This document shows positions 1 through 64,000 of a stretch of DNA of 64,000 nt, in pieces (the first letter of the stretch is position 1; each line of letters begins with the position of its first letter). The DNA comes from Escherichia coli (lineage in GTDB: Bacteria > Pseudomonadota > Gammaproteobacteria > Enterobacterales > Enterobacteriaceae). Location of the stretch: NCBI RefSeq assembly GCF_024502345.1, contig NZ_JALDNN010000001.1. One strand, written 5' to 3'. The notes under the pieces were generated by a model. The model ran no database searches and had not been told where the DNA came from. It worked only from the letters and a program-made list of their open reading frames with translations. Made by a program: the position numbers and the translations under genes.

Positions 1-456
1 GTCGTCCGGTATGCTTTTATTGAACATCGCGCCGAAGTTTTTGATTTTGCCAGTGTTGAAGGTAATGAAGAGAACAACGTCTGGCTATGCGATTGCGCTA
101 AAGTCTACGGTCACGCGCAGGTGAAAGCTGGCATAGAAGAAGATGCCATTCCGACGATTCATTACAGTTCGCAGGTGGCGGAATATGCCATTGTGGAAGG
201 TAATTGTGTGTTAAAACATCATGTCTTGATTGGCGGAAATGCCGTGGTACGTGGTGGACCGATTCTGCTCGACGAGCACGTTGTAATACAAGGTGAGAGC
301 CGTATTTCAGGTGCGGTGATAATTGAAAACCATGTGGAGTTAACCGACCACGCCGTCGTTGAAGCCTTTGATGGCGACACGGTTCATGTCCGTGGTCCAA
401 AAGTCATTAACGGCGAGGAGCGCATTACGCGAACGCCGCTGGCAGGGTTATTATGA
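1..456 (+). CDS. ydcK: Hexapeptide-repeat (LpxA-like) protein YdcK, C-terminal part; 5' end lies outside the window
   Basis: Frame is open from base 1 to the stop at 456; the translation has the left-handed beta-helix hexapeptide pattern; position next to rimL matches K-12 order. Confidence 0.6.
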
Positions 457-987
457 ATCGATAATACGCGCGTATAAGTTCACATCATCATAGGCATCAT
501 TCAGGAACTCAGCCTGTTTCAGGCAACCTTCAAGGATAAAACCATTGCGCAAAGCGACCTGGTTGCTTTGCGGATTGTCCACCCGACATTTGATCACGAA
601 GCGTCTAAGTTCACCAGACTGAGCGTAATGATGAATCAATGCCTGCAGCGCCTGAGAAATGATCCCCTGCCCCTGATGAGATTCGTCCAGCCAGTAGCCG
701 ATTTCAGCAGTTTTATTCAGTGGTTCAATACGATTAAACGAGATAACGCCGATAAGTTCATCTTCTTTGAAAATCATGAACATTTTGGCATAGCCGCGTT
801 GATGCAACATCACATTACCCTGCACCGTTTTTCGCGTGTCCTCTTCACTCTGAACGAACTGCGGCCAGTTTAGCGACTGCTGTAACCAGGTTTTATTTTT
901 ACAGATTAACTGATAAAGAGGTGTGACGTGACTTTCCGCAACAGCATGTAATTCAAGTGATTCGCTTACTTTTATCGTTTCAGTCAT
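451..987 (-). CDS. rimL: Ribosomal-protein L7/L12 serine N-acetyltransferase
   Basis: Translation [18 protein letters not shown]... matches remembered RimL; GNAT acetyltransferase; start taken at the internal Met of the longer ORF. Confidence 0.8.
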
Positions 988-1049
988 CTTATCTCCAGTC
1001 AATCCATGCTGTTGTTAAAAAAGCCGCCTGGCTGGCGGCTTAGGAAAGT

Positions 1050-1274
1050 TTACACCTCTTTGACGCTCTCCTGCTGCAGGATTTTGAGCATCTCATCTTT
1101 TAACTGTAGCTTTTGTTTTTTCATGCGGACCACTTCCGCATTGTACCCTCGACCGTCGGAACCTTCCTTTCTGGCAATTTCATGATCAAGTTTATTGTGT
1201 TTATCGAACAAGGACATAAAGCGAGGATTTTCGTTTTTCAGACGGGATATTAAATCTCGGTATTCTGGAAACAT
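1050..1274 (-). CDS. ydcH: Small DUF465 protein YdcH
   Basis: 74-aa product MFPEYRDLISRLKNENPRF... from the Met two codons inside the listed ORF. Confidence 0.75.
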   Translation of the reverse strand: MFPEYRDLISRLKNENPRFMSLFDKHNKLDHEIARKEGSDGRGYNAEVVRMKKQKLQLKDEMLKILQQESVKEV

Positions 1275-1413
1275 ACGCACTCCCTGTTAGTGGCTGACAA
1301 GGTGTATCTGAAATACACACCATCAGATTACTCATTTAACTTAGGGAAAAATGCGAGCGGGATCGTGTTTAACCAGACGGCACCTCCCGAAGAAGGTGCC
1401 GAAGAAAAAACGA

Positions 1414-3069
1414 TTAACTCATCACGCGGTCGTCAACATACTGACGTTTATCCGGCGCTGGCGGAAAATACTGATACAGCCATGTTTCACTGATAGCGTC
1501 CCCCTGACAACGTAGATACATCCGCATATCGACCGGATCAGTGGAGTCCGAAGTCGGATACCAGTCAAACTGAATACGATAACCATCGATGGGTTCAATA
1601 TAGAGAATTTCGATTTGCTTCGCTTCCCCACTGGAAAGCGTAATCACCGGCTCAATGCCTTTTGGCGCGGCAGCTTTCAGATCACCACCAACGAAATCGA
1701 CGGCAAAACGACGCGCCCATTTTTCGGGATAGTGTTCACCTGGCGCCCAACCTTCCGGGAAACCGCCCATGCCGGTACGCGTCGCCATAACGCGCGCTAA
1801 TGGGCAATGAACAGGCGGTTGCGCACTCCAGTACAGACGATACTGGAATGCAAACTCATCACCTGCTTTTACAGCTTTTTCTGGCTGCCAGAAGCAGACA
1901 ATGTTATCCAGCGTTTCGCCCGTTGTTGGGATTTCCATCAGGCCGATGGTGCCCTTACCCCACTTGTTACGCGGTTCCACCCACAGACTTGGGCGTTTGT
2001 TATACCAGCCCATAATGTCCTGATAATGGGAGAAGTCACGATCCAGTTGCAATAAACCAAACCCTTTCGGGTTGTTGTCGGTGTAAGCATTGAACTGCAA
2101 TTTTTGCGGATTATTCAGCGGACGGCAAATCCACTCGCCGTTGCCCCGCCACATGGACAGACGATCAGAGTCATGAATTTGCGGATGAATTGTATCGCAC
2201 ATCCGACGTTCATTAGTACCGCAGCTGAACATACTGGTCATCGGCGCAATGCCCAGCTGTTTAATGTCTTTGCGCGCATACAGGTGATTTTCCACATCCA
2301 TAATCACCTGACTTTTCTCACAATGGATAGTGAACTTATAGGCACCAGTAATGCTGGCGCTATCGAGCAACGCATAAACGGTAAAGGTAGTTGCCCCCGG
2401 TTTTACCGTATCAAACCAGAAGGCGGTAAAGTCGGGGAACTCTTCTTTACTGTCGGTGTAAGTGTCGATCGCCAGGCCGCGGGCCGACAAACCGTATTGA
2501 TATGTATCATCAACGGCGCGGAAATAACTCGCGCCGAGAAATGATACTACATCACGGCGCGCCAGTTCGGGGGCTTTAAACACGCGAAAACCGGCAAAGC
2601 CGAGATCGCTTTGCCCTTCTAATTGTTTTGTATCAACACCCGCATCGTTGTATTTGAACAACTCCGGGCGAAAGTGAATTTCACGCGCCAGATGTGTTGC
2701 TGGATCTACAGAAAACATACGAACGCGGCGACGGAATCCCATTCCCATATGGAAGAACTGAGCGTCCAGTTGACGGTTCTCAACGTTATGCCAGAGCGAT
2801 TTTTCGGCGTCGTATTGAATACTGTTATAAGCCTGCGGCGTCATTGTCGCCAGCGTGTCAGGTAACGGACGAGGCGCACCACGCCACGCTGTTTGCGCTA
2901 AGTCGTGCGCCATTGACTGTAGAATGGAGAAGTCAAAACGCTGGGTTTGCCCGTCGGCAATATCAGAATCTGCCGCGAATGCCGCCTGAGAAAAAAGAGA
3001 AGCAATGCCGCTGGTACCGCACACGGCGGCCATAGCCATTGAACCTTTAATAAATCGTCTACGATCCAT
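1414..3069 (-). CDS. opgD: Osmoregulated periplasmic glucan biosynthesis protein D, Tat-exported
   Basis: 551 aa; N-terminal twin-arginine signal [18 protein letters not shown]...AFA; MdoG/MdoD family. Confidence 0.9.
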
Positions 3070-3293
3070 ACCTGAAAGTGAGTCCTTCTGGTGTTGTGAA
3101 TGGTCCCGCGCTGGTCGTTTTCAGCGGCAAGAAAGTGCTTATTTATGACCGCTCACTCTAGACAATATTTATTAATAATCCAATTGTTGAACTGAGAGAA
3201 TATGCATAAATCGGCATTTTTTTTATGTCGATGGGATGAGCCTGATTCGTTTGTAAAATCAGGCAAATTTTTGCAAAGGCGGATGGTCAGAAT

Positions 3294-4637
3294 TTAAAGC
3301 AAACCACAGCGACGTTTACTGCGTTCTTCCGCTTCCTGGTAAAGCTGGAACTCATCCAAAACCGGACAACCCAACGCCTGCTCAAATGCTTCGCGACTGG
3401 CATTACCGTGACTGCGTGTCTGCGTTTCATTACCCAGATTTGACTGGAAGATCCCCGCCGCGCTAACGGGCAAGAAATCTTCATAGGTGATGGGTTGCGC
3501 CACTACCCAACCACGTTCAATTAAGGGCTGTGGATCGTCTCCAGGATGAATCGCCTGACGATGCGCCTCACCCGAAGGCGTCAGACGGTACCGGAACCAT
3601 GCCAACCCTTGCTGACGCATTAAAAACTCACTGTCAGGAAAAGTGCGGAAGGTTTCCTGTAAATGCATTTGGTGAGTGAGATTATCCTGCCCGGTTCCAG
3701 CGTTACGCAGAAGATCATCATACAGTTGTCGCCCTTTCGGCGTTAATGCCACGCCACGCTGCTCAATTTCACCAAAGCGCGCGGTATGCGTGCCCTGTTT
3801 CTGCCCCGCAAACAACACCGTCTCTTCCAGTGCTTTAAAGCTGGTCTGGCGTAGTAAAATCGGTACCTCGCGGCGCGGCGGCCCCTCGATGAGAATTTTG
3901 GGTTCAATTCCGCATTCAGGCATCATCGACTGCACCCGGTCAATATCCAGCGTACGTGGCGTCAGGTGGTTGATATGGCATCCAGGAAAACAGACCACAT
4001 CAGCAATCAACCGATGTTCGTTGTGCAAGGCGCGATAGGTTTCTTCATCTACCGTTGCTGACTGGTGCCAGCGAAACGTTTCCAGGGCTTCCTGCACAAA
4101 CTCCTGTGCCTGTGTTTCGTTAAAACCGCCCTGCTGCTCATATTCCTCTAACAGTTGTCGACAACGTGGGGTGAAGATATCGCGCTGACGCAGAATCTCC
4201 GCCGCTTTCTGGCGCAAAATTTCGTTCTCGATAAGCTCAAGGCGGAGTAAGGAGGTAAAAACGCGGAAGGGATTACGCGCCAGAGAAGCATCATCAATGG
4301 GCCGAAATGCTGTCGAATGTACCGGCACCCCTGCCTGCGAGAGATCGTAATAGCTCACCGGGTACATCCCCATAATGGCAAACATCCGCCGAAGAGTAGC
4401 AAGCTCTTGTGCAGTCCCAACGCGAATCGCCCCATGACGTTCAACATTCAGTCGCGCCAGCTCGTCTGCATTTACCATTTTTTCGTGCAGTTGAGGATTG
4501 TTTTCCAGCACAGCCAGATTCACATCAGCTACCAGTTCCAGCAGCGTGCCATATTGCGGAACTTCTTGCTGGTACATGGCTGACATTGCCTGCGAAAACT
4601 GTTCCCGAATCTCATCCGCCGTGATGCTGTTCGCCAT
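3294..4637 (-). CDS. ydcJ: DUF1338 family protein YdcJ
   Basis: 447-aa ORF whose length and position match K-12 ydcJ. Confidence 0.8.
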   Translation of the reverse strand: MANSITADEIREQFSQAMSAMYQQEVPQYGTLLELVADVNLAVLENNPQLHEKMVNADELARLNVERHGAIRVGTAQELATLRRMFAIMGMYPVSYYDLSQAGVPVHSTAFRPIDDASLARNPFRVFTSLLRLELIENEILRQKAAEILRQRDIFTPRCRQLLEEYEQQGGFNETQAQEFVQEALETFRWHQSATVDEETYRALHNEHRLIADVVCFPGCHINHLTPRTLDIDRVQSMMPECGIEPKILIEGPPRREVPILLRQTSFKALEETVLFAGQKQGTHTARFGEIEQRGVALTPKGRQLYDDLLRNAGTGQDNLTHQMHLQETFRTFPDSEFLMRQQGLAWFRYRLTPSGEAHRQAIHPGDDPQPLIERGWVVAQPITYEDFLPVSAAGIFQSNLGNETQTRSHGNASREAFEQALGCPVLDEFQLYQEAEERSKRRCGLL

Positions 4638-4853
4638 AGTGTCTGCCTCCAGTGGTCAGTAATCTGGAGTGTAGGTAACCGCATTCACTCTGGCGGGAAG
4701 AATTTACAAACTGTGATCTCGCCGCGAAAACATCAATATTATCCATTTTGATGTAACATAATTGCTTTAATTGTTAATAATATTTTGCAATCAAGTTATC
4801 ATAATCAAACAACTTCACTTGTCAGCGACACCGCTTCGTTTTTAACATCGCTT

Positions 4854-5777
4854 ATGGAAAAAAATAGTCTGTTTAGTCAGCGCATCCGTTTGCGCCACCT
4901 TCATACATTCGTAGCTGTCGCACAACAAGGAACTTTGGGGCGCGCGGCTGAAACCCTTAATTTGAGTCAACCTGCGCTCTCTAAGACATTGAATGAACTG
5001 GAGCAACTGACGGGCGCTCGCTTGTTTGAGCGTGGTCGTCAGGGGGCGCAACTTACCTTACCCGGCGAACAATTTTTAACGCATGCAGTCAGAGTTCTTG
5101 ACGCCATCAACACTGCTGGACAGTCGCTTAATCGTAAAGAAGGTCCTAATAATGATGTCGTCAGGGTTGGTGCACTACCTACTGCGGCACTGGGGATATT
5201 ACCTTCGGTTATAGGTCAGTTTCATCAGCAACAAAAAGAGACGACCTTGCAAGTTGCGACAATGAGTAACCCTATGATTCTGGCGGGTTTGAAAACCGGG
5301 GAAATCGATATCGGCATTGGTCGGATGTCAGATCCTGAACTGATGACCGGGCTTAATTACGAACTGCTGTTTCTTGAATCGCTGAAGCTGGTTGTCCGCC
5401 CTAATCACCCGCTACTTCAGGAGAACGTAACGCTAAGCCGGGTGCTGGAATGGCCGGTCGTTGTATCACCAGAAGGCACTGCGCCACGCCAGCATTCAGA
5501 TGCATTAGTGCAGAGCCAGGGCTGTAAAATTCCTTCGGGTTGTATCGAAACGCTATCTGCTTCGCTATCCCGTCAACTTACGGTTGAATACGATTACGTG
5601 TGGTTTGTCCCTTCTGGCGCTGTAAAAGACGACCTGCGTCATGCCACGCTGGTGGCCCTGCCTGTTCCGGGACATGGTGCAGGCGAACCGATTGGAATAC
5701 TAACCCGCGTAGATGCGACGTTCTCTTCTGGTTGCCAGTTGATGATTAACGCTATTCGAAAATCAATGCCGTTCTGA
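4854..5777 (+). CDS. ydcI: LysR-family transcriptional regulator YdcI
   Basis: 307 aa from the internal Met (MEKNSLFSQRIRLRHLHTFVAVAQQGTLGRAAE), N-terminal HTH; divergent from ydcJ. Confidence 0.8.
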   Translation: MEKNSLFSQRIRLRHLHTFVAVAQQGTLGRAAETLNLSQPALSKTLNELEQLTGARLFERGRQGAQLTLPGEQFLTHAVRVLDAINTAGQSLNRKEGPNNDVVRVGALPTAALGILPSVIGQFHQQQKETTLQVATMSNPMILAGLKTGEIDIGIGRMSDPELMTGLNYELLFLESLKLVVRPNHPLLQENVTLSRVLEWPVVVSPEGTAPRQHSDALVQSQGCKIPSGCIETLSASLSRQLTVEYDYVWFVPSGAVKDDLRHATLVALPVPGHGAGEPIGILTRVDATFSSGCQLMINAIRKSMPF

Positions 5778-5814
5778 AAGGTGAAGGGATCTGTCGATCC
5801 CTCCTTTAACATTT

Positions 5815-7455
5815 TCACACCGTAGCGAAACTAACTTGTTCACCCGCTCCGCGAGGTTCTGCCGACACAGAATGTTTGTTCAGACGGAATACGTCCACCG
5901 CCTCAGTTAATCGTGCCGCCTGTTCTTCAAGGGACACCGCCGCTGCTGAGGCCTCTTCTACCAGAGAAGCATTCTGTTGCGTCACCTTATCCATTTCAGA
6001 AATCGCCTGGCTAACCTGAGTTATGCCTCTACTTTGTTCATCCGAGGCGGCGGCGATTTCCTGCATGATATGTGTGACACTCGCGACGGCATCAACAATA
6101 GTGCTCATGGTTTTCCCTGCCGTTGCCACCTCATCCGACCCCAGGTCAATTAACCTGACTGATTCACTGATCAAGCCTTCAATCTCTTTCGCCGCCTGAG
6201 CGCTGCGGCTTGCGAGTGTCCGTACTTCGCTGGCGACAACGGCAAATCCACGCCCTTGCTCACCCGCTCGCGCGGCTTCAACGGCAGCATTCAGTGCCAG
6301 AATATTCGTCTGGAAAGCAATACTGTTGATGACGGCGGTGATCTCAGAAATTTTCTTCGAACTCATAGAGATAGCACCCATCGTTTTTACTACCCCGGAA
6401 ACCGTCTGCCCGCCATCGCTGGCTTTAATAGAAGCCTCTTGCGCCAGTTTGCTGGCATGATGCGCGTTATCCGCATTCGGTTTCACCGTCGCAGTGAGTT
6501 GCTCCATGCTGGCGGCAGTTTGTTCGATAGCCGCCGCTTGTTCTTCGGTGCGAGATGAAAGGTCCGCATTGCCAGCGGAAATTTCGCTGGTGCCACGATA
6601 AATCTCTTCCGCACCCTGTCGAACAGTCCCTACGGTCATCCCCAGTGAATGCTGCATTTGCTGTAAATGACGACTTAAGCGACCGATTTCATTACGACCC
6701 GCCGGTTCATCCTTCATCGTCAGATCGCCACTAGCGATTTTTTCAATCCGTTGTGCGGCATGTTGCAGTGGACGAATGACGATCCGACGTAGCACCATAA
6801 ATGTTATCAGCGTCATGACCAGGGCAAGCACAAACGCGCCAATCATGAACATCCCACCCAGGCGGGTGCGCTGATGGGCCAGTTCCGCCAGTTGGTTGGC
6901 TCTGGTGCTACGTATCTTAACGGCTTTGTTCAAAATATCGGTATAAGCATTATCCAGCGGTCGGATCTGCTCACTTTCATGATTGATAATCGCTTCAAAC
7001 ATGCCATTTTTGGCATATTTCAACATAGGTTGCATACCCGTGATATAAGCCTGAAAGCGTTGATTTAATTCAGTGTCGAGGGCTTCATCAGCAGGTGTTT
7101 TCACCGGCCGATTCTGATAAGCACGATACCCTTGCTGCGACTGTTTAATCTCCGATTCGGCTTGCGCAATATTTCGCTTCATTGCTTCCATTTCCGCAAT
7201 ACGACTCGCAGCCCCGGCCTGAATCATATTGATCCGGGCTGAACGCAAAAAATCTGAACTGTTCGCCAACCCGGTCCGAATCTCAATCTCCGCAGTAACA
7301 TCACGCTGATCGCGATCGGCCTGCCAGAGGAAATAGCCAGCCAGAGCAGAACTTAATGCGAATAGAACTAAGATACCGCCAAGAATGCAGGCAAATAACG
7401 GAACCAGCCTGATGTGATGCAAAAAACCTAATCGCTGTGAGGGAGTTGTATTCAT
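5815..7455 (-). CDS. trg: Methyl-accepting chemotaxis protein III (ribose/galactose sensor)
   Basis: 546 aa; two transmembrane segments, HAMP and the highly conserved MCP signalling domain. Confidence 0.9.
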
Positions 7456-7495
7456 TACCGTTGTCTCTCGTCCAGGTTTACTCCTGATAGAAAGT

Positions 7496-7521
7496 CATCG
7501 GCACTTGACGGTAATTACTTA
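7496..7521 (-). promoter_or_regulatory. Candidate sigma-28 (FliA) promoter for trg
   Basis: On the minus strand TAAGTAAT-N11-GCCGATGA against the consensus TAAAGTTT-N11-GCCGATAA, about 40 bp upstream of the trg start codon. Confidence 0.45.
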
Positions 7522-7795
7522 TGACCAAAAACCTCTTTGCGTCACATTTTTACAACAATTATTGCAGAGAAAATTAATGCTATTGGAATGAAGAGAGTAA
7601 CGAATGGCTAAACTGGCTAACCCGAATGACGAAAAATTCTGGAAAACAGCACGCAATTTCGTGAAGTGATTATTTTCGTCCCTAAGGAAACCTCATAGGA
7701 TGCCTGCGGGTGCCTGAGACTTTCTGTTTTCAGGCTAACCGGGAATCAGAAAGACGAAGGCCCCGACCGATATTTCTATCAACCGAGGCCAACGA

Positions 7796-8003
<208 letters not shown>

Positions 8004-8074
8004 GGGCAAGCGCGGGGATTTTCCCCGCGCATCTGACTAGCAGATTCATTTTCTCATGGCACCCCTTTTACACT

Positions 8075-8248
8075 TCAGTTAGTGCATGTTTTTTTCGATG
8101 CACTAATAGAACCATCATTACAGACAAATTTGCCGCCTGCCGTACAGTGTGAGATCCCCCCTTTCGAACCAGAACAGGGTTTGCGCCCGGCATCGGCATA
8201 AAAGGAAACAAGCGTTCCCATAAACAAAATAAGTGCCAGTTTTTTCAT
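8075..8248 (-). CDS. ydcA: Small secreted protein YdcA
   Basis: 57-aa product MKKLALILFMGTLVSFYADAGRKPCSGSKGG... with a signal peptide; below the ORF-track length cutoff. Confidence 0.7.
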   Translation of the reverse strand: MKKLALILFMGTLVSFYADAGRKPCSGSKGGISHCTAGGKFVCNDGSISASKKTCTN

Positions 8249-8418
8249 ATAACCTCCATGGTTTATCGAATCTTATGTTCGATTTGAACGTTATACGCTG
8301 GTTTATTTTGATACCGTTGATGAGATCAAAGATCGGGTGAATTGATTAAAAATAAGCCAGATGGACGTATGGGCAAGGATTATGGTTTTATTTGTCATAC
8401 AAATAAATATAATAGGCG

Positions 8419-8483
8419 CTTCCGATGTAGACCCGTATTCTTCGCCTGTACCACGGGTCGGTTTTAGTACAGGCGTTTTCTTT
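8419..8483 (+). ncRNA. rydC: RydC small RNA (Hfq-dependent pseudoknot sRNA)
   Basis: DNA CTTCCGATGTAGACCCGTATTCTTCGCCTGTACCACGGGTCGGTTTTAGTACAGGCGTTTTCTTT matches the remembered RydC sequence and ends in a T-run, next to cybB. Confidence 0.7.
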
Positions 8484-8492
8484 AAATATTCT

Positions 8493-9023
8493 TCAGGAAC
8501 GTTTACGCGGCATCATGCGTAGAAGTGTGTTGTCCTTCCAGAAATAGTGGTGTGCCAGTGCAGCCGCAGCGTGCAAACCGATGACAAAATATCCCAGATT
8601 CGCCAGCGTTTCATGCCACGACTTTAAGCTATCTACCCGTTCGAAATTGGCCTCTGAAGCGTAAGGCATCGTCAAACCAAACGCAAACCACGGGTTGCCC
8701 CGGTTATACATCATCACCAAACCAATCACTGGCAGCGCAATAAACAGGAGATAAATCACCAAATGTCCCAAATGCGCCAGTCCCGTCATCATCGGTTTCG
8801 GCTTAGGTATAATCGGCGGGGTTGGGTATTTCAGTCTTAACAAAAGACGAACCACCATCAGCACGAGAATTGAGATGCCACAGGAAACATGAATCATGTT
8901 GATGAGCGGCCGTTCGCTACGTGGGAAGAAACCACGAAACTCCATTGCGCAATACGCTGCGATAACCAGCAAAAAGACCAGCCAGTGAATGCCGATTTGT
9001 AACCTTGAGTATTTATTTTCCAT
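8493..9023 (-). CDS. cybB: Cytochrome b561
   Basis: 176 aa from the internal Met MENKYSRLQIGIHWLVFLL...; multi-pass membrane protein. Confidence 0.85.
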   Translation of the reverse strand: MENKYSRLQIGIHWLVFLLVIAAYCAMEFRGFFPRSERPLINMIHVSCGISILVLMVVRLLLRLKYPTPPIIPKPKPMMTGLAHLGHLVIYLLFIALPVIGLVMMYNRGNPWFAFGLTMPYASEANFERVDSLKSWHETLANLGYFVIGLHAAAALAHHYFWKDNTLLRMMPRKRS

Positions 9024-9211
9024 AACATTTCCTGCTTCAACATAATTTTCCGTTAACATAACGGGCTTTTCTCAAAATTTCATTAAATATTGTTCACCCG
9101 TTTTCAGTACGTTACGTTTCACTGTAAGAATGGAGATTGCCCATCCCACAATCCTGGTCTAAGCCTGGAAAGGATCAATTTTCATCCGAACGTTCCTGAC
9201 AGGAGAAAACC

Positions 9212-10213
9212 ATGAGTAAAGTTGGTATTAACGGTTTTGGTCGTATCGGTCGACTGGTGTTGCGTCGATTACTTGAAGTCAAAAGCAACATAGACGTTGT
9301 CGCTATTAATGATCTCACTTCTCCAAAAATTCTCGCCTACCTGCTCAAACATGATTCAAACTACGGACCGTTCCCCTGGAGCGTTGATTTTACGGAAGAT
9401 TCACTTATCGTTGATGGGAAAAGTATCGCGATTTACGCCGAAAAAGAGGCTAAAAATATTCCGTGGAAAGCGAAAGGGGCAGAAATCATTGTCGAATGTA
9501 CTGGCTTTTATACCTCCGCCGATAAATCGCAGGCGCATCTTGATGCTGGTGCGAAGAAGGTGTTGATTTCCGCTCCTGCCGGTGAAATGAAAACTATCGT
9601 TTATAACGTCAATGACGACACTCTGGATGGCAACGACACCATTGTTTCCGTGGCGTCATGCACCACTAACTGTCTTGCGCCGATGGCCAAAGCCTTGCAT
9701 GACAGTTTCGGGATAGAAGTCGGCACGATGACGACCATTCATGCCTATACTGGCACCCAGTCACTGGTGGATGGCCCACGTGGTAAAGATTTACGTGCTT
9801 CACGCGCAGCGGCAGAAAATATCATTCCCCACACTACGGGGGCGGCAAAAGCCATTGGTCTGGTGATCCCGGAACTGAGCGGCAAACTGAAAGGTCATGC
9901 GCAACGCGTGCCGGTGAAAACAGGTTCGGTCACTGAACTGGTATCGATTCTCGGAAAAAAAGTGACTGCCGAAGAGGTGAATAACGCACTTAAACAAGCA
10001 ACCACCAATAACGAGTCATTTGGTTATACCGATGAAGAAATAGTCTCTTCCGATATCATTGGCAGCCATTTCGGTTCAGTGTTTGATGCCACGCAAACGG
10101 AAATTACCGCCGTGGGCGATTTACAACTGGTGAAAACGGTCGCCTGGTACGATAACGAATATGGCTTCGTCACGCAGCTTATTCGCACCCTCGAAAAATT
10201 CGCTAAACTCTGA
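9212..10213 (+). CDS. gapC: Glyceraldehyde-3-phosphate dehydrogenase C, intact 333-aa reading frame
   Basis: Full-length GAPDH with NAD-binding [10 protein letters not shown] and the catalytic SCTTNCLAP motif; uninterrupted. Confidence 0.9.
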
Positions 10214-10221
10214 CGCGCACA

Positions 10222-10250
10222 GGCGGAGGGAAAAAACCTCCGCCTCTTTC
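10222..10250. terminator. Bidirectional hairpin between convergent gapC and aldA
   Basis: GGCGGAGG-GAAAAAA-CCTCCGCC followed by TCTTTC. Confidence 0.5.
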
Positions 10251-10255
10251 ACTCA

Positions 10256-11695
10256 TTAAGACTGTAAATAAACCACCTGGGTCTGCAGATATTCATGCAG
10301 GCCATGTTTACCATCTGCGCCGCCAATACCGGATTTACGCCATCCGGCGTGGAAGCCTTGCATAGCTTCGAAGTTTTCACGGTTGATGTAAGTTTCACCA
10401 AACTTCAGCCCTTTAATGGCTTTCATCGCGACGTTCAGATTTTGGGTATAGATTGATGAGGTCAGGCCGTAATCACTGTCATTAGCCATTGAGATAGCAT
10501 CTTCCAGCGTGTCAAATGCGACTACCGGCAGAACCGGGCCAAAGGTTTCCTCATGCATAATCGACATTTCCTGGCGAACATCCAGCAGCAATGTCGGCGG
10601 ATAATAATATCCTTTCCCCTCTACCGCTTTGCCACCCAACGCCACTCTCGCCCCTTCTTCTACTGCGCGCGCCACTTTTTGCTCGACCCTTTCCAGCGCC
10701 GCGGCGTTAATCAACGGCCCCATCGCAATGTCGTTGCGTTCAGCGGGGTTACCAAATTGAACCGCCTGCATCGCTTCACCCAGCCGATTGACGAACTGAT
10801 CATAAATGCCTTTCTGTACATAAACACGTTCTGCACAGTTACACACTTGCCCACTATTAATGACGCGTGAATCAACGATGGCTTTGACTGCCAGTTCAAG
10901 ATCGGCATCGTCCATTACGATAGCTGGTGCTTTACCCCCCAATTCCAGACACACTTTGGTGATGTTTTTCGCCGCAGTCGCCATGATCTTCTCACCTGCA
11001 GAGACGCTGCCTGTCATACTGACCATTGTGACCTTTGGGTTACCCGCCAGTTCTTGCCCAACGGTTTCACCACGCCCCAGTACAAGGTTAAACACGCCGC
11101 GCGGAAGGCCTATTTCATCGACGATTTTGGCGAATGCAATCGCATTGTTTGGCGTAAATTCACTAGGTTTAATGACGATGGTATTACCGGTCAAAAGAGC
11201 GGGAGCCATTTTGCGGGCAATGAGGAAGAACGGGAAGTTCCACGGCAGAATGCCGGTAGTCACACCAAGCGCACGTTTAAACAAAAGAATATTTTCTCCT
11301 GGACGATCGCTTTGAATAATCTCGCCCTCGTAACGCCGTGCCCACTCCGCCATGTAATCGATATAGTCGGCAGTAAAAGCCACTTCGACTTCAGCCAGCT
11401 GCTGGATCTTGCCCCCTTCTTCAACAATCAGCGCACTGATTTCACTGGCGCGTTCGCGGATCCCGGCGGAGATTTTGCGCAACCAACTGGCGCGTTCAAT
11501 AGCAGGCAACGCTTCCCATTCTGGTTGTGCACGTTCTGCTGCATCGATTGCCTTACGGGCATCCTCGGCCTGACCATCGGGTATGCGGGAAATGACAGCC
11601 TCTGTAGCAGGGTTTACCACATCAATCCATGCGTCTCCACGCCAGGTAACAAACTGTCCATCGATATACATAGGATGTTGAACGGGTACTGACAT
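10256..11695 (-). CDS. aldA: Lactaldehyde dehydrogenase (NAD-dependent aldehyde dehydrogenase A)
   Basis: 479 aa, MSVPVQHPMYIDGQFVTWRGDAWIDVVNPATE..., aldehyde dehydrogenase family. Confidence 0.9.
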   Translation of the reverse strand: MSVPVQHPMYIDGQFVTWRGDAWIDVVNPATEAVISRIPDGQAEDARKAIDAAERAQPEWEALPAIERASWLRKISAGIRERASEISALIVEEGGKIQQLAEVEVAFTADYIDYMAEWARRYEGEIIQSDRPGENILLFKRALGVTTGILPWNFPFFLIARKMAPALLTGNTIVIKPSEFTPNNAIAFAKIVDEIGLPRGVFNLVLGRGETVGQELAGNPKVTMVSMTGSVSAGEKIMATAAKNITKVCLELGGKAPAIVMDDADLELAVKAIVDSRVINSGQVCNCAERVYVQKGIYDQFVNRLGEAMQAVQFGNPAERNDIAMGPLINAAALERVEQKVARAVEEGARVALGGKAVEGKGYYYPPTLLLDVRQEMSIMHEETFGPVLPVVAFDTLEDAISMANDSDYGLTSSIYTQNLNVAMKAIKGLKFGETYINRENFEAMQGFHAGWRKSGIGGADGKHGLHEYLQTQVVYLQS

Positions 11696-11891
11696 GGGCG
11701 ACTCCTGTGATTTATATGTTTGTTTTCGGTGAATGCATTGTTAATTAACATCAATCATCAGAGAGACGGCATCGGGAAAGGACAATTCTGTGAAGGGCTT
11801 CATAAAAACAAGTGTAAAAGGAATAAAAGGCAGAAATAAAAGTCAGGAGTCATGCCCGTTTGCAAACAAGTGGTTCACAAACGGGCAATTT

Positions 11892-12692
11892 TTAACGTAA
11901 CGAGCGACTTTCCATCGCCTCGATGAGCACCGCATCATGTTTCAGCGTTTGCCATGCATGGATGACTTCTGCCGGAAAATCAACGTGAACGATAAAATCT
12001 CGCCCGCGGGGACCGTAGCCATCGCTATCATCGTGTAAACGCGGCAGCTCGCCAGTGAGTAGTGAGAGATAACGCTCAACCGGCCATAATCCTTGTAACT
12101 GATTAATAAAGATTACACTGTCTGCGTTATTTCCTAACTGAGGAACGAATCCGGGATAACTTAACCAGCGTGGTGCATCGGGATTGTCCCCGGTCATACG
12201 GCGGAACGTTGCCATCGTGCGCCGCTGCATGGTGGGGTCCTGTACAACGATAGCCGTATGAACTCGTTCTACGGCCTGATTCAATAGCGCGATGCTAAAG
12301 CGTGCGTTTTCACCGCAGTTTGTTGACTGGTCTTCAATCCAGATTTTTTCATGCGGAATGTGCCAGAACTGATGAGCGATATCCGCCAGGATGGTCGCTT
12401 CTGCTCTGCCAGTGGTGCGGATAGTGTTGTAGTGCGTATGCTGTGCGATGGCGCTATACAAAAATGTTGTCGAGTGACCGATACCACCACTAATCAGTAA
12501 AGGAATTTGCTGATCGCGGGCAATCTTACATGCCGCATCGATAGTCGGCATAATCGCATTGCCTGCAAGGATCACGCAATCGGCCTGATACGGCACCTCA
12601 CCGGAGAAATCATCCTGCGCCAGCCACTGTCCGATAACATTTATGGCATCTATAGTTGCCGGCGAAAGCGTCGGAAACGGGGTAATGTTCAT
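11892..12692 (-). CDS. ydcF: DUF218 (YdcF/ElyC-type) protein
   Basis: 266-aa ORF in the conserved position between aldA and hrpA. Confidence 0.8.
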
Positions 12693-12910
12693 GGTTCCTC
12701 CTTATCGTTCCCTTAAGAATACTGCGTGAGATAATAGTGAGAAGCGGAGCACTCTGAAAGGAGGAAGTCGTATGTCCTTAACCGCCACTCCGCAAGCCTG
12801 ACATATCTTTTAAGGAAATGCTGTAGATAAACATTATTCATCTTGCAGCAGAGAATTGTATTTTTCTGAATTCCTGAATTTTTACCCTTACCATTTTAGA
12901 ATTAATAAAA

Positions 12911-12943
12911 AACCCGGCGCTAAATGCTTACCGGGTTTTTTCT
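12911..12943. terminator. Hairpin with flanking A/T runs downstream of hrpA
   Basis: AACCCGG-N14-CCGGGTT followed by TTTTTTC. Confidence 0.45.
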
Positions 12944-12963
12944 TTATCAGGCAAATAGCAGGG

Positions 12964-15900
12964 TTAACCGCTAATCTGCTCCATCGCCTGCAAAATACGC
13001 TTATCTGAAATCGGATAAGGCGTACCAAGTTGTTGAGCGAAGTAACTAACGCGCAACTCTTCTATCATCCAACGGATCTCTTTCACGTCTTCATCCTCAC
13101 GACGTGCGGGCGGCAGTTTGTTGATCCATTGCTGCCACGCCTGCTGGACGTTTTCGACTTTCAGCATCTGCGCACGGTCGCGATGTGGATCAACCGCCAG
13201 TTTTTCCAGCCGTTTTTCAATCGCCTGCAAATATCGCAGCGTGTCGCCCAGCCGTTTGAAGCCGTTACCAGTGACAAAACCGCGATATACCAACCCGCCC
13301 ATCTGCGCTTTAATGTCAGAAAGCCCCAGCGCCATGGTCATATCCACCCGCCCTTTCAGACGTTTGTTGATATTGAACACTGCCGTAAGGATTTGCTCGA
13401 CCTGCTTCGCAATATCCACCACCGTGTCGTTCAGTTCGGCACGCACTTTTTCATGCAGCGCAGCAAAGCCTTCTTCCGTCCAGACCGGGCCACCATTGGC
13501 GTCGATCAATTTATCCACACCGCAGGAGATACAGTCGTCGATCAGCTCCAGCACTTTGCCATACGGGTTAAAGTACAGTCCCAGCTTGGCTTTGTTCGGT
13601 AACTTTTCATGTAAATATTTGATTGGCGATGGAATATTCAGCAGCAGTAGACGGCGAAGACCGTTCCACATTGCCTGCTTTTGCTCCAGCGGGTTATCAA
13701 ACAGTTTGATCGCCACACTGTCGCGCTCATCCACCAGCGCCGGCCACGCCTTCACTTTGTAGTTGCCACGCTTCTGTTCGTAGCTTTCCGGCAGCTGACC
13801 AAAACTCCAGATATGTAAGCCGCTCTGCTCGATACCGTCATCCGCCACCGCAGATAGCGTTTCCTGCACTTTGCCTTTCAGCGCATCTTTCAGATCTTGT
13901 AGCGAGCGCCCTTCTTTTAGCTTCTTGTTTTTGTCATCCACCACGCGGAAGGTAATTTTCAGGTGATCAGGCACCTGATCCCAGTGCCAGTCTTCGCGGT
14001 CAACGGTAACGCCGGTCATCCGCCGTAACTCGCGCTCAAGGCTGTCGAGCAACGGTAACTCCAGCGGTTTGACGCGGCCTAAAAACGCTTCGGCATAGTT
14101 TGGCGCGGGTACAAAATTACGGCGTACCGGTTTCGGCAACGATTTAATCAGAGCAATCACCAGTTCGCGGCGCAGACCGGGGATCTGCCATTCAAACCCG
14201 CTTTCCTCAACCTGGTTAAGTAACGGCAGCGGAATATGTACGGTCACACCGTCAGCATCCGCGCCGGGCTCAAACTGATAGCTCAAACGCAGCTTGAGAT
14301 TGCCCTGATGCCAGAAGTTCGGGTAATCCAGCTTGCTGATTTTTTCTGCGCCCTCTTTGATCAACATGCTTTTTTCAAAGTTGAGCAAATCAGGGGTTTC
14401 GCGGCTGACTTTTTTCCACCAGCTGTCGAAGTGACGAGCGGAGATTACATCGTGGCTGATGCGCTGGTCGTAGAACTCAAACAACGTTTCGTCATCAACC
14501 AGAATATCGCGGCGACGTGATTTGTGTTCCAGTTCTTCCACTTCAGCCCGCAGTTTCAGGTTTTCACGGAAGAATGCGTGACGCGTCTGCCAGTCACCTT
14601 CCACCAGCGCATGGCGAATAAAGAGTTCACGACATAACGCCGGATCGATCTGGCTGTAGTTGACCTTGCGCGCGGCAACAATCGGCAAACCATAAACAGT
14701 GACTTTTTCCGTTGCCATCACCGCGCCCTGCGCCCGTTCCCAGTGCGGTTCGCTGTAGGTACGTTTAATCAAATGCTGAGCGACAGGCTCCACCCATTCC
14801 GGGTCGATACGCGCAGCAATGCGCCCCCACAGGCGGCTGGTTTCTACCAGTTCCGCCACCATTACCCATTTCGGCGGTTTTTTGAATAAACCAGAACCGG
14901 GGAAGATGGAGAAACGCGCGTTACGTGCGCCGGTATATTCTTGTTTATCGGCATCTTTCATGCCGATATGGGATAGTAAACCCGTCAGCAACGCAATGTG
15001 AATTTCGCGATACTCCGCCGGTTCGCTGTTAACCGGAATGCCAAGTTCTTTCACCACCTGACGCAACTGGGTGTAGATATCCTGCCATTCGCGCACGCGC
15101 AGATAGTTGAGATAATCGGTACGACACAGGCGACGGAAGGCGTTTGAAGAAAGCGCCTTTTGCTGCTCGCCAAGATAATTCCACAGATTTACAAACGCGA
15201 GGAAGTCGGATTCTTTGTCGTGGAAGCGACGATGTTTTTCGTCCGATGCCTGCTGTTTGTCCATCGGCCGCTCACGCGGGTCCTGAATGGAGAGCGCGGA
15301 CGTGATAATCATCGCCTCACGCACGCAGCCATGTTTCTGCGCTTCCAGCACCATACGCGCCAGACGTGGGTCGACAGGCAACTGCGAGAGCTGGCGACCG
15401 AGCGGCGTCAGTTTATAGGCGCTGGCCTGTTCATCCGTGGTGATCGCGCCCAGCTCTTCGAGCAGACGCACGCCATCCTGGATATTGCGTTTATCCGGTG
15501 CTTCGACAAACGGGAACGCAGCGATATCGCCCAGCCCCAGCGCGGTCATCTGCAAAATAACCGAGGCCAGGTTGGTACGCAGAATCTCCGGATCGGTAAA
15601 CTCCGGGCGCGAGAGGAAATCGTCTTCGGAATAGAGACGAATACAGATCCCTTCGGACACACGACCACAACGGCCTTTACGCTGATTGGCAGACGCCTGT
15701 GAAATGGGTTCAATCGGCAAACGCTGCACTTTGGTGCGATAGCTGTAGCGGCTGATACGCGCCGTACCGGGGTCGATAACGTATTTAATCCCCGGTACAG
15801 TCAGCGAGGTTTCCGCGACGTTGGTCGCCAGCACAATGCGTCGCCCGCTGTGCGACTGGAACACGCGGTTCTGTTCGCTATTCGAAAGCCGCGCATAAAG

Positions 15901-16866
15901 CGGCAAGATTTCGGTATGGCGTAAGTTCAGCTTGTTCAGCGCATCGGCGGTATCGCGAATTTCCCGCTCGCCGCTCATAAAGATCAGAATGTCGCCAGGG
16001 CTTTCCTGGCTCAGTTCGTCTACGGCGTCAAAAATCGCCTGCAACTGATCGCGCTCGGTGTCATCGGCTTCTTCAACAATCGGGCGATAGCGCACTTCCA
16101 CCGGATAGGTCCGACCGGAGACTTCGATAATCGGCGCATTATTAAAGTGGCGAGAAAAGCGTTCCGGGTCGATAGTCGCGGAAGTGATAATGATTTTTAG
16201 GTCAGGACGCCGCGGCAGCAACTCTTTCAAATAGCCGAGCAGAAAATCGATATTCAGGCTGCGTTCGTGTGCTTCGTCAATAATGATGGTGTCGTACTGC
16301 ATCAGCAGGCGGTCTTGCTGGATCTCCGCCAGCAGGATACCGTCGGTCATCAGCTTGACCATCGTGTTATCACTTACGTGATCGCTGAAACGCACTTTGT
16401 AACCGATGCAACCGCCTGGCTCCGTTTTCAGCTCTTCCGCAATACGGTTCGCCACCGTTCTTGCCGCCAGACGACGCGGCTGGGTATGGCCGATCAGTCC
16501 TTTAATCCCGCGCCCCAGCTCCATACAGATTTTCGGTAGCTGAGTCGTTTTACCGGAACCGGTTTCCCCGGCGACGATCACCACCTGGTGATCACGAATC
16601 GCTTCGAGAATGTCCTGTTTTTTCTGACTAACCGGCAAATTGTCCGGATAAGTGATTTCCGGACGTGCCGCTTCACGCAGCAGGACTTTCCCTGCCGCCT
16701 GGTCAATCTCTTTCGCCATCTCCTGGAAAATGGCCTGTTGTGCATCAGGATTTTTAACCTTCTTCACACCGTGCAGACGGCGAGAAAAACGCTGTCTGTC
16801 GCGCAGCATCAGCGAATCCAGCCGCTGCTGCAAGACTGTAAAGGTCAATTTTTGTTGTTCTGTCAT
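12964..16866 (-). CDS. hrpA: ATP-dependent RNA helicase HrpA (DEAH box)
   Basis: 1300 aa; GETGSGKTTQ Walker A and DEAH motifs plus HA2/OB domains. Confidence 0.9.
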   Translation of the reverse strand: MTEQQKLTFTVLQQRLDSLMLRDRQRFSRRLHGVKKVKNPDAQQAIFQEMAKEIDQAAGKVLLREAARPEITYPDNLPVSQKKQDILEAIRDHQVVIVAGETGSGKTTQLPKICMELGRGIKGLIGHTQPRRLAARTVANRIAEELKTEPGGCIGYKVRFSDHVSDNTMVKLMTDGILLAEIQQDRLLMQYDTIIIDEAHERSLNIDFLLGYLKELLPRRPDLKIIITSATIDPERFSRHFNNAPIIEVSGRTYPVEVRYRPIVEEADDTERDQLQAIFDAVDELSQESPGDILIFMSGEREIRDTADALNKLNLRHTEILPLYARLSNSEQNRVFQSHSGRRIVLATNVAETSLTVPGIKYVIDPGTARISRYSYRTKVQRLPIEPISQASANQRKGRCGRVSEGICIRLYSEDDFLSRPEFTDPEILRTNLASVILQMTALGLGDIAAFPFVEAPDKRNIQDGVRLLEELGAITTDEQASAYKLTPLGRQLSQLPVDPRLARMVLEAQKHGCVREAMIITSALSIQDPRERPMDKQQASDEKHRRFHDKESDFLAFVNLWNYLGEQQKALSSNAFRRLCRTDYLNYLRVREWQDIYTQLRQVVKELGIPVNSEPAEYREIHIALLTGLLSHIGMKDADKQEYTGARNARFSIFPGSGLFKKPPKWVMVAELVETSRLWGRIAARIDPEWVEPVAQHLIKRTYSEPHWERAQGAVMATEKVTVYGLPIVAARKVNYSQIDPALCRELFIRHALVEGDWQTRHAFFRENLKLRAEVEELEHKSRRRDILVDDETLFEFYDQRISHDVISARHFDSWWKKVSRETPDLLNFEKSMLIKEGAEKISKLDYPNFWHQGNLKLRLSYQFEPGADADGVTVHIPLPLLNQVEESGFEWQIPGLRRELVIALIKSLPKPVRRNFVPAPNYAEAFLGRVKPLELPLLDSLERELRRMTGVTVDREDWHWDQVPDHLKITFRVVDDKNKKLKEGRSLQDLKDALKGKVQETLSAVADDGIEQSGLHIWSFGQLPESYEQKRGNYKVKAWPALVDERDSVAIKLFDNPLEQKQAMWNGLRRLLLLNIPSPIKYLHEKLPNKAKLGLYFNPYGKVLELIDDCISCGVDKLIDANGGPVWTEEGFAALHEKVRAELNDTVVDIAKQVEQILTAVFNINKRLKGRVDMTMALGLSDIKAQMGGLVYRGFVTGNGFKRLGDTLRYLQAIEKRLEKLAVDPHRDRAQMLKVENVQQAWQQWINKLPPARREDEDVKEIRWMIEELRVSYFAQQLGTPYPISDKRILQAMEQISG

Positions 16867-17057
16867 AACGTTAGAGGGCAGTAGGCTGCCTGATTAATTT
16901 TCTTTTAAATGATAGATATAGAGTACCACATCGCGGCTTTCTATGCGTTGTTCAATAAATTCGAACATAGGCTTCGATTTATTGCGCTATCTCTGTGGCA
17001 GGATTGTGAATAAAGTGTCAGCAAGCAACGGGGCATCGCCCATTCAAACATCTATAA

Positions 17058-17672
<615 letters not shown>

Positions 17673-17680
17673 CCGGACAC

Positions 17681-17719
17681 GATCTTGATGTGGACTGTAG
17701 TTCAGTCCACATCAAGATC
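17681..17719. terminator. Perfect 16-bp inverted repeat between convergent azoR and ynbD
   Basis: GATCTTGATGTGGACT-gtagttc-AGTCCACATCAAGATC. Confidence 0.45.
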
Positions 17720-17722
17720 CAC

Positions 17723-20637
<2,915 letters not shown>

Positions 20638-21694
20638 GGCTTTGTTGAATAAATCGAACTTTTGCTGAGTTGAAGGATCAGATCACGTATCTTCCCGACA
20701 ACGCAGACCGTTCCGTGGCAAAGCAAAAGTTCAAAATCACCAACTGGCCCACCTACAATAAAGCCCTCATCAACCGTGGCTCCATAACTTTCTGGCTGGA
20801 TGATGAAGCTATTCAGGCCTGGTATGAGTCAGCAACACCTTCTTCACGAGGCAGACCTCAGCGCTATTCTGACCTTGCCATCACGACTGTGCTGGTCATT
20901 AAACGCGTATTCAGGCTGACCCTGCGCGCTGCGCAGGGCTTTATTGATTCCATTTTTTCTCTGATGAACGTTCCGCTACGCTGCCCGGATTACAGCTGTG
21001 TCAGCAGGCGGGCAAAGTCGGTTAATGTCAGTTTCAAAACGCCCACCCGGGGTGAAATCGCACACCTGGTAATTGATTCCACCGGGCTGAAGGTCTTCGG
21101 TGAAGGCGAGTGGAAAGTCAAAAAGCATGGCCAGGAACGCCGCCGTATCTGGCGTAAGCTGCATCTCGCCGTTGACAGTAAAACACATGAAATCATCTGC
21201 GCTGACCTGTCGCTGAACAACGTTACGGACTCAGAGGCCTTCCCCGGGTTAATCCGGCAAACCCACCGGAAAATCAGGTCAGCCGCCGCCGATGGCGCTT
21301 ACGATACCCGGCTATGTCACGATGAACTGCGGCGTAAGAAAATCAGCGCGCTTATCCCTCCCCGAAAAGGTGCGGGTTACTGGCCCGGTGAATATGCAGA
21401 CCGTAACCGTGCAGTGGCTAATCAGCGAATGACCGGGAGTAATGCGCGGTGGAAATGGACAACAGATTACAACCGTCGCTCGATAGCGGAAACGGCGATG
21501 TACCGGGTAAAACAGCTGTTCGGGGGTTCACTGACACTGCGTGACTACGATGGTCAGGTTGCAGAGGCTATGGCCCTGGTACGAGCGCTGAACAAAATGA
21601 CGAAAGCAGGTATGCCTGAAAGCGTGCGTATTGCCTGAAAACACAACCCGCTACGGGGGAGACTTACCCGAAATCTGATTTATTCAACAAAGCC
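20638..21694 (+). mobile_element. IS903-group (IS5 family) insertion sequence, 1057 bp
   Basis: Perfect 18-bp terminal inverted repeats GGCTTTGTTGAATAAATC at 20638..20655 and 21677..21694; a single transposase ORF; the flanking 9-mers ACGAGATGT and GAGTGATGC do not match, so there is no target-site duplication. Confidence 0.9.
20670..21638 (+). CDS. IS903-type DDE transposase
   Basis: Translation ...WPTYNKALINRGSITFWLDDEAIQAWYESATPSSRGRPQRYSDLAITTVLVIKRVFRLTLRAAQGF... matches the remembered IS903/IS102 transposase; the true start may be internal to the listed ORF. Confidence 0.85.
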   Translation: MKDQITYLPDNADRSVAKQKFKITNWPTYNKALINRGSITFWLDDEAIQAWYESATPSSRGRPQRYSDLAITTVLVIKRVFRLTLRAAQGFIDSIFSLMNVPLRCPDYSCVSRRAKSVNVSFKTPTRGEIAHLVIDSTGLKVFGEGEWKVKKHGQERRRIWRKLHLAVDSKTHEIICADLSLNNVTDSEAFPGLIRQTHRKIRSAAADGAYDTRLCHDELRRKKISALIPPRKGAGYWPGEYADRNRAVANQRMTGSNARWKWTTDYNRRSIAETAMYRVKQLFGGSLTLRDYDGQVAEAMALVRALNKMTKAGMPESVRIA

Positions 21695-22038
21695 GAGTGA
21701 TGCGTTACTTTCCGGTAAAAATAAAAAGGTAAATAGAGCGCAATATCGGAAATAACATCGCCAGTTTCATTCAAAATCGCCCCCAGACGTGTTTGCTGAT
21801 TGCACTCACGCGCCAACATGCCATCCAGCGCATTGAGCGCCATACGGATAAAAAGCACGATGGGCAATAGCAAAAAGAGGATGGGTTGTGCCACCAACAC
21901 CAACAGCAATCCGGTAAAAAGAGAAAGCGCCAGTGCCGTAAGAGTGATGTGATTCGCTGTAACGTGGTGCTTATAAAGCCAAAACATCGTCGGCCTTAAC
22001 AGCGACTGAAAGAGCGGTTTTATCTGGTAGAGCGTCAT
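21695..22038 (-). pseudogene. ynbA: CDP-alcohol phosphatidyltransferase YnbA, N-terminal ~114 codons only, 3' end replaced by the IS
   Basis: MTLYQIKPLFQSLLRPTMFWLYKHH... membrane protein; the ORF runs into the IS right end, against a remembered 201-aa full length. Confidence 0.5.
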
Positions 22039-22336
22039 TTATCATTCCGTGATATTCAGTTTGCTCTATGGTGCATCAATTGTGATGGCGGAGATATCAC
22101 AACGCGGAGCATCAACGTAAATTCGGAATATATCAAGATGTGGTGGATGGTTTTCCTACACATCTGTTTGATTACCGACTGGATGTCAGTGAGATACCAT
22201 CGATCACTGTACGAATCAATGAATCCATTGCCTTTTCCCTGATTATCCAGCCGCAAATCCTGGCCTTAAACATATGCACTCCATGCCATTAAAAAAGAAA
22301 CAAAAGGGAAATGCATCTTTCCCTTTTGTATATTCG

Positions 22337-23197
22337 TTATTCTCGCGAAATACCATCCAACGTAGACAACACTTCCTCAGAAAGATGCAATTTTTCAGCA
22401 GCCATATTCTCCCGTAAATGCGCAACAGAAGACGTCCCTGGGATCAGCAAAATATTCGGTGAACGTTGTAACAGCCACGCCAGCGCCACCTGCATGGGTG
22501 TTGCACCCAGGCTCGCAGCAACATCGGAAAGTGTGGACGATTGCAGCGGTGTAAAGCCCCCGAGCGGGAAGAACGGCACGTAGGCAATGCCATCGTGGGC
22601 CAAAGCATCAATCATTGCATCATCAGCACGGTGCGCGATGTTGTATTCGTTTTGCACACAGACAATTTCGGCAATCTTGCGCGCCTCTGCAACCTGCGTC
22701 GGTGTGACATTGCTCAGGCCAATATGTTTTACCAGGCCTTGTTGTTGCATCTCTGCCAGCACGGTCAGGCTGGCCTCAATCGATCCTTCCGCTGGGCCAT
22801 GACCATCCCCCATCATAACGCGCAGGTTAACCACATCCAGCACGTCCAGCCCGAGATTACGTAGATTATCGTGCACCGCTTTTTGCAGCTCTGCCGGAGA
22901 AAATGCGGGCAACCAGGAAGCGTCCTCTCCACGCCGCGCACCAATTTTAGTGACAATTGTCAGGTCGTCAGAGTAAGGATAAAGCGCTTCGCGGATAATC
23001 TGATTGGTGACGTGCGGACCATAAAAGTCGCTGGTATCAATGTGAGTGACGCCCAATGCCAGCGCCTCACGCAGCACAGTTATAGCGACGTGGCGATCTC
23101 TTGGGGGACCAAAAACCCCAGGACCTGCCAGTTGCATCGCGCCATAACCAAGACGGTTAACGGATTTTGTACCGAGAGTAAATGTATTGCTGCTCAT
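22337..23197 (-). CDS. ydbC: Aldo-keto reductase YdbC
   Basis: 286 aa, MSSNTFTLGTKSVNRLGYGAMQLAG..., AKR family; followed by a hairpin plus T-run near 22296..22330. Confidence 0.85.
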   Translation of the reverse strand: MSSNTFTLGTKSVNRLGYGAMQLAGPGVFGPPRDRHVAITVLREALALGVTHIDTSDFYGPHVTNQIIREALYPYSDDLTIVTKIGARRGEDASWLPAFSPAELQKAVHDNLRNLGLDVLDVVNLRVMMGDGHGPAEGSIEASLTVLAEMQQQGLVKHIGLSNVTPTQVAEARKIAEIVCVQNEYNIAHRADDAMIDALAHDGIAYVPFFPLGGFTPLQSSTLSDVAASLGATPMQVALAWLLQRSPNILLIPGTSSVAHLRENMAAEKLHLSEEVLSTLDGISRE

Positions 23198-23425
23198 CGC
23201 ACCCTGCCCTGTAATAAAACGGATTGAGAAAAATCAGTATAGAAACGAAAAGAGATAAATAATGCGAAGGCGTAAACAAGATTACTGGATGAGTTGCTCT
23301 ATTGTCCTGAAAAACACAAAACAAAACGCGTCAAGTACCGCATCCGGCAATAAAAAACCGCAACCTGTATAGCGTTGCGGTTTAGGTATCACATGCTAAA
23401 AATTAGAATGTTCAGTATCTGGACG

Positions 23426-24016
23426 TTACTGTTTCGGTCGCAGATTCTCATCAAATACCAGACGTTTCCTGTTCGGTTCAACTTCCCGCAATGGCTCAAC
23501 TTGATGCAACGTCTGCTTACAACGAGTCACCAGCACCTGATACTCATGCGTACCCTGCTTTTTCCATGCCAGCTCCTGCTCACTGAGTTCACGAATCGCT
23601 TTCGCCGGGCTGCCGACAATCAGGTAATTGGCAGGCATTTCTGCTTTGGCTTTCACAAATGCGGATGCGCCAACAATGCTGTTCTCGCCAATCACCGCGC
23701 CGTCCATCACTACCGCGTTCATTCCCACTAATGCATTGCGGCGGATAATGCAACCATGAAGGATAGCGCTATGACCAATATGCCCATCTTCTTCCACGAC
23801 AGTATCCTGTTCGGGAAAACCGTGCATAACGCAATTATCCTGAATGTTCGCGCCATCTTTCACTACGATACGACCAAAATCGCCACGCAGATTGGCATTT
23901 GGCCCAACGTAAACGCCCTTGCCGAGAATAACATCGCCGATCAATACCGCTGTCGGATGGACAAAACTCTCTTCTGGCACAACCGGAGTCAGACCATCTA
24001 TCTGGTAAATTGGCAT
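23426..24016 (-). CDS. paaY: Hexapeptide-repeat thioesterase PaaY, apparently intact
   Basis: 196 aa, [34 protein letters not shown]... Confidence 0.85.
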
Positions 24017-24555
24017 AACGCCTCCTGTTCAATATTCAAACCGCCAAAACGTTGAAAATACAGGCTTCCCGGCGCAGGCAGTTCACCGACCGAGGTTTCA
24101 CCTTTTTCACTAACGAACGCTAAAGCAGCAGGCGCTACGCGCTGATAAATGTTGATACACAGCTGACGCGCCGTATGCCCTGCCCAGTGCGCCGGAAGCA
24201 ACTCCTCTGGCAACAATGGGTCTTTAAGGACGACACGGCGATAAAAATGGATCAGTAAAAGCTGAATATGAAATGCACGCTCCGGGGTTAACTCGTCTGC
24301 TGCCTCTTTTAACAGCGGCACCAGCGGGCGGAATGACTGAATAAAGGTTTCGTACATGGCATTTTGTTCAGTTAAATGCCAGCACTCTTCCACTCTGGCA
24401 CGCAGTGCTGCACGAGAAAGCGCCAGTGGTATTTGCGCTTCAAAACAAATCACGTTATCCGCCAGAAGGGCATTATTTAGCGCATTACGTGCGGCGGGAC
24501 GGTTAAGGGTCAGCAACAATACTTGTTGCTGACGGCTGACGATCAGTTCGCTCAT
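23998..24555 (-). pseudogene. Deletion-fusion remnant: first ~31 codons of paaF joined in frame to the C-terminal ~150 codons of paaX
   Basis: Translation MSELIVSRQQQVLLLTLNRPAARNALNNALL (PaaF N-terminus) continues directly into ADNVICFEAQIPLALSRAALRARVEECWHL... (PaaX C-terminal half). Confidence 0.6.
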
Positions 24556-25193
24556 GCCATCCCCTTCGCGTCAAAGTCAACCACCACATCGCTGGTCAGC
24601 GGCAGTGCCTGGCAACTCAACACATAGCCTGCGGCCAGTTCATCCGGTTCCAGACTGTAATTGGTTTCCATCGCCACTTTGCCACGCAGCACTTTGCATT
24701 TGCAGGTCGCACAGACGCCGCCTTTGCAGGCATAGGGCAGATCAGCCCCCTGGCGCAATGCCGCATCGAGAATGCTTTCATCGTCGGCATTAAGCACGAT
24801 TTCCCGATCCCGCCCATCCTGACGTACAGTCACTTTTTGTCCGTCACTTTGCACGTTAACGCTACGTTTGACGCGCGTGCCAGGCGTATTAAACCGCTCC
24901 AGATGAATGGTTTTATCTGGCATTCCCAGTGCTTTTAAGGCGGCTTCCGTCTCATCCATCATCGCCGCCGGACCACAAATAAATGCCTCATCATAAAGAC
25001 GAAAATTAATGAGCGAGGCCCCAAGTGACTGTAATTTTTCACCGTCAATACGCCCGTGAAGCAGATCGCTGTCGAGGGTTTCCTGACTGAAAATGCACAA
25101 CAACTGTAAACGCTGAGGATATTTGTCTTTCAGGTCTGCCAGTGCCTGGCGAAACATCATGCTCTGGCTGGTACGGTTACCGTAGATCAGGGT
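24552..25193 (-). pseudogene. paaE: paaE remnant, C-terminal ~200 codons (NAD-binding and 2Fe-2S ferredoxin domains), N-terminus deleted
   Basis: MMFRQALADLKDKYPQRLQLL...CKGGVCATCKCKV... matches the PaaE C-terminus; PaaE-like sequence ([11 protein letters not shown]) extends upstream to about 25193 and then stops. Confidence 0.6.
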
Positions 25194-25956
25194 GATGCCC
25201 GCACAAAACCAGCGACATGCTCTGCAACTGGCTTGTGCAGGCGGCGGTAGCCTTGCGGGAACGCTGGTGACGGCTGATCCGCAAATTGCGCGTCAGTTTA
25301 TTGCCGACGCGGCACGTACGCATGGGCGAATTCAGATCCTCAATGAAGAATCGGCAAAAGAATCCACCGGGCATGGCTCCCCACTGCCACAACTGTTACA
25401 TGGTGGGCCTGGTCGCGCAGGAGGCGGTGAAGAATTAGGTGGTTTACGAGCGGTGAAACATTACATGCAGCGAACCGCTGTTCAGGGTAGTCCGACGATG
25501 CTTGCCGCTATCAGTAAACAGTGGGTGCGCGGTGCGAAAGTCGAAGAAGATCGTATTCATCCGTTCCGCAAATATTTTGAGGAGCTGCAACCAGGCGACA
25601 GCCTGTTGACTCCCCGCCGCACAATGACAGAGGCCGATATTGTTAACTTTGCTTGCCTCAGCGGCGATCATTTCTATGCACATATGGATAAAATTGCTGC
25701 TGCCGAATCTATTTTTGGTGAGCGTGTGGTACATGGATATTTTGTGCTTTCTGCGGCTGCGGGTCTGTTTGTCGATGCCGGTGTCGGTCCGGTCATAGCT
25801 AACTACGGGCTGGAAAACTTGCGTTTTATCGAACCCGTAAAACCAGGCGATACCATCCAGGTGCGTCTCACCTGTAAGCGCAAGACGCTGAAAAAACAGC
25901 GTAGCGCAGAAGAAAAACCAACAGGTGTGGTGGAATGGGCGGTATGGGCACGCTAA
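25192..25956 (+). pseudogene. paaZ: paaZ remnant: end of the aldehyde-dehydrogenase domain plus the MaoC hotdog domain, without N-terminus or native C-terminal end
   Basis: [35 protein letters not shown]... [48 protein letters not shown]... corresponds to PaaZ from about residue 430. Confidence 0.6.
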
Positions 25957-26963
25957 CCTCACCAATTGCTCGTGGTAAAGATGCCCCGTCTAACGCAGTG
26001 CTCCTTAATGAAACCATCGCCGACTACACTGGCGTGCCGATGGAGATCCCTCGCGCTATCGCGGTATTTGAACGTTATGCCGGGCCGGAGTATAAGCATC
26101 AGGAAATGGGCCAGCCCAACGTCAGTACCGAACGCCGGGAGTTAGTGGTGCGCTGGATCAGTACAGTGGGTAACTATGACTACATTTTTGACTGGATCTT
26201 CCATGAAAACGGCACTATTGGCATTGATGCCGGTGCTACGGGCATCGAAGCGGTGAAAGGTGTTAAAGCGAAAACCATGCACGATGAGACGGCGAAAGAT
26301 GACACGCGCTACGGCACGCTTATCGATCACAATATCGTGGGTACTACACACCAACATATTTATAATTTCCGCCTCGATCTGGATGTAGATGGCGAGAATA
26401 ACAGCCTGGTGGCGATGGACCCAGTGGTAAAACCGAATACTGCCGGTGGCCCACGCACCAGTACCATGCAAGTTAATCAGTACAACATCGGCAATGAACA
26501 GGATGCCGCGCAGAAGTTTGATCCGGGCACGATTCGTCTGTTGAGTAACCCGAACAAAGAGAACCGCATGGGCAATCCAGTTTCCTATCAAATTATTCCT
26601 TATGCAGGTGGTACTCACCCGGTAGCAAAAGGTGCCCAGTTCGCGCCGGACGTGTGGATCTATCATCGTTTAAGCTTTATGGACAAGCAGCTTTGGGTAA
26701 CGCGTTATCATCCTGGCGAGCGTTTCCCGGAAGGCAAATATCCGAACCGTTCTACTCATGACACCGGTCTTGGACAATACAGTAAAGATAACGAGTCGCT
26801 GGACAACACCGACGCCGTTGTCTGGATGACCACCGGCACCACACATGTGGCCCGCGCCGAAGAGTGGCCGATTATGCCGACCGAATGGGTACATACTCTG
26901 CTTAAACCATGGAACTTCTTTGACGAAACGCCAACGCTAGGGGCGCTGAAGAAAGATAAGTGA
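25935..26963 (+). pseudogene. tynA: tynA remnant: C-terminal ~340 codons of the periplasmic copper/topaquinone amine oxidase, lacking signal peptide and N-terminal domains
   Basis: Contains the cofactor-precursor motif region TVGNYDYIFDW and the C-terminal catalytic-domain sequence; overlaps the paaZ remnant out of frame; convergent with feaB as in K-12. Confidence 0.65.
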
Positions 26964-26973
26964 TTGTTTCAGA

Positions 26974-27002
26974 CAAAAAAACGGCACCAGGTGCCGTTTT
27001 TT
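26974..27002. terminator. Bidirectional hairpin with A-run and T-run between the tynA remnant and feaB
   Basis: AAAAAAACGGCACC-AGGTGCCGTTTTTT. Confidence 0.55.
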
Positions 27003-27020
27003 ACTTATGAGCGAACCAGA

Positions 27021-28520
27021 TTAATACCGTACACACACCGACTTAGTTTCACACCAACCGTCCAGCCAGTCGGGGCCAAAATCACGGCCCGTTCCTGACT
27101 GCTTCATCCCACCAAACGGTAAGTTAGCGTCAATTAAGGTATGGCTGTTTACCCACACCGTCCCTGCCTGTAAGCGATCGCTATATTCCAGAGCCTGGGA
27201 GAGATTTTGCGTCCAGACACTGGCAGTTAAGCCATATTCCGTGTCGTTTGCCAGTTGTAACGCCTCTTCTCCATCCGCTACTCGCACCAGGTTTACCACC
27301 GGACCAAACACCTCTTCACGAGTTAAGCGCAATTTAGCATCGGGATTTACCACCAGCGTTGGCGCAACATAATACCCCTCTCCGGCTGGTCCATTCGACC
27401 CGCGAATCAGCTCTGCTTGCTGTGCCTGCGCATCGTCGAGGAATGAACACACTTTGTCGCAGTGCGCACGAGAAACCAAAGGGTTAATCTGTGCAACAGG
27501 TGACATCCCCGGTCCCACTTGCAACGATTTTACCGCCTGCTCAAATCCACTAACCAGCGTGTCAAACAACGGCGCTTCAATATAAATTCGCGAACTGGCG
27601 GCGCATACTTGCCCTTGATTCAGGAAGCTTCCGGTCATCAAGCCTTCAATAACCCATTGCGGATCAGCATCTTTTAATACAATTGCCGGGTTTTTACCGC
27701 CCAGTTCCAGCGTTACACGCGTTAAGTGATCAGCAGCAGTTCTGGCAATACCTTTTCCCGTCGCGGTTGAACCGGTAAAACTGATTTTCGCAACATGAGG
27801 ATGTGACGTCAGGGCCGCGCCGCATACAGCACCTGACCCGGTGACCACATTAAAAACGCCATCAGGGATACCAGCCTCGCTGGCCAGTTCCGCCACGCGC
27901 AACATCGTCAGTGGCGTGGTTTCCGAAGGCTTAATCACGATTGAACAGCCTGCTGCCAGTGCTGGCATCACCTTCCACATACCAATCATCAACGGAAAGT
28001 TCCATGGCACAATTCCCGCCACTACGCCAACCGGCTCTTTACGCGTCCAGGCCTGATAACGCGCCCCCTGGGGTAAGGGAATCGACAAGTCCAGCGTTTT
28101 ACCCGCGATTTTGGTCGTTAACCCGGCGGTATAACGCATCCAGTTCAGCGTACAGCCCACTTCAAAAGCACGGGAAATGGCAATTGACTTGCCTTGCTCC
28201 AGGGTTTCCAGTTGCGCCAGCTCCTCACTGTGCTGTTCCACCAGATCGGCAAAACGTAGCAGAATACGTTCACGCTCTGCGGGTAATCGCCCGGCCCAGC
28301 GACGCGAGACAAAGGCCCGCCAGGCAGACATGACTGCGTTATCTACATCCGCTTCGTTGGCATCAGCAGTAGACGCAATTTCTTGCCCGGTGGCCGGATC
28401 AAAGATCGCCAATCGTTTTTCACTTTGTGCGGGGCCTGGACGACCATCAATATAAAGACCGTGTTGACGATCGAGAAACTGTTGGACCTGGCTTAATACT
28501 GCTACATGCGGCTCTGTCAT
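27021..28520 (-). CDS. feaB: Phenylacetaldehyde dehydrogenase
   Basis: 499 aa from the second Met, [26 protein letters not shown]..., aldehyde dehydrogenase family. Confidence 0.9.
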
Positions 28521-28586
28521 CACTTTTCCTTATTATTTACCCAGTGTGATTTCAGTGTACGCAGCGACAAGAAAAGTCACTTTTTT

Positions 28587-28640
28587 CGCTGTGACATTCG
28601 CTTTGTCAGCTGTGACAAGCTCCGCAAATCGTGACAATAA
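28587..28640. promoter_or_regulatory. Three TGACA direct repeats at ~20-bp spacing upstream of feaB; candidate FeaR operator
   Basis: TGACA at 28591, 28612 and 28631; the middle copy fits TGACA-N8-AAA; located 70 to 115 bp upstream of the feaB start. Confidence 0.35.
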
Positions 28641-28755
28641 CCGCTTATGTCTCTATGCCTGACAAGACTTATTTCCTATAGTCAGGCTCATTAGCATCGT
28701 TTACTGCAACACAAATGCAACAATAAAAATACATTTCACAGAGCGAAAACGTGCC

Positions 28756-29661
28756 ATGAACCCCGCAGTGGATAATGAGTTTCAGCAATGGCTTTCCCAA
28801 ATCAATCAGGTATGCGGAAATTTTACCGGACACCTGCTGACTGAGCGTTACACGGGTGTACTGGATACGCATTTTGCCAAAGGACTAAAGCTGAGTACCG
28901 TGACAACCAGCGGGGTGAATTTATCCCGCACCTGGCAGGAAGTAAAAGGCAGCGACGATGCCTGGTTTTACACCGTTTTTCAGCTTAGTGGTCAGGCAAT
29001 AATGGAGCAGGATGAGCGTCAGGTGCAGATTGGCGCTGGCGATATTACGTTACTCGATGCCTCACGCCCCTGTTCGCTTTACTGGCAGGAGTCTTCTAAA
29101 CAGATTTCATTACTTTTGCCACGCACTCTGCTGGAACAATATTTTCCCCATCAAAAACCTGTCTGCGCAGAAAGACTGGACGCTGACTTACCCATGGTGC
29201 AACTCAGTCATCGCCTGTTACAGGAGAGCATGAATAATCCGGCACTTTCTGAAACAGAAAGTGAAGCTGCGCTACAGGCGATGGTGTGTCTGCTGCGCCC
29301 GGTACTTCATCAGCGGGAATCTGTTCAACCTCGTCGTGAACGTCAGTTTCAAAAAGTGGTTACGTTGATAGACGATAATATTCGCGAAGAGATATTACGC
29401 CCGGAGTGGATAGCCGGAGAGACAGGTATGTCAGTACGTAGTTTGTACCGAATGTTTGCCGATAAAGGTTTGGTGGTCGCGCAATATATTCGTAACCGTC
29501 GTCTCGATTTTTGTGCAGATGCGATTCGCCATGCCGCAGATGATGAAAAACTGGCAGGCATCGGCTTTCATTGGGTATTTTCTGACCAGAGTCATTTTTC
29601 AACGGTATTTAAGCAACGCTTTGGGATGACGCCAGGCGAGTATCGACGTAAATTCCGCTAA
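28756..29661 (+). CDS. feaR: AraC-family activator of the tynA/feaB pathway
   Basis: 301 aa with a C-terminal AraC-type HTH; divergent from feaB. Confidence 0.9.
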   Translation: MNPAVDNEFQQWLSQINQVCGNFTGHLLTERYTGVLDTHFAKGLKLSTVTTSGVNLSRTWQEVKGSDDAWFYTVFQLSGQAIMEQDERQVQIGAGDITLLDASRPCSLYWQESSKQISLLLPRTLLEQYFPHQKPVCAERLDADLPMVQLSHRLLQESMNNPALSETESEAALQAMVCLLRPVLHQRESVQPRRERQFQKVVTLIDDNIREEILRPEWIAGETGMSVRSLYRMFADKGLVVAQYIRNRRLDFCADAIRHAADDEKLAGIGFHWVFSDQSHFSTVFKQRFGMTPGEYRRKFR

Positions 29662-29698
29662 CTAATTGGCGTTGTGTGTACTGCAACGCCAATTAGTT
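29660..29698. terminator. 15-bp perfect inverted repeat directly after the feaR stop
   Basis: AACTAATTGGCGTTG-tgtgtactg-CAACGCCAATTAGTT. Confidence 0.45.
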
Positions 29699-29832
29699 AA
29701 AACAAATATTTGACTATGCATTTTTCAGGGCGAAAGGCAATTTGACAGGAGTTTTTGAATATTCACCTTGTTTCAGGAAAATAGATCAATCGCTTTCTCC
29801 TGTAGCGTTATCCCGATATTGCGGTTTTGCTA

Positions 29833-30159
29833 TTAAAATTTTCGCACCCATTTACCGTTTATCCCTTGTACATATTCCCCCGGTTTGGCCCGAGCTACGA
29901 GCTTTTGCCCGGCGAGTTTCGCGATATCATCTACAGACACATTATTTTGCTTTGCCAGTTGTTGGTAACTCGCTTTACGTTCGGCATTAATGTCGGTTAC
30001 TAATTTCTCTGTTTCAGCATCCGTTTTCAGCGCAACCAGATAACCATAAAATGTTTCCCCGACCCGCCCCTGCGTTCTGGCTTCATCCAGAGTCAATGCC
30101 ATTACATTGCTGCTTACCAGCCCAACAAGAAACGCACAAAGAAGTAATGTTTTCTTCAT
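29833..30159 (-). CDS. ydbL: DUF1318 periplasmic protein YdbL
   Basis: 108 aa from the internal Met with signal peptide MKKTLLLCAFLVGLVSSNVMA. Confidence 0.75.
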   Translation of the reverse strand: MKKTLLLCAFLVGLVSSNVMALTLDEARTQGRVGETFYGYLVALKTDAETEKLVTDINAERKASYQQLAKQNNVSVDDIAKLAGQKLVARAKPGEYVQGINGKWVRKF

Positions 30160-30166
30160 CATCGCC

Positions 30167-30352
30167 TCAGAAAAGATCGCTACGAGTTTCAAGCAGCTCT
30201 TCGACATCTTTGTCTGCCTTGATGATGATCTCATGCTCAATTTTAACGTTCATATTGATAGTGATCGGTTCCTTGGGCGCAGCGACTTCAATACGCGGCG
30301 TACAGGCAGCCAGCATAAAAGATGACGTCAACGCAGCCAGTAAAATTTTCAT
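30167..30352 (-). CDS. ynbE: Small lipoprotein YnbE
   Basis: 61 aa, MKILLAALTSSFMLAACTP lipobox; its start overlaps the ydbH stop. Confidence 0.75.
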   Translation of the reverse strand: MKILLAALTSSFMLAACTPRIEVAAPKEPITINMNVKIEHEIIIKADKDVEELLETRSDLF

Positions 30353-32988
30353 TGTTTTTCCTCACACTCTTTTCCTTGCGGACAGTCATTTCCCGGCAGA
30401 CGTGCGTTCTGCTCCAACCATGCCTGGAGATTATCGCCAAAGCGTAAACTGCGCCACAGCGTAAAAATATTCTCTTCATGATGGTAATTAAGGTTTACCG
30501 TACCGCTTTTACCATCAACGCGACTGGTACCTGTAATGTTGGCCTGCATGGTTAATAAACCGAGATTATCTAAATTAATATTTGTCGATGAACGGCTAAT
30601 TTCCATATAGCGCAACCAGTTAATTGCTGAACCCGCAGTCATATTGTCTTTCACCACCGCATCTGCGGTGTCTTTATCCAGCCGCAAGGTCATTGGCCCG
30701 CTATTTGCCAGCCAACCATCTTTCACTATCCATTTTTCGTTGTTTAGCCATAACGGCAATGCACCACTAAATGCCCCGGACATGGCGAATTGTTTCGGAT
30801 TGACGGCGCTAACCAGTTCGCTGGATGAGAGATTATTCAGCCGCAACAGCGCCGGGTCATGTTGCGGCATACGTAATTGTTTCATCAGTACGTTACCGCC
30901 TAACACATCGACGCTAACATCAGTCAACAGCAAGGGTTCTTCTTCAGTCCACGGATAACGCCCTTGCAAATCAGCCGTAATATTTTTCGCTGTCACCAGA
31001 TTAATCACTTCGGCAATTCGCAACGTAACGGGGCCGCGAGTCCCCAGATGCCAGGCTCCATCGGCAAAACGGAAAGGCAGGACAAAATCGACACCGTTAA
31101 CCTGATTATCTGGCATCCAGGCACTACCGCCTTTCAACACGCCGTGCCCTCCCGCGCGGAATCCTTGTTCAGGCGCAGCAGAAAATGCAACCTGAGCATA
31201 CAGTTCACCATCGCGTAAGTTCATCTTCCAGTCGGGTGGCACCAGCGGCTGGAATACAGTCAGTGATTGTTTTGGCCACCAGGCGTTACCGCGCAGACGA
31301 ATACCGTCCCAGCGACCATTTACCCGAACCGGGCCAATCTCACCAGCATGTAAATCGCCTTTAAAGAGGAAATACGTCGGATCGCGCCCATCGACGCTAA
31401 ATTTTAAGGTTGATGGCGGTAACACACTGCCGCCAGTGAACAGCGTTTGCCCGGCGTCCAGTGACAGCGCGCCGCTGAAGGAGGGATGCTGTGCGTCACG
31501 TACCCAGACGACGGGCTTGTCGAGAATTAATCGCGGCTTTTCTACCGTCATCGTACCGTATTGTAACTGGTCGAAACCGGTGGAGAGGTCGGTCAGCGTA
31601 ATCGTGCTGTCATGCCATTCACCTTTTCCTGCGACATCCCAGGTGGCATTCATCGGTGTAAAACTGCCTTTTCCCCAGTAGCGCCACTGCCAGCGGCCCG
31701 CGTCAGGGAGAAAATCATTCGCCAGCCCATCCATATGCAGCACGAAATCGCCCAGTTCATTTTCATGCGCCTGCAAAATGGCCTGCAAACGTCCGTCAAC
31801 ACCACGTTGGGTGACTTTTACACCCGCTAAAGGCCAGCGGATTTCATCGATGTCCAGCGAATCGATGACTCTTCCCTTTGAACGAAGTAACGCGCCTGGC
31901 TCAAAGGCCAGCGTTGGGTCAGTCAGACTTCCACTTAGCTGCGCGGGTAAGCGGGCATATAAAATGAGGTCCGCCTGTTTCGCTTCACCGGTCAGCTGCA
32001 GAGGCAGCTGGCTGTTATCCATGCTTAATTTTCCTGGGCCAAAATTTAGCACCGCGTTGCCTTTACCCGCTTGCCCCTGGGTCAGCACACTCAGTCGTCC
32101 GCTGATCAGAGCGTTCTCAAGCCCTGCCTGCCAGTTGTCGACTTTGACACCCAGTCGGCCACTCAAAGGAAAACCTGCATACGGCCAACTCCAGCGACCA
32201 TCGCTTACGGTCAATTGTTGACGAGTAATTTGCCACGGCAAATCGAGCAACGGATCGCCGTTATCCCGTGCCAGCACAATCAATTGCCCGCTATTTTCCT
32301 GCCAGTCCAGCTCTGCATCCACCAGTGACGGTTCCTGCGGCAAGTTTAACGTCGCAGTAGCATGCCCACTTACAGGAAGTCCATCCGGCACGAGCGGCAT
32401 AGTAAATTCCCCCACCAGTTTAACCGGCGGCTGATTTTCAAACGCGACGACATCCAGTTCGCTGACTGTAAGTTGTTGCCCTTTCAGCTGGCCTTGAAAT
32501 TTAACTTTTTCGCCCTGATAACGCAGTTGCTGGATATTAGAGGTTAATGCGAGAGAGAGTTTTCCCTGCCATTCCTGCCAGGGAGAAAAAATCAGTTTAT
32601 CGATATTGATCCAGGTATTAGGCAGCATGGACTGCCACTGCGCGAGGGTTTTTGGAGCAGCTGGCGATTGCTCCGTCTGCGGCAATTTCGCCAGACAAGC
32701 AGAATCAAGTTCTACCATGCCGACGTTCAATAACCAGCGGCTGGGATGTGAAAGGCTGGCGTTGGTGATATGCGCAAGCTGACAATCTCCCACCAGATAA
32801 CGGAGATCGGGAATGATTAAACCTTTACGCGTAATGCGTGGGCTTTCATCTAATGCAATACGTGTCCCGAGCGGTAGCCAGATGCCCGCCAGCGTGGGAA
32901 CCCACAGCCCGAGCGTCATCAGCAGCGTCAACGGCACAAGAATAATCAGTAATAACAGCGCGAGAACGGCTTTATATTTACCCAGCAT
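30349..32988 (-). CDS. ydbH: Large AsmA-like / DUF748 membrane-anchored protein YdbH
   Basis: 879 aa with an N-terminal transmembrane anchor; first gene of the apparent ydbH-ynbE-ydbL operon. Confidence 0.85.
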   Translation of the reverse strand: MLGKYKAVLALLLLIILVPLTLLMTLGLWVPTLAGIWLPLGTRIALDESPRITRKGLIIPDLRYLVGDCQLAHITNASLSHPSRWLLNVGMVELDSACLAKLPQTEQSPAAPKTLAQWQSMLPNTWINIDKLIFSPWQEWQGKLSLALTSNIQQLRYQGEKVKFQGQLKGQQLTVSELDVVAFENQPPVKLVGEFTMPLVPDGLPVSGHATATLNLPQEPSLVDAELDWQENSGQLIVLARDNGDPLLDLPWQITRQQLTVSDGRWSWPYAGFPLSGRLGVKVDNWQAGLENALISGRLSVLTQGQAGKGNAVLNFGPGKLSMDNSQLPLQLTGEAKQADLILYARLPAQLSGSLTDPTLAFEPGALLRSKGRVIDSLDIDEIRWPLAGVKVTQRGVDGRLQAILQAHENELGDFVLHMDGLANDFLPDAGRWQWRYWGKGSFTPMNATWDVAGKGEWHDSTITLTDLSTGFDQLQYGTMTVEKPRLILDKPVVWVRDAQHPSFSGALSLDAGQTLFTGGSVLPPSTLKFSVDGRDPTYFLFKGDLHAGEIGPVRVNGRWDGIRLRGNAWWPKQSLTVFQPLVPPDWKMNLRDGELYAQVAFSAAPEQGFRAGGHGVLKGGSAWMPDNQVNGVDFVLPFRFADGAWHLGTRGPVTLRIAEVINLVTAKNITADLQGRYPWTEEEPLLLTDVSVDVLGGNVLMKQLRMPQHDPALLRLNNLSSSELVSAVNPKQFAMSGAFSGALPLWLNNEKWIVKDGWLANSGPMTLRLDKDTADAVVKDNMTAGSAINWLRYMEISRSSTNINLDNLGLLTMQANITGTSRVDGKSGTVNLNYHHEENIFTLWRSLRFGDNLQAWLEQNARLPGNDCPQGKECEEKQ

Positions 32989-33195
32989 GGGTAGTTAATA
33001 TCCTGATTTAGCGAAAAATTAAGCATTCAATACGGGTATTGTGGCATGTTTAACCGTTCAGTTGAAGGTTGCGCCTACACTAAGCATAGTTGTTGATGAA
33101 TTTTTCAATATCGCCATAGCTTTCAATTATATTTGATATTTTGTAAAATATTTTTAGTAGCTTAAATGTGATTCAACATCACTGGAGAAAGTCTT

Positions 33196-34185
33196 ATGAA
33201 ACTCGCCGTTTATAGCACAAAACAGTACGACAAGAAGTACCTGCAACAGGTGAACGAGTCCTTTGGCTTTGAGCTGGAATTTTTTGACTTTCTGCTGACG
33301 GAAAAAACCGCTAAAACTGCCAATGGCTGCGAAGCGGTATGTATTTTCGTAAACGATGACGGCAGCCGCCCGGTGCTGGAAGAGCTGAAAAAGCACGGCG
33401 TTAAATATATCGCCCTGCGCTGTGCCGGTTTCAATAACGTCGACCTTGACGCGGCAAAAGAACTGGGGCTGAAAGTAGTCCGTGTTCCAGCCTATGATCC
33501 AGAGGCCGTTGCTGAACACGCCATCGGTATGATGATGACGCTGAACCGCCGTATTCACCGCGCGTATCAGCGTACCCGTGACGCTAACTTCTCTCTGGAA
33601 GGTCTGACCGGCTTTACTATGTATGGCAAAACGGCAGGCGTTATCGGTACCGGTAAAATCGGTGTGGCGATGCTGCGCATTCTGAAAGGTTTTGGTATGC
33701 GTCTGCTGGCGTTCGATCCGTATCCAAGTGCAGCGGCGCTGGAACTCGGTGTGGAGTATGTCGATCTGCCAACCCTGTTCTCTGAATCAGACGTTATCTC
33801 TCTGCACTGCCCGCTGACACCGGAAAACTACCATCTGTTGAACGAAGCCGCCTTCGATCAGATGAAAAATGGCGTGATGATCGTCAATACCAGTCGCGGT
33901 GCATTGATTGATTCTCAGGCAGCAATTGAAGCGCTGAAAAATCAGAAAATTGGTTCGTTGGGTATGGACGTGTATGAGAACGAACGCGATCTGTTCTTTG
34001 AAGATAAATCCAACGACGTGATTCAGGATGACGTATTCCGTCGCCTGTCTGCCTGCCACAACGTGCTGTTTACCGGGCACCAGGCATTCCTGACAGCAGA
34101 AGCTCTGACCAGTATTTCTCAGACTACGCTGCAAAACTTAAGCAATCTGGAAAAAGGTGAAACCTGCCCGAACGAACTGGTTTAA
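33196..34185 (+). CDS. ldhA: Fermentative D-lactate dehydrogenase (NAD-dependent 2-hydroxyacid dehydrogenase)
   Basis: 329 aa, MKLAVYSTKQYDKKYLQQVNESFGFELEFFDF... Confidence 0.95.
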   Translation: MKLAVYSTKQYDKKYLQQVNESFGFELEFFDFLLTEKTAKTANGCEAVCIFVNDDGSRPVLEELKKHGVKYIALRCAGFNNVDLDAAKELGLKVVRVPAYDPEAVAEHAIGMMMTLNRRIHRAYQRTRDANFSLEGLTGFTMYGKTAGVIGTGKIGVAMLRILKGFGMRLLAFDPYPSAAALELGVEYVDLPTLFSESDVISLHCPLTPENYHLLNEAAFDQMKNGVMIVNTSRGALIDSQAAIEALKNQKIGSLGMDVYENERDLFFEDKSNDVIQDDVFRRLSACHNVLFTGHQAFLTAEALTSISQTTLQNLSNLEKGETCPNELV

Positions 34186-34295
34186 TCTTGCCGCTCCCCT
34201 GCAATCCAGGGGAGCTGATTCAGATAATCCCCAATGACCTTTCATTCTCTATTCTTAAAATAGTCCTGAGTCAGAAACTGTAATTGAGAACCACA

Positions 34296-34718
34296 ATGAA
34301 GAAACTAGCCGCGTTTGTTGCGCTAAGCCTGCTGATGGCGGGATGTGTAAGTAATGACAAAATTGCTGTTACGCCAGAACAGCTACAGCATCATCGCTTT
34401 GTGCTGGAAAGCGTAAACGGTAAGCCCGTGACCAGCGATAAAAATCCGCCAGAAATCAGCTTTGGTGAAAAAATGATGATTTCCGGCAGCATGTGTAACC
34501 GCTTTAGCGGTGAAGGCAAACTGTCTAATGGTGAACTGACAGCCAAAGGGCTGGCAATGACCCGTATGATGTGCGCTAACCCGCAGCTTAATGAACTCGA
34601 TAACACCATTAGCGAAATGCTGAAAGAAGGTGCACAAGTGGATCTGACCGCGAACCAGTTAACGCTGGCGACCGCGAAACAGACATTAACTTATAAGCTG
34701 GCGGATTTAATGAATTAA
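34296..34718 (+). CDS. hslJ: Heat-inducible lipoprotein HslJ (META domain)
   Basis: 140 aa from the internal Met, MKKLAAFVALSLLMAGC lipobox. Confidence 0.85.
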   Translation: MKKLAAFVALSLLMAGCVSNDKIAVTPEQLQHHRFVLESVNGKPVTSDKNPPEISFGEKMMISGSMCNRFSGEGKLSNGELTAKGLAMTRMMCANPQLNELDNTISEMLKEGAQVDLTANQLTLATAKQTLTYKLADLMN

Positions 34719-34981
34719 TAGCTGCCACAGCTCCCGGCGGCAAGTGACTGTTCGCTACAGCGTTTGCCGTTGGGTAATGCACACATCCCAATCGCCGTAC
34801 CATCCAGTTGACGGGCAACAGAAAGCGAACCGCCGATCATTGCACAATTTGCTTCTCCACTACTGGACATCGACGCTTTTAAACCTGGCGCTACGTGCGC
34901 CGCAGTCGCCTGCTGAACAGGTTCACTACTACACGCCGACAACAATAAAGCGGCACACCCTACCCAAAACGCTGCTCGCAT
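34715..34981 (-). CDS. ydbJ: DUF333 lipoprotein YdbJ
   Basis: 88 aa, MRAAFWVGCAALLLSAC lipobox; convergent with hslJ. Confidence 0.7.
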   Translation of the reverse strand: MRAAFWVGCAALLLSACSSEPVQQATAAHVAPGLKASMSSSGEANCAMIGGSLSVARQLDGTAIGMCALPNGKRCSEQSLAAGSCGSY

Positions 34982-35254
34982 CTCTTCTTCCTCTGATCTT
35001 CAAGCCAAACGACACCGCCATAAATAATAGGCAGCACAGAGGGCGGCGTCGAGAGCTGTCCTGCGCATTGCCCCGCATTTTTACTTTTTTATGGCTATTT
35101 TTTTGCCCTCTGTTTGATCAAAACATTCATTACGCTGATGTGGGGGACACAAAAGCGAAAATGCAGAAGAAAGCCATTTGCTAAAATTGAAGGATTACTA
35201 CTGGGCGCGCAGCAATTTCGTGCGCCCCTCATTTGCGCAATGTAAGGGTGTCAT

Positions 35255-38200
35255 ATGATTACTATTGACGGTAATGGCGCGGTTGCTTCGGTGGCGTTTC
35301 GCACCAGTGAAGTTATCGCCATCTACCCTATTACCCCCAGTTCCACGATGGCAGAACAGGCTGATGCCTGGGCCGGAAACGGCTTGAAGAACGTTTGGGG
35401 AGACACACCACGCGTGGTTGAAATGCAGTCGGAAGCGGGTGCTATCGCTACCGTGCATGGCGCTTTGCAGACGGGTGCCCTTTCAACATCGTTTACGTCA
35501 TCGCAGGGTTTGCTGCTGATGATCCCGACGCTGTACAAACTGGCAGGCGAACTCACACCGTTTGTCCTGCATGTAGCGGCACGTACCGTTGCCACACATG
35601 CACTCTCTATTTTTGGCGATCATTCCGACGTCATGGCGGTGCGCCAGACGGGTTGCGCGATGTTGTGTGCGGCAAACGTCCAGGAAGCGCAAGACTTTGC
35701 TCTCATTTCGCACATCGCGACGCTGAAAAGCCGCGTGCCATTTATTCATTTCTTTGATGGTTTCCGCACGTCCCACGAAATCAACAAAATTGTCCCGCTG
35801 GCCGATGACACGATTCTTGATCTCATGCCGCAGGCCGAAATTGATGCTCATCGCGCCCGGGCACTCAACCCGGAACATCCGGTGATCCGCGGTACGTCCG
35901 CCAATCCTGACACTTATTTCCAGTCTCGCGAAGCCACCAACCCATGGTACGACGCGGTCTATGACCATGTTGAACAGGCGATGAATGATTTCTCTGCCGC
36001 GACAGGTCGTCAGTATCAGCCGTTTGAATATTACGGGCATCCGCAAGCGGAACGGGTGATTATCCTGATGGGCTCTGCCATTGGCACCTGTGAAGAAGTG
36101 GTTGATGAATTGCTAACCCGTGGCGAAAAAGTCGGCGTGCTGAAAGTTCGCCTGTACCGCCCCTTCTCAGCCAAACACTTGCTACAAACTCTACCGGGAT
36201 CCGTACGTAGCGTGGCGGTACTGGACAGAACCAAAGAACCCGGTGCCCAGGCAGAACCGCTCTATCTGGATGTGATGACCGCACTGGCAGAAGCCTTTAA
36301 TAATGGCAAGCGCGAAACTCTGCCCCGTGTCATTGGTGGGCGCTATGGTCTTTCATCCAAAGAATTTGGCCCGGACTGTGTACTGGCGGTATTTGCCGAG
36401 CTCAACGCGGCTAAACCGAAAGCGCGCTTTACGGTTGGTATTTACGATGATGTAACCAATCTGTCCCTGCCGTTGCCGGAAAACACCCAGCCAAACTCGG
36501 CGAAACTTGAAGCCTTGTTTTATGGCCTTGGTAGTGATGGCAGCGTTTCCGCGACCAAAAACAATATCAAGATTATCGGTAATTCCACGCCGTGGTACGC
36601 ACAGGGCTATTTTGTTTACGACTCCAAAAAGGCGGGCGGCCTGACGGTTTCTCACCTTCGAGTGAGCGAACAGCCGATTCGTTCCGCTTATCTCATTTCC
36701 CAGGCTGATTTTGTTGGCTGCCACCAGTTGCAGTTTATCGATAAATATCAGATGGCTGAGCGTTTGAAACCTGGCGGCATTTTCCTGCTCAACACACCGT
36801 ACAGCGCAGATGAAGTGTGGTCGCGCTTGCCGCAAGAAGTTCAGGCCGTGTTAAACCAGAAAAAAGCGCGCTTCTATGTGATTAACGCGGCGAAAATCGC
36901 CCGCGAATGTGGCCTGGCGGCCCGTATTAATACCGTCATGCAGATGGCTTTTTTCCATCTGACGCAAATTCTGCCTGGCGATAGCGCCCTCGCAGAATTG
37001 CAGGGTGCGATTGCCAAAAGTTACAGTAGCAAAGGCCAGGATCTGGTGGAACGCAATTGGCAGGCTCTGGCGCTGGCGCGTGAATCCGTAGAAGAAGTTC
37101 CGTTGCAACCGGTAAATCCGCACAGCGCCAATCGACCGCCAGTGGTTTCCGATGCCGCTCCTGATTTCGTGAAAACCGTAACCGCTGCGATGCTCGCCGG
37201 GCTTGGTGACGCCCTCCCCGTTTCGGCGCTGCCGCCAGACGGCTCCTGGCCGATGGGCACTACGCGCTGGGAAAAACGTAATATTGCCGAAGAGATCCCC
37301 ATCTGGAAAGAGGAACTCTGTACCCAATGTAACCACTGCGTTGCCGCTTGCCCACACTCAGCTATTCGCGCAAAAGTGGTGCCGCCTGAAGCGATGGAAA
37401 ACGCCCCTGCCAGCCTGCATTCGCTGGATGTGAAATCGCGTGATATGCGCGGGCAGAAATATGTCTTGCAGGTGGCACCGGAAGATTGCACCGGTTGTAA
37501 CCTGTGCGTCGAAGTTTGCCCGGCGAAAGACCGTCAGAATCCAGAGATTAAAGCCATCAATATGATGTCTCGCCTGGAACATGTCGAAGAAGAGAAAATC
37601 AATTACGATTTCTTCCTCAACCTGCCAGAAATCGACCGTAGCAAACTGGAACGTATTGATATTCGTACATCGCAGCTGATTACACCGCTGTTTGAATATT
37701 CAGGTGCTTGCTCCGGTTGTGGCGAGACGCCGTATATTAAATTACTGACTCAGCTCTATGGCGACCGGATGTTGATCGCTAACGCCACTGGCTGTTCTTC
37801 AATTTATGGCGGTAACCTGCCCTCTACACCGTATACCACCGATGCCAACGGTCGTGGGCCGGCATGGGCGAACTCTCTATTTGAAGATAATGCCGAATTT
37901 GGCCTTGGTTTCCGCCTGACGGTCGATCAACACCGTATCCGCGTGCTGCGTCTGCTGGATCAATTTGCCGATAAAATCCCGGCGGAATTACTGACGGCGT
38001 TGAAATCAGACGCCACGCCAGAGGTTCGTCGTGAACAGGTTGCAGCTTTACGCCAGCAACTCAACGATGTTGCCGAAGCACATGAACTGCTACGTGATGC
38101 AGATGCACTGGTGGAAAAATCAATCTGGCTGATTGGTGGTGATGGCTGGGCTTACGATATCGGCTTTGGCGGTCTGGATCATGTATTGAGTTTGACGGAA

Positions 38201-38779
38201 AACGTCAACATTCTGGTGCTGGATACGCAATGCTATTCCAACACCGGTGGTCAGGCGTCGAAAGCGACACCGCTGGGTGCAGTAACTAAATTTGGCGAGC
38301 ACGGCAAACGTAAAGCGCGTAAAGATCTTGGCGTCAGTATGATGATGTACGGTCATGTTTATGTGGCGCAGATTTCTCTCGGCGCGCAGCTGAACCAGAC
38401 GGTGAAAGCGATTCAGGAAGCGGAAGCGTATCCGGGGCCATCGCTGATCATTGCTTATAGCCCGTGTGAAGAGCATGGTTACGATCTGGCACTCAGCCAC
38501 GACCAGATGCGCCAACTCACAGCTACCGGCTTCTGGCCGCTATATCGCTTCGATCCTCGTCGTGCCGATGAAGGCAAACTGCCGCTGGCGCTGGATTCAC
38601 GCCCGCCGTCAGAAGCACTGGAAGAAACGTTACTTCACGAGCAACGTTTCCGTCGTCTGAATTCGCAGCAGCCAGAAGTGGCAGAACAGTTATGGAAAGA
38701 TGCTGCAGCTGATTTGCAAAAACGCTATGACTTCCTGGCACAAATGGCCGGAAAAGCGGAAAAAAGCAACACCGATTAA
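35255..38779 (+). CDS. ydbK: Pyruvate:flavodoxin/ferredoxin oxidoreductase (NifJ-like PFOR)
   Basis: 1174 aa; PFOR domain order with two 4Fe-4S CxxCxxCxxxCP motifs (CTQCNHCVAACP, CTGCNLCVEVCP) and a TPP-binding region. Confidence 0.9.
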   Translation: MITIDGNGAVASVAFRTSEVIAIYPITPSSTMAEQADAWAGNGLKNVWGDTPRVVEMQSEAGAIATVHGALQTGALSTSFTSSQGLLLMIPTLYKLAGELTPFVLHVAARTVATHALSIFGDHSDVMAVRQTGCAMLCAANVQEAQDFALISHIATLKSRVPFIHFFDGFRTSHEINKIVPLADDTILDLMPQAEIDAHRARALNPEHPVIRGTSANPDTYFQSREATNPWYDAVYDHVEQAMNDFSAATGRQYQPFEYYGHPQAERVIILMGSAIGTCEEVVDELLTRGEKVGVLKVRLYRPFSAKHLLQTLPGSVRSVAVLDRTKEPGAQAEPLYLDVMTALAEAFNNGKRETLPRVIGGRYGLSSKEFGPDCVLAVFAELNAAKPKARFTVGIYDDVTNLSLPLPENTQPNSAKLEALFYGLGSDGSVSATKNNIKIIGNSTPWYAQGYFVYDSKKAGGLTVSHLRVSEQPIRSAYLISQADFVGCHQLQFIDKYQMAERLKPGGIFLLNTPYSADEVWSRLPQEVQAVLNQKKARFYVINAAKIARECGLAARINTVMQMAFFHLTQILPGDSALAELQGAIAKSYSSKGQDLVERNWQALALARESVEEVPLQPVNPHSANRPPVVSDAAPDFVKTVTAAMLAGLGDALPVSALPPDGSWPMGTTRWEKRNIAEEIPIWKEELCTQCNHCVAACPHSAIRAKVVPPEAMENAPASLHSLDVKSRDMRGQKYVLQVAPEDCTGCNLCVEVCPAKDRQNPEIKAINMMSRLEHVEEEKINYDFFLNLPEIDRSKLERIDIRTSQLITPLFEYSGACSGCGETPYIKLLTQLYGDRMLIANATGCSSIYGGNLPSTPYTTDANGRGPAWANSLFEDNAEFGLGFRLTVDQHRIRVLRLLDQFADKIPAELLTALKSDATPEVRREQVAALRQQLNDVAEAHELLRDADALVEKSIWLIGGDGWAYDIGFGGLDHVLSLTENVNILVLDTQCYSNTGGQASKATPLGAVTKFGEHGKRKARKDLGVSMMMYGHVYVAQISLGAQLNQTVKAIQEAEAYPGPSLIIAYSPCEEHGYDLALSHDQMRQLTATGFWPLYRFDPRRADEGKLPLALDSRPPSEALEETLLHEQRFRRLNSQQPEVAEQLWKDAAADLQKRYDFLAQMAGKAEKSNTD

Positions 38780-38808
38780 ATGCTCTGGATAAGGATTATC
38801 CAATTCTA

Positions 38809-38917
38809 AAAAAAAGCCCGGACGACTGTTCGGGCTTGTCTTTTTATATGTTGGAAAATCAGTGGCAATGCAATGGCCCAACAGAAAATAAAATCTGTGA
38901 CAATAAAGGCATATAAC
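38809..38917 (-). ncRNA. micC: MicC small RNA (porin-regulating, Hfq-dependent)
   Basis: The minus strand reads GTTATATGCCTTTATTGTCACAGATTTTATTTTCTGTTGGGCCATTGCATTGCCACTGATTTTCCAACATATAAAAAGACAAGCCCGAACAGTCGTCCGGGCTTTTTTTT, matching remembered MicC; divergent from ompN and sharing a bidirectional hairpin with the ydbK 3' end. Confidence 0.8.
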
Positions 38918-39144
38918 CCGCGCAGAATAACGTATAGAAAATTAAAAGTATAATTTTTATTTTGTATGTATTATCTTCGATACATTCACCAGACTTATTA
39001 TCATTTCAGAAGAATTATTTGATTAAGGTTTTACTTAAGGCGTAACAAATGATATTTATCGGCTAACTGAACTTCTCCTTTAGGATGTTTTCACTCCCCG
39101 GAATGGGGATAAAAGGCAAATAAAATAACTAAAGGATTTATTCA

Positions 39145-40278
39145 ATGAAAAGCAAAGTACTGGCACTTTTAAATCCTGCCCTGCTCGCCGCAGGTGCTGC
39201 ACATGCAGCCGAAGTTTATAATAAAGACGGCAACAAATTAGATCTGTATGGCAAAGTTGATGGCCTGCATTATTTTTCTGATAATTCAGCGAAAGATGGC
39301 GATCAGAGCTATGCGCGTCTGGGTTTTAAAGGCGAAACCCAAATTAACGATCAACTCACTGGCTACGGTCAATGGGAATACAATATTCAGGCAAACAACA
39401 CTGAATCTTCAAAAAACCAGTCATGGACCCGTCTGGCATTTGCCGGGCTGAAATTTGCAGATTACGGTTCTTTCGATTACGGACGTAATTATGGCGTAAT
39501 GTACGACATCGAAAGCTGGACCGATATGCTGCCTGAATTTGGCGGTGACTCTTATACCAATGCAGACAACTTTATGACTGGTCGTGCCAACGGCGTCGCG
39601 ACTTATCGTAATACTGATTTCTTCGGTCTGGTAAATGGTCTGAACTTCGCGGTGCAGTATCAAGGTAACAACGAAGGTGCCAGTAATGGTCAGGAAGGCA
39701 CCAACAACGGACGTGATGTTCGCCATGAAAATGGTGACGGCTGGGGTCTTTCCACAACATATGATTTAGGCATGGGCTTTAGCGCTGGTGCGGCATACAC
39801 CTCATCTGACCGCACCAATGACCAGGTTAACCATACTGCGGCGGGTGGTGATAAAGCAGACGCGTGGACTGCTGGGCTAAAATACGATGCTAACAATATT
39901 TACCTGGCAACCATGTATTCAGAAACGCGTAATATGACCCCGTTTGGCGACAGCGATTATGCTGTTGCAAACAAAACCCAGAACTTTGAAGTCACTGCAC
40001 AGTACCAGTTTGATTTTGGTCTGCGTCCGGCAGTCTCTTTCCTGATGTCTAAAGGCCGTGACCTGCACGCTGCCGGTGGTGCAGACAACCCGGCAGGTGT
40101 TGATGATAAAGATCTTGTTAAATACGCCGATGTTGGCGCGACTTACTATTTCAATAAAAACATGTCCACTTATGTTGACTATAAAATCAACCTGTTGGAT
40201 GAAGATGACAGTTTCTACGCTGCCAACGGCATCTCTACCGATGATATTGTCGCTTTAGGTCTGGTTTATCAGTTCTAA
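39145..40278 (+). CDS. ompN: Outer-membrane porin N (OmpC/OmpF family)
   Basis: 377 aa with a signal peptide and the general-porin C-terminus ...LGLVYQF. Confidence 0.9.
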
Positions 40279-40286
40279 ATCCTCCT

Positions 40287-40310
40287 GCCCGCTGTTATGG
40301 CGGGCTTTTT
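40287..40310 (+). terminator. Rho-independent terminator after ompN
   Basis: GCCCGC-tgttatg-GCGGGC followed by TTTTT. Confidence 0.6.
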
Positions 40311-40337
40311 CTGCTTATTCTTCCTCCTTTGATCTAA

Positions 40338-40853
<516 letters not shown>

Positions 40854-40860
40854 CACTAAC

Positions 40861-40885
40861 GCCCGCACATTGCTGCGGGCTTTTT
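40861..40885 (+). terminator. Rho-independent terminator after uspF
   Basis: GCCCGCA-cattgct-GCGGGC followed by TTTTT. Confidence 0.6.
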
Positions 40886-41028
40886 GATTCATTTCGCAAA
40901 TGTGCTGACATTTTCCCCTCTAATCCGTACCATACACGCCACTGTTTTTATATCAGATTTCTTATGCTGGGCATTCCGGCATGACGCATACTCTTCTGAT
41001 GCCATATAACGAATTGAGTCGCTTTTAA

Positions 41029-41964
41029 ATGTCGCAAAATCAAGAAATTAGTAAGAAAGAACAATACAACCTGAACAAATTACAAAAACGTCTGCGTCGT
41101 AACGTGGGCGAAGCCATTGCTGACTTCAATATGATTGAAGAAGGCGATCGCATCATGGTTTGCCTCTCCGGGGGTAAAGACAGCTATACCATGCTGGAGA
41201 TTCTGCGCAATTTGCAGCAAAGCGCGCCAATCAATTTTTCGCTGGTGGCTGTTAACCTCGATCAAAAGCAACCGGGCTTCCCGGAACACGTTCTGCCCGA
41301 GTATCTTGAAAAGCTGGGCGTTGAGTACAAGATTGTCGAAGAGAACACTTACGGTATCGTGAAAGAGAAGATTCCAGAGGGCAAAACCACTTGCTCACTG
41401 TGTTCTCGCCTTCGTCGCGGTATCCTTTATCGTACCGCAACGGAACTGGGGGCGACGAAGATCGCGCTGGGTCACCATCGTGACGATATCCTGCAGACGT
41501 TGTTCTTAAATATGTTCTACGGCGGCAAGATGAAAGGTATGCCTCCGAAACTGATGAGCGATGATGGCAAACATATCGTTATTCGTCCGCTGGCCTACTG
41601 CCGCGAGAAAGATATTCAGCGATTTGCCGATGCAAAAGCGTTCCCGATTATTCCGTGCAACCTGTGCGGTTCACAGCCTAACCTGCAACGTCAGGTGATT
41701 GCTGACATGTTGCGTGACTGGGATAAACGTTATCCAGGGCGTATCGAGACGATGTTCAGCGCGATGCAGAATGTGGTGCCGTCGCATCTGTGCGATACTA
41801 ACCTGTTCGATTTCAAAGGCATCACCCACGGTTCTGAAGTGGTTAACGGGGGTGATTTGGCGTTTGATCGCGAAGAGATCCCACTACAACCGGCGGGCTG
41901 GCAGCCAGAAGAAGATGAAAATCAGTTGGATGAGTTACGGCTGAATGTGGTTGAAGTGAAATAA
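41029..41964 (+). CDS. ttcA: tRNA 2-thiocytidine(32) synthetase
   Basis: 311 aa; SGGKDS PP-loop motif and CxxC motifs. Confidence 0.9.
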
Positions 41965-42011
41965 CCAAGATGGCGCCCGATGCGCAAGCGTATCGGGCTA
42001 CTCTTATGGAG

Positions 42012-42045
42012 GCCGGATAAGACGCGGCCAGCGTCGCATCCGGCA
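42012..42045. repeat. REP (repetitive extragenic palindrome) unit between ttcA and dbpA
   Basis: GCCGGATAAGACGCGGCCAGCGTCGCATCCGGCA. Confidence 0.5.
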
Positions 42046-42092
42046 ATCCCGAATAAGATGTTTACTCTTGCACCCGGCAATTCAACATTTCA

Positions 42093-43466
42093 TTATTTTA
42101 ATAACCGCACCCGGCACGTTTTTCCTTTAATCTTCCCGCCCTGTAACTGTTTCCATGCTTTATGAGCAACAGCCTGACGGACCGCGACATAGACATGCGC
42201 CGGATGCACGGCGATTTTGCCAATATCTGCGCCATCAAGCCCGATATCTCCTGTCAGTGCACCTAATACATCACCCGGGCGCATTTTGGCTTTTTTCCCG
42301 CCATCAATACACAACGTTGCCATTTCTGCTTCCAGCGGCACAATGGAACTATTAGCTGGCGGCGTTTGCCAGTTAAGTTTTATCTGCAACATGTCAGAAA
42401 TGATATTGGCCCGCTGTGCTTCTTCCGGAGCACAGAAACTGATCGCCAGACCGCTATTTCCTGCACGAGCTGTACGGCCGATGCGATGTACATGAACTTC
42501 AGGGTCCCACGCCAGCTCAAAGTTCACCACCAGCTCAAGCGATTTAATATCCAGACCACGCGCAGCAACATCAGTCGCAACCAGTACACGGGCGCTACCG
42601 TTAGCAAAACGTACCAGGGTCTGATCGCGATCGCGTTGCTCCAAATCGCCGTGTAATGACAATGCACTTTGCCCTACTTCATTCAGCGCGTCGCAGACAG
42701 CCTGGCAATCTTTTTTGGTATTGCAAAACACCACGCAAGAGGATGGCTGATGCAAGCTTAATAACCGTTGCAACAGAGGAATTTTGCCTTTGCTGGATGT
42801 CTCATAAAATTGTTGTTCAATGGGTGGCAAAGCATCTGTTGAGTCAATTTCAATCGCCAAAGGATCGCGTTGCACTCGTCCGCTGATTACGGCGATGGCT
42901 TCCGGCCAGGTTGCCGAAAACAGAAGCGTCTGTCGAGATGCAGGCGCAAAACGGATGACATCATCAATGGCATCGCTAAATCCCATATCCAGCATGCGGT
43001 CGGCCTCATCCATCACCAAAGTATTCAGCGCATCCAGTGATACCGTGCCTTTTTGCAAGTGATCCAGCAAACGACCCGGCGTTGCAACGATAATATGCGG
43101 CGCATGTTGCAACGAATCACGCTGCATACCGAACGGTTGACCACCGCACAACGTCAAAATTTTGGTATTTGGGAGAAAACGCGCCAGCCGACGCAATTCA
43201 CCTGCCACCTGATCCGCCAGTTCACGCGTAGGACACAGCACTAAAGCCTGGGTTTGAAATAGCGACGCATCAATTTGCTGTAACAAGCCGAGGCCAAAAG
43301 CCGCCGTTTTGCCGCTGCCGGTTTTCGCCTGCACGCGAACATCTTTTCCGGCAAGGATCGCCGGAAGCGCGGCGACCTGCACCGGCGTCATGGTTAAATA
43401 ACCCAACTCATTAAGGTTCGTGAGTTGGGCGGGAGGCAAAACATGCAGGGTAGAAAAAGCGGTCAC
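42093..43466 (-). CDS. dbpA: ATP-dependent RNA helicase DbpA (DEAD box, 23S rRNA-dependent)
   Basis: 457 aa; Q motif, AKTGSGKT Walker A and DEAD motif. Confidence 0.9.
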   Translation of the reverse strand: MTAFSTLHVLPPAQLTNLNELGYLTMTPVQVAALPAILAGKDVRVQAKTGSGKTAAFGLGLLQQIDASLFQTQALVLCPTRELADQVAGELRRLARFLPNTKILTLCGGQPFGMQRDSLQHAPHIIVATPGRLLDHLQKGTVSLDALNTLVMDEADRMLDMGFSDAIDDVIRFAPASRQTLLFSATWPEAIAVISGRVQRDPLAIEIDSTDALPPIEQQFYETSSKGKIPLLQRLLSLHQPSSCVVFCNTKKDCQAVCDALNEVGQSALSLHGDLEQRDRDQTLVRFANGSARVLVATDVAARGLDIKSLELVVNFELAWDPEVHVHRIGRTARAGNSGLAISFCAPEEAQRANIISDMLQIKLNWQTPPANSSIVPLEAEMATLCIDGGKKAKMRPGDVLGALTGDIGLDGADIGKIAVHPAHVYVAVRQAVAHKAWKQLQGGKIKGKTCRVRLLK

Positions 43467-43726
43467 AATCTATTCTCGTGGTCATCGACGCAAAGTTAGC
43501 AGGCGCGTATCCTCGCAGATCTACGCTCACGATGCGACAATTTAATCGGTTCTTCATCAGGTGGTGGGTCAGGCATGGGTTGCGGGCGAGGGATCGGATC
43601 GGGCACTGGAACAGGATCGCCAGGAATCGGTTCAGGGACAGGAATTTGCAAATAAATAAGTGTCGTCATATTTCCCTCCGGTCATTGGGTGGACTCTTAA
43701 AGGGTAGACGCTGATAAATAACAGGC

Positions 43727-43848
43727 AAAAAAAAGCCGACTCATCAAAGTCGGCGTCGTACGAATCAATTGTGCTATGCAGTAATTCAAAAAAGGAAGTA
43801 AGACAATATGGAGCGCAACGCCCATCGCTTGACGTTGCATTCACCTGC
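43727..43848 (-). ncRNA. fnrS: FnrS small RNA (FNR-activated, Hfq-dependent)
   Basis: The minus strand reads GCAGGTGAATGCAACGTCAAGCGATGGGCGTTGCGCTCCATATTGTCTTACTTCCTTTTTTGAATTACTGCATAGCACAATTGATTCGTACGACGCCGACTTTGATGAGTCGGCTTTTTTTT, matching remembered FnrS, with a terminal hairpin and T-run. Confidence 0.8.
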
Positions 43849-43883
43849 AAGGGAGATATTGCCCTGAATGGGTAGAGAGTTTA

Positions 43884-43897
43884 TTGACTTCGCTCAA
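43884..43897 (-). promoter_or_regulatory. FNR site (TTGAG-N4-GTCAA) centred about 42 bp upstream of the fnrS 5' end
   Basis: The minus strand reads TTGAGCGAAGTCAA; position fits a class II FNR-activated promoter. Confidence 0.6.
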
Positions 43898-43943
43898 ACT
43901 TTGCGGCGTTTTTGTATACAGACAGCCGGAAAAATTGCTTTTG

Positions 43944-44948
<1,005 letters not shown>

Positions 44949-45181
44949 TTATTTTGTAGTCTAGCCTTCTGGCCCTGTTACGCAACATCTCATCACCCCA
45001 TTACCCTGAAATGATTAATAAAATTCTGTCTAAATTGAATACAAAAAGCAAAATGCTTTTCCGTATACAAACCGTGTGAAGTGTTAAATAGCGTCTATCA
45101 TTATCAGAATTATCTGATCATATGACGTGGCTTTTTTGCGATCGGATAGCAACAAAAATTGATAAAAATAACGGGATCTCA

Positions 45182-46414
45182 ATGATTACGCACAACTTCA
45201 ATACCCTGGACTTACTCACCAGTCCTGTCTGGATCGTTTCGCCCTTTGAGGAACAGTTAATTTATGCCAATAGCGCGGCGCGACTGTTGATGCAAGACCT
45301 CACGTTTAGTCAGCTACGAACCGGTCCCTATTCCGTCTCCTCACAAAAAGAACTGCCGAAATACCTCTCCGATCTGCAAAACCAACACGATATTATCGAA
45401 ATCCTCACTGTTCAGCGTAAAGAAGAGGAAACAGCATTAAGCTGTCGGCTTGTTTTGCGAAAGCTGACAGAAGCAGAACCGGTGATTATTTTCGAAGGTA
45501 TCGAAGCGCCGGCAACGCTGGGTTTAAAAGCCAGTCGCTCGGCAAATTATCAGCGCAAAAAACAAGGTTTTTATGCGCGCTTTTTTCTGACTAACTCTGC
45601 ACCAATGTTGTTGATTGCCCCCTCACGAGATGGCCAAATCGTCGATGCTAACCTCGCCGCGCTCAATTTCTATGGTTATAACCATGAAACGATGTGCCAG
45701 AAACATACCTGGGAAATAAATATGCTCGGGCGTCGCGTCATGCCTATCATGCATGAAATTTCGCATTTACCCGGTGGTCATAAACCTCTGAATTTTATTC
45801 ATAAGCTGGCGGATGGTTCGACTCGTCATGTGCAGACCTACGCCGGGCCGATTGAAATTTATGGCGACAAGCTCATGTTATGTATTGTGCATGATATTAC
45901 TGAGCAAAAACGGCTGGAGGAGCAGCTGGAACATGCTGCTCACCATGACGCGATGACCGGATTACTGAATCGGCGACAGTTTTATCACATTACGGAACCA
46001 GGCCAAATGCAGCATCTCGCCATCGCTCAGGATTACAGCTTGTTGCTCATCGACACCGATCGTTTTAAACACATTAACGATCTCTATGGGCATTCTAAAG
46101 GTGATGAGGTGTTATGCGCCCTCGCCCGCACCCTCGAAAGTTGCGCTCGCAAAGGCGATTTGGTGTTTCGTTGGGGAGGCGAAGAGTTTGTCTTATTGCT
46201 ACCAAGAACCCCACTGGATACCGCGCTTTCGCTGGCTGAAACTATCCGCGTAAGCGTGGCAAAAGTGAGTATTTCGGGCTTACCACGCTTTACCGTCAGC
46301 ATTGGTGTGGCGCATCACGAAGGAAATGAAAGCATCGATGAACTGTTTAAACGCGTTGATGATGCTTTGTATCGGGCGAAAAATGATGGACGCAACCGCG
46401 TGCTGGCGGCATAA
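45182..46414 (+). CDS. dgcM: PAS-PAS-GGDEF diguanylate cyclase (active site reads GGEEF)
   Basis: 410 aa from the internal Met, MITHNFNTLDLLTSPVWIVSP...; RWGGEEF motif. Confidence 0.8.
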   Translation: MITHNFNTLDLLTSPVWIVSPFEEQLIYANSAARLLMQDLTFSQLRTGPYSVSSQKELPKYLSDLQNQHDIIEILTVQRKEEETALSCRLVLRKLTEAEPVIIFEGIEAPATLGLKASRSANYQRKKQGFYARFFLTNSAPMLLIAPSRDGQIVDANLAALNFYGYNHETMCQKHTWEINMLGRRVMPIMHEISHLPGGHKPLNFIHKLADGSTRHVQTYAGPIEIYGDKLMLCIVHDITEQKRLEEQLEHAAHHDAMTGLLNRRQFYHITEPGQMQHLAIAQDYSLLLIDTDRFKHINDLYGHSKGDEVLCALARTLESCARKGDLVFRWGGEEFVLLLPRTPLDTALSLAETIRVSVAKVSISGLPRFTVSIGVAHHEGNESIDELFKRVDDALYRAKNDGRNRVLAA

Positions 46415-46434
46415 GCCGCGGATGCGTCTCGTGA

Positions 46435-46998
46435 TCAACGGCTGCGCTTAGCGTGGCGCTCCCAGTTTTCTTGCTTCGCCTGCGCCGTTTTACGTAGTGC
46501 GACATAACACGCCCCGCTGCCGCCATGATGCGGTAGCGCGGTGCAATATGCCTGAACATCATCAAATTCGGTCAGCCAGCGCGCCACATAGCTGCGGACA
46601 ATATTGGCATGCGATTTATCATCCCGCCCTTTACCATGAATAATCAGCACGTTACGCAAACTATCCGCCAGGGCTTGTTGAATGAAACTGAACACCATTT
46701 TGCGGCACTCTTCCACCGGCTGGCGCAAAAGATTCAGGCTCGCCTGTTGCGGATATTTACCACTGCGAAGCTTATCCAGCACCCCATGTTGCAACCCTTC
46801 CCGCCGAAACTCCAGCGGCTGACTTAGTGGGATGATGTCGAGAAATCCGGTGGTGAGGAAATTATCAAGCTGCAGCGTGTCGATACGCTGCGGCGCACGT
46901 TGGTTACGCGTTGGATGCCAGTGGACATCGGTAGCACGTTTCAGCGGCTGGACATCTTCCATGGCGTCAAGAAACAGCGATTTGTCGTCAAGGTTCAT
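46435..46998 (-). CDS. smrA: Smr-domain DNA endonuclease
   Basis: 187-aa ORF in the conserved position between dgcM and abgR. Confidence 0.75.
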   Translation of the reverse strand: MNLDDKSLFLDAMEDVQPLKRATDVHWHPTRNQRAPQRIDTLQLDNFLTTGFLDIIPLSQPLEFRREGLQHGVLDKLRSGKYPQQASLNLLRQPVEECRKMVFSFIQQALADSLRNVLIIHGKGRDDKSHANIVRSYVARWLTEFDDVQAYCTALPHHGGSGACYVALRKTAQAKQENWERHAKRSR

Positions 46999-47283
46999 GT
47001 TACATCCTCCCGCAATTAAGAGCGCGATATGATAACCAGACCGGGTCGGTCCAACAACGTATTACCCAAAATTCCAGTAATAAGTTCCAAATATTGCCGA
47101 TATTTTAAGCAAAATGCTTATGCATGATTATTCATTCACGATATTAATAATGTAACTTATATTTTCGTGAAATCTGTCACTGAAGAAAATTGGCAACTAA
47201 AGGTTAAAACCGTTATAACACAGTCACCGGCGCAGAGGAGACAATGCCGGACTTAAGACGCGGATGCACTGCTGTGTGTACTG

Positions 47284-47319
47284 TAGAGTCTGGCGGATGT
47301 CGACAGACTCTATTTTTTT
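47284..47319 (+). terminator. Strong plus-strand hairpin with T7 run and no plus-strand CDS upstream; possible sRNA 3' end (IsrA-like position)
   Basis: TAGAGTCTG-gcggatgtcga-CAGACTCTA followed by TTTTTTT; lies in the smrA-abgR intergenic region, where both flanking genes are on the minus strand. Confidence 0.35.
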
Positions 47320-47327
47320 ATGCAGTT

Positions 47328-48236
47328 TTAACTTTGCAGATAGCCGCATTCTCGCCGGAATTGCGTGATTAATGACGCGGTCAGTGGTGTCTGGCGACTA
47401 TCACGCCGCTGAATCAAATAATAGGCCGCTTTCGGTAAAATTTCGCTAACCGGCAACATCACCAGCCCCTGTCCATGCAAGGGATCGCAGCCCATTTCTT
47501 CAGGCAGTATGCTGAGAAAATCGCTTTTTGCCACCAGACTGATACAGGCTGAGAACGTCTCGCAGACTACACCGACCTGTGGCGTTTGCGCCTGATCGTC
47601 AAGCAATTCACTCAACTGTTTGTAGTAACTGCCGTGTGGCGTCGGCATTGTCCAGCTGTAATCCAGTAACTGTTTGATCGAACGGGCACCAATGGCGGGG
47701 TGTCCCGGGCGGCAAAAGATCGCGAATTGCTTTTCCAGTAATTTCTCAAAAGTAAATTCGTGGTCGTACGGTCCCTGATAATAGGTATTGATGGTGAAAT
47801 CCAATTCTCCCTGACGCAATTCATTAATCATCGACACCAGTTGCCCTTCCATAATGCGTACTTTTACCTGCGGATGCTGCTGATGAAAACGAGATATGAC
47901 AGCTGGCATCAGACTGCGGGAAATACTGGCCCCCATGCCGATATTAATCTGCCCTGCCAGTTGCCCTTGTCGTTGGCGAATATCCTCTTGGGCTGCGCGC
48001 AGCTCTTCAAGAATAAGACTGGCGTGCTGATAAAAACTTTCACCGGCATCAGTTAACGTCACGCCTTTACTACGGCGAAAAAAGAGTTGCGCCGCTAATC
48101 CTTCTTCCAGCTCCTGAATAGATTTACTCCGTGCCGGTTGCGACATATTCAACATTCGGCTCGCTCCGCGAATGCTGCCCTGACGAGCCACTTCAACAAA
48201 AGCCCGAATTTGATGAATTTTTACCTGAAAAGCCAT
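47328..48236 (-). CDS. abgR: LysR-family regulator of the abg operon
   Basis: 302 aa, MAFQVKIHQIRAFVEVARQGSIRGASRMLNMSQPARSKSIQELEE; divergent from abgA. Confidence 0.85.
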   Translation of the reverse strand: MAFQVKIHQIRAFVEVARQGSIRGASRMLNMSQPARSKSIQELEEGLAAQLFFRRSKGVTLTDAGESFYQHASLILEELRAAQEDIRQRQGQLAGQINIGMGASISRSLMPAVISRFHQQHPQVKVRIMEGQLVSMINELRQGELDFTINTYYQGPYDHEFTFEKLLEKQFAIFCRPGHPAIGARSIKQLLDYSWTMPTPHGSYYKQLSELLDDQAQTPQVGVVCETFSACISLVAKSDFLSILPEEMGCDPLHGQGLVMLPVSEILPKAAYYLIQRRDSRQTPLTASLITQFRRECGYLQS

Positions 48237-48411
48237 GACGCCACCGATAACCGTTATTTATCAGACCAAAGAAACTGGCATCTACTTTAATGCAGATGAT
48301 TGTGTCAGGGTAATTTATGAACGGTTAAAACTGTGAAAAATCAGTTAGTGATAAGTAAAAACTATCGCTACGTGAACCGGGTCACACTTTTTACTGATGA
48401 CGGGAAAGGTT

Positions 48412-49722
48412 ATGGAGTCTTTGAATCAATTTGTTAATTCGCTTGCCCCAAAATTATCGCACTGGCGACGTGATTTTCATCACTATGCAGAGTCTGGCTG
48501 GGTGGAATTCCGCACTGCCACCCTTGTTGCGGAAGAATTGCAGCAGCTCGGCTATTCACTGGCGCTGGGCCGCGAAGTAGTTAATGAAAGTAGCCGGATG
48601 GGACTACCTGATGAACTCACTCTACAACGCGAATTCGAGCGCGCTCGTCAACAGGGTGCGCTAGCACAATGGATTGCGGCTTTTGAAGGTGGTTTCACTG
48701 GTATCGTCGCCACCCTGGATACCGGTCGCCCCGGTCCGGTGATGGCTTTCCGTGTCGATATGGACGCGCTGGATCTCAGTGAAGAGCAGGATGTCAGCCA
48801 TCGCCCCTACCGCGACGGTTTTGCGTCATGTAACGCCGGAATGATGCATGCCTGTGGTCATGATGGGCATACCGCCATTGGGCTTGGGCTGGCGCATACC
48901 CTTAAACAGTTCGAGTCCGGACTACATGGCATCATCAAACTGATTTTTCAACCTGCAGAAGAAGGTACGCGTGGCGCGCGGGCGATGGTCGATGCAGGTG
49001 TAGTGGATGATGTTGATTATTTTACTGCCGTGCACATTGGCACTGGCGTACCTGCGGGCACCGTGGTGTGCGGCAGTGATAATTTTATGGCAACCACCAA
49101 ATTTGACGCGCACTTCACCGGGACCGCCGCTCACGCAGGCGCAAAACCAGAAGACGGTCACAATGCCTTGTTGGCGGCAGCACAAGCAACTCTTGCACTG
49201 CATGCAATCGCCCCGCACAGCGAAGGCGCTTCCAGAGTAAACGTGGGCGTTATGCAGGCAGGAAGCGGTCGTAATGTTGTTCCTGCCTCGGCGTTGCTGA
49301 AAGTGGAAACACGCGGGGCCAGCGACGTCATTAATCAATATGTTTTTGACCGTGCACAACAAGCGATTCAGGGCGCAGCAACCATGTATGGTGTCGGCGT
49401 TGAAATTCGTCTGATGGGTGCAGCTACCGCCAGTTCTCCTTCGCCGCAATGGGTCGCATGGTTGCAAAGTCAGGCGGCTCAGGTCGCGGGGGTCAATCAG
49501 GCCATTGAACGTGTCGAAGCGCCTGCGGGTTCCGAAGATGCCACATTAATGATGGCCCGCGTGCAGCAACATCAAGGGCAAGCCTCCTACATGGTGTTTG
49601 GCACACAGCTGGCGGCAGGTCATCACAACGAAAAATTCGATTTTGACGAGCAGGTTCTCGCTATTGCCGTCGAAACGCTGGCGCGCACCGCGCTCAATTT
49701 TCCCTGGACGCGAGGTATCTGA
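48412..49722 (+). CDS. abgA: p-Aminobenzoyl-glutamate hydrolase subunit A (M20 peptidase)
   Basis: 436 aa from the internal Met, MESLNQFVNSLAPKLSHWRRDFHHYAESGW...; its stop overlaps the abgB start (TGATG). Confidence 0.85.
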   Translation: MESLNQFVNSLAPKLSHWRRDFHHYAESGWVEFRTATLVAEELQQLGYSLALGREVVNESSRMGLPDELTLQREFERARQQGALAQWIAAFEGGFTGIVATLDTGRPGPVMAFRVDMDALDLSEEQDVSHRPYRDGFASCNAGMMHACGHDGHTAIGLGLAHTLKQFESGLHGIIKLIFQPAEEGTRGARAMVDAGVVDDVDYFTAVHIGTGVPAGTVVCGSDNFMATTKFDAHFTGTAAHAGAKPEDGHNALLAAAQATLALHAIAPHSEGASRVNVGVMQAGSGRNVVPASALLKVETRGASDVINQYVFDRAQQAIQGAATMYGVGVEIRLMGAATASSPSPQWVAWLQSQAAQVAGVNQAIERVEAPAGSEDATLMMARVQQHQGQASYMVFGTQLAAGHHNEKFDFDEQVLAIAVETLARTALNFPWTRGI

Positions 49723-51167
49723 TGCAGGAAATCTATCGTTTTATCGACGATGCGATTGAAGCCGATCGCCAACGTTATACCGATATTGCCGATCAAATCT
49801 GGGATCATCCAGAAACACGTTTTGAAGAGTTCTGGTCAGCGGAGCATCTGGCTTCGGCGCTGGAATCTGCAGGCTTCACCGTTACCCGCAACGTAGGCAA
49901 TATCCCAAATGCCTTTATTGCTTCGTTTGGTCAAGGCAAACCGGTTATCGCCCTGCTGGGAGAATATGACGCCCTGGCAGGTTTAAGTCAGCAAGCTGGT
50001 TGCGCGCAACCTACATCCGCGACGCCCGGTGAAAATGGTCACGGTTGCGGACACAATTTGCTGGGAACCGCCGCCTTTGCCGCTGCAATAGCCGTCAAGA
50101 AATGGCTGGAACAATATGGGCAAGGCGGCACAGTGAGCTTTTATGGTTGTCCTGGCGAAGAAGGCGGCTCGGGTAAAACGTTCATGGTCCGCGAGGGGGT
50201 ATTTGATGATGTGGATGCGGCACTCACCTGGCACCCGGAAGCCTTTGCCGGTATGTTCAATACCCGCACGCTGGCAAACATTCAGGCATCATGGCGCTTT
50301 AAAGGGATCGCAGCACATGCCGCGAATTCCCCTCATTTGGGACGCAGCGCCCTTGATGCCGTAACGTTGATGACCACTGGCACCAACTTCCTCAACGAAC
50401 ATATTATTGAAAAAGCGCGCGTACACTATGCCATCACAAATAGTGGCGGGATCTCGCCCAACGTGGTCCAGGCGCAGGCAGAAGTGCTTTATCTTATCCG
50501 CGCCCCCGAAATGACCGACGTGCAGCATATTTATGATCGAGTCGCCAAAATCGCCGAAGGTGCGGCATTGATGACCGAAACCACGGTTGAATGCCGCTTC
50601 GACAAAGCCTGTTCCAGTTAGCTCCCGAGTCGCACCTTAGAAAATGCCATGTACCAGGCCCTATCCCATTTTGGTACCCCGGAATGGAACTCCGAAGAAC
50701 TGGCTTTTGCGAAACAAATTCAGGCTACGCTCACCCCCAACGATCGGCAAAACAGTCTGAATAATATCGCCGCAACCGGTGGCGAAAACGGCAAGGCTTT
50801 TGCACTACGTCATCGTGAAACGGTACTGGCGAATGAAGTCGCTCCATATGCCGCCACCGATAACGTGCTTGCGGCATCGACTGATGTCGGCGACGTCAGT
50901 TGGAAACTGCCTGTTGCCCAGTGTTTCAGCCCCTGTTTTGCCGTCGGTACACCGCTACATACGTGGCAACTGGTTAGCCAGGGGCGAACATCTATTGCTC
51001 ATAAAGGAATGCTGCTGGCGGCGAAAACTATGGCAGCAACCACAGTCAATCTCTTCCTTGATTCAGGGCTATTGCAAGAATGCCAACAAGAGCATCAGCA
51101 AGTAACGGACACGCAACCGTACCACTGCCCTATCCCGAAAAACGTGACACCGTCACCTTTAAAATAA
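49722..51167 (+). pseudogene. abgB: p-Aminobenzoyl-glutamate hydrolase subunit B reading frame with a single in-frame TAG at codon 300 (50619..50621)
   Basis: ORFs 49722..50621 and 50649..51167 are in the same frame; 299 + stop + 9 + 172 codons gives 481, the remembered AbgB length; protein-like sequence continues through the TAG. Confidence 0.7.
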
Positions 51168-51203
51168 CAACAACAACGCAAACACAACAACCGAGGAATG
51201 CCC

Positions 51204-52730
51204 ATGAGTATGTCATCCATACCGTCGTCCTCCCAATCCGGGAAGCTCTATGGCTGGGTCGAAAGAATTGGTAACAAGGTTCCCCATCCTTTTTTGCTCT
51301 TTATCTATTTGATAATCGTACTCATGGTGACGACGGCAATTTTGTCAGCCTTTGGCGTCAGTGCGAAAAACCCGACCGATGGTACGCCGGTGGTGGTGAA
51401 AAACCTGCTCAGTGTGGAAGGATTACACTGGTTTTTACCCAATGTGATTAAAAACTTTAGCGGTTTTGCTCCACTTGGAGCGATCCTGGCGCTGGTTTTA
51501 GGTGCCGGCCTAGCGGAGCGCGTCGGCTTACTGCCAGCGCTAATGGTTAAAATGGCATCGCATGTTAATGCCCGCTACGCCAGTTATATGGTGCTGTTTA
51601 TTGCTTTTTTCAGCCACATTTCTTCCGATGCGGCGTTAGTGATCATGCCACCGATGGGTGCGCTGATTTTTCTGGCGGTGGGCAGGCATCCAGTTGCAGG
51701 TTTACTGGCTGCCATTGCAGGCGTAGGTTGCGGCTTTACGGCTAATTTACTGATTGTCACAACCGACGTGTTGCTGTCGGGGATCAGCACGGAAGCGGCG
51801 GCTGCGTTCAATCCGCAAATGCACGTCAGTGTAATTGATAACTGGTATTTTATGGCCAGCTCCGTAGTCGTACTGACGATTGTTGGCGGCCTGATAACCG
51901 ACAAAATCATCGAGCCACGGTTAGGTCAATGGCAGGGAAACAGCGATGAGAAACTGCAGACATTGACCGAAAGTCAGCGTTTTGGTTTACGCATAGCAGG
52001 TGTCGTATCGCTACTTTTTATTGCTGCGATTGCGCTGATGGTGATCCCGGAAAACGGGATATTGCGCGATCCGATTAATCACACCGTGATGCCATCACCC
52101 TTTATTAAAGGTATCGTGCCACTGATCATTCTTTTTTTCTTTGTTGTCTCGCTGGCTTATGGCATCGCTACCCGCACAATTCGACGTCAGGCGGATTTAC
52201 CGCATTTAATGATTGAACCGATGAAAGAGATGGCGGGATTTATCGTGATGGTTTTTCCCCTCGCCCAATTTGTCGCCATGTTTAACTGGAGCAACATGGG
52301 GAAATTCATCGCCGTGGGGCTGACCGATATACTGGAAAGTTCAGGGCTTAGTGGCATACCGGCGTTTGTCGGTCTGGCGTTGCTTTCCTCTTTCTTATGC
52401 ATGTTTATTGCCAGCGGTTCCGCAATCTGGTCGATTCTGGCCCCCATTTTCGTACCAATGTTTATGCTACTTGGCTTTCACCCGGCATTTGCGCAAATCC
52501 TCTTTCGTATTGCCGACTCATCCGTATTGCCTTTAGCGCCGGTATCTCCTTTTGTTCCACTGTTTCTTGGATTCCTGCAACGCTACAAACCAGACGCGAA
52601 ACTGGGTACTTACTATTCGTTAGTCTTGCCCTATCCGCTTATCTTTTTGGTGGTATGGCTGCTGATGTTGCTGGCGTGGTATCTTGTTGGTCTGCCGATA
52701 GGTCCGGGGATTTACCCACGTTTGTCTTAA
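51204..52730 (+). CDS. abgT: p-Aminobenzoyl-glutamate transporter (AbgT family)
   Basis: 508 aa from the third codon of the listed ORF; polytopic membrane protein. Confidence 0.85.
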
Positions 52731-52740
52731 GAGAGAACGG

Positions 52741-53256
52741 ATGCTGAGATTACTTGAAGAAAAAATTGCCACGCCACTGGGTCCACTGTGGGTGATTTGC
52801 GATGAGCAATTTCGCCTGCGGGCGGTTGAATGGGAAGAGTACAGCGAACGCATGGTGCAGCTGCTGGACATCCATTATCGCAAAGAAGGCTATGAGCGCA
52901 TTTCTGCCACCAACCCAGGCGGTTTAAGCGACAAGCTTCGTGATTATTTTGCCGGTAATCTTAGCATTATTGATACGCTTCCCACTGCCACAGGGGGGAC
53001 GCCATTTCAGCGCGAAGTCTGGAAAACACTACGCACTATCCCCTGCGGGCAGGTAATGCATTACGGCCAACTGGCTGAACAATTGGGCCGCCCTGGCGCG
53101 GCGCGTGCCGTTGGTGCGGCAAACGGATCGAATCCCATCAGCATCGTCGTACCTTGCCATCGGGTTATTGGCCGAAACGGCACCATGACCGGATATGCAG
53201 GCGGAGTTCAGCGAAAAGAGTGGTTATTGCGCCACGAAGGTTATCTTTTGCTGTAA
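52741..53256 (+). CDS. ogt: O6-methylguanine-DNA methyltransferase
   Basis: 171 aa with the active-site PCHRV motif. Confidence 0.9.
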
Positions 53257-53417
53257 ACATTAAACAATTTGTGCCAGCTTGTTCACACTTTTATGTAAAG
53301 TTACCCTTAACAACTTAAGGGTTTTCAAATAGATAGACATATATTTACATCTAATATCGGAATTCTCTGCTGTTAAGGTTTGCTTAGACTTACTTGCTCC
53401 CTAAAAAGATGTTAAAA

Positions 53418-53431
53418 TTGACAAATATCAA
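53418..53431 (+). promoter_or_regulatory. FNR autoregulatory site in the fnr promoter
   Basis: TTGACAAATATCAA (TTGAC-N4-ATCAA) about 20 bp upstream of the fnr start codon. Confidence 0.6.
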
Positions 53432-53450
53432 TTACGGCTTGAGCAGACCT

Positions 53451-54203
53451 ATGATCCCGGAAAAGCGAATTATACGGCGCATTCAGTCTGGCGGTTGTGC
53501 TATCCATTGCCAGGATTGCAGCATCAGCCAGCTTTGCATCCCGTTCACACTCAACGAACATGAGCTTGATCAGCTTGATAATATCATTGAGCGGAAGAAG
53601 CCTATTCAGAAAGGCCAGACGCTGTTTAAGGCTGGTGATGAACTTAAATCGCTTTATGCCATCCGCTCCGGTACGATTAAAAGTTATACCATCACTGAGC
53701 AAGGCGACGAGCAAATCACTGGTTTCCATTTAGCTGGCGACCTGGTGGGATTTGACGCCATCGGCAGCGGCCATCACCCGAGCTTCGCTCAGGCGCTGGA
53801 AACCTCGATGGTATGTGAAATCCCGTTCGAAACGCTGGACGATTTGTCCGGTAAAATGCCGAATCTGCGTCAGCAGATGATGCGTCTGATGAGCAGTGAA
53901 ATCAAAGGCGATCAGGACATGATCCTGCTGTTGTCGAAGAAAAATGCCGAGGAACGTCTGGCTGCATTCATCTACAACCTGTCCCGTCGTTTTGCCCAAC
54001 GCGGCTTCTCCCCTCGTGAATTCCGCCTGACGATGACTCGTGGCGATATCGGTAACTATCTGGGCCTGACGGTAGAAACCATCAGCCGTCTGCTGGGTCG
54101 CTTCCAGAAAAGCGGCATGCTGGCAGTCAAAGGTAAATACATCACCATCGAAAATAACGATGCGCTGGCCCAGCTTGCTGGTCATACGCGTAACGTTGCC
54201 TGA
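53451..54203 (+). CDS. fnr: Global anaerobic regulator FNR (CRP/FNR family)
   Basis: 250 aa from the internal Met, [32 protein letters not shown]..., with the N-terminal Fe-S cysteine cluster. Confidence 0.95.
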
Positions 54204-54354
54204 TTTTTCCGCATAACTCACTATCCTTCTGTCATATCATTAAATTTTTCTGATTTATTGATCTGGCAGAAGGTTCATCACTGTTTCATTCACCAGATAT
54301 GGGTTAATCTTTTAATTACAAACTGCGTTGACAGTTGTTGTAAGGAGACCCTGT

Positions 54355-55305
54355 ATGGCTATGTATCAGAACATGCTCGTTGTTATCGATCCTAACCAGG
54401 ACGACCAACCAGCATTGCGGCGAGCTGTTTATTTACATCAACGGATTGGTGGCAAAATTAAAGCCTTTTTGCCGATCTATGACTTCTCATACGAAATGAC
54501 CACCCTGCTCTCCCCGGACGAACGTACCGCTATGCGCCAGGGCGTCATCAGCCAGCGTACAGCCTGGATCCACGAGCAGGCAAAATATTATCTCAATGCT
54601 GGCGTTCCCATTGAAATTAAAGTGGTCTGGCATAACCGTCCTTTCGAAGCCATCATTCAGGAAGTGATCAGCGGCGGGCACGATTTGGTGCTAAAAATGG
54701 CGCACCAACATGACCGTCTGGAAGCGGTGATTTTTACGCCAACGGACTGGCATCTGTTACGCAAATGCCCAAGCCCGGTGTGGATGGTGAAAGACCAGCC
54801 GTGGCCGGAAGGAGGTAAGGCGCTGGTGGCGGTGAATCTCGCCAGTGAAGAGCCGTATCATAATGCGCTCAATGAAAAACTGGTCAAAGAGACGATCGAA
54901 CTGGCAGAACAAGTCAACCATACCGAAGTTCATCTGGTTGGCGCTTACCCAGTAACGCCAATTAATATCGCGATTGAACTGCCGGAATTTGATCCGAGCG
55001 TTTATAACGATGCCATTCGTGGGCAACATTTGCTGGCAATGAAAGCTCTGCGGCAGAAATTCGGCATTAATGAAAACATGACGCACGTAGAAAAAGGTCT
55101 GCCAGAAGAGGTGATTCCTGATTTGGCGGAGCACTTACAGGCGGGGATTGTGGTTCTGGGCACGGTAGGACGTACCGGTATTTCAGCAGCATTCCTCGGC
55201 AACACGGCGGAACAGGTGATTGATCATCTTCGCTGCGACCTGCTGGTCATTAAACCTGACCAGTATCAGACACCCGTTGAGCTGGATGACGAAGAAGACG
55301 ATTAA
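54355..55305 (+). CDS. uspE: Tandem-domain universal stress protein E
   Basis: 316 aa from the internal Met, [27 protein letters not shown]... Confidence 0.85.
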
Positions 55306-55326
55306 CGACTCTTCAATAACTGACAA

Positions 55327-55352
55327 GGCCCGAGTTATCGGGCCTATTTTTT
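55327..55352 (+). terminator. Rho-independent terminator after uspE
   Basis: GGCCCG-agttat-CGGGCC followed by TATTTTTT. Confidence 0.6.
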
Positions 55353-55354
55353 AC

Positions 55355-55612
55355 TTACTGCTCTTCGCCACCAAGGAAATAAATTCCTAACGGGATTGCC
55401 AGCAACACAGTAAAAACCAGGCTATAAACAAAAATCATCGATGACTGAATCACATACATTGATGTCGTCCACTCAGACAGCGGAATATTGTACTGTTCTA
55501 TAACGCCGCCGATAGTCGCGCGAGTCACAACCGACGCCGCAATAATGAAAACCGCCAACAAACCAAAGAGAAATTTCTTCCCTTTCGCTGACTTCAGTTT
55601 CGCCATAATCAT
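55355..55612 (-). CDS. ynaJ: Small inner-membrane protein YnaJ (DUF2534)
   Basis: 85 aa with two predicted transmembrane helices. Confidence 0.7.
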   Translation of the reverse strand: MIMAKLKSAKGKKFLFGLLAVFIIAASVVTRATIGGVIEQYNIPLSEWTTSMYVIQSSMIFVYSLVFTVLLAIPLGIYFLGGEEQ

Positions 55613-55855
55613 GATGTAATCCTTGTGCAGACAAATTTCTTGTTACCTAAACGTAACAATACCATGACATTTCACCGTTGTCTGCTCTGAAAACCTCACC
55701 TCTTAGCTGGATTTACAATCAACGCATTGATTAGTTAGCTAATGTTGCTACTTCCTTCCCTGACTATTGATGATCTGAATGAATTGTCGCGGTAAAATAG
55801 CCCCGCCAGGGGTTTCCGGCATGACGACAATTATCTGGAGGAGCCTGATAAAACA

Positions 55856-56887
55856 ATGATCGCTGAACTGTTTACAAATAATGCGCTTAATCTGGTCATT
55901 ATTTTCGGTAGCTGCGCAGCATTGATTCTGATGAGCTTTTGGTTTCGCCGCGGAAATCGTAAAAGAAAAGGTTTTTTATTCCATGCGGTGCAATTTTTAA
56001 TCTACACCATAATTATCAGTGCTGTTGGTAGCATTATTAATTATGTTATAGAAAACTATAAACTCAAATTTATCACCCCAGGCGTTATCGATTTTATCTG
56101 TACGTCCCTGATTGCGGTTATTCTGACGATTAAGCTATTTTTGCTGATTAATCAGTTTGAAAAACAGCAGATTAAAAAAGGTCGCGATATCACCAGTGCG
56201 CGGATTATGTCGCGCATTATCAAAATCACCATTATTGTGGTGCTTGTTCTGCTTTATGGCGAACATTTCGGCATGAGCCTTTCTGGCTTGCTGACCTTTG
56301 GTGGTATTGGTGGTCTGGCTGTCGGTATGGCCGGTAAAGATATTCTGAGCAATTTCTTTTCCGGGATCATGCTCTATTTCGACCGTCCTTTCAGTATTGG
56401 CGACTGGATCCGTTCACCGGACAGAAATATCGAAGGTACAGTAGCGGAAATTGGCTGGCGAATTACCAAAATTACGACCTTTGATAATCGTCCATTGTAC
56501 GTACCGAACTCGCTGTTTTCGTCGATCAGCGTAGAAAACCCAGGACGAATGACCAATCGCCGCATTACCACGACCATTGGTTTACGTTATGAGGATGCGG
56601 CAAAAGTGGGCGTTATCGTCGAAGCCGTACGTGAGATGCTGAAAAATCACCCGGCCATCGACCAGCGACAAACCTTACTGGTTTATTTCAACCAGTTTGC
56701 TGACTCGTCATTGAATATTATGGTTTATTGCTTTACCAAAACCACGGTATGGGCTGAATGGCTTGCTGCACAGCAAGACGTTTATTTGAAGATTATCGAT
56801 ATTGTGCAGTCACACGGCGCGGACTTTGCCTTCCCCAGCCAGACGCTGTATATGGATAACATTACACCGCCGGAACAGGGGCGCTAA
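55856..56887 (+). CDS. ynaI: Small-conductance mechanosensitive channel (MscS family)
   Basis: 343 aa; multiple transmembrane helices followed by an MscS-type beta domain. Confidence 0.85.
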
Positions 56888-56937
56888 ATCAGACATCACT
56901 GGCGTTATCCACAAGGGTAACGCCAGTTCCCATCACA

Positions 56938-58551
56938 TCAATGCTTCACAATATACATAGTCCGACTGTACGCCACATCTTCAGGGTTATTAATGGGATA
57001 ACCTTTCAGCCACGGTTTGATTAATCGTCCATTGGTATATTGATAAATTGGTGCAATCGGTGCTTGCTCCATGAGGATTTTTTCTGCCGCGTTGTAATCG
57101 GCATTACGCGCTTTAACGGTATTTTCCGTCGATGCCTGGGCCAGAACTTTGTCGTATGCCGGATTGTTAAAGCGTGAAATATTTCCTGAATGCGTTGACG
57201 TTAATAATGTCAGGAAAGTGGAGGGTTCATTATAATCCCCCACCCATGAGGCGCGGATAACATCAAAATTGCCGGTGTTACGGCTATCGATATAGGTTTT
57301 CCATTCCTGATTTTGCAATTTAACATCTACGCCAAGGTTCTTTTTCCACATCGATGCTACAGCAATCGCAATTTTTTGATGGTTTTCTGAAGTGTTATAC
57401 AAAAGCGTCAGCTTCAACGGTTTTTGCGGACCATAACCAGCTGCGCTCAACAAAGTTTTTGCCTGCGCATTCAGTTCTTCCTGACTCATTTGTTCAAGCG
57501 GCGAAGGTTCCGGCGTAAATCCGGCGGTAACATCTGGTGTAAAATGCCACGCTGGCTTTTCGCCCGTCCCTAATACTTTTTCGGTCATCAGGCGGCGATC
57601 TATCGTCATACTTAATGCCAGACGAACGCGCTGATCTGCCGTCGGCCCTTTTTGCGTGTTAAACGCATAATAATAGGTCCCGAGCTGCGGCGGCGTATAA
57701 ACCTCCCCCGGAATATCCTTCAACAGCTTCTGATACATATTTTTCGGGAAGGATTCGGTGATATCAATATCCCCCGCGAGGTAACGCTTAGTGGCTGCGG
57801 ATTCCTGATTAATTGGCAGGAAGGTCACTTTTTGCAGTACCGTTTTGGCGTTATCCCAATAATGGGTATTCGGTACCACGACCAGTTTTTCATTGACTAC
57901 GCGTTCTTTAAGAACATAAGCGCCATTGCCGATCAGATTTCCGGGTTTCGTCCACTCTTTACCGCTTTCTACGTTGGCTTTTTGCACCGGGAAGAAGGCA
58001 AAGTTAGCGGTTAAATTCACAAACCACGGCAACGGTTTATCAAGCTGAATTTTCAAAGTATGGGCATCAACTGCGGTGACGCCAAGCTGGTCAGGCGTAG
58101 CTTTACCATCAATAATCGCCTGTGCGTTGTTGATTCCCGCCAGCGCGGCAAACCATGCAAATGGCGATAGCGTTTTCGGGTCCACCAGACGCTGCCAGCT
58201 GTAGACAAAATCTTGCGCCGTTACCGGTGTGCCATCCGCCCATTTTGCGTTATCGCGCAGGGTAAAAGTCCAGATACGGTTGTCATTACTTTTCCACTGA
58301 GTCGCAACGCCGGGGACAATTTCCCCTTTCTCGTTCTGATTCACCAGTCCTTCAAACAGATCGCGAATGACCTGAATCTCTGGCAGGCCCACGGCTTTAG
58401 CGGGATCCAGCGACGCAGGCTCATCTTTAATGTGGCGCACCAGCTCCTGCTTCTCTGCCAGTACTGTGCCGCTCGGAACTTCTGCAGCATACGAAAGAGA
58501 AATGCTGCTGACCAACAGCGCACAACACGTGACTGAAACAGAGTGCTTCAT
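56938..58551 (-). CDS. mppA: Periplasmic murein tripeptide-binding protein (OppA paralog)
   Basis: 537 aa from the internal Met, MKHSVSVTCCALLVSSISLSYA signal peptide; solute-binding protein family 5. Confidence 0.9.
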   Translation of the reverse strand: MKHSVSVTCCALLVSSISLSYAAEVPSGTVLAEKQELVRHIKDEPASLDPAKAVGLPEIQVIRDLFEGLVNQNEKGEIVPGVATQWKSNDNRIWTFTLRDNAKWADGTPVTAQDFVYSWQRLVDPKTLSPFAWFAALAGINNAQAIIDGKATPDQLGVTAVDAHTLKIQLDKPLPWFVNLTANFAFFPVQKANVESGKEWTKPGNLIGNGAYVLKERVVNEKLVVVPNTHYWDNAKTVLQKVTFLPINQESAATKRYLAGDIDITESFPKNMYQKLLKDIPGEVYTPPQLGTYYYAFNTQKGPTADQRVRLALSMTIDRRLMTEKVLGTGEKPAWHFTPDVTAGFTPEPSPLEQMSQEELNAQAKTLLSAAGYGPQKPLKLTLLYNTSENHQKIAIAVASMWKKNLGVDVKLQNQEWKTYIDSRNTGNFDVIRASWVGDYNEPSTFLTLLTSTHSGNISRFNNPAYDKVLAQASTENTVKARNADYNAAEKILMEQAPIAPIYQYTNGRLIKPWLKGYPINNPEDVAYSRTMYIVKH

Positions 58552-58608
58552 AAGTTTCCCTCTAACCGACATTAAAATTGATGCGTAATTATTTGTTTCG
58601 CCTTAAAG

Positions 58609-58645
58609 AAATGCAAACAACTTCCATCAAAAAAGTGACACAGGA
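58609..58645 (+). repeat. Copy A of a 37-nt intergenic repeat, in the pgrR-mppA spacer
   Basis: AAATGCAAACAACTTCCatCAAAAAAGTGAcACAgGA; 33 of 37 positions identical to copy B at 62599..62635. Confidence 0.7.
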
Positions 58646-58887
58646 AGCATAAAATGTTTTATGTATCAATATATTAAATCAGATTTAGTGTAAATAATAG
58701 ACGCCAAAATGCGGCAAAGCACATAGAACACCGAACACTACGTTCGGGCTTCGCACGTTCAAACCAGTTTTCGGTATCATAATCAGCATCTGTCGCCATT
58801 GTACGAAGAATAAAAAATAACCAAAACGTTGAAAGGAACTGAGAATACGTTAAGAGAAGAATTAAATTAATGTATCAGCAAGTAGTG

Positions 58888-59787
58888 CTAAACAGCACCT
58901 TTATACTTCAGCCTATCTATAAATAATGAGAATGCCGAGCCAGCATGTCGACGATGTGGATAGTACAGGTGATAACCGGGTAAATCTGGTGTGAATTTAT
59001 CCAAAACACGTATCAGTTTTTTTTCTTTAATAGCCAGCTCAACCTGATCATAAGGTAGATACGCCAATCCATGCCCATCAATTGCAGCATCAATGATCAG
59101 GTCTATCGTATTCAGTAAAAGCTGACCTTCCATGCGAACACGAACTTCACGTCCACCGCGTATTAATCTCCAGCGATTTGCTGTACCCGATGTGGGAAGA
59201 TACAAATTAATTGCCTGATGATCTATTAATTGTGACACTGACGTTGGAACACTTCGGCGAGAAAAATAATCCGGTGAGCCAACAATAGCCATTGGTATAT
59301 CTGGCCCGATTCGAATGGCGATCATATCTTTATCCATCTCCCCACCCAGACGGACGCCTGCATCAAAACGTTCAGAAACGACATCGGTCAAACCATAATC
59401 AATGGTAAGCTGAACATCAATTTCAGGATGCGATCTCAGGAATGTGCGCATGGCTGGTAACAATATCGTTTTTGCTGCATGTTCTACAGTAGTAATACGT
59501 ATTGTCCCGGATGGGCGGTTCTGCAGATCGCTCAGGGATGTCAGGGCAGAATCTATGTCATGCAACATAGGGCCAAGAACAGACAAAAGATGCTCGCCCG
59601 CTTCAGTTGGTACAACGCTGCGCGTAGTTCGCGTCAGAAGCCGCAATCCCAATCGTTCTTCTATACGGCGCACTATCTGGCTTAAAGCTGACTGCGCCAT
59701 GCTCAGGCGGGCTGCTGCGCGAGTGAAGCTACGCTCCTCTGCAACGACGACAAACGCCATCAGATCAGCGATTTCTTCACGCTTCAT
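58888..59787 (-). CDS. pgrR: LysR-family regulator PgrR (YcjZ)
   Basis: 299 aa, MKREEIADLMAFVVVAEERSFTRAAARLSMAQSALSQIVRRIEERLG; divergent from ycjY. Confidence 0.8.
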   Translation of the reverse strand: MKREEIADLMAFVVVAEERSFTRAAARLSMAQSALSQIVRRIEERLGLRLLTRTTRSVVPTEAGEHLLSVLGPMLHDIDSALTSLSDLQNRPSGTIRITTVEHAAKTILLPAMRTFLRSHPEIDVQLTIDYGLTDVVSERFDAGVRLGGEMDKDMIAIRIGPDIPMAIVGSPDYFSRRSVPTSVSQLIDHQAINLYLPTSGTANRWRLIRGGREVRVRMEGQLLLNTIDLIIDAAIDGHGLAYLPYDQVELAIKEKKLIRVLDKFTPDLPGYHLYYPHRRHAGSAFSLFIDRLKYKGAV

Positions 59788-59812
59788 TCAGTATCTCCAT
59801 ACAATCTATTAA

Positions 59813-59826
59813 TCATTTAAATGATA
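59813..59826. promoter_or_regulatory. Perfect 14-bp palindrome in the pgrR/ycjY divergent promoter; candidate LysR-type operator
   Basis: ATCATTTAAATGAT fits the T-N11-A LysR box, about 25 bp upstream of the pgrR start; followed by a GGTCTAATCA direct repeat at 59827 and 59845. Confidence 0.35.
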
Positions 59827-59924
59827 GGTCTAATCATGATTTAGGGTCTAATCAACTTAATGATCAATATCTATAGTGATATTACCAACCGTTAAAACGA
59901 ACCGACAACTCCATGAGGAACGGA

Positions 59925-60845
59925 ATGATGAATAATAAAGTCAGCTTCACTAACAGCAATAATCCAACCATCTCTTTGTCTGCAGTGATCTATTTCCCTC
60001 CAAAATTTGATGAAACCCGTCAGTATCAGGCAATTGTGGTATCTCACCCAGGTGGGGGCGTTAAAGAACAAACGGCCGGAACCTATGCCAAAAAACTGGC
60101 GGAAAAGGGATTTGTCACTATTGCTTATGACGCATCTTATCAAGGTGAAAGTGGCGGCGAGCCGCGTCAGTTAGAAAACCCATACATTCGTACTGAAGAC
60201 ATCAGTGCCGTGATTGATTACCTGACAACGCTTTCTTATGTCGACAATACCCGAATTGGTGCGATGGGAATTTGTGCCGGTGCAGGATATACAGCCAATG
60301 CTGCAATTCAGGATCGCCGCATCAAGGCCATCGGTACCGTTAGTGCGGTCAATATTGGTTCGATGTTCCGTAATGGTTGGGAAAACAATGTGAAATCTAT
60401 TGATGCCCTGCCATACGTTGAAGCGGGTTCAAACGCCCGAACCAGCGATATTAGCAGCGGAGAATATGCCGTTATGCCACTGGCACCAATGAAGGAGTCC
60501 GATGCGCCGAACGAAGAACTGCGTCAGGCCTGGGAGTATTACCACACCCCTCGCGCGCAGTATCCAACAGCACCGGGTTACGCTACTTTGCGCAGCCTTA
60601 ACCAGATTATTACCTATGATGCTTACCATATGGCGGAAGTGTACCTGACTCAGCCGATGCAGATTGTGGCGGGCAGCCAGGCAGGGAGCAAATGGATGAG
60701 TGACGACCTGTACGATCGGGCATCAAGCCAGGATAAACGCTATCACATTGTTGAAGGCGCAAACCATATGGATCTTTATGACGGCAAAGCCTATGTGGCT
60801 GAAGCAATTTCAGTATTAGCTCCGTTCTTTGAGGAAACTCTGTAA
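59925..60845 (+). CDS. ycjY: Alpha/beta-hydrolase-fold protein YcjY
   Basis: 306 aa from the internal Met; hydrolase-fold motifs including GICAGAGY around a nucleophile-elbow-like position. Confidence 0.75.
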   Translation: MMNNKVSFTNSNNPTISLSAVIYFPPKFDETRQYQAIVVSHPGGGVKEQTAGTYAKKLAEKGFVTIAYDASYQGESGGEPRQLENPYIRTEDISAVIDYLTTLSYVDNTRIGAMGICAGAGYTANAAIQDRRIKAIGTVSAVNIGSMFRNGWENNVKSIDALPYVEAGSNARTSDISSGEYAVMPLAPMKESDAPNEELRQAWEYYHTPRAQYPTAPGYATLRSLNQIITYDAYHMAEVYLTQPMQIVAGSQAGSKWMSDDLYDRASSQDKRYHIVEGANHMDLYDGKAYVAEAISVLAPFFEETL

Positions 60846-61777
60846 TGAAACATATTCAAATCCGCAATAGTGATATGGCCTGGCATATTGCTGCCAATAT
60901 TCAGTTTCCACCAAATTTTGATGAGTCAAAACAGTATCCGGTGATTATCAGCGTCCATCCTTTTGGCAGTTGTAAGGAGCAGACGTCTGGCAATATCTAT
61001 GGCAAAGCATTGGCTGAAAAAGGCTATCTCGTTCTCGCTTATGACGCCAGTTTCCAGGGAGAATCTGGTGGGGAGCCTCGCTGGATAGAAGATCCGACAC
61101 AGCGCGTAGAGGATATTAGCCGTGTTATCGATTATGCAGTAACTCTGCCATATGTTAATGCTGAACGTATTGGCGTGCTGGGAGAGTGTGGGGGTGGTGG
61201 CTATGCCATTAATGCCGCGCTGACAGAAAAACGAATTAAAGCAGTAGTGAGTATTACGGGTGTTAATATCGGGCGTCTTTTTCGGGAAGGTTTCAGCAAT
61301 TACGATCCGATTGGCGCATTGAATGCAATGGCGTCGCAACGAACCAAAGAGGCTCGTGGTGGAGAATTACAGATCAACGAATTACTTCCCGCCAGCCTGG
61401 ATGCAGCAAAAGCCCATGGACTGACCGAACGCGATGTTTATGAAGCAACTGACTACTATAAAACACCACGCGGGCAACAACCGGGAGGTGCGACAAAAAT
61501 GTTGTTCTCACATGCACAGAAAACGCTGGCCTGGGATGCCTTCGCATTTACTGAAGTGTTACTGACTCAGCCGGTGATGGTAGTAGTTGGTGAAAAAGTC
61601 GGTGCCTTCGGTGCTTATCGTGATGGACTGGAAGTCTATGGCCGGGCGATGGTTTCGCAGGATCGTCAGTTAGTTTCATTACCCGATTTCTCACATTATG
61701 AACTGTATGACAAACCGGAAGCAGTTCAGGAGGCGCTGGAAAAAGTTATTCCTTTTTTCAACACCCATCTGGGATAA
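60845..61777 (+). CDS. Second alpha/beta-hydrolase, paralog of YcjY, start overlapping the ycjY stop
   Basis: 310 aa clearly alignable to YcjY (for example YDASFQGESGGEPR, VIDY..TLPYV, GECGGGGYAINAA). Confidence 0.75.
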   Translation: MKHIQIRNSDMAWHIAANIQFPPNFDESKQYPVIISVHPFGSCKEQTSGNIYGKALAEKGYLVLAYDASFQGESGGEPRWIEDPTQRVEDISRVIDYAVTLPYVNAERIGVLGECGGGGYAINAALTEKRIKAVVSITGVNIGRLFREGFSNYDPIGALNAMASQRTKEARGGELQINELLPASLDAAKAHGLTERDVYEATDYYKTPRGQQPGGATKMLFSHAQKTLAWDAFAFTEVLLTQPVMVVVGEKVGAFGAYRDGLEVYGRAMVSQDRQLVSLPDFSHYELYDKPEAVQEALEKVIPFFNTHLG

Positions 61778-61782
61778 GTTTC

Positions 61783-62433
61783 ATGAGAAATATTATGAAA
61801 AATGTACTGATTCTTGGTGCTGGCGGTCAGATAGCCCGCCATGTGATTAATCAACTGGCAGATAAACAAACCATTAAACAAACTTTATTTGCTCGTCAGC
61901 CAGCAAAAATACACAAACCCTATCCAACTAATAGCCAGATTATTATGGGGGATGTACTGAATCATGCAGCACTGAAGCAGGCCATGCAGGGACAGGATAT
62001 TGTGTATGCCAACCTTACGGGGGAAGATTTAGATATTCAGGCAAATTCAGTGATCGCTGCGATGAAAGCCTGTGATGTTAAACGTCTGATCTTTGTTCTT
62101 TCCCTCGGCATTTATGATGAAGTTCCAGGAAAATTTGGCGAATGGAATAATGCAGTTATTGGTGAGCCCCTAAAACCATTCCGCAGGGCTGCGGATGCAA
62201 TTGAGGCTTCTGGATTGGATTATACAATTCTTCGCCCTGCCTGGCTGACTGATGAAGATATTATTGATTATGAGATTACCTCACGCAATGAACTATTCAA
62301 AGGTACGATCGTATCGCGTAAGAGTGTCGCCGCATTAATCACAGATATCATCGATAAACCTGAGAAACACATTGGTGAGAATATAGGCATCAATCAACCT
62401 GGTACTGATGGTGATAAGCCATTCTTCATGTAA
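61783..62433 (+). CDS. NAD(P)-binding Rossmann-fold protein (NmrA/atypical SDR-like)
   Basis: 216 aa with an N-terminal LILGAGGQIA glycine-rich motif; the true start may be the Met at 61795. Confidence 0.7.
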   Translation: MRNIMKNVLILGAGGQIARHVINQLADKQTIKQTLFARQPAKIHKPYPTNSQIIMGDVLNHAALKQAMQGQDIVYANLTGEDLDIQANSVIAAMKACDVKRLIFVLSLGIYDEVPGKFGEWNNAVIGEPLKPFRRAADAIEASGLDYTILRPAWLTDEDIIDYEITSRNELFKGTIVSRKSVAALITDIIDKPEKHIGENIGINQPGTDGDKPFFM

Positions 62434-62598
62434 ATCAATTATATAACTACCATCGTACTGTACTATGTGCAGTACGATTTATTAAACTTATTAAGGTGAA
62501 CTGATCAATCAGATGCGATTAACATGTGTAGAACCAGTAAGAATAAAATACGCCATGTATATAACATTACGACAATTCTAATATCTGCACATCAATGA

Positions 62599-62635
62599 AA
62601 ATGCAAACAACTTCCGGCAAAAAAGTGATACAAGA
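62599..62635 (+). repeat. Copy B of the 37-nt intergenic repeat, about 90 bp upstream of mpaA
   Basis: AAATGCAAACAACTTCCggCAAAAAAGTGAtACAaGA. Confidence 0.7.
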
Positions 62636-62723
62636 TCGATGACATAGCGTTGAAGAAAAGGATTTGATAATCCGCAAAATTTGCACAACACTGCCTGTAA
62701 TACTTCCTGAACCAGAGACGATC

Positions 62724-63452
62724 ATGACCGTAAACCGCCCACGCGCCGAACGCGGCGCATTTCCGCCCGGAACAGAACATTACGGACGTTCATTATTGGG
62801 CGCGCCGTTAATCTGGTTTCCGGCCACTGCAGCCAGTCGCGAAAGTGGTTTGATTCTGGCTGGCACTCACGGTGATGAAAACTCTTCGGTCGTCACGCTC
62901 TCCTGTGCTCTGCGGACTTTGACACCTTCTTTGCGCCGCCATCATGTGGTGCTGTGTGTGAATCCTGACGGCTGCCAGCTGGGGTTACGGGCCAATGCTA
63001 ATGGTGTGGATTTAAACAGAAACTTTCCGGCGGCGAACTGGAAGGAAGGTGAAACGGTTTATCGCTGGAACAGCGCCGCTGAAGAACGTGATGTCGTATT
63101 ACTGACAGGTGACAAACCTGGCTCCGAACCTGAAACCCAGGCGCTGTGCCAGCTTATACACCGCATTCAACCTGCCTGGGTGGTCTCATTCCACGATCCA
63201 CTGGCCTGTATTGAAGATCCCAGACACAGCGAATTAGGCGAATGGCTGGCCCAGGCGTTTGAATTGCCTCTGGTAACCAGCGTCGGTTATGAAACGCCTG
63301 GCTCTTTCGGCAGTTGGTGTGCAGATCTCAACTTGCATTGCATCACCGCAGAGTTTCCGCCCATCTCCTCCGACGAAGCCAGCGAAAAATATCTCTTTGC
63401 GATGGCAAACTTGCTGCGCTGGCATCCTAAAGATGCAATTCGCCCGTCGTGA
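62724..63452 (+). CDS. mpaA: Murein peptide amidase A (gamma-D-Glu-Dap amidase, M14 family)
   Basis: 242 aa from the internal Met, MTVNRPRAERGAFPPGTEHYGRSLLGAPLIWFPA... Confidence 0.85.
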   Translation: MTVNRPRAERGAFPPGTEHYGRSLLGAPLIWFPATAASRESGLILAGTHGDENSSVVTLSCALRTLTPSLRRHHVVLCVNPDGCQLGLRANANGVDLNRNFPAANWKEGETVYRWNSAAEERDVVLLTGDKPGSEPETQALCQLIHRIQPAWVVSFHDPLACIEDPRHSELGEWLAQAFELPLVTSVGYETPGSFGSWCADLNLHCITAEFPPISSDEASEKYLFAMANLLRWHPKDAIRPS

Positions 63453-64000
63453 ACTGAAGCGCCGGTTCCACATCTACCGCCAGCCAGGTCGGTCCGTCAA
63501 GATCGGCGAAACTGACCTGCGGCACCAGCGGTAAAGCGGCGCTAATGGCACGAGAGGTACACAACATGCAGCCCAGCATCAGACGAAAACCTTGTGCACG
63601 CGCTTCAGTCGCCAGCGCCAGCGCTTCCGTCAGCCCCCCGGTTTTATCGAGCTTAATGTTAACCATCTCATAGCGCCCTTTCAGCGCCTTCAGATTGCTA
63701 CGAGTATGACAACTTTCATCAGCACAAATCGGTAACGGATGAATAAAATTCTCCAGTGCCGCATCGTCCTGCGCAGGAAGGGGTTGTTCAAGCATCGCAA
63801 CGCCTAAATCCGCCAATAGCTGGCAACGCGCCGCCAACCCTTCTGCACGCCAGGATTCATTTGCATCAACGATCAGCGTGGCATCGGGCACAGCTGTGCG
63901 AATTGCCACCATCCGCTCACTGATAAGATGGTTATCCAGCTTCACTTTCAGTAATTTCGCGCCGGCCTGCCAGAGTGTTGATGCACTATTGGCCATCTGA
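63427..64000 (-). CDS. ycjG: L-Ala-D/L-Glu epimerase (enolase superfamily), C-terminal part; 5' end outside the window
   Basis: Translation ...VKLDNHLISERMVAIRTAVPDATLIVDANESW... is the muconate-lactonizing-enzyme-like fold; the frame is open to the window edge; 26-bp convergent overlap with mpaA. Confidence 0.8.
   Translation of the reverse strand, partial: QMANSASTLWQAGAKLLKVKLDNHLISERMVAIRTAVPDATLIVDANESWRAEGLAARCQLLADLGVAMLEQPLPAQDDAALENFIHPLPICADESCHTRSNLKALKGRYEMVNIKLDKTGGLTEALALATEARAQGFRLMLGCMLCTSRAISAALPLVPQVSFADLDGPTWLAVDVEPALQFTTGELHL

Follow-up and report, generated by a model that had tools for sequence, protein, structure and literature searches.

The closest described counterpart of the locus analysed here is the attB that remains in Escherichia coli K-12 after deletion of the Rac prophage (delta-rac, encoding the variant TtcA′; Liu et al. 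2015, Sci Rep 5:16074, PMC4632033). It has been established by others for K-12 that the integrase IntR, together with the excisionase XisR, recombines attP with a site in ttcA. Binding of XisR to attR has been reported, attL has been placed within the ttcA coding region (both PMC4632033), and Rac excision is reported to remove 23,060 bp (PMC11014345). The phage carries its own ttcA start and first codons beside intR, so that the lysogen keeps a 311-codon ttcA with four altered N-terminal residues, and the old 5′ end is stranded as ttcC beside uspF. The same ttcA site is used by CP-933R in strain EDL933, Sp10 in strain Sakai and Rac-SA53 (KU052037), and in each of these it is occupied. The empty site itself has already been described (Liu et al. 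2015, PMC4632033; PMC6379469; PMC11014345).

Two other phages resemble Rac in part. Like Rac, e14 sits inside a host gene (icd), supplies a near-identical substitute end, leaves a pseudogene duplicate (icd′, the counterpart of ttcC) and brings conservative residue changes (PMC6379469). It replaces the 3′ end of its target and leaves the transcription signals untouched, whereas Rac replaces the 5′ end of ttcA and everything upstream; the phage must therefore provide for ttcA expression. Lambda, at gal–bio, likewise recombines at a short common core through a tyrosine integrase that has an arm-binding domain, and it too depends on Xis for excision; IntR matches the Pfam models Arm-DNA-bind_2 and Phage_integrase, the arm-binding and catalytic domains of a lambda-type tyrosine integrase. 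The lambda attB is intergenic with a 15-bp core, whereas the Rac core is coding sequence and forms a 26-bp block of identity in K-12. At tRNA and tmRNA genes, the remnant of an integrase pseudogene is commonly found beside the att site. Prophage decay leaves the 3′ end of the integrase gene, in truncated form, by the target gene, and the cases that we found in E. coli AGR5151, Salmonella and Citrobacter belong to this class; the relic described below differs from the usual remnants in being far more decayed, unannotated, common to several genera and conserved above the level of silent sites.

We compared these systems with the uspF–ttcA junction in a 64-kb stretch of E. coli DNA, referred to as a whole as the window (Table 1). 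The upstream gene is called as UspF by the NCBIfam equivalog NF011581 (303 bits against a cut-off of 166) and the downstream gene as TtcA by the equivalog NF007972 (513.6 bits against 272), a full-length match whose translation carries the PP-loop motif SGGKDS (as CLSGGKDS). A first-pass annotation of the window had called the junction an unoccupied Rac site, on the grounds that only 175 bp, including the uspF terminator, part the uspF stop from the start of a ttcA of 311 codons. Both counts are borne out by the coordinates. The spacer does contain a terminator-like hairpin, with 7 pairs (6 of them G-C) followed by TTTTT, and the hairpin is kept in Citrobacter spacers.

Table 1. Features at and around the uspF–ttcA junction, in window coordinates.
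Feature	Position	Strand	Details
uspF	40419..40853	+	ATG 40419, TGA stop 40851-40853; 144 aa; left neighbour of the site
uspF–ttcA spacer	40854-41028		exactly 175 bp
uspF intrinsic-terminator-like hairpin and T run	40861..40885 (stem-loop 40861-40880)	+	GCCCGCACATTGCTGCGGGC plus T run; consensus scan
Fossil of a Rac-type tyrosine integrase gene	40898..40960	+	KCADIFPSNPYHTRHCFYIRF against IntR 345-365 KRAGIRRRNPYHTRHTFACWL
Predicted sigma-70 promoter	40905..40933	+	-35 CTGACA 40905-40910, 17 nt, -10 TACCAT 40928-40933; expected start ~40940
ttcA, tRNA 2-thiocytidine(32) synthetase	41029..41964	+	311 codons; N-terminus MSQNQEIS
First 8 ttcA codons	41029..41052	+	swapped for the phage copy on integration; base-by-base comparison
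attB common core	41053..41078	+	AAGAAAGAACAATACAACCTGAACAA; 26 bp, ttcA codons 9-17; identical in window, K-12 attL and K-12 attR
dbpA	42093-43466	opposite	ORF listing

That Rac parts ttcA from the uspF side in K-12, as the annotation stated, agrees with the MG1655 record, which has ttcA at 1411013-1411948, a 23,060-bp Rac at 1411899-1434958, the ttcC pseudogene at 1434958-1435008 and uspF at 1435185-1435619. The direct junction is not native to K-12 as well; Rac interrupts K-12 here, and the two K-12 core copies are spaced 23,060 bp apart, the length reported for the excision deletion (PMC11014345). By local blastn, window positions 25940-41078 are colinear with the uspF flank of K-12 up to the Rac boundary (98.9 per cent identity) and positions 41036-55738 with the ttcA flank (99.0 per cent), and colinearity reaches ~15 kb on each side of the junction. 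In a 121-bp comparison with the K-12 junctions the two bacterial arms are joined directly in the window. The left arm is that of the uspF/ttcC–Rac junction (89/89 nt), matching through 41078, and the right arm is that of the intR/ttcA junction (32/32 nt), which the window follows from the ATG onward.

Searches of the 64-kb window with the 23,033-bp Rac interior (blastn) and with XisR (tblastn) gave no match, and no IntR coding sequence lies between the arms or elsewhere in the window, apart from the fossil in the spacer. An occupied or recently scarred Rac site carries intR or a long fragment of it upstream of ttcA, an N-terminus like MQENQQIT and a ttcC beside uspF. The window locus, unlike these, has no ttcC duplicate, no long integrase fragment and no phage-type N-terminus. 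Since the arms are joined directly, the core is present once and there is no Rac DNA in the window, the site is unoccupied, as had been claimed, and the comparison supports an identification of the region as the unoccupied attB of Rac and Rac-like lambdoid prophages. We found nothing against the empty-site reading. The full length of ttcA, which the annotation had taken as a mark of emptiness, has no such value. The ttcA of the K-12 lysogen also has 311 codons, since Rac brings a start codon and first codons in place of those displaced, and gene length is uninformative on occupancy. The features that do mark emptiness are contiguity, the single core copy and the N-terminus MSQNQEIS, where K-12 has MQENQQIT.

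Alignment to the K-12 attL and attR, a check that the annotation had proposed, located the core as a 26-bp block that all three sequences share without a mismatch. The core falls within ttcA, with the uspF stop 200 nt upstream of it, and not in the spacer at 40854-41028, where the annotation had put the attachment site; its verdict of emptiness stands and its placement does not. The window holds the core as a single copy, with no second copy at up to 6 mismatches. Immediately upstream of the core, the prophage-side copy of K-12 reads ATGCAAGAAAATCAACAAATTACA against the native ATGTCGCAAAATCAAGAAATTAGT, and the first eight ttcA codons share 18/24 nt with the copy that the K-12 prophage supplies. 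Window and K-12 TtcA are separated by four N-terminal changes (S2Q, Q3E, E6Q and S8T), and the same four residues separate lysogen TtcA from post-excision TtcA′ (PMC4632033). The window and K-12 delta-rac agree in locus, core, flanks and this four-residue difference, with no difference in attB itself, and the window site shows all the features by which the K-12 post-excision attB is defined in sequence.

In the phage Rac-SA53 (KU052037) the same 26 positions are annotated as attP/attB. Its phage-side copy differs at 3/26 core positions and its two junctions share only ATACAACCTGAACAA (15 bp), which argues that exchange probably takes place within the same stretch; the most likely location of strand exchange in the window is the right-hand 15 bp of the core, 41064-41078. 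The exact attP junction, phage arm to core to phage arm, is found in five IMG/VR contigs with intR on one side. A search of PLSDB for a free circular attP returned none, the matches being only chromosomal fragments filed as plasmids. The record vB_EcoS-683R6, considered as a free attP, was rejected as a prophage with host flanks. From the identity with the K-12 post-excision attB (PMC4632033) and from the attP in the five contigs, we infer that the window site would be competent for IntR-mediated integration.

How common each state is was determined among 5,426 complete E. coli genomes. The intact 121-bp junction is present in 2490 (46 per cent; 2487 with a 1.8-kb query), and in 54 per cent the site is interrupted. 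A K-12-like intR 3′ end is joined to ttcA in 1886 genomes (35 per cent), and by subtraction ~18 per cent keep just the last ~76 integrase codons beside ttcA. In E. coli AGR5151 this last-76-codon piece is annotated as an integrase pseudogene, ~2 kb from uspF. The 121-bp junction of the window is 100 per cent identical to that of many Rac-free E. coli, including K-12 AG100. Adjacency of uspF and ttcA with an MSQNQ-type N-terminus also occurs in six Citrobacter-like species representatives. With the junction intact in 46 per cent of genomes and already published, the empty state is therefore an ordinary one.

The one new detail at this locus is in the spacer. The first-pass annotation had treated the spacer as intergenic DNA with a terminator; the terminator stands, and the rest is not mere intergenic DNA, since it includes a fossil of a Rac-type integrase gene. 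When the window was searched with K-12 IntR by tblastn, the sole match in the 64 kb was in this spacer, on the strand that intR would occupy. The fossil agrees with IntR at 13/25 amino acids, with NPYHTRH exact, and with K-12 intR at 38/51 nucleotides, including a 15-nt exact run; the match includes AATCCGTACCATAC. It spans 50-60 nt, perhaps ~110 nt (~20-37 codons), covers the catalytic box-II region from codon 345 onward, and may extend with frameshifts to ~41010 (IntR ~381). Taken alone, the tblastn E-value over the whole window is 0.17. Among 3000 dinucleotide-preserving shuffles of the spacer, none reached the observed nucleotide score (38 against 19.2 +/- 2.2, z ~8.5) or the observed protein score (56 against 28.7 +/- 3.9, z ~7). 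The Pfam Phage_integrase model gave no match to the relic peptides at E-values up to 10, as expected for fragments of 28-42 residues; the fossil is a remnant and not a functional gene.

The presence of an integrase fossil in the spacer is well supported by these comparisons. Because NPYHTRH is the catalytic box-II motif and intrinsic to the recombinase, the spacer descends from the integrase and not the reverse. Given the intR-like position and orientation of the fossil, a Rac-type phage therefore once sat at this locus and has lost all but this piece. K-12 carries two generations of integrase at the locus, since the fossil lies beside ttcC and intR beside ttcA. In the open-access literature we found no paper that names an integrase remnant in the uspF–ttcA spacer or a ttcA promoter in intR. 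PMC4632033 mentions neither an integrase remnant nor a ttcA promoter, and the only 'promoter' in it is that of flhDC.

Across Enterobacterales, the region directly upstream of ttcA forms a graded series from an intact integrase to a short relic. The series was drawn from 21 species-representative loci retrieved by exact match to the core, from four genera reached through their TtcA proteins and from one Salmonella locus, which came from a chromosomal fragment filed as a plasmid in PLSDB. As the 21 loci were retrieved by the core itself, its exactness across genera is no sign of constraint. A full integrase stands upstream of ttcA in K-12, E. coli E69, Citrobacter Awk4 and Enterobacter chuandaensis, and C-terminal fragments with stop codons are found in Citrobacter youngae, C. 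portucalensis, Citrobacter sp. R56, Enterobacter soli and Buttiauxella. The Salmonella fragment starts exactly at codon 345, in the prophage-free layout uspF–STM1653–ttcA. Relics were detected in Pectobacterium (IntR 327-362, E 7e-15), Lelliottia (338-363, E 1e-9), Mangrovibacter (345-361, E 3e-8) and Serratia (342-366, E 1e-5), where the relic comes directly after ydbK. The 'native' spacer of E. coli and Citrobacter corresponds to IntR 345-369, and reaches 381 in one Citrobacter. The relic of Lelliottia has an intermediate sequence, with an E. coli-type proximal leader and the N-terminus MSQNQEIN. No relic was detected in Yokenella despite an N-terminus like that of E. coli, so not every lineage has kept one.

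On the evidence of this series, phage occupancy evidently predates the divergence of Escherichia, Citrobacter and Lelliottia. The 'ancestral' 5′ end of ttcA was then itself probably delivered by an earlier phage. The MSQNQEIS form has been named the 'ancient copy' (PMC4632033), and the fossil suggests that this N-terminus may come from an earlier phage.

Inside the fossil lies the only promoter-like site in 40250-42150, a predicted sigma-70 promoter with 9/12 consensus matches (Table 1). In 20/20 intact and relic copies there is no change in the CTG of its -35, in the length of the spacing (17 nt) or in ATCCGTACCATAC. The -35 reads CTGGTA in the intact K-12 intR (a poor match, 3/6), CTGGCA in several relics, and CTGACA in the relics of E. 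coli, Citrobacter, Lelliottia and Citrobacter R56. Between the window and Citrobacter, identity is 82-86 per cent over the 131 proximal nt of the spacer, and ~93 per cent within the fossil, while third codon positions of ttcA are just 55-62 per cent identical between E. coli and Citrobacter. Independent truncations keep IntR from codon 345 or earlier (345, 342, 338, 335, 327, 326 and earlier), and the kept boundary at codon 345 falls just upstream of the -35. In Salmonella LT2, RpoD ChIP-exo peaks are reported at 1746962-1747002 and 1747092-1747132 (PMC10794520). The latter falls within the integrase fragment and follows the homologous -10 closely without covering it; the former is further upstream. 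In the supplementary transcription-start tables that were consulted ttcA has no entry, and the one for EDL933 lists uspF and dbpA. The consensus match and the conservation suggest, though they do not prove, that ttcA is now driven by DNA of an old integrase. Rac-type phages may carry a ttcA promoter inside the integrase gene, in which case decay would stop where ttcA expression would end, and the fossil would persist since it carries that promoter.

Taken whole, as an empty attB with an integrase fossil and an inferred phage origin of the ttcA promoter and 5′ end, this explanation has in our estimate a probability of about 0.85. The likeness between spacer and intR could instead be chance or convergence at a site that was never occupied, for example a promoter that happens to resemble box-II coding sequence. 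In favour of this are the small size of the relic, its failure to match the generic Pfam model for integrases and a whole-window E-value of 0.17. Chance is nonetheless highly improbable in view of the shuffles, of a nucleotide-level identity with an exact 15-nt run, and of a match whose place, a single 175-bp spot, and whose strand are those expected for an integrase. An unbroken series of intermediates, placed alike with respect to ttcA both in other genera and in E. coli itself, counts against it too, as does a catalytic motif whose direction of descent runs from integrase to spacer. Still less credible is a junction left by imprecise deletion of a prophage or by its collapse in assembly, which would make it a scar or artefact and not a functional attB. 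Such scars are known elsewhere, from the integrase pseudogene beside ttcA in AGR5151, through an IS1 with a deletion in CAVP776, to the Citrobacter and Salmonella fragments. The recent ones show a phage-type MQENQ or MQDNQ N-terminus and long IntR fragments, whereas the window has a native-type N-terminus, no recent integrase fragment, intact flanks and a junction that is base-for-base the same over 121 bp as in 2490 genomes; on the shared junction, the N-terminus and the flanks we rejected this origin.

A prophage that left recently by precise IntR/XisR excision, so that the site was vacated and not long empty, is a more serious alternative and in our judgement an unlikely one. Precise excision restores exactly the sequence and TtcA N-terminus of the window (PMC4632033; PMC11014345), K-12 AG100 in RefSeq is a Rac-free K-12, and the interruption of the site in 54 per cent of complete genomes implies that gain and loss are frequent. 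The product would be indistinguishable by sequence from a long-empty or never-occupied site, and the closest full-length matches (99.3-99.4 per cent over 24 kb) are all contiguous, in a list that is biased toward contiguous genomes. The promoter has a competitor of its own, in that a genuine fossil may be conserved for another role, as a regulator site, a small RNA derived from the uspF 3′ end or a leader element. This we consider possible though somewhat doubtful. Conservation spans the whole proximal 131 nt, beyond the hexamers, part of the Salmonella sRNA SaaS aligns by BLAST with the homologous LT2 segment, and the LT2 sigma-70 footprints lie off the predicted hexamers. On the other side, what never varies in the 20 copies is the CTG of the -35, a spacing of exactly 17 nt and the -10 block, and the independent truncations keep IntR from codon 345 or earlier, a boundary just upstream of the -35. 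A structured ttcA leader was dropped as a candidate, because the predicted RNA fold of 40940-41060 is no different from that of shuffles (z = 0.31).

With the site read as an empty attB, the strain has neither Rac nor a Rac-like prophage at ttcA, would offer the Rac phage family a receptive landing place, and makes the TtcA′ N-terminal variant. One study associates this variant with a metabolic rate that, under carbenicillin stress, is below that of the lysogen form (PMC4632033). If the promoter idea is true, integration and excision of Rac would toggle ttcA between two homologous promoters of different strength, and such a switch could contribute to the reported phenotypes of Rac excision. 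The locus also indicates that a textbook 'ancestral' empty att site can itself be the leftover of an earlier integration, and that the promoter of a host gene may derive from integrase coding sequence.

A broader proposal, which we hold tentatively and at a little under even odds, is that the 5′ end of ttcA has been replaced serially by phages. Each Rac-type phage would bring a surrogate start and first codons together with a promoter that maintains ttcA expression, lodged in the 3′ coding part of the integrase gene (codons ~346-356); on decay of the prophage, selection would retain this piece alone, as an exapted relic, and even the 'ancestral' N-terminus of TtcA would be phage-derived. In E. 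coli, Citrobacter and Lelliottia the native spacer would be a fossil of this exapted kind, its -35 having changed for the better, from CTGGTA or CTGGCA to CTGACA. Over its first 8-10 residues TtcA is highly variable across Enterobacterales, a pattern for which serial delivery by phages, if true, would account.

Loci of a further type occur within E. coli, as in strain AGR5151, where a stretch of pseudogenes and then an annotated integrase pseudogene, amounting to the last 76 codons of the gene, lie between uspF and ttcA (see table). This locus represents an intermediate state of decay inside the species. Loci of the AGR5151 type make up about 18 per cent of complete E. coli genomes (a figure obtained by subtraction), and many of these genomes are without the ttcC side, i.e. 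the stranded original 5′ end of ttcA. Liu et al. (2015; PMC4632033) singled out strain CFT073 as an 'exception', which the AGR5151-type state probably accounts for. Other rearrangements at the locus were also found. In the K-12 substrain AG100 (NZ_LN832404.1), which is Rac-free, uspF adjoins ttcA, and a small duplication of the 5′ part of ttcA is annotated as a partial pseudogene. In E. coli CAVP776, an IS1 and a deletion lie directly behind the first 13 nt of ttcA.

One NCBI protein of 340 aa (P0004) comes from a gene call that runs from ...CADIFPSNPYHTR straight into KKEQYNLNK of TtcA. In some genome, then, the reading frame of the fossil (the decayed IntR piece in the uspF–ttcA spacer) is fused to ttcA, either by a deletion or through an ORF call that was extended.

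Salmonella enterica has also kept part of the integrase. Both NZ_CP110932.1 and LT2 (NC_003197.2, 1746964–1747303) carry a 67-codon intR fragment that starts at exactly codon 345 and has 98.5 per cent identity to K-12 IntR. The fragment lies in the gene order that is normal for prophage-free Salmonella, namely uspF, the SMR transporter STM1653, and ttcA. RpoD ChIP-exo peaks of LT2 fall on or beside the fragment, as does a piece of the sRNA SaaS placed by BLAST (1747049–1747109).

Direct comparison of TtcA sequences from K-12 and from empty sites identified four differing residues (2, 3, 6, and 8). The TtcA of the window (41029–41964) has one further difference from K-12 near the C-terminus (...QPAGWQ... 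versus ...QPACWQ...). Published accounts of ttcA after Rac excision disagree, with four residue changes listed by Liu et al. (PMC4632033) and three base changes (Q6E, T8S) given in a 2023 NAR paper (PMC11014345). Across Enterobacterales, TtcA homologues vary widely in the first 8–10 residues and are 86–92 per cent conserved from a 16-residue stretch after this variable N-terminus onward. This pattern is consistent with a 5′ end that phages have replaced repeatedly.

Outside the ttcA locus, the paa (phenylacetate) cluster and tynA are cut down to a mosaic of fragments (23425–25944), joined by three deletions with junction overlaps of 2–5 nt. Of 5,426 complete E. coli genomes, not one has this arrangement in contiguous form. 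The exact PaaF::PaaX fusion protein is, however, encoded in NCBI assembly GCA_050022275.1 and on a few metagenome contigs; a single one of these contigs carries the first deletion only.

Features of the window and of the AGR5151 locus
Feature	Coordinates	Strand	Remarks
sok antitoxin RNA	7708–7859		Rfam
RydC	8419–8482		Rfam
IS5-family transposase ORF	20670–21638		357 bits; region of ydbD in K-12
paaY	mosaic at 23425–25944		part of paa/tynA mosaic
PaaF (N-terminus)::PaaX (C-terminus) fusion ORF	23998–24555	−
PaaE C-terminal part	24552–25160	−
PaaZ internal piece	25192–25956	+
TynA C-terminal 341 codons	25935–26963	+
MicC	38800–38920	−	Rfam
FnrS	43731–43848	−	Rfam
McaS	47226–47321		Rfam
Extra ORFs between ycjY and mpaA	60902–62594		310 aa hydrolase-like and 216 aa NAD-binding-like
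E. coli AGR5151 locus	NZ_CP097370.1 2560138–2568520		uspF, ~2 kb pseudogenes, integrase pseudogene, ttcA

Two elements of K-12 are missing from the window: the ydbA pseudogene, together with the IS2 and IS30 that it contains, and the IS5F between ynaI and ynaJ (~55735). Between ycjY and mpaA, K-12 has only ymjC/ymjD remnants, versus ~1.7 kb with two additional ORFs here. Matches to five small RNAs, taken at the Rfam gathering score, all lie at the positions predicted by K-12 synteny.

Follow-up and report, generated by a model that had tools for sequence, protein, structure and literature searches.

The DNA analysed here, a stretch of 64,000 nucleotides of an Escherichia coli chromosome to which we refer as the window, contains the gene of the tRNA 2-thiocytidine(32) synthetase, ttcA, and, in convergent orientation, dbpA, coding for an ATP-dependent RNA helicase (Table 1). 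The encoded TtcA protein is 99% identical to E. coli TtcA. Between the ttcA stop codon (TAA, 41962-41964) and the end of dbpA lies a gap of 128 nt (41965-42092), in which we found two strong hairpins. These two palindromic sequences, hereafter unit A on the ttcA side and unit B on the dbpA side, occupy most of the gap. REPs are the most abundant repeat family in E. coli, and the family has been known since the 1980s; they are extragenic and usually located in 3' UTRs, between tandem or convergent genes. The element described here has the same extragenic position, in the gap between two convergent genes. The initial annotation had proposed REP-like palindromic units after ttcA at 41966-42060, a range that starts one base past the end of ttcA and comprises both units plus their flanks. 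The strings quoted there were found at this place, and the 106-nt plus-strand RNA folds at -49.6 kcal/mol compared to -30.4 ± 3.3 kcal/mol for shuffled sequences (z = -5.8), with none of 200 shuffles as good.

In order to describe the distribution of the locus, a 451-nt query around the element was compared to 5426 complete E. coli genomes, 5402 of which gave a match with at least 95% identity; the RefSeq features under this match are ttcA and dbpA. At least 80% of the query is covered at this identity in 5388 of the 5426 genomes, and the REP locus between ttcA and dbpA is thus fixed in E. coli. Strain CY34 (NZ_CM181225.1; locus L006, 2230-4310) is among the few genomes without the element: its ttcA is truncated 42 nt into the query and followed by an IS5 copy and then ynaI, and the 3' end of ttcA, the REP element and dbpA are all missing at the site.

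Table 1 Features of the ttcA-dbpA locus, with positions in the window.
Feature	Position	Strand	Basis
ttcA CDS, tRNA 2-thiocytidine(32) synthetase	41029-41964	+	ORF list, RefSeq annotation under match
Unit A, putative degenerate short palindromic unit; plus strand GCCCGATGCGCAAGCGTATCGGGC followed by TAC	41975-42001	- (GTAG-first orientation)	Repeat finder, folding, class alignment
Linker TCTTAT, tail-to-tail, from CTAC of unit A to GGAG of unit B	42002-42007	.	Linker comparison
Overlap of the ttcA (+) and dbpA (-) 3' ends	42004-42050	.	Mapped from K-12 1410927-1410973
Unit B, REP palindromic unit; GGAG followed by GCCGGATAAGACGCGGCCAGCGTCGCATCCGGCA	42008-42045	+	Pattern match, repeat finder, folding, REP115 coordinates
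Putative remnant of a third unit; both arms of unit B recur here as CCGAATAAGA and GCACCCGGCAAT, spaced 36 and 34 nt	42046-42081	+	Repeat finder
dbpA CDS, ATP-dependent RNA helicase, 457 codons	42093-43466	-	ORF list, RefSeq annotation
Short ORFs over the palindromes, 52-67 codons	41980-42165 (+), 41922-42080 (-), 41843-42046 (-)		ORF list

On its other side, ttcA of the window directly follows an ORF of the Usp family (40347-40853), and the region in between (40854-41028) is devoid of the Rac prophage. In K-12-like strains, intR lies immediately upstream of ttcA, and Citrobacter youngae carries a 106-aa phage-integrase fragment at the same place, so that a site of prophage integration seems to be shared on the 5' side of ttcA. 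Rfam matches above threshold were obtained in the window for Sok antitoxin RNA (7708-7859), RydC (8419-8482), MicC (38800-38920), FnrS (43731-43848) and McaS (47226-47321), and these RNAs fit a K-12-like map from approximately 1.49 to 1.405 Mb without Rac.

Unit B consists of the tetranucleotide GGAG, the palindrome GCCGGATAAGACGCGGCCAGCGTCGCATCCGGC at 42012-42044 and a terminal A. The repeat finder delimited its arms, GCCGGATAAGACGC and GCGTCGCATCCGGC, within the same 42012-42044, as 14-nt sequences with 86% complementarity. The palindrome of 33 nt folds into an outer stem of 7 bp and an inner stem of 5 bp, separated by an AA/GC internal mismatch and capped by a loop of 5 nt, with energies of -26.5 kcal/mol on the plus and -26.1 kcal/mol on the minus strand (z = -5.26 and -4.52, respectively). 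The mismatch corresponds to the AA/GC bulge of REPs and reads GAT-AA-GACGC ... GCGTC-GC-ATC. Comparison with the REP consensus had been suggested as a check, lack of similarity to count against the assignment; the consensus pattern matched unit B with one mismatch, where 0.00 matches were expected. The tetranucleotide is GGAG in place of GTAG. Other annotated K-12 REPs, e.g. REP41, are also devoid of GTAG. As is characteristic of REPs, unit B is dispersed at high copy number, with similar sequences at 40 or more places per genome in 5425 of the 5426 E. coli genomes, which, together with the REP115 annotation of the site described below, bears out the proposal of a typical repetitive extragenic element.

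For comparison with known units, 31 palindromic units with CTAC-like tails were collected from about 209 kb of K-12. They fall into three classes, 34-nt GCCGGAT, 36-37-nt GCCTGAT and 29-nt GCCTGAT units, corresponding to y, z2 and z1, respectively, as sized in PMC8266576 (y, 35 nt; z1, 29 nt; z2, 37 nt); the name z2 is used for the 37-nt unit in PMC8266576, PMC2817692 and bioRxiv 10.64898/2026.03.23.713779. Both units at our locus are GC-rich imperfect palindromes within the 20-50 nt of REP stem-loops, and both resemble the y/z1/z2 sequences. Unit B has the length and the interior, including the AA/GC bulge, of the long (z2) class and is identical to its 36-37-nt units at 33 of 37 positions. 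It differs by GGAG and by the discriminating stem pair, which is G.C as in y units and not T.A; G.C is also present at this pair in one further K-12 unit, close to rdgC. The Rfam search at the locus gave nothing above threshold. The only match of unit B was to naRNA4 (RF02564), an RNA derived from REP325 and reported with HU; with 29.1 bits it is below the threshold of 59.5 bits, and it covers only model positions 41-76, i.e. the long-Z half (Z2).

REP features are absent from the RefSeq record of K-12 that was used (NC_000913.3), including the site between yaaX and yaaA with the Z-linker-Y element known as RIP1. According to the coordinates in the supplement of a preprint (bioRxiv 10.64898/2026.03.23.713779), REP115 of K-12 MG1655 is located at 1410934-1410970, which is 42007-42043 in the window and covers unit B only. 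The transfer of coordinates from K-12 to the window was done by means of a gap-free alignment. The REP115 site is orthologous to the one in the window, with the same flanking genes in the same orientation and a sequence that is identical across both units; two bases differ in 151 nt, both of them upstream of unit A. It differs in that the REP115 annotation excludes unit A and in that K-12 has the Rac prophage abutting ttcA, which the window strain lacks. The consensus match, the copy number, the identity to the long class at 33 of 37 positions and the presence of REP115 at the orthologous site establish unit B as a bona fide REP palindromic unit. The element is thus already catalogued, and genome-wide compilations of REPs, of bidirectional terminators and of REPs associated with Rho include it; what we add is the unannotated, putatively degenerate unit A and the turnover of the site across genera.

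Unit A starts 10 nt past the ttcA stop codon and reads GCCCGATGCGC-AA-GCGTATCGGGC (41975-41998) followed by TAC, which together with the last base of the stem gives CTAC; the corresponding GTAG is on the minus strand and overlaps the stem by this one base. The repeat finder reported arms of 11 nt with 91% complementarity. The palindrome of 24 nt folds into a continuous stem of 10 bp, one of them G.U, with a loop of 4 nt and without the AA/GC bulge, at -18.7 kcal/mol on the plus strand (z = -3.65) and -14.0 kcal/mol on the minus strand. It shares the outer stem of REPs, in which both sides of one pair are changed in a compensated manner from T.A to C.G. The closest class is that of the 29-nt GCCTGAT units, with agreement in 23 of 29 aligned columns: compared to this class, unit A is 2 nt shorter, has four substitutions, carries C.G at the discriminating pair, has lost the bulge and abuts GTAG one base closer. 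Sequences like unit A are of low copy number in the E. coli genomes, at a median of 3 places per genome (range 1-8), and by BLAST K-12 has three places similar to it.

A paralogue of unit A that is near-identical over 23 nt, GCCCGATGCGCAAGTTTATCGGGT, was found from the weakest row of the BLAST search against E. coli genomes. It lies between flgF and flgG, at the Z position of a REP doublet. A linker of 40 nt, which resembles that of the yaaX-yaaA doublet, connects this unit-A-like unit to a canonical GTAG-Y unit, and the two are ordered and oriented relative to each other as at our locus. In the flgF-flgG gap of K-12 (locus L025, 2587-2690), the unit at the Z position is a degenerate GCCCGAT...ATCGGG variant like unit A. 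The outer stem, the CTAC tail, the tail-to-tail arrangement with unit B, the relation to the 29-nt class, the flgF-flgG copy and a REP in Citrobacter at the corresponding place lead us to read unit A as a degenerate palindromic unit that is probably REP-related, but atypical. The GCCCGAT...ATCGGGC hairpin that the initial annotation had included as a preceding part of the element therefore belongs there by its outer stem, its CTAC and its flgF-flgG copy, but it is an atypical, low-copy member that is not annotated in K-12.

Alternatively, only unit B could be derived from a REP, and unit A could be an independent hairpin, for instance an old stem at the ttcA 3' end, that came to look like a REP by convergence. 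The median of only 3 places per genome would agree with such an origin, as would the missing AA/GC bulge, the four substitutions and 2-nt deficit relative to the 29-nt class, the absence of unit A from the K-12 REP annotation, and the non-REP hairpin in the ttcA-dbpA gap of Klebsiella and Enterobacter. A search for the exact unit A arms, GCCCGATGCG...CGYATCGGGC(N)TAC, in 100,044 species genomes points in the same direction: it gave three hits, namely the orthologous locus on an E. coli-like MAG contig (98.3% identity over 2465 nt) and two unrelated hairpins, although this pattern is too narrow to say anything about paralogues. Convergence would, however, have to account for a 7-bp outer stem that departs from the REP stem in the two bases of a single pair, for a CTAC that abuts this stem and for the tail-to-tail position with a REP. 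Furthermore, in the 270 kb examined, the outer-stem pattern was found in REPs only, with one exception, at an expectation of 0.04 per 64 kb, the flgF-flgG doublet has a near-identical copy of 23 nt at its Z position, and just past the ttcA stop of Citrobacter lies a canonical REP with the position and orientation of unit A. We thus regard an independent origin of unit A as unlikely.

As in BIMEs and REP doublets (yaaX-yaaA, flgF-flgG and the modules with linkers of 24-25 nt), the two units are inverted tail-to-tail. Their palindromes are 13 nt apart, whereas the linkers of our K-12 sample measure 24-25 nt in six Y/Z modules and 41 nt in the yaaX-yaaA doublet, and the linker has no similarity to those of the K-12 modules. 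BIME modules are described to bind IHF at the linker between the units, or to bind DNA gyrase strongly (PMC2817692); with 6 nt from CTAC to GGAG, the spacer at the REP115 site is too short to accommodate an IHF site, and the module there, in contrast to BIMEs, is not tandemly repeated. The designation as BIME-like is therefore loosely right, in that a pair of inverted units is present, but the spacing fits neither of the K-12 linker classes.

The E. coli REP-associated tyrosine transposase TnpA-REP (RayT) tolerates no mutation of the GTAG and needs a bulge in the stem (PMC8266576). Neither unit of our locus offers both on one single strand: the bulge of unit B is accompanied by GGAG, and the GTAG of unit A by a continuous stem. 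In this reading, the two units descend from sequences spread by RayT and no longer resemble its substrates. Since unit B is devoid of GTAG, unit A is devoid of the bulge and the pair occupies the same site in nearly every genome, we infer that the units are probably immobile relics. It could be argued that two units in inverted orientation form a REP doublet (REPIN or BIME) that is still mobile, i.e. excised and copied by RayT, as rayT is encoded in E. coli and the locations of REPs vary between strains in general. Besides the mismatch to the needs of TnpA-REP, this is at odds with a position that 5388 of 5426 genomes share and with a linker of 13 nt instead of the 24-25 or 41 nt of canonical modules, and we consider it highly improbable.

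With regard to a role of the immobile element in transcripts, REPs between convergent genes have been described to terminate transcription in both directions and to block 3' exonucleases, and REPs were reported to facilitate Rho-dependent termination (PMC2817692). A point against such a role is the report that, on a genome-wide scale, genes adjacent to REPs do not have longer mRNA half-lives (bioRxiv 10.64898/2026.03.23.713779). The supplement of the same preprint contains three sets of K-12 data for the REP115 site. First, bidirectional terminator no. 113 of its Supplementary Table 16, marked REP115, is an overlap at 1410927-1410973 of convergent 3' ends from the operons fnrS:dbpA and ttcA:intR, listed for both log and stationary phase. 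Second, a Rho-binding peak on the ttcA strand (1410799-1411007) overlaps REP115. Third, a bicyclomycin-sensitive transcript antisense to dbpA (1410132-1410912) is located at REP115. In contrast to the family, structure and conservation of the sequence, which are our own observations, these are cited data that were obtained in K-12 instead of the window strain and were taken from the supplement instead of the primary data sets. When mapped to the window, the overlap of the 3' ends falls exactly on unit B, and the ttcA RNAs would end near 42050 and the dbpA RNAs near 42004. 3' ends located at a hairpin do not separate termination from exonucleolytic trimming.

In principle, strong GC-rich hairpins just past two stop codons could be ordinary Rho-independent terminators of ttcA and dbpA that are unrelated to repeats, and Trabulsiella and Yokenella indeed have a classical terminator after ttcA. 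The stems at our locus, however, are not followed by a T-run, neither of them and on neither strand, and a terminator scan of both strands of 41800-42300 gave no site and no promoter either. In addition, the membership in the repeat family is clear, and the K-12 site overlaps the Rho-binding peak and the bicyclomycin-sensitive region, which makes this explanation barely tenable. The lack of a T-run, the K-12 data on 3' ends, Rho binding and bicyclomycin, and the REP literature taken together favour a bidirectional hairpin without U-tract as the best supported role. We are confident in the overall interpretation that the locus carries a fixed, probably immobile REP element, composed of the full unit B and the putatively degenerate unit A in opposite orientation, which is likely to act as a bidirectional, partly Rho-dependent 3'-end hairpin without U-tract.

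The mechanism at the REP115 site might be as follows. Both strands of unit B would be transcribed into an RNA hairpin of about -26 kcal/mol without a U-tract. Transcripts of ttcA would pass hairpin A and have their ends a little beyond hairpin B; those of dbpA, coming from the opposite direction, would likewise extend a little beyond hairpin B, but not as far as hairpin A. The mapped 3' ends fit with the folding energies of unit A, -18.7 kcal/mol on the ttcA strand versus a less stable -14.0 kcal/mol on the other. The ends would probably arise by pausing of the polymerase and Rho-dependent release downstream of the hairpin and, as a second probable route, by trimming of the RNA back to the hairpin by 3'-to-5' exonucleases. 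In this way, hairpin B would limit antisense read-through into the respective neighbouring gene and protect both mRNAs.

REP325, between yjdM and yjdN, is similar to the element described here in that REP hairpins without U-tract are located in a 3' UTR; it was reported to cause partly Rho-dependent attenuation and to protect the upstream mRNA (bioRxiv 10.64898/2026.03.23.713779). It differs by having 12 units between tandem genes and by having been studied experimentally, compared to one full unit between convergent genes that is known from its sequence and K-12 maps. A separate transcript of K-12, AC1411, is a 408-nt RNA antisense to ttcA (1,411,136-1,411,543; supplement of PMC12306157), corresponding to about 41434-41841 on the minus strand of the window and located approximately 160 nt beyond the mapped 3' end of dbpA. 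Read-through from dbpA beyond the REP could account for it, or it could be an antisense transcript in its own right.

The main role of the element could also be at the level of DNA, which gyrase, DNA polymerase I or proteins of the nucleoid would bind or cleave there, the effects on RNA being incidental. BIME-2 and atypical BIMEs bind gyrase and REPs bind DNA polymerase I (PMC2817692), and the weak match of unit B to naRNA4 connects it to an RNA that was reported with HU. Yet one full and one degenerate unit do not make a multi-unit cluster, the linker is too short for an IHF-binding motif, and a recent study of REP325 found no measurable nucleoid compaction or REP-REP contacts. Given that direct transcript-end data exist for the REP115 site in K-12, a primary function in DNA appears very unlikely to us.

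In order to compare the two units within the species, we sampled 12 E. coli haplotypes, a small and non-random set that was picked for divergence. Unit A keeps its -18.7 kcal/mol on the ttcA strand in 11 of the 12; among the changes observed, one turns the G.U pair into A-U and the others are in the loop. Unit B is weakened in four of the 12 by uncompensated changes or a 1-nt deletion, and its folding energy drops from -26.5 to between -17.2 and -11.8 kcal/mol, which argues against strong selection on the structure of unit B. The distance of 10 nt from the stop codon, the stability kept in 11 of 12 haplotypes and the decay of unit B in four of 12 raise the question of whether unit A, rather than unit B, might be the constrained element, as a stop-proximal hairpin that would slow terminating ribosomes and lower the output of TtcA. 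Such an effect on translation termination was reported for REPs less than 16 nt from a stop codon (Liang, Rudd and Deutscher 2015, as cited in PMC12306157). We find such a function of unit A doubtful. If it were true, analyses based on the K-12 REP annotation would miss unit A, the nearest annotated REP being 43 nt away.

The 3' flank of ttcA was further compared between genera. In Citrobacter youngae, the gap of 81 nt contains one canonical REP and a small hairpin; the REP starts 8 nt past the ttcA stop codon and is oriented like unit A. Klebsiella pneumoniae and Enterobacter roggenkampii have gaps of 42-45 nt between ttcA and dbpA with a hairpin, GCGTCTCAG...CTGAGACGC, that is not a REP. This hairpin (locus L012, 3444-3469, and locus L013, 3443-3471; -23.2 and -16.3 kcal/mol, respectively, without U-tract) is a conserved bidirectional stem-loop of different sequence. 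The terminator of Trabulsiella and Yokenella is of the classical U-tract type, and dbpA is not adjacent to ttcA there. This comparison shows that a stable stem-loop after ttcA is constant in every genus examined, while occupation of the site by REPs is lineage-specific. The retention of a strong hairpin of unrelated sequence in the corresponding gap of related genera also supports the role proposed for the element in transcripts. The ttcA 3' flank thus turns over among genera between an intrinsic terminator, a non-REP hairpin, a REP in one orientation and a pair of REP units.

Two short ORFs over the palindromes had been dismissed as spurious beforehand, and our results on the three ORFs found there agree with this. 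None of the three has a Pfam match, no annotated feature was found under the intergenic matches listed for RefSeq E. coli genomes, and all three would be frameshifted by a 1-nt deletion that strain S65EC and a metagenome contig carry within them. They also overlap the ends of ttcA or dbpA out of frame. The ORFs do exist, with 52-67 codons, but these findings leave a practically negligible probability that one of them encodes a small protein and support that they are artefacts of the palindromes. Short ORFs called across such palindromes should be ignored. Beyond such annotation hygiene, the locus matters little, although the K-12 annotation omits a putatively degenerate unit within reach of the ribosome at the ttcA stop codon.

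The outer-stem pattern GCCNGAT...ATCNGGC occurs three times in the window, compared to 0.04 occurrences expected, and two of these are units A and B. The third, the palindrome GCCTGATTCGTTTGTAAAATCAGGC at 3240-3264, has an AT-rich interior and no CTAC tail. Downstream of unit B, repeats of its arms lend weak support to the idea that 42046-42081 may be a decayed direct copy of unit B, with an alignment score that was equalled by 34 of 2987 random segments of the window. A low-coverage metagenome contig (L021) is devoid of the 37 nt between two copies of GCACCCGGCA. The motif GCAYCCGGCA occurs three times in the 42046-42116 region, at 42036, 42070 and 42107 (spacings of 34 and 37 nt), the last copy being inside the coding end of dbpA, and TACTCTT and CCGRATAAGA are repeated as well.

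What the first reader, a model, noticed from the sequence alone, without database searches (positions are those of the whole stretch)
43727..43897. FnrS sRNA with an upstream FNR box
The full FnrS sequence and its terminator are recognisable on the minus strand between dbpA and zntB, with TTGAG-N4-GTCAA centred about 42 bp upstream. The gene for the regulator, fnr, lies about 10 kb away in the same window with its own autoregulatory TTGAC-N4-ATCAA site.
Basis: partly seen in the sequence, partly recalled or inferred. Interest (0 to 1): 0.3.

Follow-up and report, generated by a model that had tools for sequence, protein, structure and literature searches.

The report
FnrS small RNA, FNR-activated promoter

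Summary
Confirmed and already known. Rfam family RF01796 (FnrS) matches window 43731-43848 (-) at 134.8 bits against a gathering score of 60, over the full model. The 122-nt RNA (43727-43848, -) is identical to the annotated K-12 gene fnrS (b4699). It lies between zntB and ynaL-dbpA, as in K-12. The box TTGAGcgaaGTCAA occupies 43884-43897. Its centre is at -42.5 from the RNA's first base, the position published from FNR ChIP-seq in K-12.

In 120 other Enterobacterales loci, retrieved with a pattern that lies inside the RNA, an FNR-type box sits at the same offset. It is exact (TTGA-N6-TCAA) in 87 of 120 loci and has one or two mismatches in the 5' half-site in the rest. The spacer between the box and the -10 element varies freely. 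The terminator stem shows many compensatory changes.

The gene fnr (53451-54203, +) lies 9.6 kb away. Its own operator TTGACaaatATCAA (53418-53431) is centred at -0.5.

The mechanism comes from the literature on K-12. Anaerobically active FNR activates a class II promoter, and the Hfq-dependent sRNA represses mRNAs by pairing at their ribosome-binding sites. Expression in this strain was not tested here. Interest is low.

The parts
43727..43848 (-). fnrS gene: 122-nt FnrS small regulatory RNA, with +1 = G at 43848
   Evidence: Rfam RF01796 at 134.8 bits, full model. It is 122/122 identical to K-12 b4699. The published mutant positions G4G5, C47U48U49 and U57-59 (PMC8595263) fall on those bases when numbered from 43848.
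43811..43842 (-). 5' stem-loop (RNA nt 7-38), a long G+C-rich hairpin
   Evidence: Predicted by the MFE fold and by the consensus fold of 103 distinct sequences. Pair 11/34 changes from G-C to A-U in 2 sequences and pair 18/27 from C-G to U-A in 3. Most other pairs are invariant.
43787..43802 (-). C/U-rich unpaired stretch CUUACUUCCUUUUUUG (RNA nt 47-62), the main target-pairing (seed) region; CUUCCU is complementary to a Shine-Dalgarno-like AGGAAG
   Evidence: Unpaired in the Rfam consensus and in the alignment fold. It contains the published pairing mutants fnrS-I (U57-59) and fnrS-II (C47U48U49). Nearly invariant across genera.
43762..43787 (-). Second, A/U-rich stem-loop (RNA nt 62-87)
   Evidence: Present in the Rfam consensus structure and the MFE fold. 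Only the inner 3 pairs are recovered by the alignment fold, and covariation is weak.
43727..43754 (-). Rho-independent terminator: stem-loop 43754-43735 plus U8 tail 43734-43727, the expected Hfq-binding 3' module
   Evidence: Terminator scan and fold. In the 103-sequence alignment three stem pairs show compensatory changes in 46, 26 and 29 sequences.
43856..43861 (-). -10 hexamer CAATAT (-13 to -8)
   Evidence: G-14, C-13, A-12 and T-8 are 99% conserved in 121 sequences, whereas -30 to -18 is variable. No full sigma70 consensus promoter was found, as expected for an activator-dependent promoter.
43884..43897 (-). FNR box TTGAGcgaaGTCAA, centred at -42.5 (class II activator position)
   Evidence: Sequence. 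Myers 2013 gives an FNR ChIP-seq peak at fnrS with a site at -42.5. A box at the same offset is exact in 87 of 120 other loci and near-exact in the rest. Positions -48 to -46 and -39 to -36 are 94-100% conserved.
43909..43912 (-). Conserved A-tract at -64 to -61, just upstream of the FNR box (role inferred: contact for the RNA polymerase alpha C-terminal domain, or another regulator)
   Evidence: A is present at 74-94% at these four positions in 121 sequences, amid variable flanks. The function was not tested.
53451..54203 (+). fnr, the gene for the O2-sensing activator of fnrS
   Evidence: NCBIfam NF008365 at 529.7 bits against a cut-off of 228, full length. Annotated as fnr in a strain identical over the queried 451-bp fnrS region.
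53418..53431 (+). FNR operator TTGACaaatATCAA at the fnr promoter (autorepression, centred at -0.5)
   Evidence: Sequence. Myers 2013 Table 1 lists fnr as directly repressed through a site at -0.5. TAAAAT at 53413-53418 fits a -10 element for a start at 53425.
43944..44927 (-). zntB, the upstream neighbour on the same strand; its stop codon begins 98 nt upstream of the FnrS +1
   Evidence: NF007092 at 645 bits. ZntB lies upstream on the same strand in 111 of the 117 loci where it was detected.
43496..43669 (-). ynaL, a 57-aa proline-rich small protein gene that starts 57 nt after the FnrS terminator
   Evidence: RefSeq and K-12 annotation. Its synthesis was shown by epitope tagging in VanOrsdel 2018, PMC6001520.
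42093..43466 (-). dbpA, the downstream neighbour on the same strand
   Evidence: NF008744 at 767 bits.

Best explanation
The locus is the E. coli fnrS gene with its class II FNR-dependent promoter.

How it works, in three steps:
1. When oxygen is absent, [4Fe-4S]-FNR, encoded 9.6 kb away at 53451-54203, dimerises. It binds the box TTGAGcgaaGTCAA centred at -42.5. From there it recruits RNA polymerase to a promoter that has a -10 element (CAATAT) but no usable -35.
2. Transcription starts at G 43848 and stops at the intrinsic terminator (43754-43727). This gives a 122-nt RNA.
3. The RNA is bound by Hfq. Through its unpaired C/U-rich stretch (nt 47-62) and its 5' end, it pairs with the ribosome-binding regions of mRNAs that are not needed anaerobically, such as sodB, maeA, gpmA, folE, cydDC, marA and iscR. 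It represses their translation. In this way FNR, an activator, gains a negative arm to its regulon.

fnr itself is held in check by FNR binding at its own start site.

Shown here: the identity of the RNA, the terminator, the box and its position, the synteny, the conservation of the promoter architecture, and covariation in the terminator.

Taken from the literature on K-12: FNR binding in vivo, anaerobic induction, Hfq dependence and the targets.

Inferred: that this strain behaves the same way.
For: - Rfam RF01796 scores 134.8 bits against a gathering score of 60, over the full model.
- The RNA is 122/122 identical to K-12 fnrS. The 300-bp intergenic region differs at only 2 positions: -4 of the promoter and the ynaL ribosome-binding site.
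- The locus is present in 5393 of 5426 complete E. coli genomes, in a single copy.
- The FNR box is centred at -42.5. [quoted passage not shown]
- Phylogenetic footprint: 120 Enterobacterales loci were retrieved by an RNA-internal pattern that excludes the promoter. Positions -48 to -46 and -39 to -36 are 94-100% conserved, and G-14, C-13, A-12 and T-8 are 99% conserved. Positions -30 to -18 carry almost no information.
- The terminator stem has compensatory changes in 46, 26 and 29 sequences at three pairs.
- The order zntB-fnrS-(ynaL-dbpA)-ttcA is conserved.
- Published mutant numbering fits a +1 at 43848.
- Mechanism in the literature: FNR- and ArcA-dependent anaerobic expression, base pairing at ribosome-binding sites and stimulation by Hfq (PMC11572966; PMC10993149; PMC3688515).
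Against: Nothing contradicts this reading. There are four caveats.
- No expression data exist for this strain.
- The promoter differs from K-12 by C instead of T at -4 (43852). T is the consensus at 91% across species. The C variant does recur: one complete E. coli genome (H1) is 100% identical over the 451-bp query, and locus L055 has the same upstream sequence.
- The MFE of the RNA is not unusual for its composition (z = -1.67; 14 of 200 shuffles fold as well).
- Most pairs of the 5' hairpin are invariant and so give no covariation evidence. Part of that invariance was imposed by the search pattern.
Confidence: 0.97

Rival explanations
1. The FnrS sequence is not an independent gene. It is part of a longer transcript: either the 3' UTR of zntB, processed to release the sRNA, or a 5' leader of ynaL-dbpA. 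On this reading the FNR box acts on those genes.
For: zntB, fnrS, ynaL and dbpA are all on the minus strand. The 96-nt zntB-fnrS spacer has no hairpin-plus-U terminator, and its fold is no more stable than shuffled sequence (z = 0.07). ynaL begins only 57 nt after the FnrS terminator, and no sigma70-like promoter was found in 43400-44100.
Against: A complete promoter (FNR box, fixed 21-nt spacer, -10 element) is conserved at a fixed distance from the invariant 5' end GCAGGUGA in 120 loci. The terminator is strong (8 bp plus U8) and is maintained by covariation. K-12 annotation and published work treat FnrS as a discrete 122-nt primary transcript. In most non-Enterobacteriaceae loci dbpA and ynaL are absent downstream and a convergent ttcA follows, so a leader function cannot be the conserved role. 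Read-through may occur as well, but it would not replace the sRNA function.
Confidence: 0.02
2. The transcript encodes a small protein, from the 47-codon ATG ORF at 43697-43840 (-) that starts at RNA nt 9, rather than acting as a regulatory RNA.
For: An ATG at +9 is preceded by AGGUGA, and the ORF appears in the mechanical ORF list. The ATG is 98-99% conserved.
Against: The ORF runs through the terminator and ends 30 nt beyond the RNA's 3' end, so the 122-nt RNA carries no stop codon. AGGUGA abuts the AUG with no spacer. Homologues carry 1-nt and other indels that are not multiples of 3 inside the frame (alignment column 42 and columns 57-59). Conservation is at the nucleotide level, with no third-position pattern.
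Confidence: 0.005
3. The palindrome is a chance match or a site for another CRP-family regulator such as CRP, not a functional FNR site.
For: TTGA-N6-TCAA occurs 3 times in the window against 1.74 expected by chance, and one copy is intragenic in opgD. CRP-family sites resemble each other. From memory, Durand and Storz also reported some CRP dependence.
Against: The half-sites are TTGA/TCAA, the FNR type (consensus TTGATnnnnATCAA, quoted), not the CRP type (TGTGA/TCACA). The position is -42.5. ChIP-seq shows FNR bound there in K-12. The site is conserved at a fixed offset in 120 loci.
Confidence: 0.005

Closest known systems
FnrS (Rfam RF01796; E. coli K-12 fnrS, b4699; Durand and Storz 2010, Boysen et al. 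2010)
   Same: The RNA sequence is identical (122/122). The same neighbours are present (zntB upstream, ynaL-dbpA downstream). The FNR box has the same sequence and the same position at -42.5. The terminator is the same.
   Different: There is one promoter polymorphism (C for T at -4, window 43852) and one base change in the ynaL ribosome-binding region. This strain has no Rac prophage beyond ttcA, unlike K-12. None of these differences touches the RNA.
Class II FNR-activated promoters (e.g. narG, dmsA, nrfA, ydhY)
   Same: A single FNR site lies near -41.5 and overlaps the -35 region. The -10 element is recognisable and no consensus -35 is present.
   Different: The centre is at -42.5 rather than the modal -41.5. 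This is within the +/-4 nt range reported, and ydhY shares it. The product is a non-coding RNA rather than an operon of respiratory enzymes.
Other regulator-paired Hfq-dependent sRNAs that give a transcription factor an opposite-sign arm (RyhB/Fur, OxyS/OxyR, ArcZ/ArcA)
   Same: The logic is the same: a transcription factor controls one sRNA, which represses many mRNAs by pairing at their ribosome-binding sites. FnrS shares targets with RyhB, namely sodB, sodA, marA and the isc operon.
   Different: There is no sequence relationship. The input signal differs (O2 sensed through an Fe-S cluster in FNR). FnrS is a primary transcript with its own promoter, not derived from a 3' UTR.

Membership tests
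FnrS sRNA (Rfam RF01796) | Sequence-plus-structure match to the family covariance model above the curated gathering score | tested here: met
   134.8 bits against a gathering score of 60, E = 4.4e-24, model positions 1-119 of 119, not truncated.
FnrS sRNA (Rfam RF01796) | Orthology with the experimentally defined E. coli K-12 gene (sequence and length) | tested here: met
   122/122 identical to NC_000913.3 1409129-1409250, ncRNA fnrS b4699.
FnrS sRNA (Rfam RF01796) | Conserved genomic position downstream of zntB (ydaN), on the same strand | tested here: met
   zntB ends 98 nt upstream in the window. The arrangement is the same in 111 of the 117 loci where ZntB was detected.
FnrS sRNA (Rfam RF01796) | Rho-independent terminator with a U tail (3' module of Hfq-dependent sRNAs) | tested here: met
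   An 8-bp stem with 5 G-C pairs plus U8. Compensatory changes occur at 3 stem pairs.
FnrS sRNA (Rfam RF01796) | Unpaired C/U-rich pairing region that contains the residues shown by mutation to be needed for target repression | tested here: met
   C47U48U49 and U57-59 are present and predicted to be unpaired in the consensus fold. Actual pairing with targets was not tested.
FnrS sRNA (Rfam RF01796) | Anaerobic, FNR-dependent accumulation; Hfq binding; repression of target mRNAs | not testable with these tools
   Known for K-12 from the literature only. It is inferred for this strain from identity of the RNA and of the FNR box.
Class II FNR-dependent promoter | A site matching TTGAT-N4-ATCAA centred near -41.5 (+/-4) relative to the transcription start | tested here: met
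   TTGAGcgaaGTCAA matches 8 of 10 consensus positions and is centred at -42.5. The same value appears in Myers 2013 Table 1. The start site is taken from the K-12 annotation and the Rfam model, not mapped here.
Class II FNR-dependent promoter | A -10 element at the proper distance, with no consensus -35 (activator dependence) | tested here: met
   CAATAT lies at -13 to -8, with A-12 and T-8 99% conserved. The sigma70 consensus scan finds no complete promoter in 43400-44100.
Class II FNR-dependent promoter | FNR occupancy in vivo and loss of activation in an fnr mutant | not testable with these tools
   A ChIP-seq peak was reported for K-12. The window's box is identical to the K-12 box.
FNR (CRP/FNR family regulator), autoregulated fnr gene | Full-length match to the Fnr protein family, and an FNR site overlapping the gene's own transcription start | tested here: met
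   NF008365 at 529.7 bits against a cut-off of 228. TTGACaaatATCAA lies at 53418-53431 with TAAAAT immediately upstream. The literature places the site at -0.5 and reports repression.

The most novel reading that the evidence does not exclude
The fnrS gene may be embedded in a longer same-strand transcription unit, zntB-fnrS-ynaL-dbpA. On this reading zntB has no terminator of its own, so zntB transcripts end at, or are processed at, the FnrS terminator. A fraction of FNR-activated transcription would read through that terminator into ynaL-dbpA. That would make the proline-rich small protein YnaL and the 23S-rRNA helicase DbpA anaerobically induced members of the FNR regulon.
Probability: 0.12. 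Interest if true: 0.3.

Novelty: already known. Interest (0 to 1): 0.08.

Why it matters
It matters little as a discovery. FnrS has been a characterised E. coli sRNA since 2010, and this copy is identical to the reference.

It has three practical uses:
- It shows that standard RefSeq (PGAP) records of the two E. coli strains examined do not annotate fnrS, although the gene is present.
- The cross-species footprint gives a clean picture of what is constrained in the promoter: the FNR box, the -10 element, a fixed spacing and an upstream A-tract.

Tried and rejected
- The two primary papers (Durand and Storz 2010; Boysen et al. 2010) could not be fetched by PubMed or PMC id. Statements about them rest on how held papers cite them, or on memory where marked.
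- A whole-word search for 'ynaL' returned only organic-chemistry papers. A narrower search found VanOrsdel 2018.
- A search for papers linking FnrS and dbpA transcription found nothing relevant.
- Thermodynamic stability of the RNA gives no support (z = -1.67).
- The count of TTGA-N6-TCAA in the window gives no statistical support on its own. The third copy, at 2770-2783, is inside opgD and is treated as chance.
- The consensus sigma70 scan finds no promoter for fnrS. I read this as activator dependence, not as absence of a promoter.
- I considered a coding function for the ORF that starts at +9 and rejected it.
- I considered zntB 3'-UTR or ynaL-leader readings as the primary function and rejected them.

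Full report
**Observation**

On the minus strand, window 43600-44050 reads as follows:
- the 3' end of an ORF;
- a 96-nt spacer that contains TTGAGCGAAGTCAA;
- GGGCAATATCTCCCTT;
- GCAGGTGAATGCAACG...GCCGACTTTGATGAGTCGGCTTTTTTTT.

A gathering-threshold scan of the whole window against Rfam 15 places family RF01796 (FnrS) at 43731-43848 (-). The score is 134.8 bits against a gathering score of 60, E = 4.4e-24, and the match covers model positions 1-119 of 119. A terminator scan finds an 8-bp stem with 5 G-C pairs at 43754-43735, followed by a run of T. The MFE fold gives the 5' hairpin, an unpaired C/U-rich stretch, a second A/U-rich hairpin and the terminator.

**Identity**

The K-12 reference annotates the ncRNA fnrS (b4699) at 1409129-1409250, between zntB and ynaL-dbpA. 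Aligned with K-12, the window is identical over all 122 nt of the RNA. Across 300 bp of intergenic DNA it differs at two positions only: C for T at -4 (window 43852), and one base in the ynaL ribosome-binding region.

The 451-bp region occurs in 5393 of 5426 complete E. coli genomes, normally once each.

The flanking ORFs are:
- zntB (43944-44927, -; 645 bits);
- dbpA (42093-43466, -; 767 bits);
- ttcA (41029-41964, +; 514 bits).

The 57-codon ORF at 43496-43669 (-) is the annotated small-protein gene ynaL. Its product was detected by epitope tagging (PMC6001520).

**The FNR box**

TTGAG-CGAA-GTCAA occupies 43897-43884 on the minus strand. Its centre is at 43890.5, which is -42.5 from +1 at 43848.

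That +1 is supported in two ways. It matches the K-12 annotation. The residues mutated in the published alleles fnrS-I (U57-59), fnrS-II (C47U48U49) and fnrS-III (G4G5) fall on those bases when counted from 43848 (PMC8595263).

Myers et al. 2013 list fnrS among operons with an FNR ChIP-seq peak. They give one FNR site, at -42.5, and report sigma70 occupancy higher without O2. They also note that 19 of 23 FNR-activated promoters have their site at -41.5 +/- 4, the class II position (PMC3688515).

The motif count alone is weak evidence. TTGA-N6-TCAA occurs three times in the window against 1.74 expected, and 24 of 100 shuffles reach three. One of the three copies is inside opgD. The other two are the fnrS box and the fnr operator.

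**Conservation**

I scanned the species-representative genome collection with a degenerate pattern taken from RNA positions 12-42. The promoter was therefore not part of the query. They come from Citrobacter, Enterobacter, Klebsiella relatives, Pantoea, Erwinia, Serratia, Yersinia, Rahnella, Dickeya, Pectobacterium, Edwardsiella, Hafnia, Photorhabdus, Arsenophonus, Sodalis and others.

I anchored the sequences on the RNA 5' end without gaps:
- Of the 120 other loci, 87 have an exact TTGA-N6-TCAA at -49 to -36, and one has it shifted by 1 nt.
- The remaining loci carry one or two mismatches in the 5' half-site, such as cTGATcgacATCAA or TTGcGc...ATCAA. These are mostly Erwiniaceae, with some others such as Arsenophonus.
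- Per-column conservation is 94-100% at -48 to -46 and at -39 to -36, and 99% at G-14, C-13, A-12 and T-8.
- Positions -30 to -18 carry almost no information.
- A short A-tract at -64 to -61 is also conserved (74-94%).

This is the footprint expected of a class II activator site with a -10 element at a fixed spacing.

**RNA structure across species**

The RNA gives 103 distinct sequences, which I aligned. The first ~55 nt are nearly invariant. Part of that invariance was imposed by the search pattern, but positions 1-11 and 43-55 were free.

The consensus fold recovers the 5' hairpin and the terminator. Compensatory changes occur at three terminator pairs, in 46, 26 and 29 sequences. A few occur in the 5' hairpin: pair 11/34 changes from G-C to A-U in 2 sequences and pair 18/27 from C-G to U-A in 3. 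The second hairpin is only partly supported.

**Synteny**

ZntB lies upstream on the same strand in 111 of the 117 loci where it was detected. In most Enterobacteriaceae loci its coding match ends 97-98 nt before +1. DbpA follows in 41 loci. In 89 loci ttcA lies downstream in convergent orientation: next to fnrS where dbpA is absent, and beyond dbpA where it is present. I infer that zntB-fnrS-ttcA is the ancestral frame and that ynaL-dbpA is an Enterobacteriaceae feature.

**The regulator gene**

fnr lies at 53451-54203 (+), with 529.7 bits to NF008365. This is 9.6 kb from the FnrS start. TTGACAAATATCAA lies at 53418-53431, immediately after TAAAAT. Its centre at 53424.5 implies a start at 53425, that is, a site at -0.5. 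This matches Myers 2013, who list fnr as directly repressed through a site at -0.5.

**Mechanism**

Shown here:
- a complete, conserved class II FNR promoter drives a discrete RNA gene with a strong terminator;
- the RNA has an exposed CUUACUUCCUUUUUUG stretch, and its CUUCCU is complementary to Shine-Dalgarno-like AGGAAG.

From the literature on K-12:
- FnrS is made on the shift to anaerobiosis under FNR control, with a contribution from ArcA;
- it is Hfq-dependent;
- it represses many mRNAs of aerobic or oxidative-stress functions by pairing at their ribosome-binding sites, including sodB, gpmA, cydDC, marA and iscR;
- it accounts for part of the 'indirect' FNR regulon.

Inferred: this strain behaves the same way, because the RNA and the FNR box are identical to those of K-12.

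**Rival readings**

Three alternatives were considered:
- *Processed zntB 3' UTR or ynaL-dbpA leader.* The shared strand, the lack of any terminator in the zntB-fnrS spacer and the lack of a recognisable ynaL promoter suggest this. It fails as the main explanation, because the promoter is conserved at a fixed distance from the invariant 5' end. It also fails because dbpA and ynaL are absent downstream in most genera. Some read-through remains possible, and that is the 'novel case'.
- *Coding function for the ORF that starts at +9.* The ORF overruns the terminator, and homologues have frame-breaking indels.
- *CRP site or chance palindrome.* The half-site type, the ChIP-seq evidence and the conservation all exclude this.

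**Verdict**

The feature is already known, and interest is low.

Noticed in passing
window 43496-43726 (-): ynaL (57 aa, proline-rich) begins 57 nt after the FnrS terminator on the same strand, and dbpA follows 29 nt later. No sigma70-like promoter was found in 43400-44100. ynaL-dbpA may therefore depend on read-through from fnrS or zntB, or on an unrecognised promoter. No held paper addresses this.
   Followed up: partly
window 43849-43946 (-): The 96-nt spacer between the zntB stop codon and the FnrS +1 has no hairpin-plus-U terminator, and its fold is no better than shuffled sequence (z = 0.07). The first intrinsic terminator downstream of zntB is the FnrS terminator. The spacing is almost fixed at 97-98 nt in most Enterobacteriaceae loci.
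   Followed up: partly
window 43909-43912 (-), i.e. -64 to -61 of the fnrS promoter: A short A-tract just upstream of the FNR box is conserved (74-94%) across 121 Enterobacterales sequences, although its flanks vary. It may be an alpha-CTD/UP-like contact or part of another regulator's site, such as ArcA.
   Followed up: no
window 43852: Promoter polymorphism: C at -4 where K-12 and 91% of species have T. One complete E. coli genome (H1) is 100% identical over the 451-bp query, and the E. coli-like locus L055 has the same upstream sequence.
   Followed up: partly
window ~38800-41964: No Rac prophage: uspF and ompN lie directly beside ttcA. In K-12-like strains intR/Rac follows ttcA instead. 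The prophage-free arrangement covers at least 80% of the query in 3518 of 5426 complete genomes.
   Followed up: partly
window 38800-38920 (-), 47226-47321 (+), 8419-8482 (+), 7708-7859 (+): Four other Rfam hits above the gathering score: MicC (125 bits), McaS/IsrA (118 bits), RydC (92.5 bits) and a chromosomal sok antitoxin RNA (111.5 bits).
   Followed up: no
window 2770-2783: The third TTGA-N6-TCAA in the window (TTGACGGTTCTCAA) lies inside the 551-codon opgD ORF (1414-3069, -). It is probably a chance match.
   Followed up: partly
window 53315-53328 (+): A weak FNR-like palindrome, TTAAGggttTTCAA, lies 103 bp upstream of the centre of the fnr operator. From memory, it would correspond to the upstream FNR site described at -103.5 of the fnr promoter. 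This was not verified in a held paper.
   Followed up: no
L001 and L123 (RefSeq records) against L002 (K-12): The PGAP-annotated RefSeq genomes examined list zntB and ynaL but give no ncRNA feature for fnrS. Only the K-12 reference does, so the gene is systematically unannotated in these records.
   Followed up: partly
one search hit table (E. coli genomes): Six matches to the fnrS region are on records labelled as plasmids. Thirty-three complete genomes have no match. Strain SL112 retains only the zntB part of the query, which suggests rare natural deletions of fnrS.
   Followed up: no
L020, L031, L034 (Arsenophonus, Photorhabdus): The most divergent FnrS homologues keep nt 1-46 but have a different seed stretch (GUAGUUUUUCUCAUAUUG) and a different second hairpin. 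L034 lacks a clear terminator stem in the extracted segment. Their target sets may differ.
   Followed up: no

Follow-up and report, generated by a model that had tools for sequence, protein, structure and literature searches.

The terminator hairpin between smrA and abgR in a non-K-12 Escherichia coli genome is the 3' end of the known small RNA gene mcaS

The small regulatory RNA McaS (synonyms IsrA and IS061) was already known from the early screens for small RNAs and has since been characterized with respect to csgD, flhD, CsrA and pgaA, Hfq, and its association with RNA polymerase. Its transcription, its 3' end, its protein partners and its targets are established in the K-12 literature. 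van Nues et al. purified a ~90-nt RNA together with RNA polymerase from K-12 and obtained cDNA clones spanning all 94 nt, "including the 7 U's at the 3' end"; the 5' end of IsrA was resistant to kinase, as expected of the triphosphate of a primary transcript, and the RNA was confirmed by Northern blots and was undetectable in strains lacking Hfq (PMC4824073). In the same study, IsrA was modelled as three stem-loops, stem 2 pairing with csgD mRNA and determining RNA polymerase binding and the stem 3 loop mediating the up-regulation of flhDC, and the molecule's 5' third was already reported to be variable and the rest conserved (PMC4824073). cAMP-CRP reportedly activates McaS, which has csgD and flhD among its targets, repressing the former (curli) and activating the latter (flagella) (PMC3634460, PMC6061853); the published mechanism of csgD repression is base pairing followed by mRNA cleavage. 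McaS additionally sequesters CsrA through its GGA motifs, thereby raising PGA production (PMC10729762), and is counted among the class II Hfq-binding sRNAs (PMC9765468). With other members of that class, such as ChiX and CyaR, it has in common a hairpin followed by at least six U at the 3' end and a dependence on Hfq (PMC9765468, PMC4824073). With CsrB and CsrC it shares loop-presented GGA motifs that bind and titrate CsrA, although the scale differs, four motifs and two CsrA bound in vitro for McaS as compared to 22 motifs for CsrB (PMC10729762). Unlike CsrB and CsrC, McaS is also a base-pairing sRNA, and it belongs to a different Rfam family.

We analyzed a stretch of 64,000 nucleotides of E. 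coli DNA, hereafter the window, in which smrA (46435-46998) and abgR (47328-48236) both lie on the minus strand, as the initial annotation of this DNA had stated and as the list of open reading frames and the annotation of K-12 and of strain 120899 bear out. In the spacer separating these genes, direct reading of the plus strand gives TAGAGTCTG at 47284-47292, an 11-nt spacer GCGGATGTCGA and CAGACTCTA at 47304-47312, that is, a perfect 9-bp stem with TTTTTTT directly after it at 47313-47319; the initial description of a 9-bp stem and seven T residues at 47284-47319 is exact, coordinates included. The Rfam consensus structure lengthens the helix to 10 pairs by adding G47283-U47313 and proposes two inner pairs, C47294-G47302 and G47295-C47301, which leave a 5-nt apical loop, GAUGU. 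The plus strand therefore has the layout of an intrinsic terminator, a 10 + 2 bp stem (47283-47313) supported by the sequence, the Rfam structure and the fold, with seven U directly following. A consensus terminator scan whose loop limit was 3-8 nt did not flag 47284-47319, because the loop counts 11 nt before inner pairing and exceeds the limit of 8.

The hairpin is far more stable and the arrangement far rarer than chance would produce. Its local fold has an energy of -21.6 kcal/mol, compared to a mean of -11.4 for dinucleotide shuffles (z = -4.18), and none of 200 shuffles was as stable. When both strands of the 64-kb window were scanned with our own pattern (a perfect 9-bp stem, a loop of 3-13 nt and at least six T in the next eight bases), five overlapping matches corresponding to four distinct hairpins were recovered, whereas first-order Markov simulations searched in the same way yielded 0.02 expected sites per window. 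An inverted repeat lying by chance beside a T-run and having no function would be in keeping with the short length of the feature, the sole point in favour of such an explanation. It was rejected on the basis of the shuffle folds and the simulated counts, is further contradicted by the invariance of the site across genera and by the experimental mapping of the 3' end in K-12 (PMC4824073), and is given no credence here.

A scan of positions 46400-48400 against Rfam at a permissive threshold returned a single match, to RF00115 (McaS/IsrA RNA), on the plus strand at 47226-47321; the match spans the entire model (positions 1-96 of 96) with 117.6 bits (gathering score 42, E = 8.9e-23) and was also recovered when the whole window was scanned. 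All pairs are standard in the alignment of the window copy to the RF00115 covariance model, and the hairpin under study is the third helix of the RF00115 consensus together with the 3' U-run. The curated record of K-12 MG1655 lists the ncRNA mcaS (b4426, "small regulatory RNA McaS") at 1405658..1405751, flanked by abgR and smrA, both of which are encoded on the other strand. In reverse orientation, the 4.5-kb K-12 locus matches window positions 44477-48977 at 99.05% identity over 4501 bp and without a gap, which places mcaS at 47226-47319 on the plus strand and the 3' end of K-12 McaS on the last T of the run, precisely where the hairpin element ends. The gene thus occupies the orthologous site between abgR and smrA, in convergent orientation to the former and in divergent orientation to the latter.

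We conclude, with a probability of about 97%, that in the hairpin and U-run at 47283-47319 (+) the sRNA gene mcaS (47226-47319) has its Rho-independent terminator, stem-loop 3 of the RNA. No observation speaks against this identification. The feature is real and it is already known. The initial annotation had placed the 3' end of a plus-strand sRNA at about 47320 and had raised the possibility of IsrA; the annotated and cloned 3' end indeed falls on window position 47319 (PMC4824073), and the RF00115 match and K-12 b4426 settle the name. It had also called the terminator an orphan and proposed a transcript of 150-250 nt, neither of which holds, since the hairpin belongs to mcaS and the RNA measures 94 nt (47226-47319). 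As to the transcript being unannotated, this is incorrect for the curated K-12 record and correct for the 45 non-K-12 RefSeq E. coli records listed, in which no feature is annotated under the match; only curated K-12 lists the ncRNA. In the accessible portions of the supplementary data of PMC7815308 and PMC12207403, the Term-seq 3' ends include no mcaS entry or matching coordinate, which is uninformative either way.

Compared to McaS of K-12 (RF00115, b4426), the window copy has the same locus, length, boundaries, three stem-loops, four GGA motifs, terminator and 7-U tail. The two RNAs are identical at 93 of 94 nt, the sole difference being RNA position 27 (window 47252), a U in K-12 and a C here, which falls in the unpaired linker that follows stem-loop 1. 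The window allele matched the query at 100% in the top seven of 30 evenly spaced rows of the match ranking; this U27C allele is common and nothing functional is implied by it.

Within the Rfam structure, stem-loop 1 (47227-47250) makes up the variable 5' domain, its loop containing a GGA, and stem-loop 2 (47258-47277) is the element to which both the pairing with csgD mRNA and the binding of RNA polymerase have been ascribed (PMC4824073). The 5' UTRs of csgD and flhD, as base-pairing targets, are located outside the window. A motif scan located GGA at RNA positions 12, 24, 37 and 70, with window starts at 47237, 47249, 47262 and 47295, a count that agrees with the published four (PMC10729762); the fourth motif (47295-47297) lies in the apical region of the terminator. 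When the full-length RNA was folded, the centroid structure recovered stems 1 and 3, and the minimum-energy structure did not reproduce the three-stem model. Across nine homologues, 90.3% of the cells of the consensus structure are paired, as compared to 30-44% for slid controls. For the terminator pairs alone, 100% of the cells are paired and 11 of the 12 pairs are invariant, figures to be read with the fact that the homologue search pattern demanded the terminator loop sequence and so favoured an invariant terminator. The terminator stem displays no covariation in these nine homologues because it is nearly invariant, and covariation over the whole structure did not exceed that of shuffles with the same nine sequences. 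In their alignment, nucleotides 37-96, terminator included, show almost no variation and the 5' third varies strongly; within stem-loop 2, nucleotides 37-57 are nearly the same in Escherichia, Citrobacter and Pseudescherichia.

Two ATG-initiated open reading frames of 42 and 34 amino acids (47244-47372 and 47264-47368) overlap the element on the plus strand, and one could imagine that either encodes a small protein to which the hairpin is incidental. Both frames, however, run across the terminator and end 49-53 nt past the RNA 3' end, so that the 94-nt transcript would contain no stop codon for either. Moreover, at 47244 the B2-type strains EcN and E69, E. coli SCPM and E. albertii have AGG in place of ATG, at 47264 the Citrobacter homologue has ATA, and conservation follows RNA structure and motifs and not codons. 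The overrun of the terminator and the unconserved start codons led us to reject this candidate, which we regard as extremely improbable.

Upstream of the gene, the sequence suggests a sigma-70 promoter at 47190-47219 (+), with a -35 element TTGGCA (47190-47195), an 18-bp spacer and a -10 element TATAAC (47214-47219), from which transcription would start at A47226. Both hexamers are invariant in all aligned Escherichia sequences but one, that of Escherichia sp. ESNIH1, whose -10 is TAAAAT and which clusters with P. vulneris. A consensus promoter scan did not flag TTGGCA-18-TATAAC, because its rule demands a T at the last -10 position, which is a C here; the failure of the consensus scans to report the terminator or the promoter is no evidence against either feature. 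Further upstream lies a putative CRP site, cGTGA-N6-TCACt (47166-47181, +), identical in five E. coli sequences and with its half-sites also kept in E. albertii and in a Citrobacter metagenome-assembled genome (MAG). A CRP site at this place would fit the published CRP dependence of McaS. Its centre is at -52.5 from the annotated mcaS start. CRP canonically activates from -41.5, -61.5 or -72.5, and -52.5 is neither a classical class I nor a classical class II position; the site may have an unusual functional geometry, or it may serve another factor or the divergent smrA promoter. The promoter had initially been expected around 47100-47180; the candidate identified here lies downstream, at 47190-47219, and it is the CRP-like site that occupies 47166-47181.

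A start within 47100-47180 would have produced a longer plus-strand transcript of 150-250 nt, instead of or besides the 94-nt RNA. A weak promoter-like sequence, TTCACG-17-TATATT (9/12 matches), does occur at 47135-47163 (+) and, with the end at 47319, would correspond to a ~150-nt RNA. Such matches are unremarkable in this region, where five were counted as compared to 3.3 +/- 1.8 in shuffles. In addition, outside E. coli conservation collapses upstream of ~47150 and the proximal promoter block is kept, the K-12 annotation and the Rfam model both start at A47226, and the K-12 RNA is ~90 nt long with a 5' end at the annotated start that is consistent with a triphosphate (PMC4824073). We therefore consider a longer transcript to be highly unlikely.

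A 96-nt mcaS query found a match in 5367 of 5426 complete E. coli genomes. In ~1460 of them, with EcN, an APEC O1:K1:H7 strain and CCUG 73778 among the listed examples, the BLAST match began only at nucleotide 21. Alignment showed that these partially matching E. coli carry a full-length mcaS with an intact promoter and a rewritten stem-loop 1, in which compensatory changes affect the two innermost pairs, one of them on both sides (C-G to U-G and G-U to C-G), and the loop GGA is kept. From the strains listed, we presume that the ~1460 genomes with this EcN-type allele belong to phylogroup B2. Beyond E. coli, homologues scoring above the Rfam gathering score were found in E. albertii, the Citrobacter MAG, Pseudescherichia vulneris and Escherichia sp. 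ESNIH1. A pattern search of contigs with GNCNGGCGGATGTCGACNGNC was too permissive and returned at least 120 loci, mostly chance matches in GC-rich genomes, of which six enterobacterial loci among the matches listed were confirmed by Rfam; the taxa so recovered represent a minimum range, with a bias in favour of invariance in the terminator loop.

Some genomes depart from the common arrangement. At the EcN locus (NZ_CM187577.1, 2681152-2682027), and in the ~1460 genomes with the same McaS allele, mcaS and its promoter are kept in a rebuilt neighbourhood: a gene for an AraC-family regulator takes the place of smrA upstream, abgR is reduced to a pseudogene fragment, and this fragment is directly followed by ogt, so that abgABT is absent. 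In E. coli FDAARGOS_943 (NZ_CP065615.1, locus ~451-580), McaS homology breaks off within the terminator loop, ~130 bp ahead of an annotated IS4-family transposase gene (from locus position 580); mcaS has probably been disrupted naturally here, with loss of the 3' arm and the U-tail. Six of the 5373 McaS matches fall on plasmid-typed records, and at least one genome carries two copies; these may be true mobilized copies or artefacts of assembly or typing.

The same Rfam scan of the window recovered four other RNA genes above their gathering scores: FnrS (43731-43848, -, 134.8 bits), MicC (38800-38920, -, 125.3 bits), the Sok antitoxin RNA of a hok/sok-type locus (7708-7859, +, 111.5 bits) and RydC (8419-8482, +, 92.5 bits). 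FnrS and MicC are separated by ~5 kb in the window (38800-43848). In K-12 they lie ~28 kb apart with the Rac prophage and flanking genes between them, and the strain therefore appears to be without Rac at this place. The window is that of a non-K-12 E. coli, 99.05% identical to K-12 over the mcaS locus.

The position of the terminator raises the question of a second role on the opposite strand, where only 8 nt separate the McaS 3' end from the stop codon of abgR (47330-47328, -). An equivalent hairpin (-19.6 kcal/mol, z = -5.0) would form in the minus-strand RNA, and a consensus scan found no other terminator-like site for abgR between 47000 and 47328. These three observations speak for a shared two-way terminator, in which the hairpin would also form or stabilize the 3' end of the abgR mRNA. 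On the minus strand, however, the hairpin is followed by CAGUACACAC and not by a U-tract, and it is therefore not a canonical intrinsic terminator in the abgR direction. Such a dual use, which we hold to be unlikely, would add to the identification of the hairpin as the mcaS terminator and would not compete with it; any part of the hairpin in abgR 3'-end formation is speculative. Somewhat less probable still is that this hairpin is the only 3'-end or stabilizing structure of abgR and that abgR transcripts read through antisense across mcaS, with mutual interference as a possible outcome; if true, abgR and mcaS could interfere by transcriptional collision or by formation of an RNA duplex.

The identification of the hairpin as the McaS terminator fits the following course of events, in which expression of mcaS in this strain is predicted from sequence. 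RNA polymerase would start at A47226 from the presumed sigma-70 promoter TTGGCA-18-TATAAC, the reported activator being cAMP-CRP, and would terminate intrinsically in the U-run, freeing a 94-nt primary transcript with three stem-loops. In sRNAs with Rho-independent terminators, the hairpin and the oligo-U tail serve as an Hfq-binding module. The McaS hairpin with its 3' tail of seven U (47313-47319), known from the sequence and from the K-12 cDNA clones (PMC4824073), would likely be such a module. The terminator has a role beyond stopping transcription: its apical loop holds one of the GGA motifs as well as the stretch to which activation of flhDC has been ascribed. In this respect McaS goes further than sRNAs of the ChiX/CyaR type, since its terminator loop additionally holds the GGA and the reported flhD-activating sequence, which makes the terminator a part of the regulatory surface of the RNA as well.

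The identity, boundaries, structure and conservation of mcaS at this locus are direct observations, and the discovery value of the finding is little, the RNA being known. Its practical value lies in annotation: the gene is found in 5367 of 5426 genomes and is unannotated in the 45 non-K-12 records listed, and a reader working from sequence alone therefore rediscovers it as an orphan terminator. A terminator between two minus-strand genes, with no plus-strand coding sequence to which it could belong, is a reliable pointer to an sRNA.

Follow-up and report, generated by a model that had tools for sequence, protein, structure and literature searches.

In the strain analysed here, abgB is very probably a genuine, vertically inherited pseudogene, in which the Tyr300 codon TAT was turned into the amber stop TAG and from which loss of the hydrolase is expected. 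We put the probability of this reading at roughly 93%. The lesion lies in a 64,000-nt stretch of Escherichia coli DNA, which was analysed as a whole and is hereafter called the window. Based on its identity to the genes annotated in complete E. coli genomes, the product of abgB was assigned as the B subunit of p-aminobenzoyl-glutamate hydrolase. The locus and its neighbours comprise the following features.

47328..48236, minus strand: abgR, intact; LysR-type regulator, divergently transcribed
48412..49722, plus strand: abgA, intact; partner subunit, whose stop overlaps the abgB start codon
49722..51167, plus strand: abgB pseudogene; 481-codon frame broken at codon 300, with gapless 99.4% nucleotide identity to annotated abgB
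49722..50621, plus strand: N-terminal ORF of 299 codons plus TAG; the probable translated product
50619..50621, plus strand: premature amber TAG; Tyr300 TAT is ancestral, with T-to-G at 50621
50628..50630, plus strand: linked substitution N303S (AAT to AGT), with A-to-G at 50629, 8 bp 3' of the lesion
50649..51167, plus strand: C-terminal remnant; 172-codon ORF whose start is the internal Met310
51204..52730, plus strand: abgT, intact; p-aminobenzoyl-glutamate transporter with 0 amino-acid differences from the reference

The raw sequence around the stop reads TCC AGT TAG CTC CCG AGT, with T-A-G at positions 50619-50621, and the translation of 49722-51167 contains codon 300 as its sole internal stop, the normal stop following codon 481. 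Raw letters and translation agree in this on the single in-frame TAG that had been reported in the preliminary description. The two same-frame ORFs are separated by nothing but this TAG, and their lengths add up exactly as had been calculated from the coordinates (299+1+9+172 = 481). Comparison with related strains gave TAT (Tyr) as the sense codon at this site, since it occupied codon 300 in every intact abgB allele read base by base. The window gene is colinear with the intact alleles and has 0 indels relative to them, the lesion being a single T-to-G transversion.

The surroundings of the gene are undisturbed. The order smrA, abgR, abgA, abgB, abgT, ogt, fnr is the usual one, and the gene-by-gene comparison with the references bore out the earlier statement that abgA, abgT and abgR are intact, all three being full length and free of internal stops. 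In the block 25940-64000, abgB was the only gene that this comparison found to be less than full length; in the alignment of the same block to NZ_OW968111.1 of E. coli, 313 mismatches and 0 gaps were counted. Given that the alignment to E. coli references is gapless over 38 kb and that the neighbouring genes are full length, a frameshift and a rearrangement are excluded, as had already been supposed. The nucleotide identity of the window abgB to annotated abgB genes was 99.0-99.4%, and the complete RefSeq E. coli genomes closest to the window were 99.2-99.4% identical to it. Together with the Pfam M20 and M20_dimer domains and the colinear arrangement of abgR and abgA-abgB-abgT, this identity places the gene in the abgB family and in its operon context.

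The same allele was recovered from other sources. The exact 299-aa product was present on 8 contigs from independent samples and datasets, and was found in the Logan runs ERR14375843, ERR3153747 and ERR2855845, in the ENA metagenome assemblies ERZ19693311, ERZ28659642 and ERZ10621112 and in the NCBI assembly GCA_050022275.1; the ENA assembly ERZ27268294 is a further carrier of the abgB TAG. Over 20.9 kb GCA_050022275.1 shows no difference from the window; its contig breaks off within the window's IS element, and it probably represents the same lineage or strain. The ERR14375843 contig (L005) has no differences from the window along 13.7 kb, and a Mu-like prophage adjoins its abgR, so that it must come from an isolate separate from that of the window. 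The prophage occupies L005:1-7226, immediately upstream of abgR, and encodes a transposase, an AAA ATPase, GemA, Mor and Gp27. Two further carriers, L007 and L008, show 161-163 differences from the window over 20,900 positions (about 0.8%) and yet have both TAG and N303S, and a third abgB haplotype (L015) has the same pair. Thus, at least three abgB haplotypes carry the TAG. N303S accompanied it in all carriers and was seen in no intact allele examined. The occurrence of the same TAG in independent samples and diverged backgrounds implies that the allele is real and inherited, not an artefact, and it appears to be old enough, or recombined enough, to occupy several backgrounds.

The Y300* allele is nevertheless rare. 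When 61 nt with the stop at their centre were searched against RefSeq, the segment was found in 4178 complete E. coli genomes, with a best match of 59/61; therefore, none of these 4178 genomes has both G at 50621 and G at 50629. A 26-mer bearing the TAG had 0 matches in the GTDB species representative genomes and 0 in the metagenome collection, where its wild-type counterpart had 50. The best match of 59/61 and the TAT of the intact alleles also speak against homologs that would normally end at codon 300. Another substitution, R139S (CGC to AGC, window position 50136, codon 139), was observed in the window-type Y300* alleles and in alleles with a different stop, L306*, and was absent from the Y300* allele of L015; this distribution points to recombination among abgB alleles. 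The pair Y300*/N303S could serve as a lineage marker.

In M20 enzymes, the lid domain is an insertion that divides the catalytic domain into an N-terminal and a C-terminal segment. In the intact AbgB ortholog, Pfam places Peptidase_M20 (PF01546) at residues 78-308 and M20_dimer (PF07687) at 191-280. Intact AbgB aligns to HmrA (3RAM) and to Xaa-Arg dipeptidase over residues 8-311 and then again over 370-460, and the latter part, which lies entirely past codon 300, includes the conserved motifs STDxGxVS and HT. The stop costs this M20 metallopeptidase subunit its C-terminal third, 181 residues whose alignment partner is the conserved end of the catalytic domain. The most likely course is that, with the amber stop created at Tyr300 (TAT) by the T-to-G transversion, translation would end after 299 residues. 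Such a product would retain the dimerisation (lid) domain but only the N-terminal part of the catalytic domain, whose completion requires the missing C-terminal ~180 residues; abgR, abgA and abgT are still intact for now. p-Aminobenzoyl-glutamate hydrolase is a Mn2+-dependent alpha2-beta2 heterotetramer of AbgA and the 481-aa AbgB (PMC5082436). As the active enzyme is this AbgA2-AbgB2 heterotetramer, loss of activity is expected in the strain. Hence Y300* is most likely a null allele of the hydrolase, and we infer from the sequence that enzyme activity is lost, that translation does not restart at Met310 and that the stop is not suppressed. The substrate is a breakdown product of folate, and we predict that the carrier strain cannot recover p-aminobenzoate from it.

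Loss of abgB is common in E. coli. The gene was missing from 1225 of 5426 complete genomes (23%), and several other null alleles were identified, namely Q250* and Q268* (both CAG to TAG), L306* (TTA to TAA; carried by E. coli TA054 and its relatives) and, in other E. coli, a deletion in which abgA and the first 773 nt (the 5' half) of abgB are gone. These alleles were located on contigs L012-L014, L016 and L018-L021. In E. coli IAI1 abgT is annotated as frameshifted. Among intact alleles from metagenomes and references, the pN/pS ratio was 0.22 for abgB, 0.11 for abgA, 0.11 for abgR and 0.04 for abgT. In the window, 7 of the 13 differences of abgB from the reference were amino-acid changing, the corresponding figure for the other genes being 61 of 342 (Fisher p = 0.005). 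We considered whether selection had been relaxed specifically in the TAG lineage and rejected this, since intact abgB alleles also have an elevated pN/pS; the amino-acid excess therefore belongs to the gene and not to the lineage. A mutational hot spot at codons 300-306 was likewise rejected as the result of ascertainment bias, because L306* was found via the cluster of 172-aa ORFs and the other stops lie at codons 250 and 268. The existence of at least four separate nonsense alleles, the deletions, the 23% absence and a pN/pS of abgB that is the highest in the operon support the view that the abg operon is a dispensable accessory function which has been lost repeatedly and independently in E. 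coli. The Y300* allele probably persists because E. coli can do without the operon, on which constraint is weak. A literature search revealed nothing relevant on abgB as a pseudogene.

A second interrupted gene in the window bears on the interpretation of the stop.

17723-19039, minus strand: ynbD; codon 60 (18860-18862) is TAG, against TGG (Trp) in references; no indels

The remark that ynbD repeats the pattern of abgB proved accurate: its frame is broken by one TAG only, at codon 60, in place of the TGG of the references. Complete RefSeq E. coli genomes have ynbD with TGG and annotated as intact. The ynbD TAG was found in one independent assembly (L026, SRR8240975), which belongs to a different, more diverged strain. 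The 341-aa ynbD fragment turned out to be misleading as a proxy for this TAG, given that most contigs with the exact product have TGG and only L026 has TAG. By its sequence, ynbD is a second, independent point-nonsense pseudogene in the window.

Three other explanations of the abgB stop were weighed. The preliminary description had allowed for either a point nonsense mutation or a sequencing error, and of these two the former stood, TAT having become TAG with 0 indels, while the latter was contradicted by the presence of the TAG in independent assemblies. If the stop were a sequencing or assembly error, the true codon would be TAT and abgB would be intact. A single-base difference is the commonest type of assembly error, and several low-coverage metagenome contigs do contain spurious-looking indels in abg genes. 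However, the TAG always occurs together with N303S, in independently sequenced samples and in three haplotype backgrounds, and the otherwise identical carrier with the Mu-like prophage at abgR is a separate isolate; the chance that an error explains the stop is vanishingly small. It is also extremely unlikely that abgB has become a functional split gene, in which the 299-aa piece and a separately started 172-aa piece (from Met310) would reassemble into an active subunit. The break does fall just past the lid domain (M20_dimer ends at 280), where split proteins sometimes complement, and L306* of a second lineage, six codons away, leaves the same 172-aa ORF. This proximity, however, is an effect of how L306* was ascertained, as described above, and the nulls at 250 and 268 leave different fragments. 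Moreover, residues 300-309 would be lost, and no Shine-Dalgarno motif was found 5' of the internal ATG at 50649 (upstream sequence CCTTAGAAAATGCC-ATG), so the 172-aa remnant is unlikely to be translated on its own.

Readthrough of the TAG, through either an amber-suppressor tRNA of the lineage or leakiness of the context, would allow some full-length AbgB and YnbD to be made, and we regard it as very unlikely. The two point-nonsense lesions of the window are of the amber type, as an amber-suppressing background would tolerate, and the downstream frame of abgB is still open in diverged carriers. Suppression, if it did occur, would account for the survival of the abgB amber allele on at least three diverged haplotypes, where it has not decayed further. 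Against this, two TAGs out of two carry little weight, as the probability of such an outcome by chance is about 1 in 4 (TAT can give TAA or TAG, and TGG can give TAG or TGA), and the single sampled carrier of the ynbD TAG is the more diverged strain mentioned above. In none of the carriers examined had the 172-codon frame been closed, but so small a number of substitutions would be expected to leave it open even under neutrality, so its state is no argument for function. No tRNA genes (0) were found within the 64-kb window. The stop is not a programmed readthrough or recoding site, since orthologs do not conserve it: it was absent from the 4178 complete E. coli genomes, and its 26-mer had 0 matches in the metagenome collection and in the GTDB representatives. 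The other abgB nulls include a TAA stop and a deletion, which fits plain decay.

Several features elsewhere in the window were recorded in addition to the inherited abgB pseudogene.

12964-16866, minus strand: hrpA
20638-21694: IS903-like (IS5-family) element of 1057 bp, bounded by imperfect terminal inverted repeats of 33 nt; its transposase ORF occupies 20670-21638
21694-25944: patchwork of deletions

In comparison with two otherwise close references, hrpA had 73-80 nucleotide differences that change only 3-5 amino acids, which suggests a divergent segment brought in by recombination, with strong purifying selection acting on it. The IS903-like element is the only IS element in the 64 kb. 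This, and the fact that the named carriers of related alleles are E. coli, argued against a Shigella origin, which had been suspected from the distance to the complete RefSeq E. coli genomes and from the several dead genes in the window. The element truncates the 5' end of ynbC, and ynbB and part of ynbA are missing beside it; a look-up of the truncated ynbC product gave no record. The patchwork of deletions lacks ydbD, and all that is left of the paa phenylacetate operon is paaY, the 3' part of paaX and 3' fragments of paaE and paaZ. tynA has lost its 5' half, the junction lying near 25940. The contig from SRR24000611 (L081) has the same paaE, paaZ and tynA junctions as the window but has kept paaF-paaX, which indicates that the deletions accumulated stepwise.

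Compared with known systems, the window gene corresponds to abgB of K-12 (b1337), situated in the abgABT operon with abgR: the locus, the synteny (smrA-abgR / abgA-abgB-abgT-ogt-fnr) and the length of 481 codons are the same. Unlike the K-12 gene, it has TAG for TAT at codon 300, N303S and R139S. HmrA (3RAM) and the Xaa-Arg dipeptidase PM20D2 (7YH4) are M20D-type amidohydrolases with solved structures and the two-domain M20 layout of AbgB, although they are only distant homologs (E = 1e-34 to 1e-27) and, in contrast to AbgB, are not heteromeric. The other abgB null alleles of E. coli are, like Y300*, independent loss lesions with intact neighbours, and those that are nonsense alleles result from a single base change without indels. 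They differ from it in position and lineage, and Q268* is common (354 index blocks) whereas Y300* is rare (8 contigs). In annotation, abgB of this strain is better described as a pseudogene with an internal stop than as two ORFs. It is a standard internal-stop pseudogene in a well-characterised operon, of an already known kind that annotation pipelines routinely flag.

Follow-up and report, generated by a model that had tools for sequence, protein, structure and literature searches.

In lysogens of phage lambda, direct repeats of a 15-bp core flank the inserted DNA between gal and bio, one in each of the junctions attL and attR. Phage 21 and e14 integrate in icd, and elements of the P4 and P22 type in tRNA genes, and these elements carry a replacement copy of their target: a long identity between attP and attB rebuilds the disrupted function by restoring the 3' end of a gene. 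Transposons also leave a direct repeat of the target at both ends of the insert, typically 2–14 bp long, with an empty site in relatives, and have terminal inverted repeats and a transposase. A further point of comparison is the regulon of the LysR-family protein PgrR ('peptidoglycan recycling regulator'), for which genomic SELEX (Shimada et al. 2013), as far as the summary in PMC5934670 goes, names only the ycjY/ycjZ spacer in the locus considered here.

We analysed a stretch of 64,000 nucleotides of Escherichia coli DNA (the window), in which a 37-nt sequence occurs once upstream of mppA and once upstream of mpaA. As in lambda attL and attR, the direct core repeats flank inserted DNA, and as in lambda attP, the DNA beside the mppA copy (copy A) is homologous to the P arm, with 76% identity over 95 nt. 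Unlike lambda, the locus has a core of 37 bp instead of 15 bp, in which the central 5 nt differ; it lies in the mppA/mpaA spacer and not between gal and bio; it has no int or xis, no recognisable P' arm and no P1 or P2 arm sites; and its interior is a cassette of metabolic and regulatory genes, not a prophage. It resembles phage 21, e14 and the P4/P22-type elements in that both promoters (that of mppA being a predicted one) are intact, and differs from them in that a bidirectional promoter region is restored and not the end of a gene. The direct repeat of the target at both insert ends and the empty site in relatives are also what a transposon would leave, but 37 bp is outside the typical range, and attP homology is found in place of terminal inverted repeats or a transposase. 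Finally, the motif is like an operator of the PgrR regulon in its position, next to a LysR gene and upstream of genes whose pathway is attributed to PgrR, and unlike one in that the reported site, in the summary cited, is the ycjY/ycjZ spacer (PMC5934670) and in that the 37-mer is older than pgrR.

A 3.95-kb insertion flanked by a duplicated 37-bp sequence

Copy A (AAATGCAAACAACTTCCATCAAAAAAGTGACACAGGA) and copy B (AAATGCAAACAACTTCCGGCAAAAAAGTGATACAAGA) are identical at 33 of 37 positions and have the same orientation, with their starts 3990 bp apart (Table 1). With up to 3 mismatches allowed, a 30-nt pattern has two occurrences in the window and none in 100 shuffles, and an alignment of the surrounding 320 nt shows nothing convincing past about 37–40 nt. 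Copy A lies 58–94 nt upstream of the mppA start codon, and the end of copy B is 89 nt upstream of that of mpaA. A preliminary description had reported the two copies with this identity, orientation and spacing, and pgrR between them, and both the alignment and the annotation coordinates bear it out. In 5426 complete E. coli genomes, the 37-mer occurs at a median of 2 places per genome (maximum 4), and is therefore no dispersed repeat; no secondary structure was predicted for it and it has no match in Rfam. A dispersed repeat of the REP, ERIC or MITE type is excluded by the low copy number, the lack of structure and the lack of an Rfam family, and an RNA element or terminator by the absence of an Rfam match and of a stable fold, in agreement with the earlier statement that the motif is not REP, not ERIC and not a terminator.

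Table 1. Coordinates of the features of the mppA/mpaA locus in the window. Gene coordinates follow the RefSeq annotation of an identical O157:H7 record; over 58500–58900, the window is 100% identical to O157:H7 NZ_CP033605.1.
Feature	Position	Strand	Basis
mppA	56938–58551	minus	RefSeq annotation
Predicted mppA sigma-70 promoter	58588–58617	minus	Consensus scan
Copy A, read as attR-like junction core	58609–58645		Repeat comparison
Putative 7-bp overlap in copy A, CATCAAA	58625–58631		Register with lambda TTTATAC
Relic homologous to lambda attP	58629–58723	plus	BLASTN, local alignment
Insertion, 3,953 bp	58646–62598		Not present in empty-site genomes
QueH (epoxyqueuosine reductase) pseudogene fragment, 75 bp	58716–58790	minus	RefSeq annotation; weak QueH matches
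pgrR (LysR family), imported module	58888–59787	minus	RefSeq annotation, homologous modules
pgrR-ycjY divergent spacer with palindrome ATCATTTAAATGAT	59788–59924		Kept in mobile modules
ycjY, ymjD (alpha/beta hydrolases), ymjC (NmrA-like SDR), imported operon	59925–62433	plus	RefSeq annotation, donor homology
90 bp between end of module homology and copy B	62509–62598		Place expected for P' arm
Copy B, read as attL-like core; mpaA core promoter	62599–62635		Repeat comparison; TSS of Kim et al. 2012
Putative 7-bp overlap in copy B, CGGCAAA	62615–62621		Same register as in copy A
mpaA extended -10, TGaTACAAG	62626–62634	plus	Distance to published TSS
mpaA transcription start site (TSS)	62641	plus	Kim et al. 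2012 Table S1
mpaA	62724–63452	plus	RefSeq annotation

The empty site in relatives shows why there are two copies. We mapped the neighbouring genes at 80 MpaA-encoding loci, one genome per species, and found that mppA and mpaA are adjacent and divergent in about 70 further Enterobacteriaceae species (in Citrobacter, Enterobacter, Kluyvera, Leclercia, Lelliottia, Pluralibacter, Kosakonia and other genera) and in 5 other Escherichia lineages. Within Escherichia, the locus is uninterrupted in E. albertii, E. whittamii, Escherichia sp. MOD1-EC7003 and two species representatives labelled 'E. coli'. The empty spacer, which is 176–203 bp long overall and exactly 182 bp in Escherichia, contains a single 37-mer (57 + 37 + 88 = 182) and is collinear with the mppA flank and copy A on its left and with copy B and the mpaA flank on its right. 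Two 37-mers are present only at loci that have pgrR-ycjY between mppA and mpaA, which are those of E. coli and Escherichia sp. E1V33, and 173 of the 5426 complete E. coli genomes (3%) keep the uninterrupted 182-bp spacer. Therefore, the DNA between the copies in the window is an insertion, and the two 37-mers are a single ancestral sequence of the mppA/mpaA spacer, duplicated at the ends of that insertion. Duplication of a target at the insert ends accounts both for the direct orientation of the copies and for the presence of one copy before each gene.

Copy B is identical to the single copy of Escherichia sp. MOD1-EC7003 and of insert-free E. coli, and copy A differs from this ancestral copy at 4 positions. 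Two of the changes, the C at 58639 and the G at 58643, are common to every copy A examined, including that of Escherichia sp. E1V33, and the AT spacer of copy A is specific to E. coli. At the mpaA transcription start, the insert-bearing E. coli alleles that we examined (the window and L002) have G, all of the empty-site alleles examined (L092, L094, L095 and L003) have A, and the insert-bearing Escherichia sp. E1V33 (L005) has A too. Because the empty sites have the ancestral A, the insert-free E. coli alleles are unlikely to be recent precise excisions, on the few alleles sampled, and the A argues that they are ancestral.

The insert is of foreign origin. Orthologues of PgrR with 88–89% identity are scattered among Klebsiella, Raoultella, Kluyvera, Enterobacter, Citrobacter, Salmonella, Pantoea and Serratia, and one is annotated on a plasmid of Klebsiella variicola. 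We fetched nine contexts, and in all of them pgrR is part of a six-gene module in which it is divergent from a five-gene operon that codes for two alpha/beta hydrolases, an NmrA-like SDR, an adh_short SDR and an OYE flavoprotein. The surroundings of the module vary–conjugative-transfer genes, ars genes or chromosomal genes in Klebsiella, Raoultella and Salmonella. The window matches the module at 79% nucleotide identity over 3.6 kb, from 58888 to about 62504–62508, so that the matching stretch begins at the pgrR stop codon and ends where the missing adh_short gene would have its start codon; the imported operon is cut off before the adh_short and OYE genes that the donor modules have. The 37-mer is absent from the donor modules. 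Since the module is mobile elsewhere and its donors do not have the 37-mer, pgrR came in as cargo of the insert, together with its likely operator, at a site where the 37-mer was present beforehand. The conserved divergent promoter of mppA and mpaA has thus been split by a horizontally acquired cassette, which comprises pgrR and ycjY-ymjD-ymjC.

The spacer between pgrR and ycjY, which is the ycjY/ycjZ site named among the SELEX targets, is likely to be the native PgrR operator region. The mobile modules found in Klebsiella, Raoultella and Salmonella keep its perfect palindrome ATCATTTAAATGAT, and positions 59800–59870 also hold two GGTCTAATCA repeats that the mobile modules keep; by their sequence, the palindrome and the repeats are good candidates for the PgrR box. 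Between the lambda-like relic described below and pgrR sits the QueH pseudogene fragment; the insert has thus been pieced together from several past contexts. A direct repeat of 47 nt within the insert (60613–60659 and 61530–61576, 70% identity) exists because ycjY and ymjD are tandem paralogous alpha/beta hydrolases, with about 41% protein identity.

The locus has also been altered in other ways. About 45% of complete E. coli genomes have a K-12-type deletion (window 61933–62598; L002 8045–8056) that removed most of ymjC and the spacer behind it. The deletion stops exactly at the left edge of copy B, at position -43 of the mpaA promoter, and has therefore spared the mpaA core promoter. It is also found in Escherichia sp. 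E1V33, which suggests that it spread by recombination. In Salmonella enterica subsp. arizonae (L024 7449–9677; also L025), three ORFs similar to CdtA, CdtB and CdtC of cytolethal distending toxin lie between mppA and mpaA, so this spacer has been struck independently by other insertions. With their cdtABC-like genes and no integrase-bearing element, the enlarged spacers of Salmonella arizonae/diarizonae were rejected as integrations at the same core. So was the spacer of Citrobacter sp. 18056 (L054 1282–9882), where one ORF of 2866 amino acids fills the 9.2 kb between mppA and mpaA, with no flanking direct repeat and no integrase.

Homology to lambda attP at the left junction

The 242 bp between copy A and pgrR matched 48.5-kb records that are phage lambda, at a place just past int. 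In BLASTN searches of 2.3 Gb of phage records annotated with attP or misc_recomb, the match is to lambda positions 27731–27637 (E = 3e-8), and a local alignment to lambda attP scored 71, compared with 18 ± 2.6 for shuffled sequences (z about 20). The lambda annotation places the 15-bp core at 27724–27738 and the P2 Int arm site at 27615–27634; the homology begins in the middle of the core, follows the P arm and stops just before P2. Within the homology, one 16-mer, TATCAATATATTAAAT, is identical and fits the IHF consensus, WATCAANNNNTTR. When this 16-mer was used as a query, it found only lambda-type attR junctions and chance AT-rich matches.

Extending the same register to the left without gaps gives five mismatches and then CAACTT opposite CAACTT. 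This Int core-type hexamer falls exactly on lambda C', and AAAAAAG on the C side. Read in this register, the junction at copy A consists of bacterial flank, core and P arm, which is the layout of lambda attR junctions in lysogens. The equivalent of the overlap would be CATCAAA in copy A of E. coli and CGGCAAA in copy A of Escherichia sp. E1V33. At position 10, to the left of the overlap, E1V33 has its own bacterial type, T, in copy A and the insert type, C, in copy B. Together with the C and G to the right of the overlap in all copies A examined, this is the partition that an att model predicts.

From these observations, we think it probable that an element of the lambda family, whose attP shared about 37 bp with its target, integrated here and has since decayed, and that the two copies are its attR-like and attL-like cores. 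Integrase-mediated recombination as the mechanism, and the position of the overlap region, are what we infer from the register and from the partition. The sequence of events would be as follows. In the ancestral state, mppA and mpaA stood back to back with a 182-bp spacer and one copy of the 37-mer, which would have held the core promoter of mpaA on one strand and the predicted -35 of mppA on the other. A lambda-family element with about 37 bp of its attP in common with this site would have recombined within the central CGGCAAA, forming an attR-like junction (bacterial flank, copy A, P arm) and an attL-like junction (element DNA, copy B, bacterial flank); the left half of copy A would then be bacterial and its right half derived from the element. 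Both genes would have kept an intact promoter because the element brought a matching copy of the sequence. During decay, the integrase and nearly everything else would have been lost, leaving about 80 bp of the P arm, the QueH fragment and the piece of the module with pgrR-ycjY-ymjD-ymjC. Today the copies would be immobile relics, with copy B serving as the mpaA promoter and copy A probably supplying the -35 and the upstream part of the predicted mppA promoter. Read in this way, the locus is a new case of something known, in which the att-core repeats left by an integrated element that has decayed double as promoter DNA. With it, the E. coli chromosome gains a decayed integration site of the lambda type that had not been listed before, and the locus would provide an example of an element whose attP rebuilds a promoter instead of the end of a gene.

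Several observations count against an att origin or leave it incomplete. An intergenic attP/attB identity of 37 bp exceeds the 15 bp of lambda, the similarity of the ancestral site on its own to the lambda core is statistically not significant, and the differences between the copies also fit a simple duplication followed by mutation. No remnant of an integrase or excisionase is annotated between the copies; an integrase gene has presumably been deleted. On the other side of the insert, no significant similarity to lambda P' was found in 62480–62640, a stretch that takes in the 90 bp left of copy B; the P' arm may have diverged or been lost. The 94 bp left of copy B are single-copy in E. coli. 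No Int arm-type sites could be recognised in the arms at the locus. In a variant allele found in 561 genomes, AAGTCAGCAT matches the Int arm-type consensus at 8 of 10 positions, which is barely above chance (p about 0.08). Searches of viral contigs for the exact core, and of viral and metagenome contigs for an attP-type junction, found none, and neither these contigs nor the 80 related loci included an occupied site in which the element is intact.

The main rival is an insertion that was duplicative and not site-specific, in which illegitimate recombination or the repair of a staggered break duplicated a 37-bp target and the lambda-like stretch is part of an imported patchwork. The comparison of empty and occupied sites fits any duplicative insertion, the integrase, P' arm and arm-type sites were not found, and the insert is indeed a patchwork of a QueH fragment and a truncated module. 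Against this, the attP homology starts inside the repeat, at the equivalent of the lambda crossover and in the attR register, with CAACTT aligned, and such an in-register homology would be a remarkable coincidence for random DNA. We therefore consider this origin unlikely, though a real contender. Transposition in particular is unlikely, because the insert has no terminal inverted repeats at its ends and no transposase annotated within it; to our knowledge, a target duplication of 37 bp is also far longer than those of known bacterial transposases.

One further observation concerns the region left of copy B. In 561 complete E. coli genomes, 18 extra nucleotides, TTACATCTAAGTCAGCAT, follow window position 62574; an example is E. 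coli 2013C-3252 (L218, about 470–487).

Promoters in the 37-mer and the question of a shared operator

The transcription start of mpaA was mapped to position 1388705 of NC_000913.2, on the minus strand, with 20 reads, and the sequence from -50 to +1 is listed as AACTAATAAAATGCAAACAACTTCCGGCAAAAAAGTGATACAAGATCGATG (Kim et al. 2012 PLoS Genet Table S1). In the window this start is 6 nt downstream of copy B, which spans -42 to -6. An extended -10 lies inside the copy, with TG at -15/-14 and TACAAG at -12 to -7, and TGnTA is kept across genera, in most of 73 spacers. By the mapped start and the conserved -10, copy B is the mpaA promoter (sigma-70, extended -10). In copy A, positions -12 and -8 are altered by the changes at 58639 and 58643, so that the -10 reads CACAGG; therefore rightward firing from copy A is not expected.

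On the other strand, we predict a sigma-70 promoter for mppA with the -35 TTTGCA (58617–58612) inside copy A, a spacer of 18 nt, and the -10 AATAAT (58593–58588) in the bacterial flank. Both hexamers are within the most conserved blocks of the spacer in an alignment of 73 species. The sole mppA start in Table S1 of Kim et al. (2012) lies within pgrR, 489 nt upstream, and the SMRT-Cappable-seq supplements have no entries for mppA or mpaA. The ancestral 37-mer would thus be the common -35/-10 zone of two back-to-back promoters, as predicted for the mppA side, and the duplication would have left each gene with a complete promoter, that of mppA being the predicted one. With the mapped mpaA start beside copy B and the predicted mppA -35 in copy A, the motif does belong to the control regions of both murein-peptide genes, as had been noticed from the sequence.

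The preliminary description went further and proposed a shared operator for a common regulator, with PgrR as the candidate. In this reading, both copies bind one transcription factor, PgrR or another, that co-regulates uptake and degradation of the murein tripeptide. Across genera, conservation in the region is highest in the blocks GAAATGCAAA(T/C) and ...AAAnTTGATA, and these lie at about -35 of back-to-back promoters, where one bound protein could act on both; in addition, mppA and mpaA serve one pathway. As regards PgrR itself, the proposal is not supported. The motif is older than pgrR and is kept in orthologous intergenic regions of about 70 Enterobacteriaceae species whose mppA/mpaA locus has no pgrR. 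In the summary of the SELEX targets cited above, only the ycjY/ycjZ spacer is named here. On reading the 37-mer against the conserved pgrR-ycjY spacer we found no common motif: the ATCATTTAAATGAT palindrome, which travels with the module, has no counterpart in the 37-mer. Age, the lack of co-occurrence with pgrR, the lack of a motif relation and the SELEX list all speak against a PgrR operator, and we regard it as very unlikely that the motif exists because of PgrR.

What stands of the proposal is that a single ancestral copy at the -35 of both promoters could serve a different regulator. The conservation is equally explained by the promoter elements themselves, no clear dyad symmetry is seen on reading the sequence, and a shared operator would explain only a function and not the existence of two copies, so a common operator for any factor seems doubtful. 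Equally doubtful, in our view, is its most specific form, in which the ancestral copy was a bidirectional control element, whose near-invariant GAAATGCAAA box binds a putative regulator that couples uptake through mppA to degradation through mpaA, and in which the element was selected for a faithful copy of it. If this were true, each gene would have retained its own regulated promoter after the insertion, and the att duplication would have made two independent operator copies that were free to diverge, as copy A has done.

For the PgrR regulon, the insertion implies that control of mpaA by way of the ycjY operon is a secondary result, and that mpaA keeps its ancestral promoter. More generally, the empty site in relatives should be checked before two-copy repeats near related genes are called operators.

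A table of ChIP-seq results in a study of ETEC lists a CRP site, CGTGAACCGGGTCACA, under 'ycjZ/mppA' (PMC4287617); this sequence is actually at 48371–48386, in the abgR/abgA divergent spacer, and is irrelevant here.

Each copy also opens an ATG ORF of 13 codons on the plus strand (A, MQTTSIKKVTQEA; B, MQTTSGKKVIQDR), and that of copy B is fused in frame to the ymjC remnant in K-12, but a small protein or leader peptide is extremely improbable and we rejected these ORFs as by-products of the duplication: they have no Shine-Dalgarno sequence, the ATG of copy B is upstream of the mapped mpaA start, the frame stops after 4 to more than 40 codons of unrelated sequence in other genera, and the shared residues are simply duplicated DNA.

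The most conserved block of the whole spacer in the 73 species is TTTGATAATCCGCAAAATTTGCACAACACTGCC, in the 5' leader of mpaA (62659–62695, +18 to +55). It is CA-rich, like target sites of the GcvB sRNA; alternatively, it could be a second promoter or an operator.
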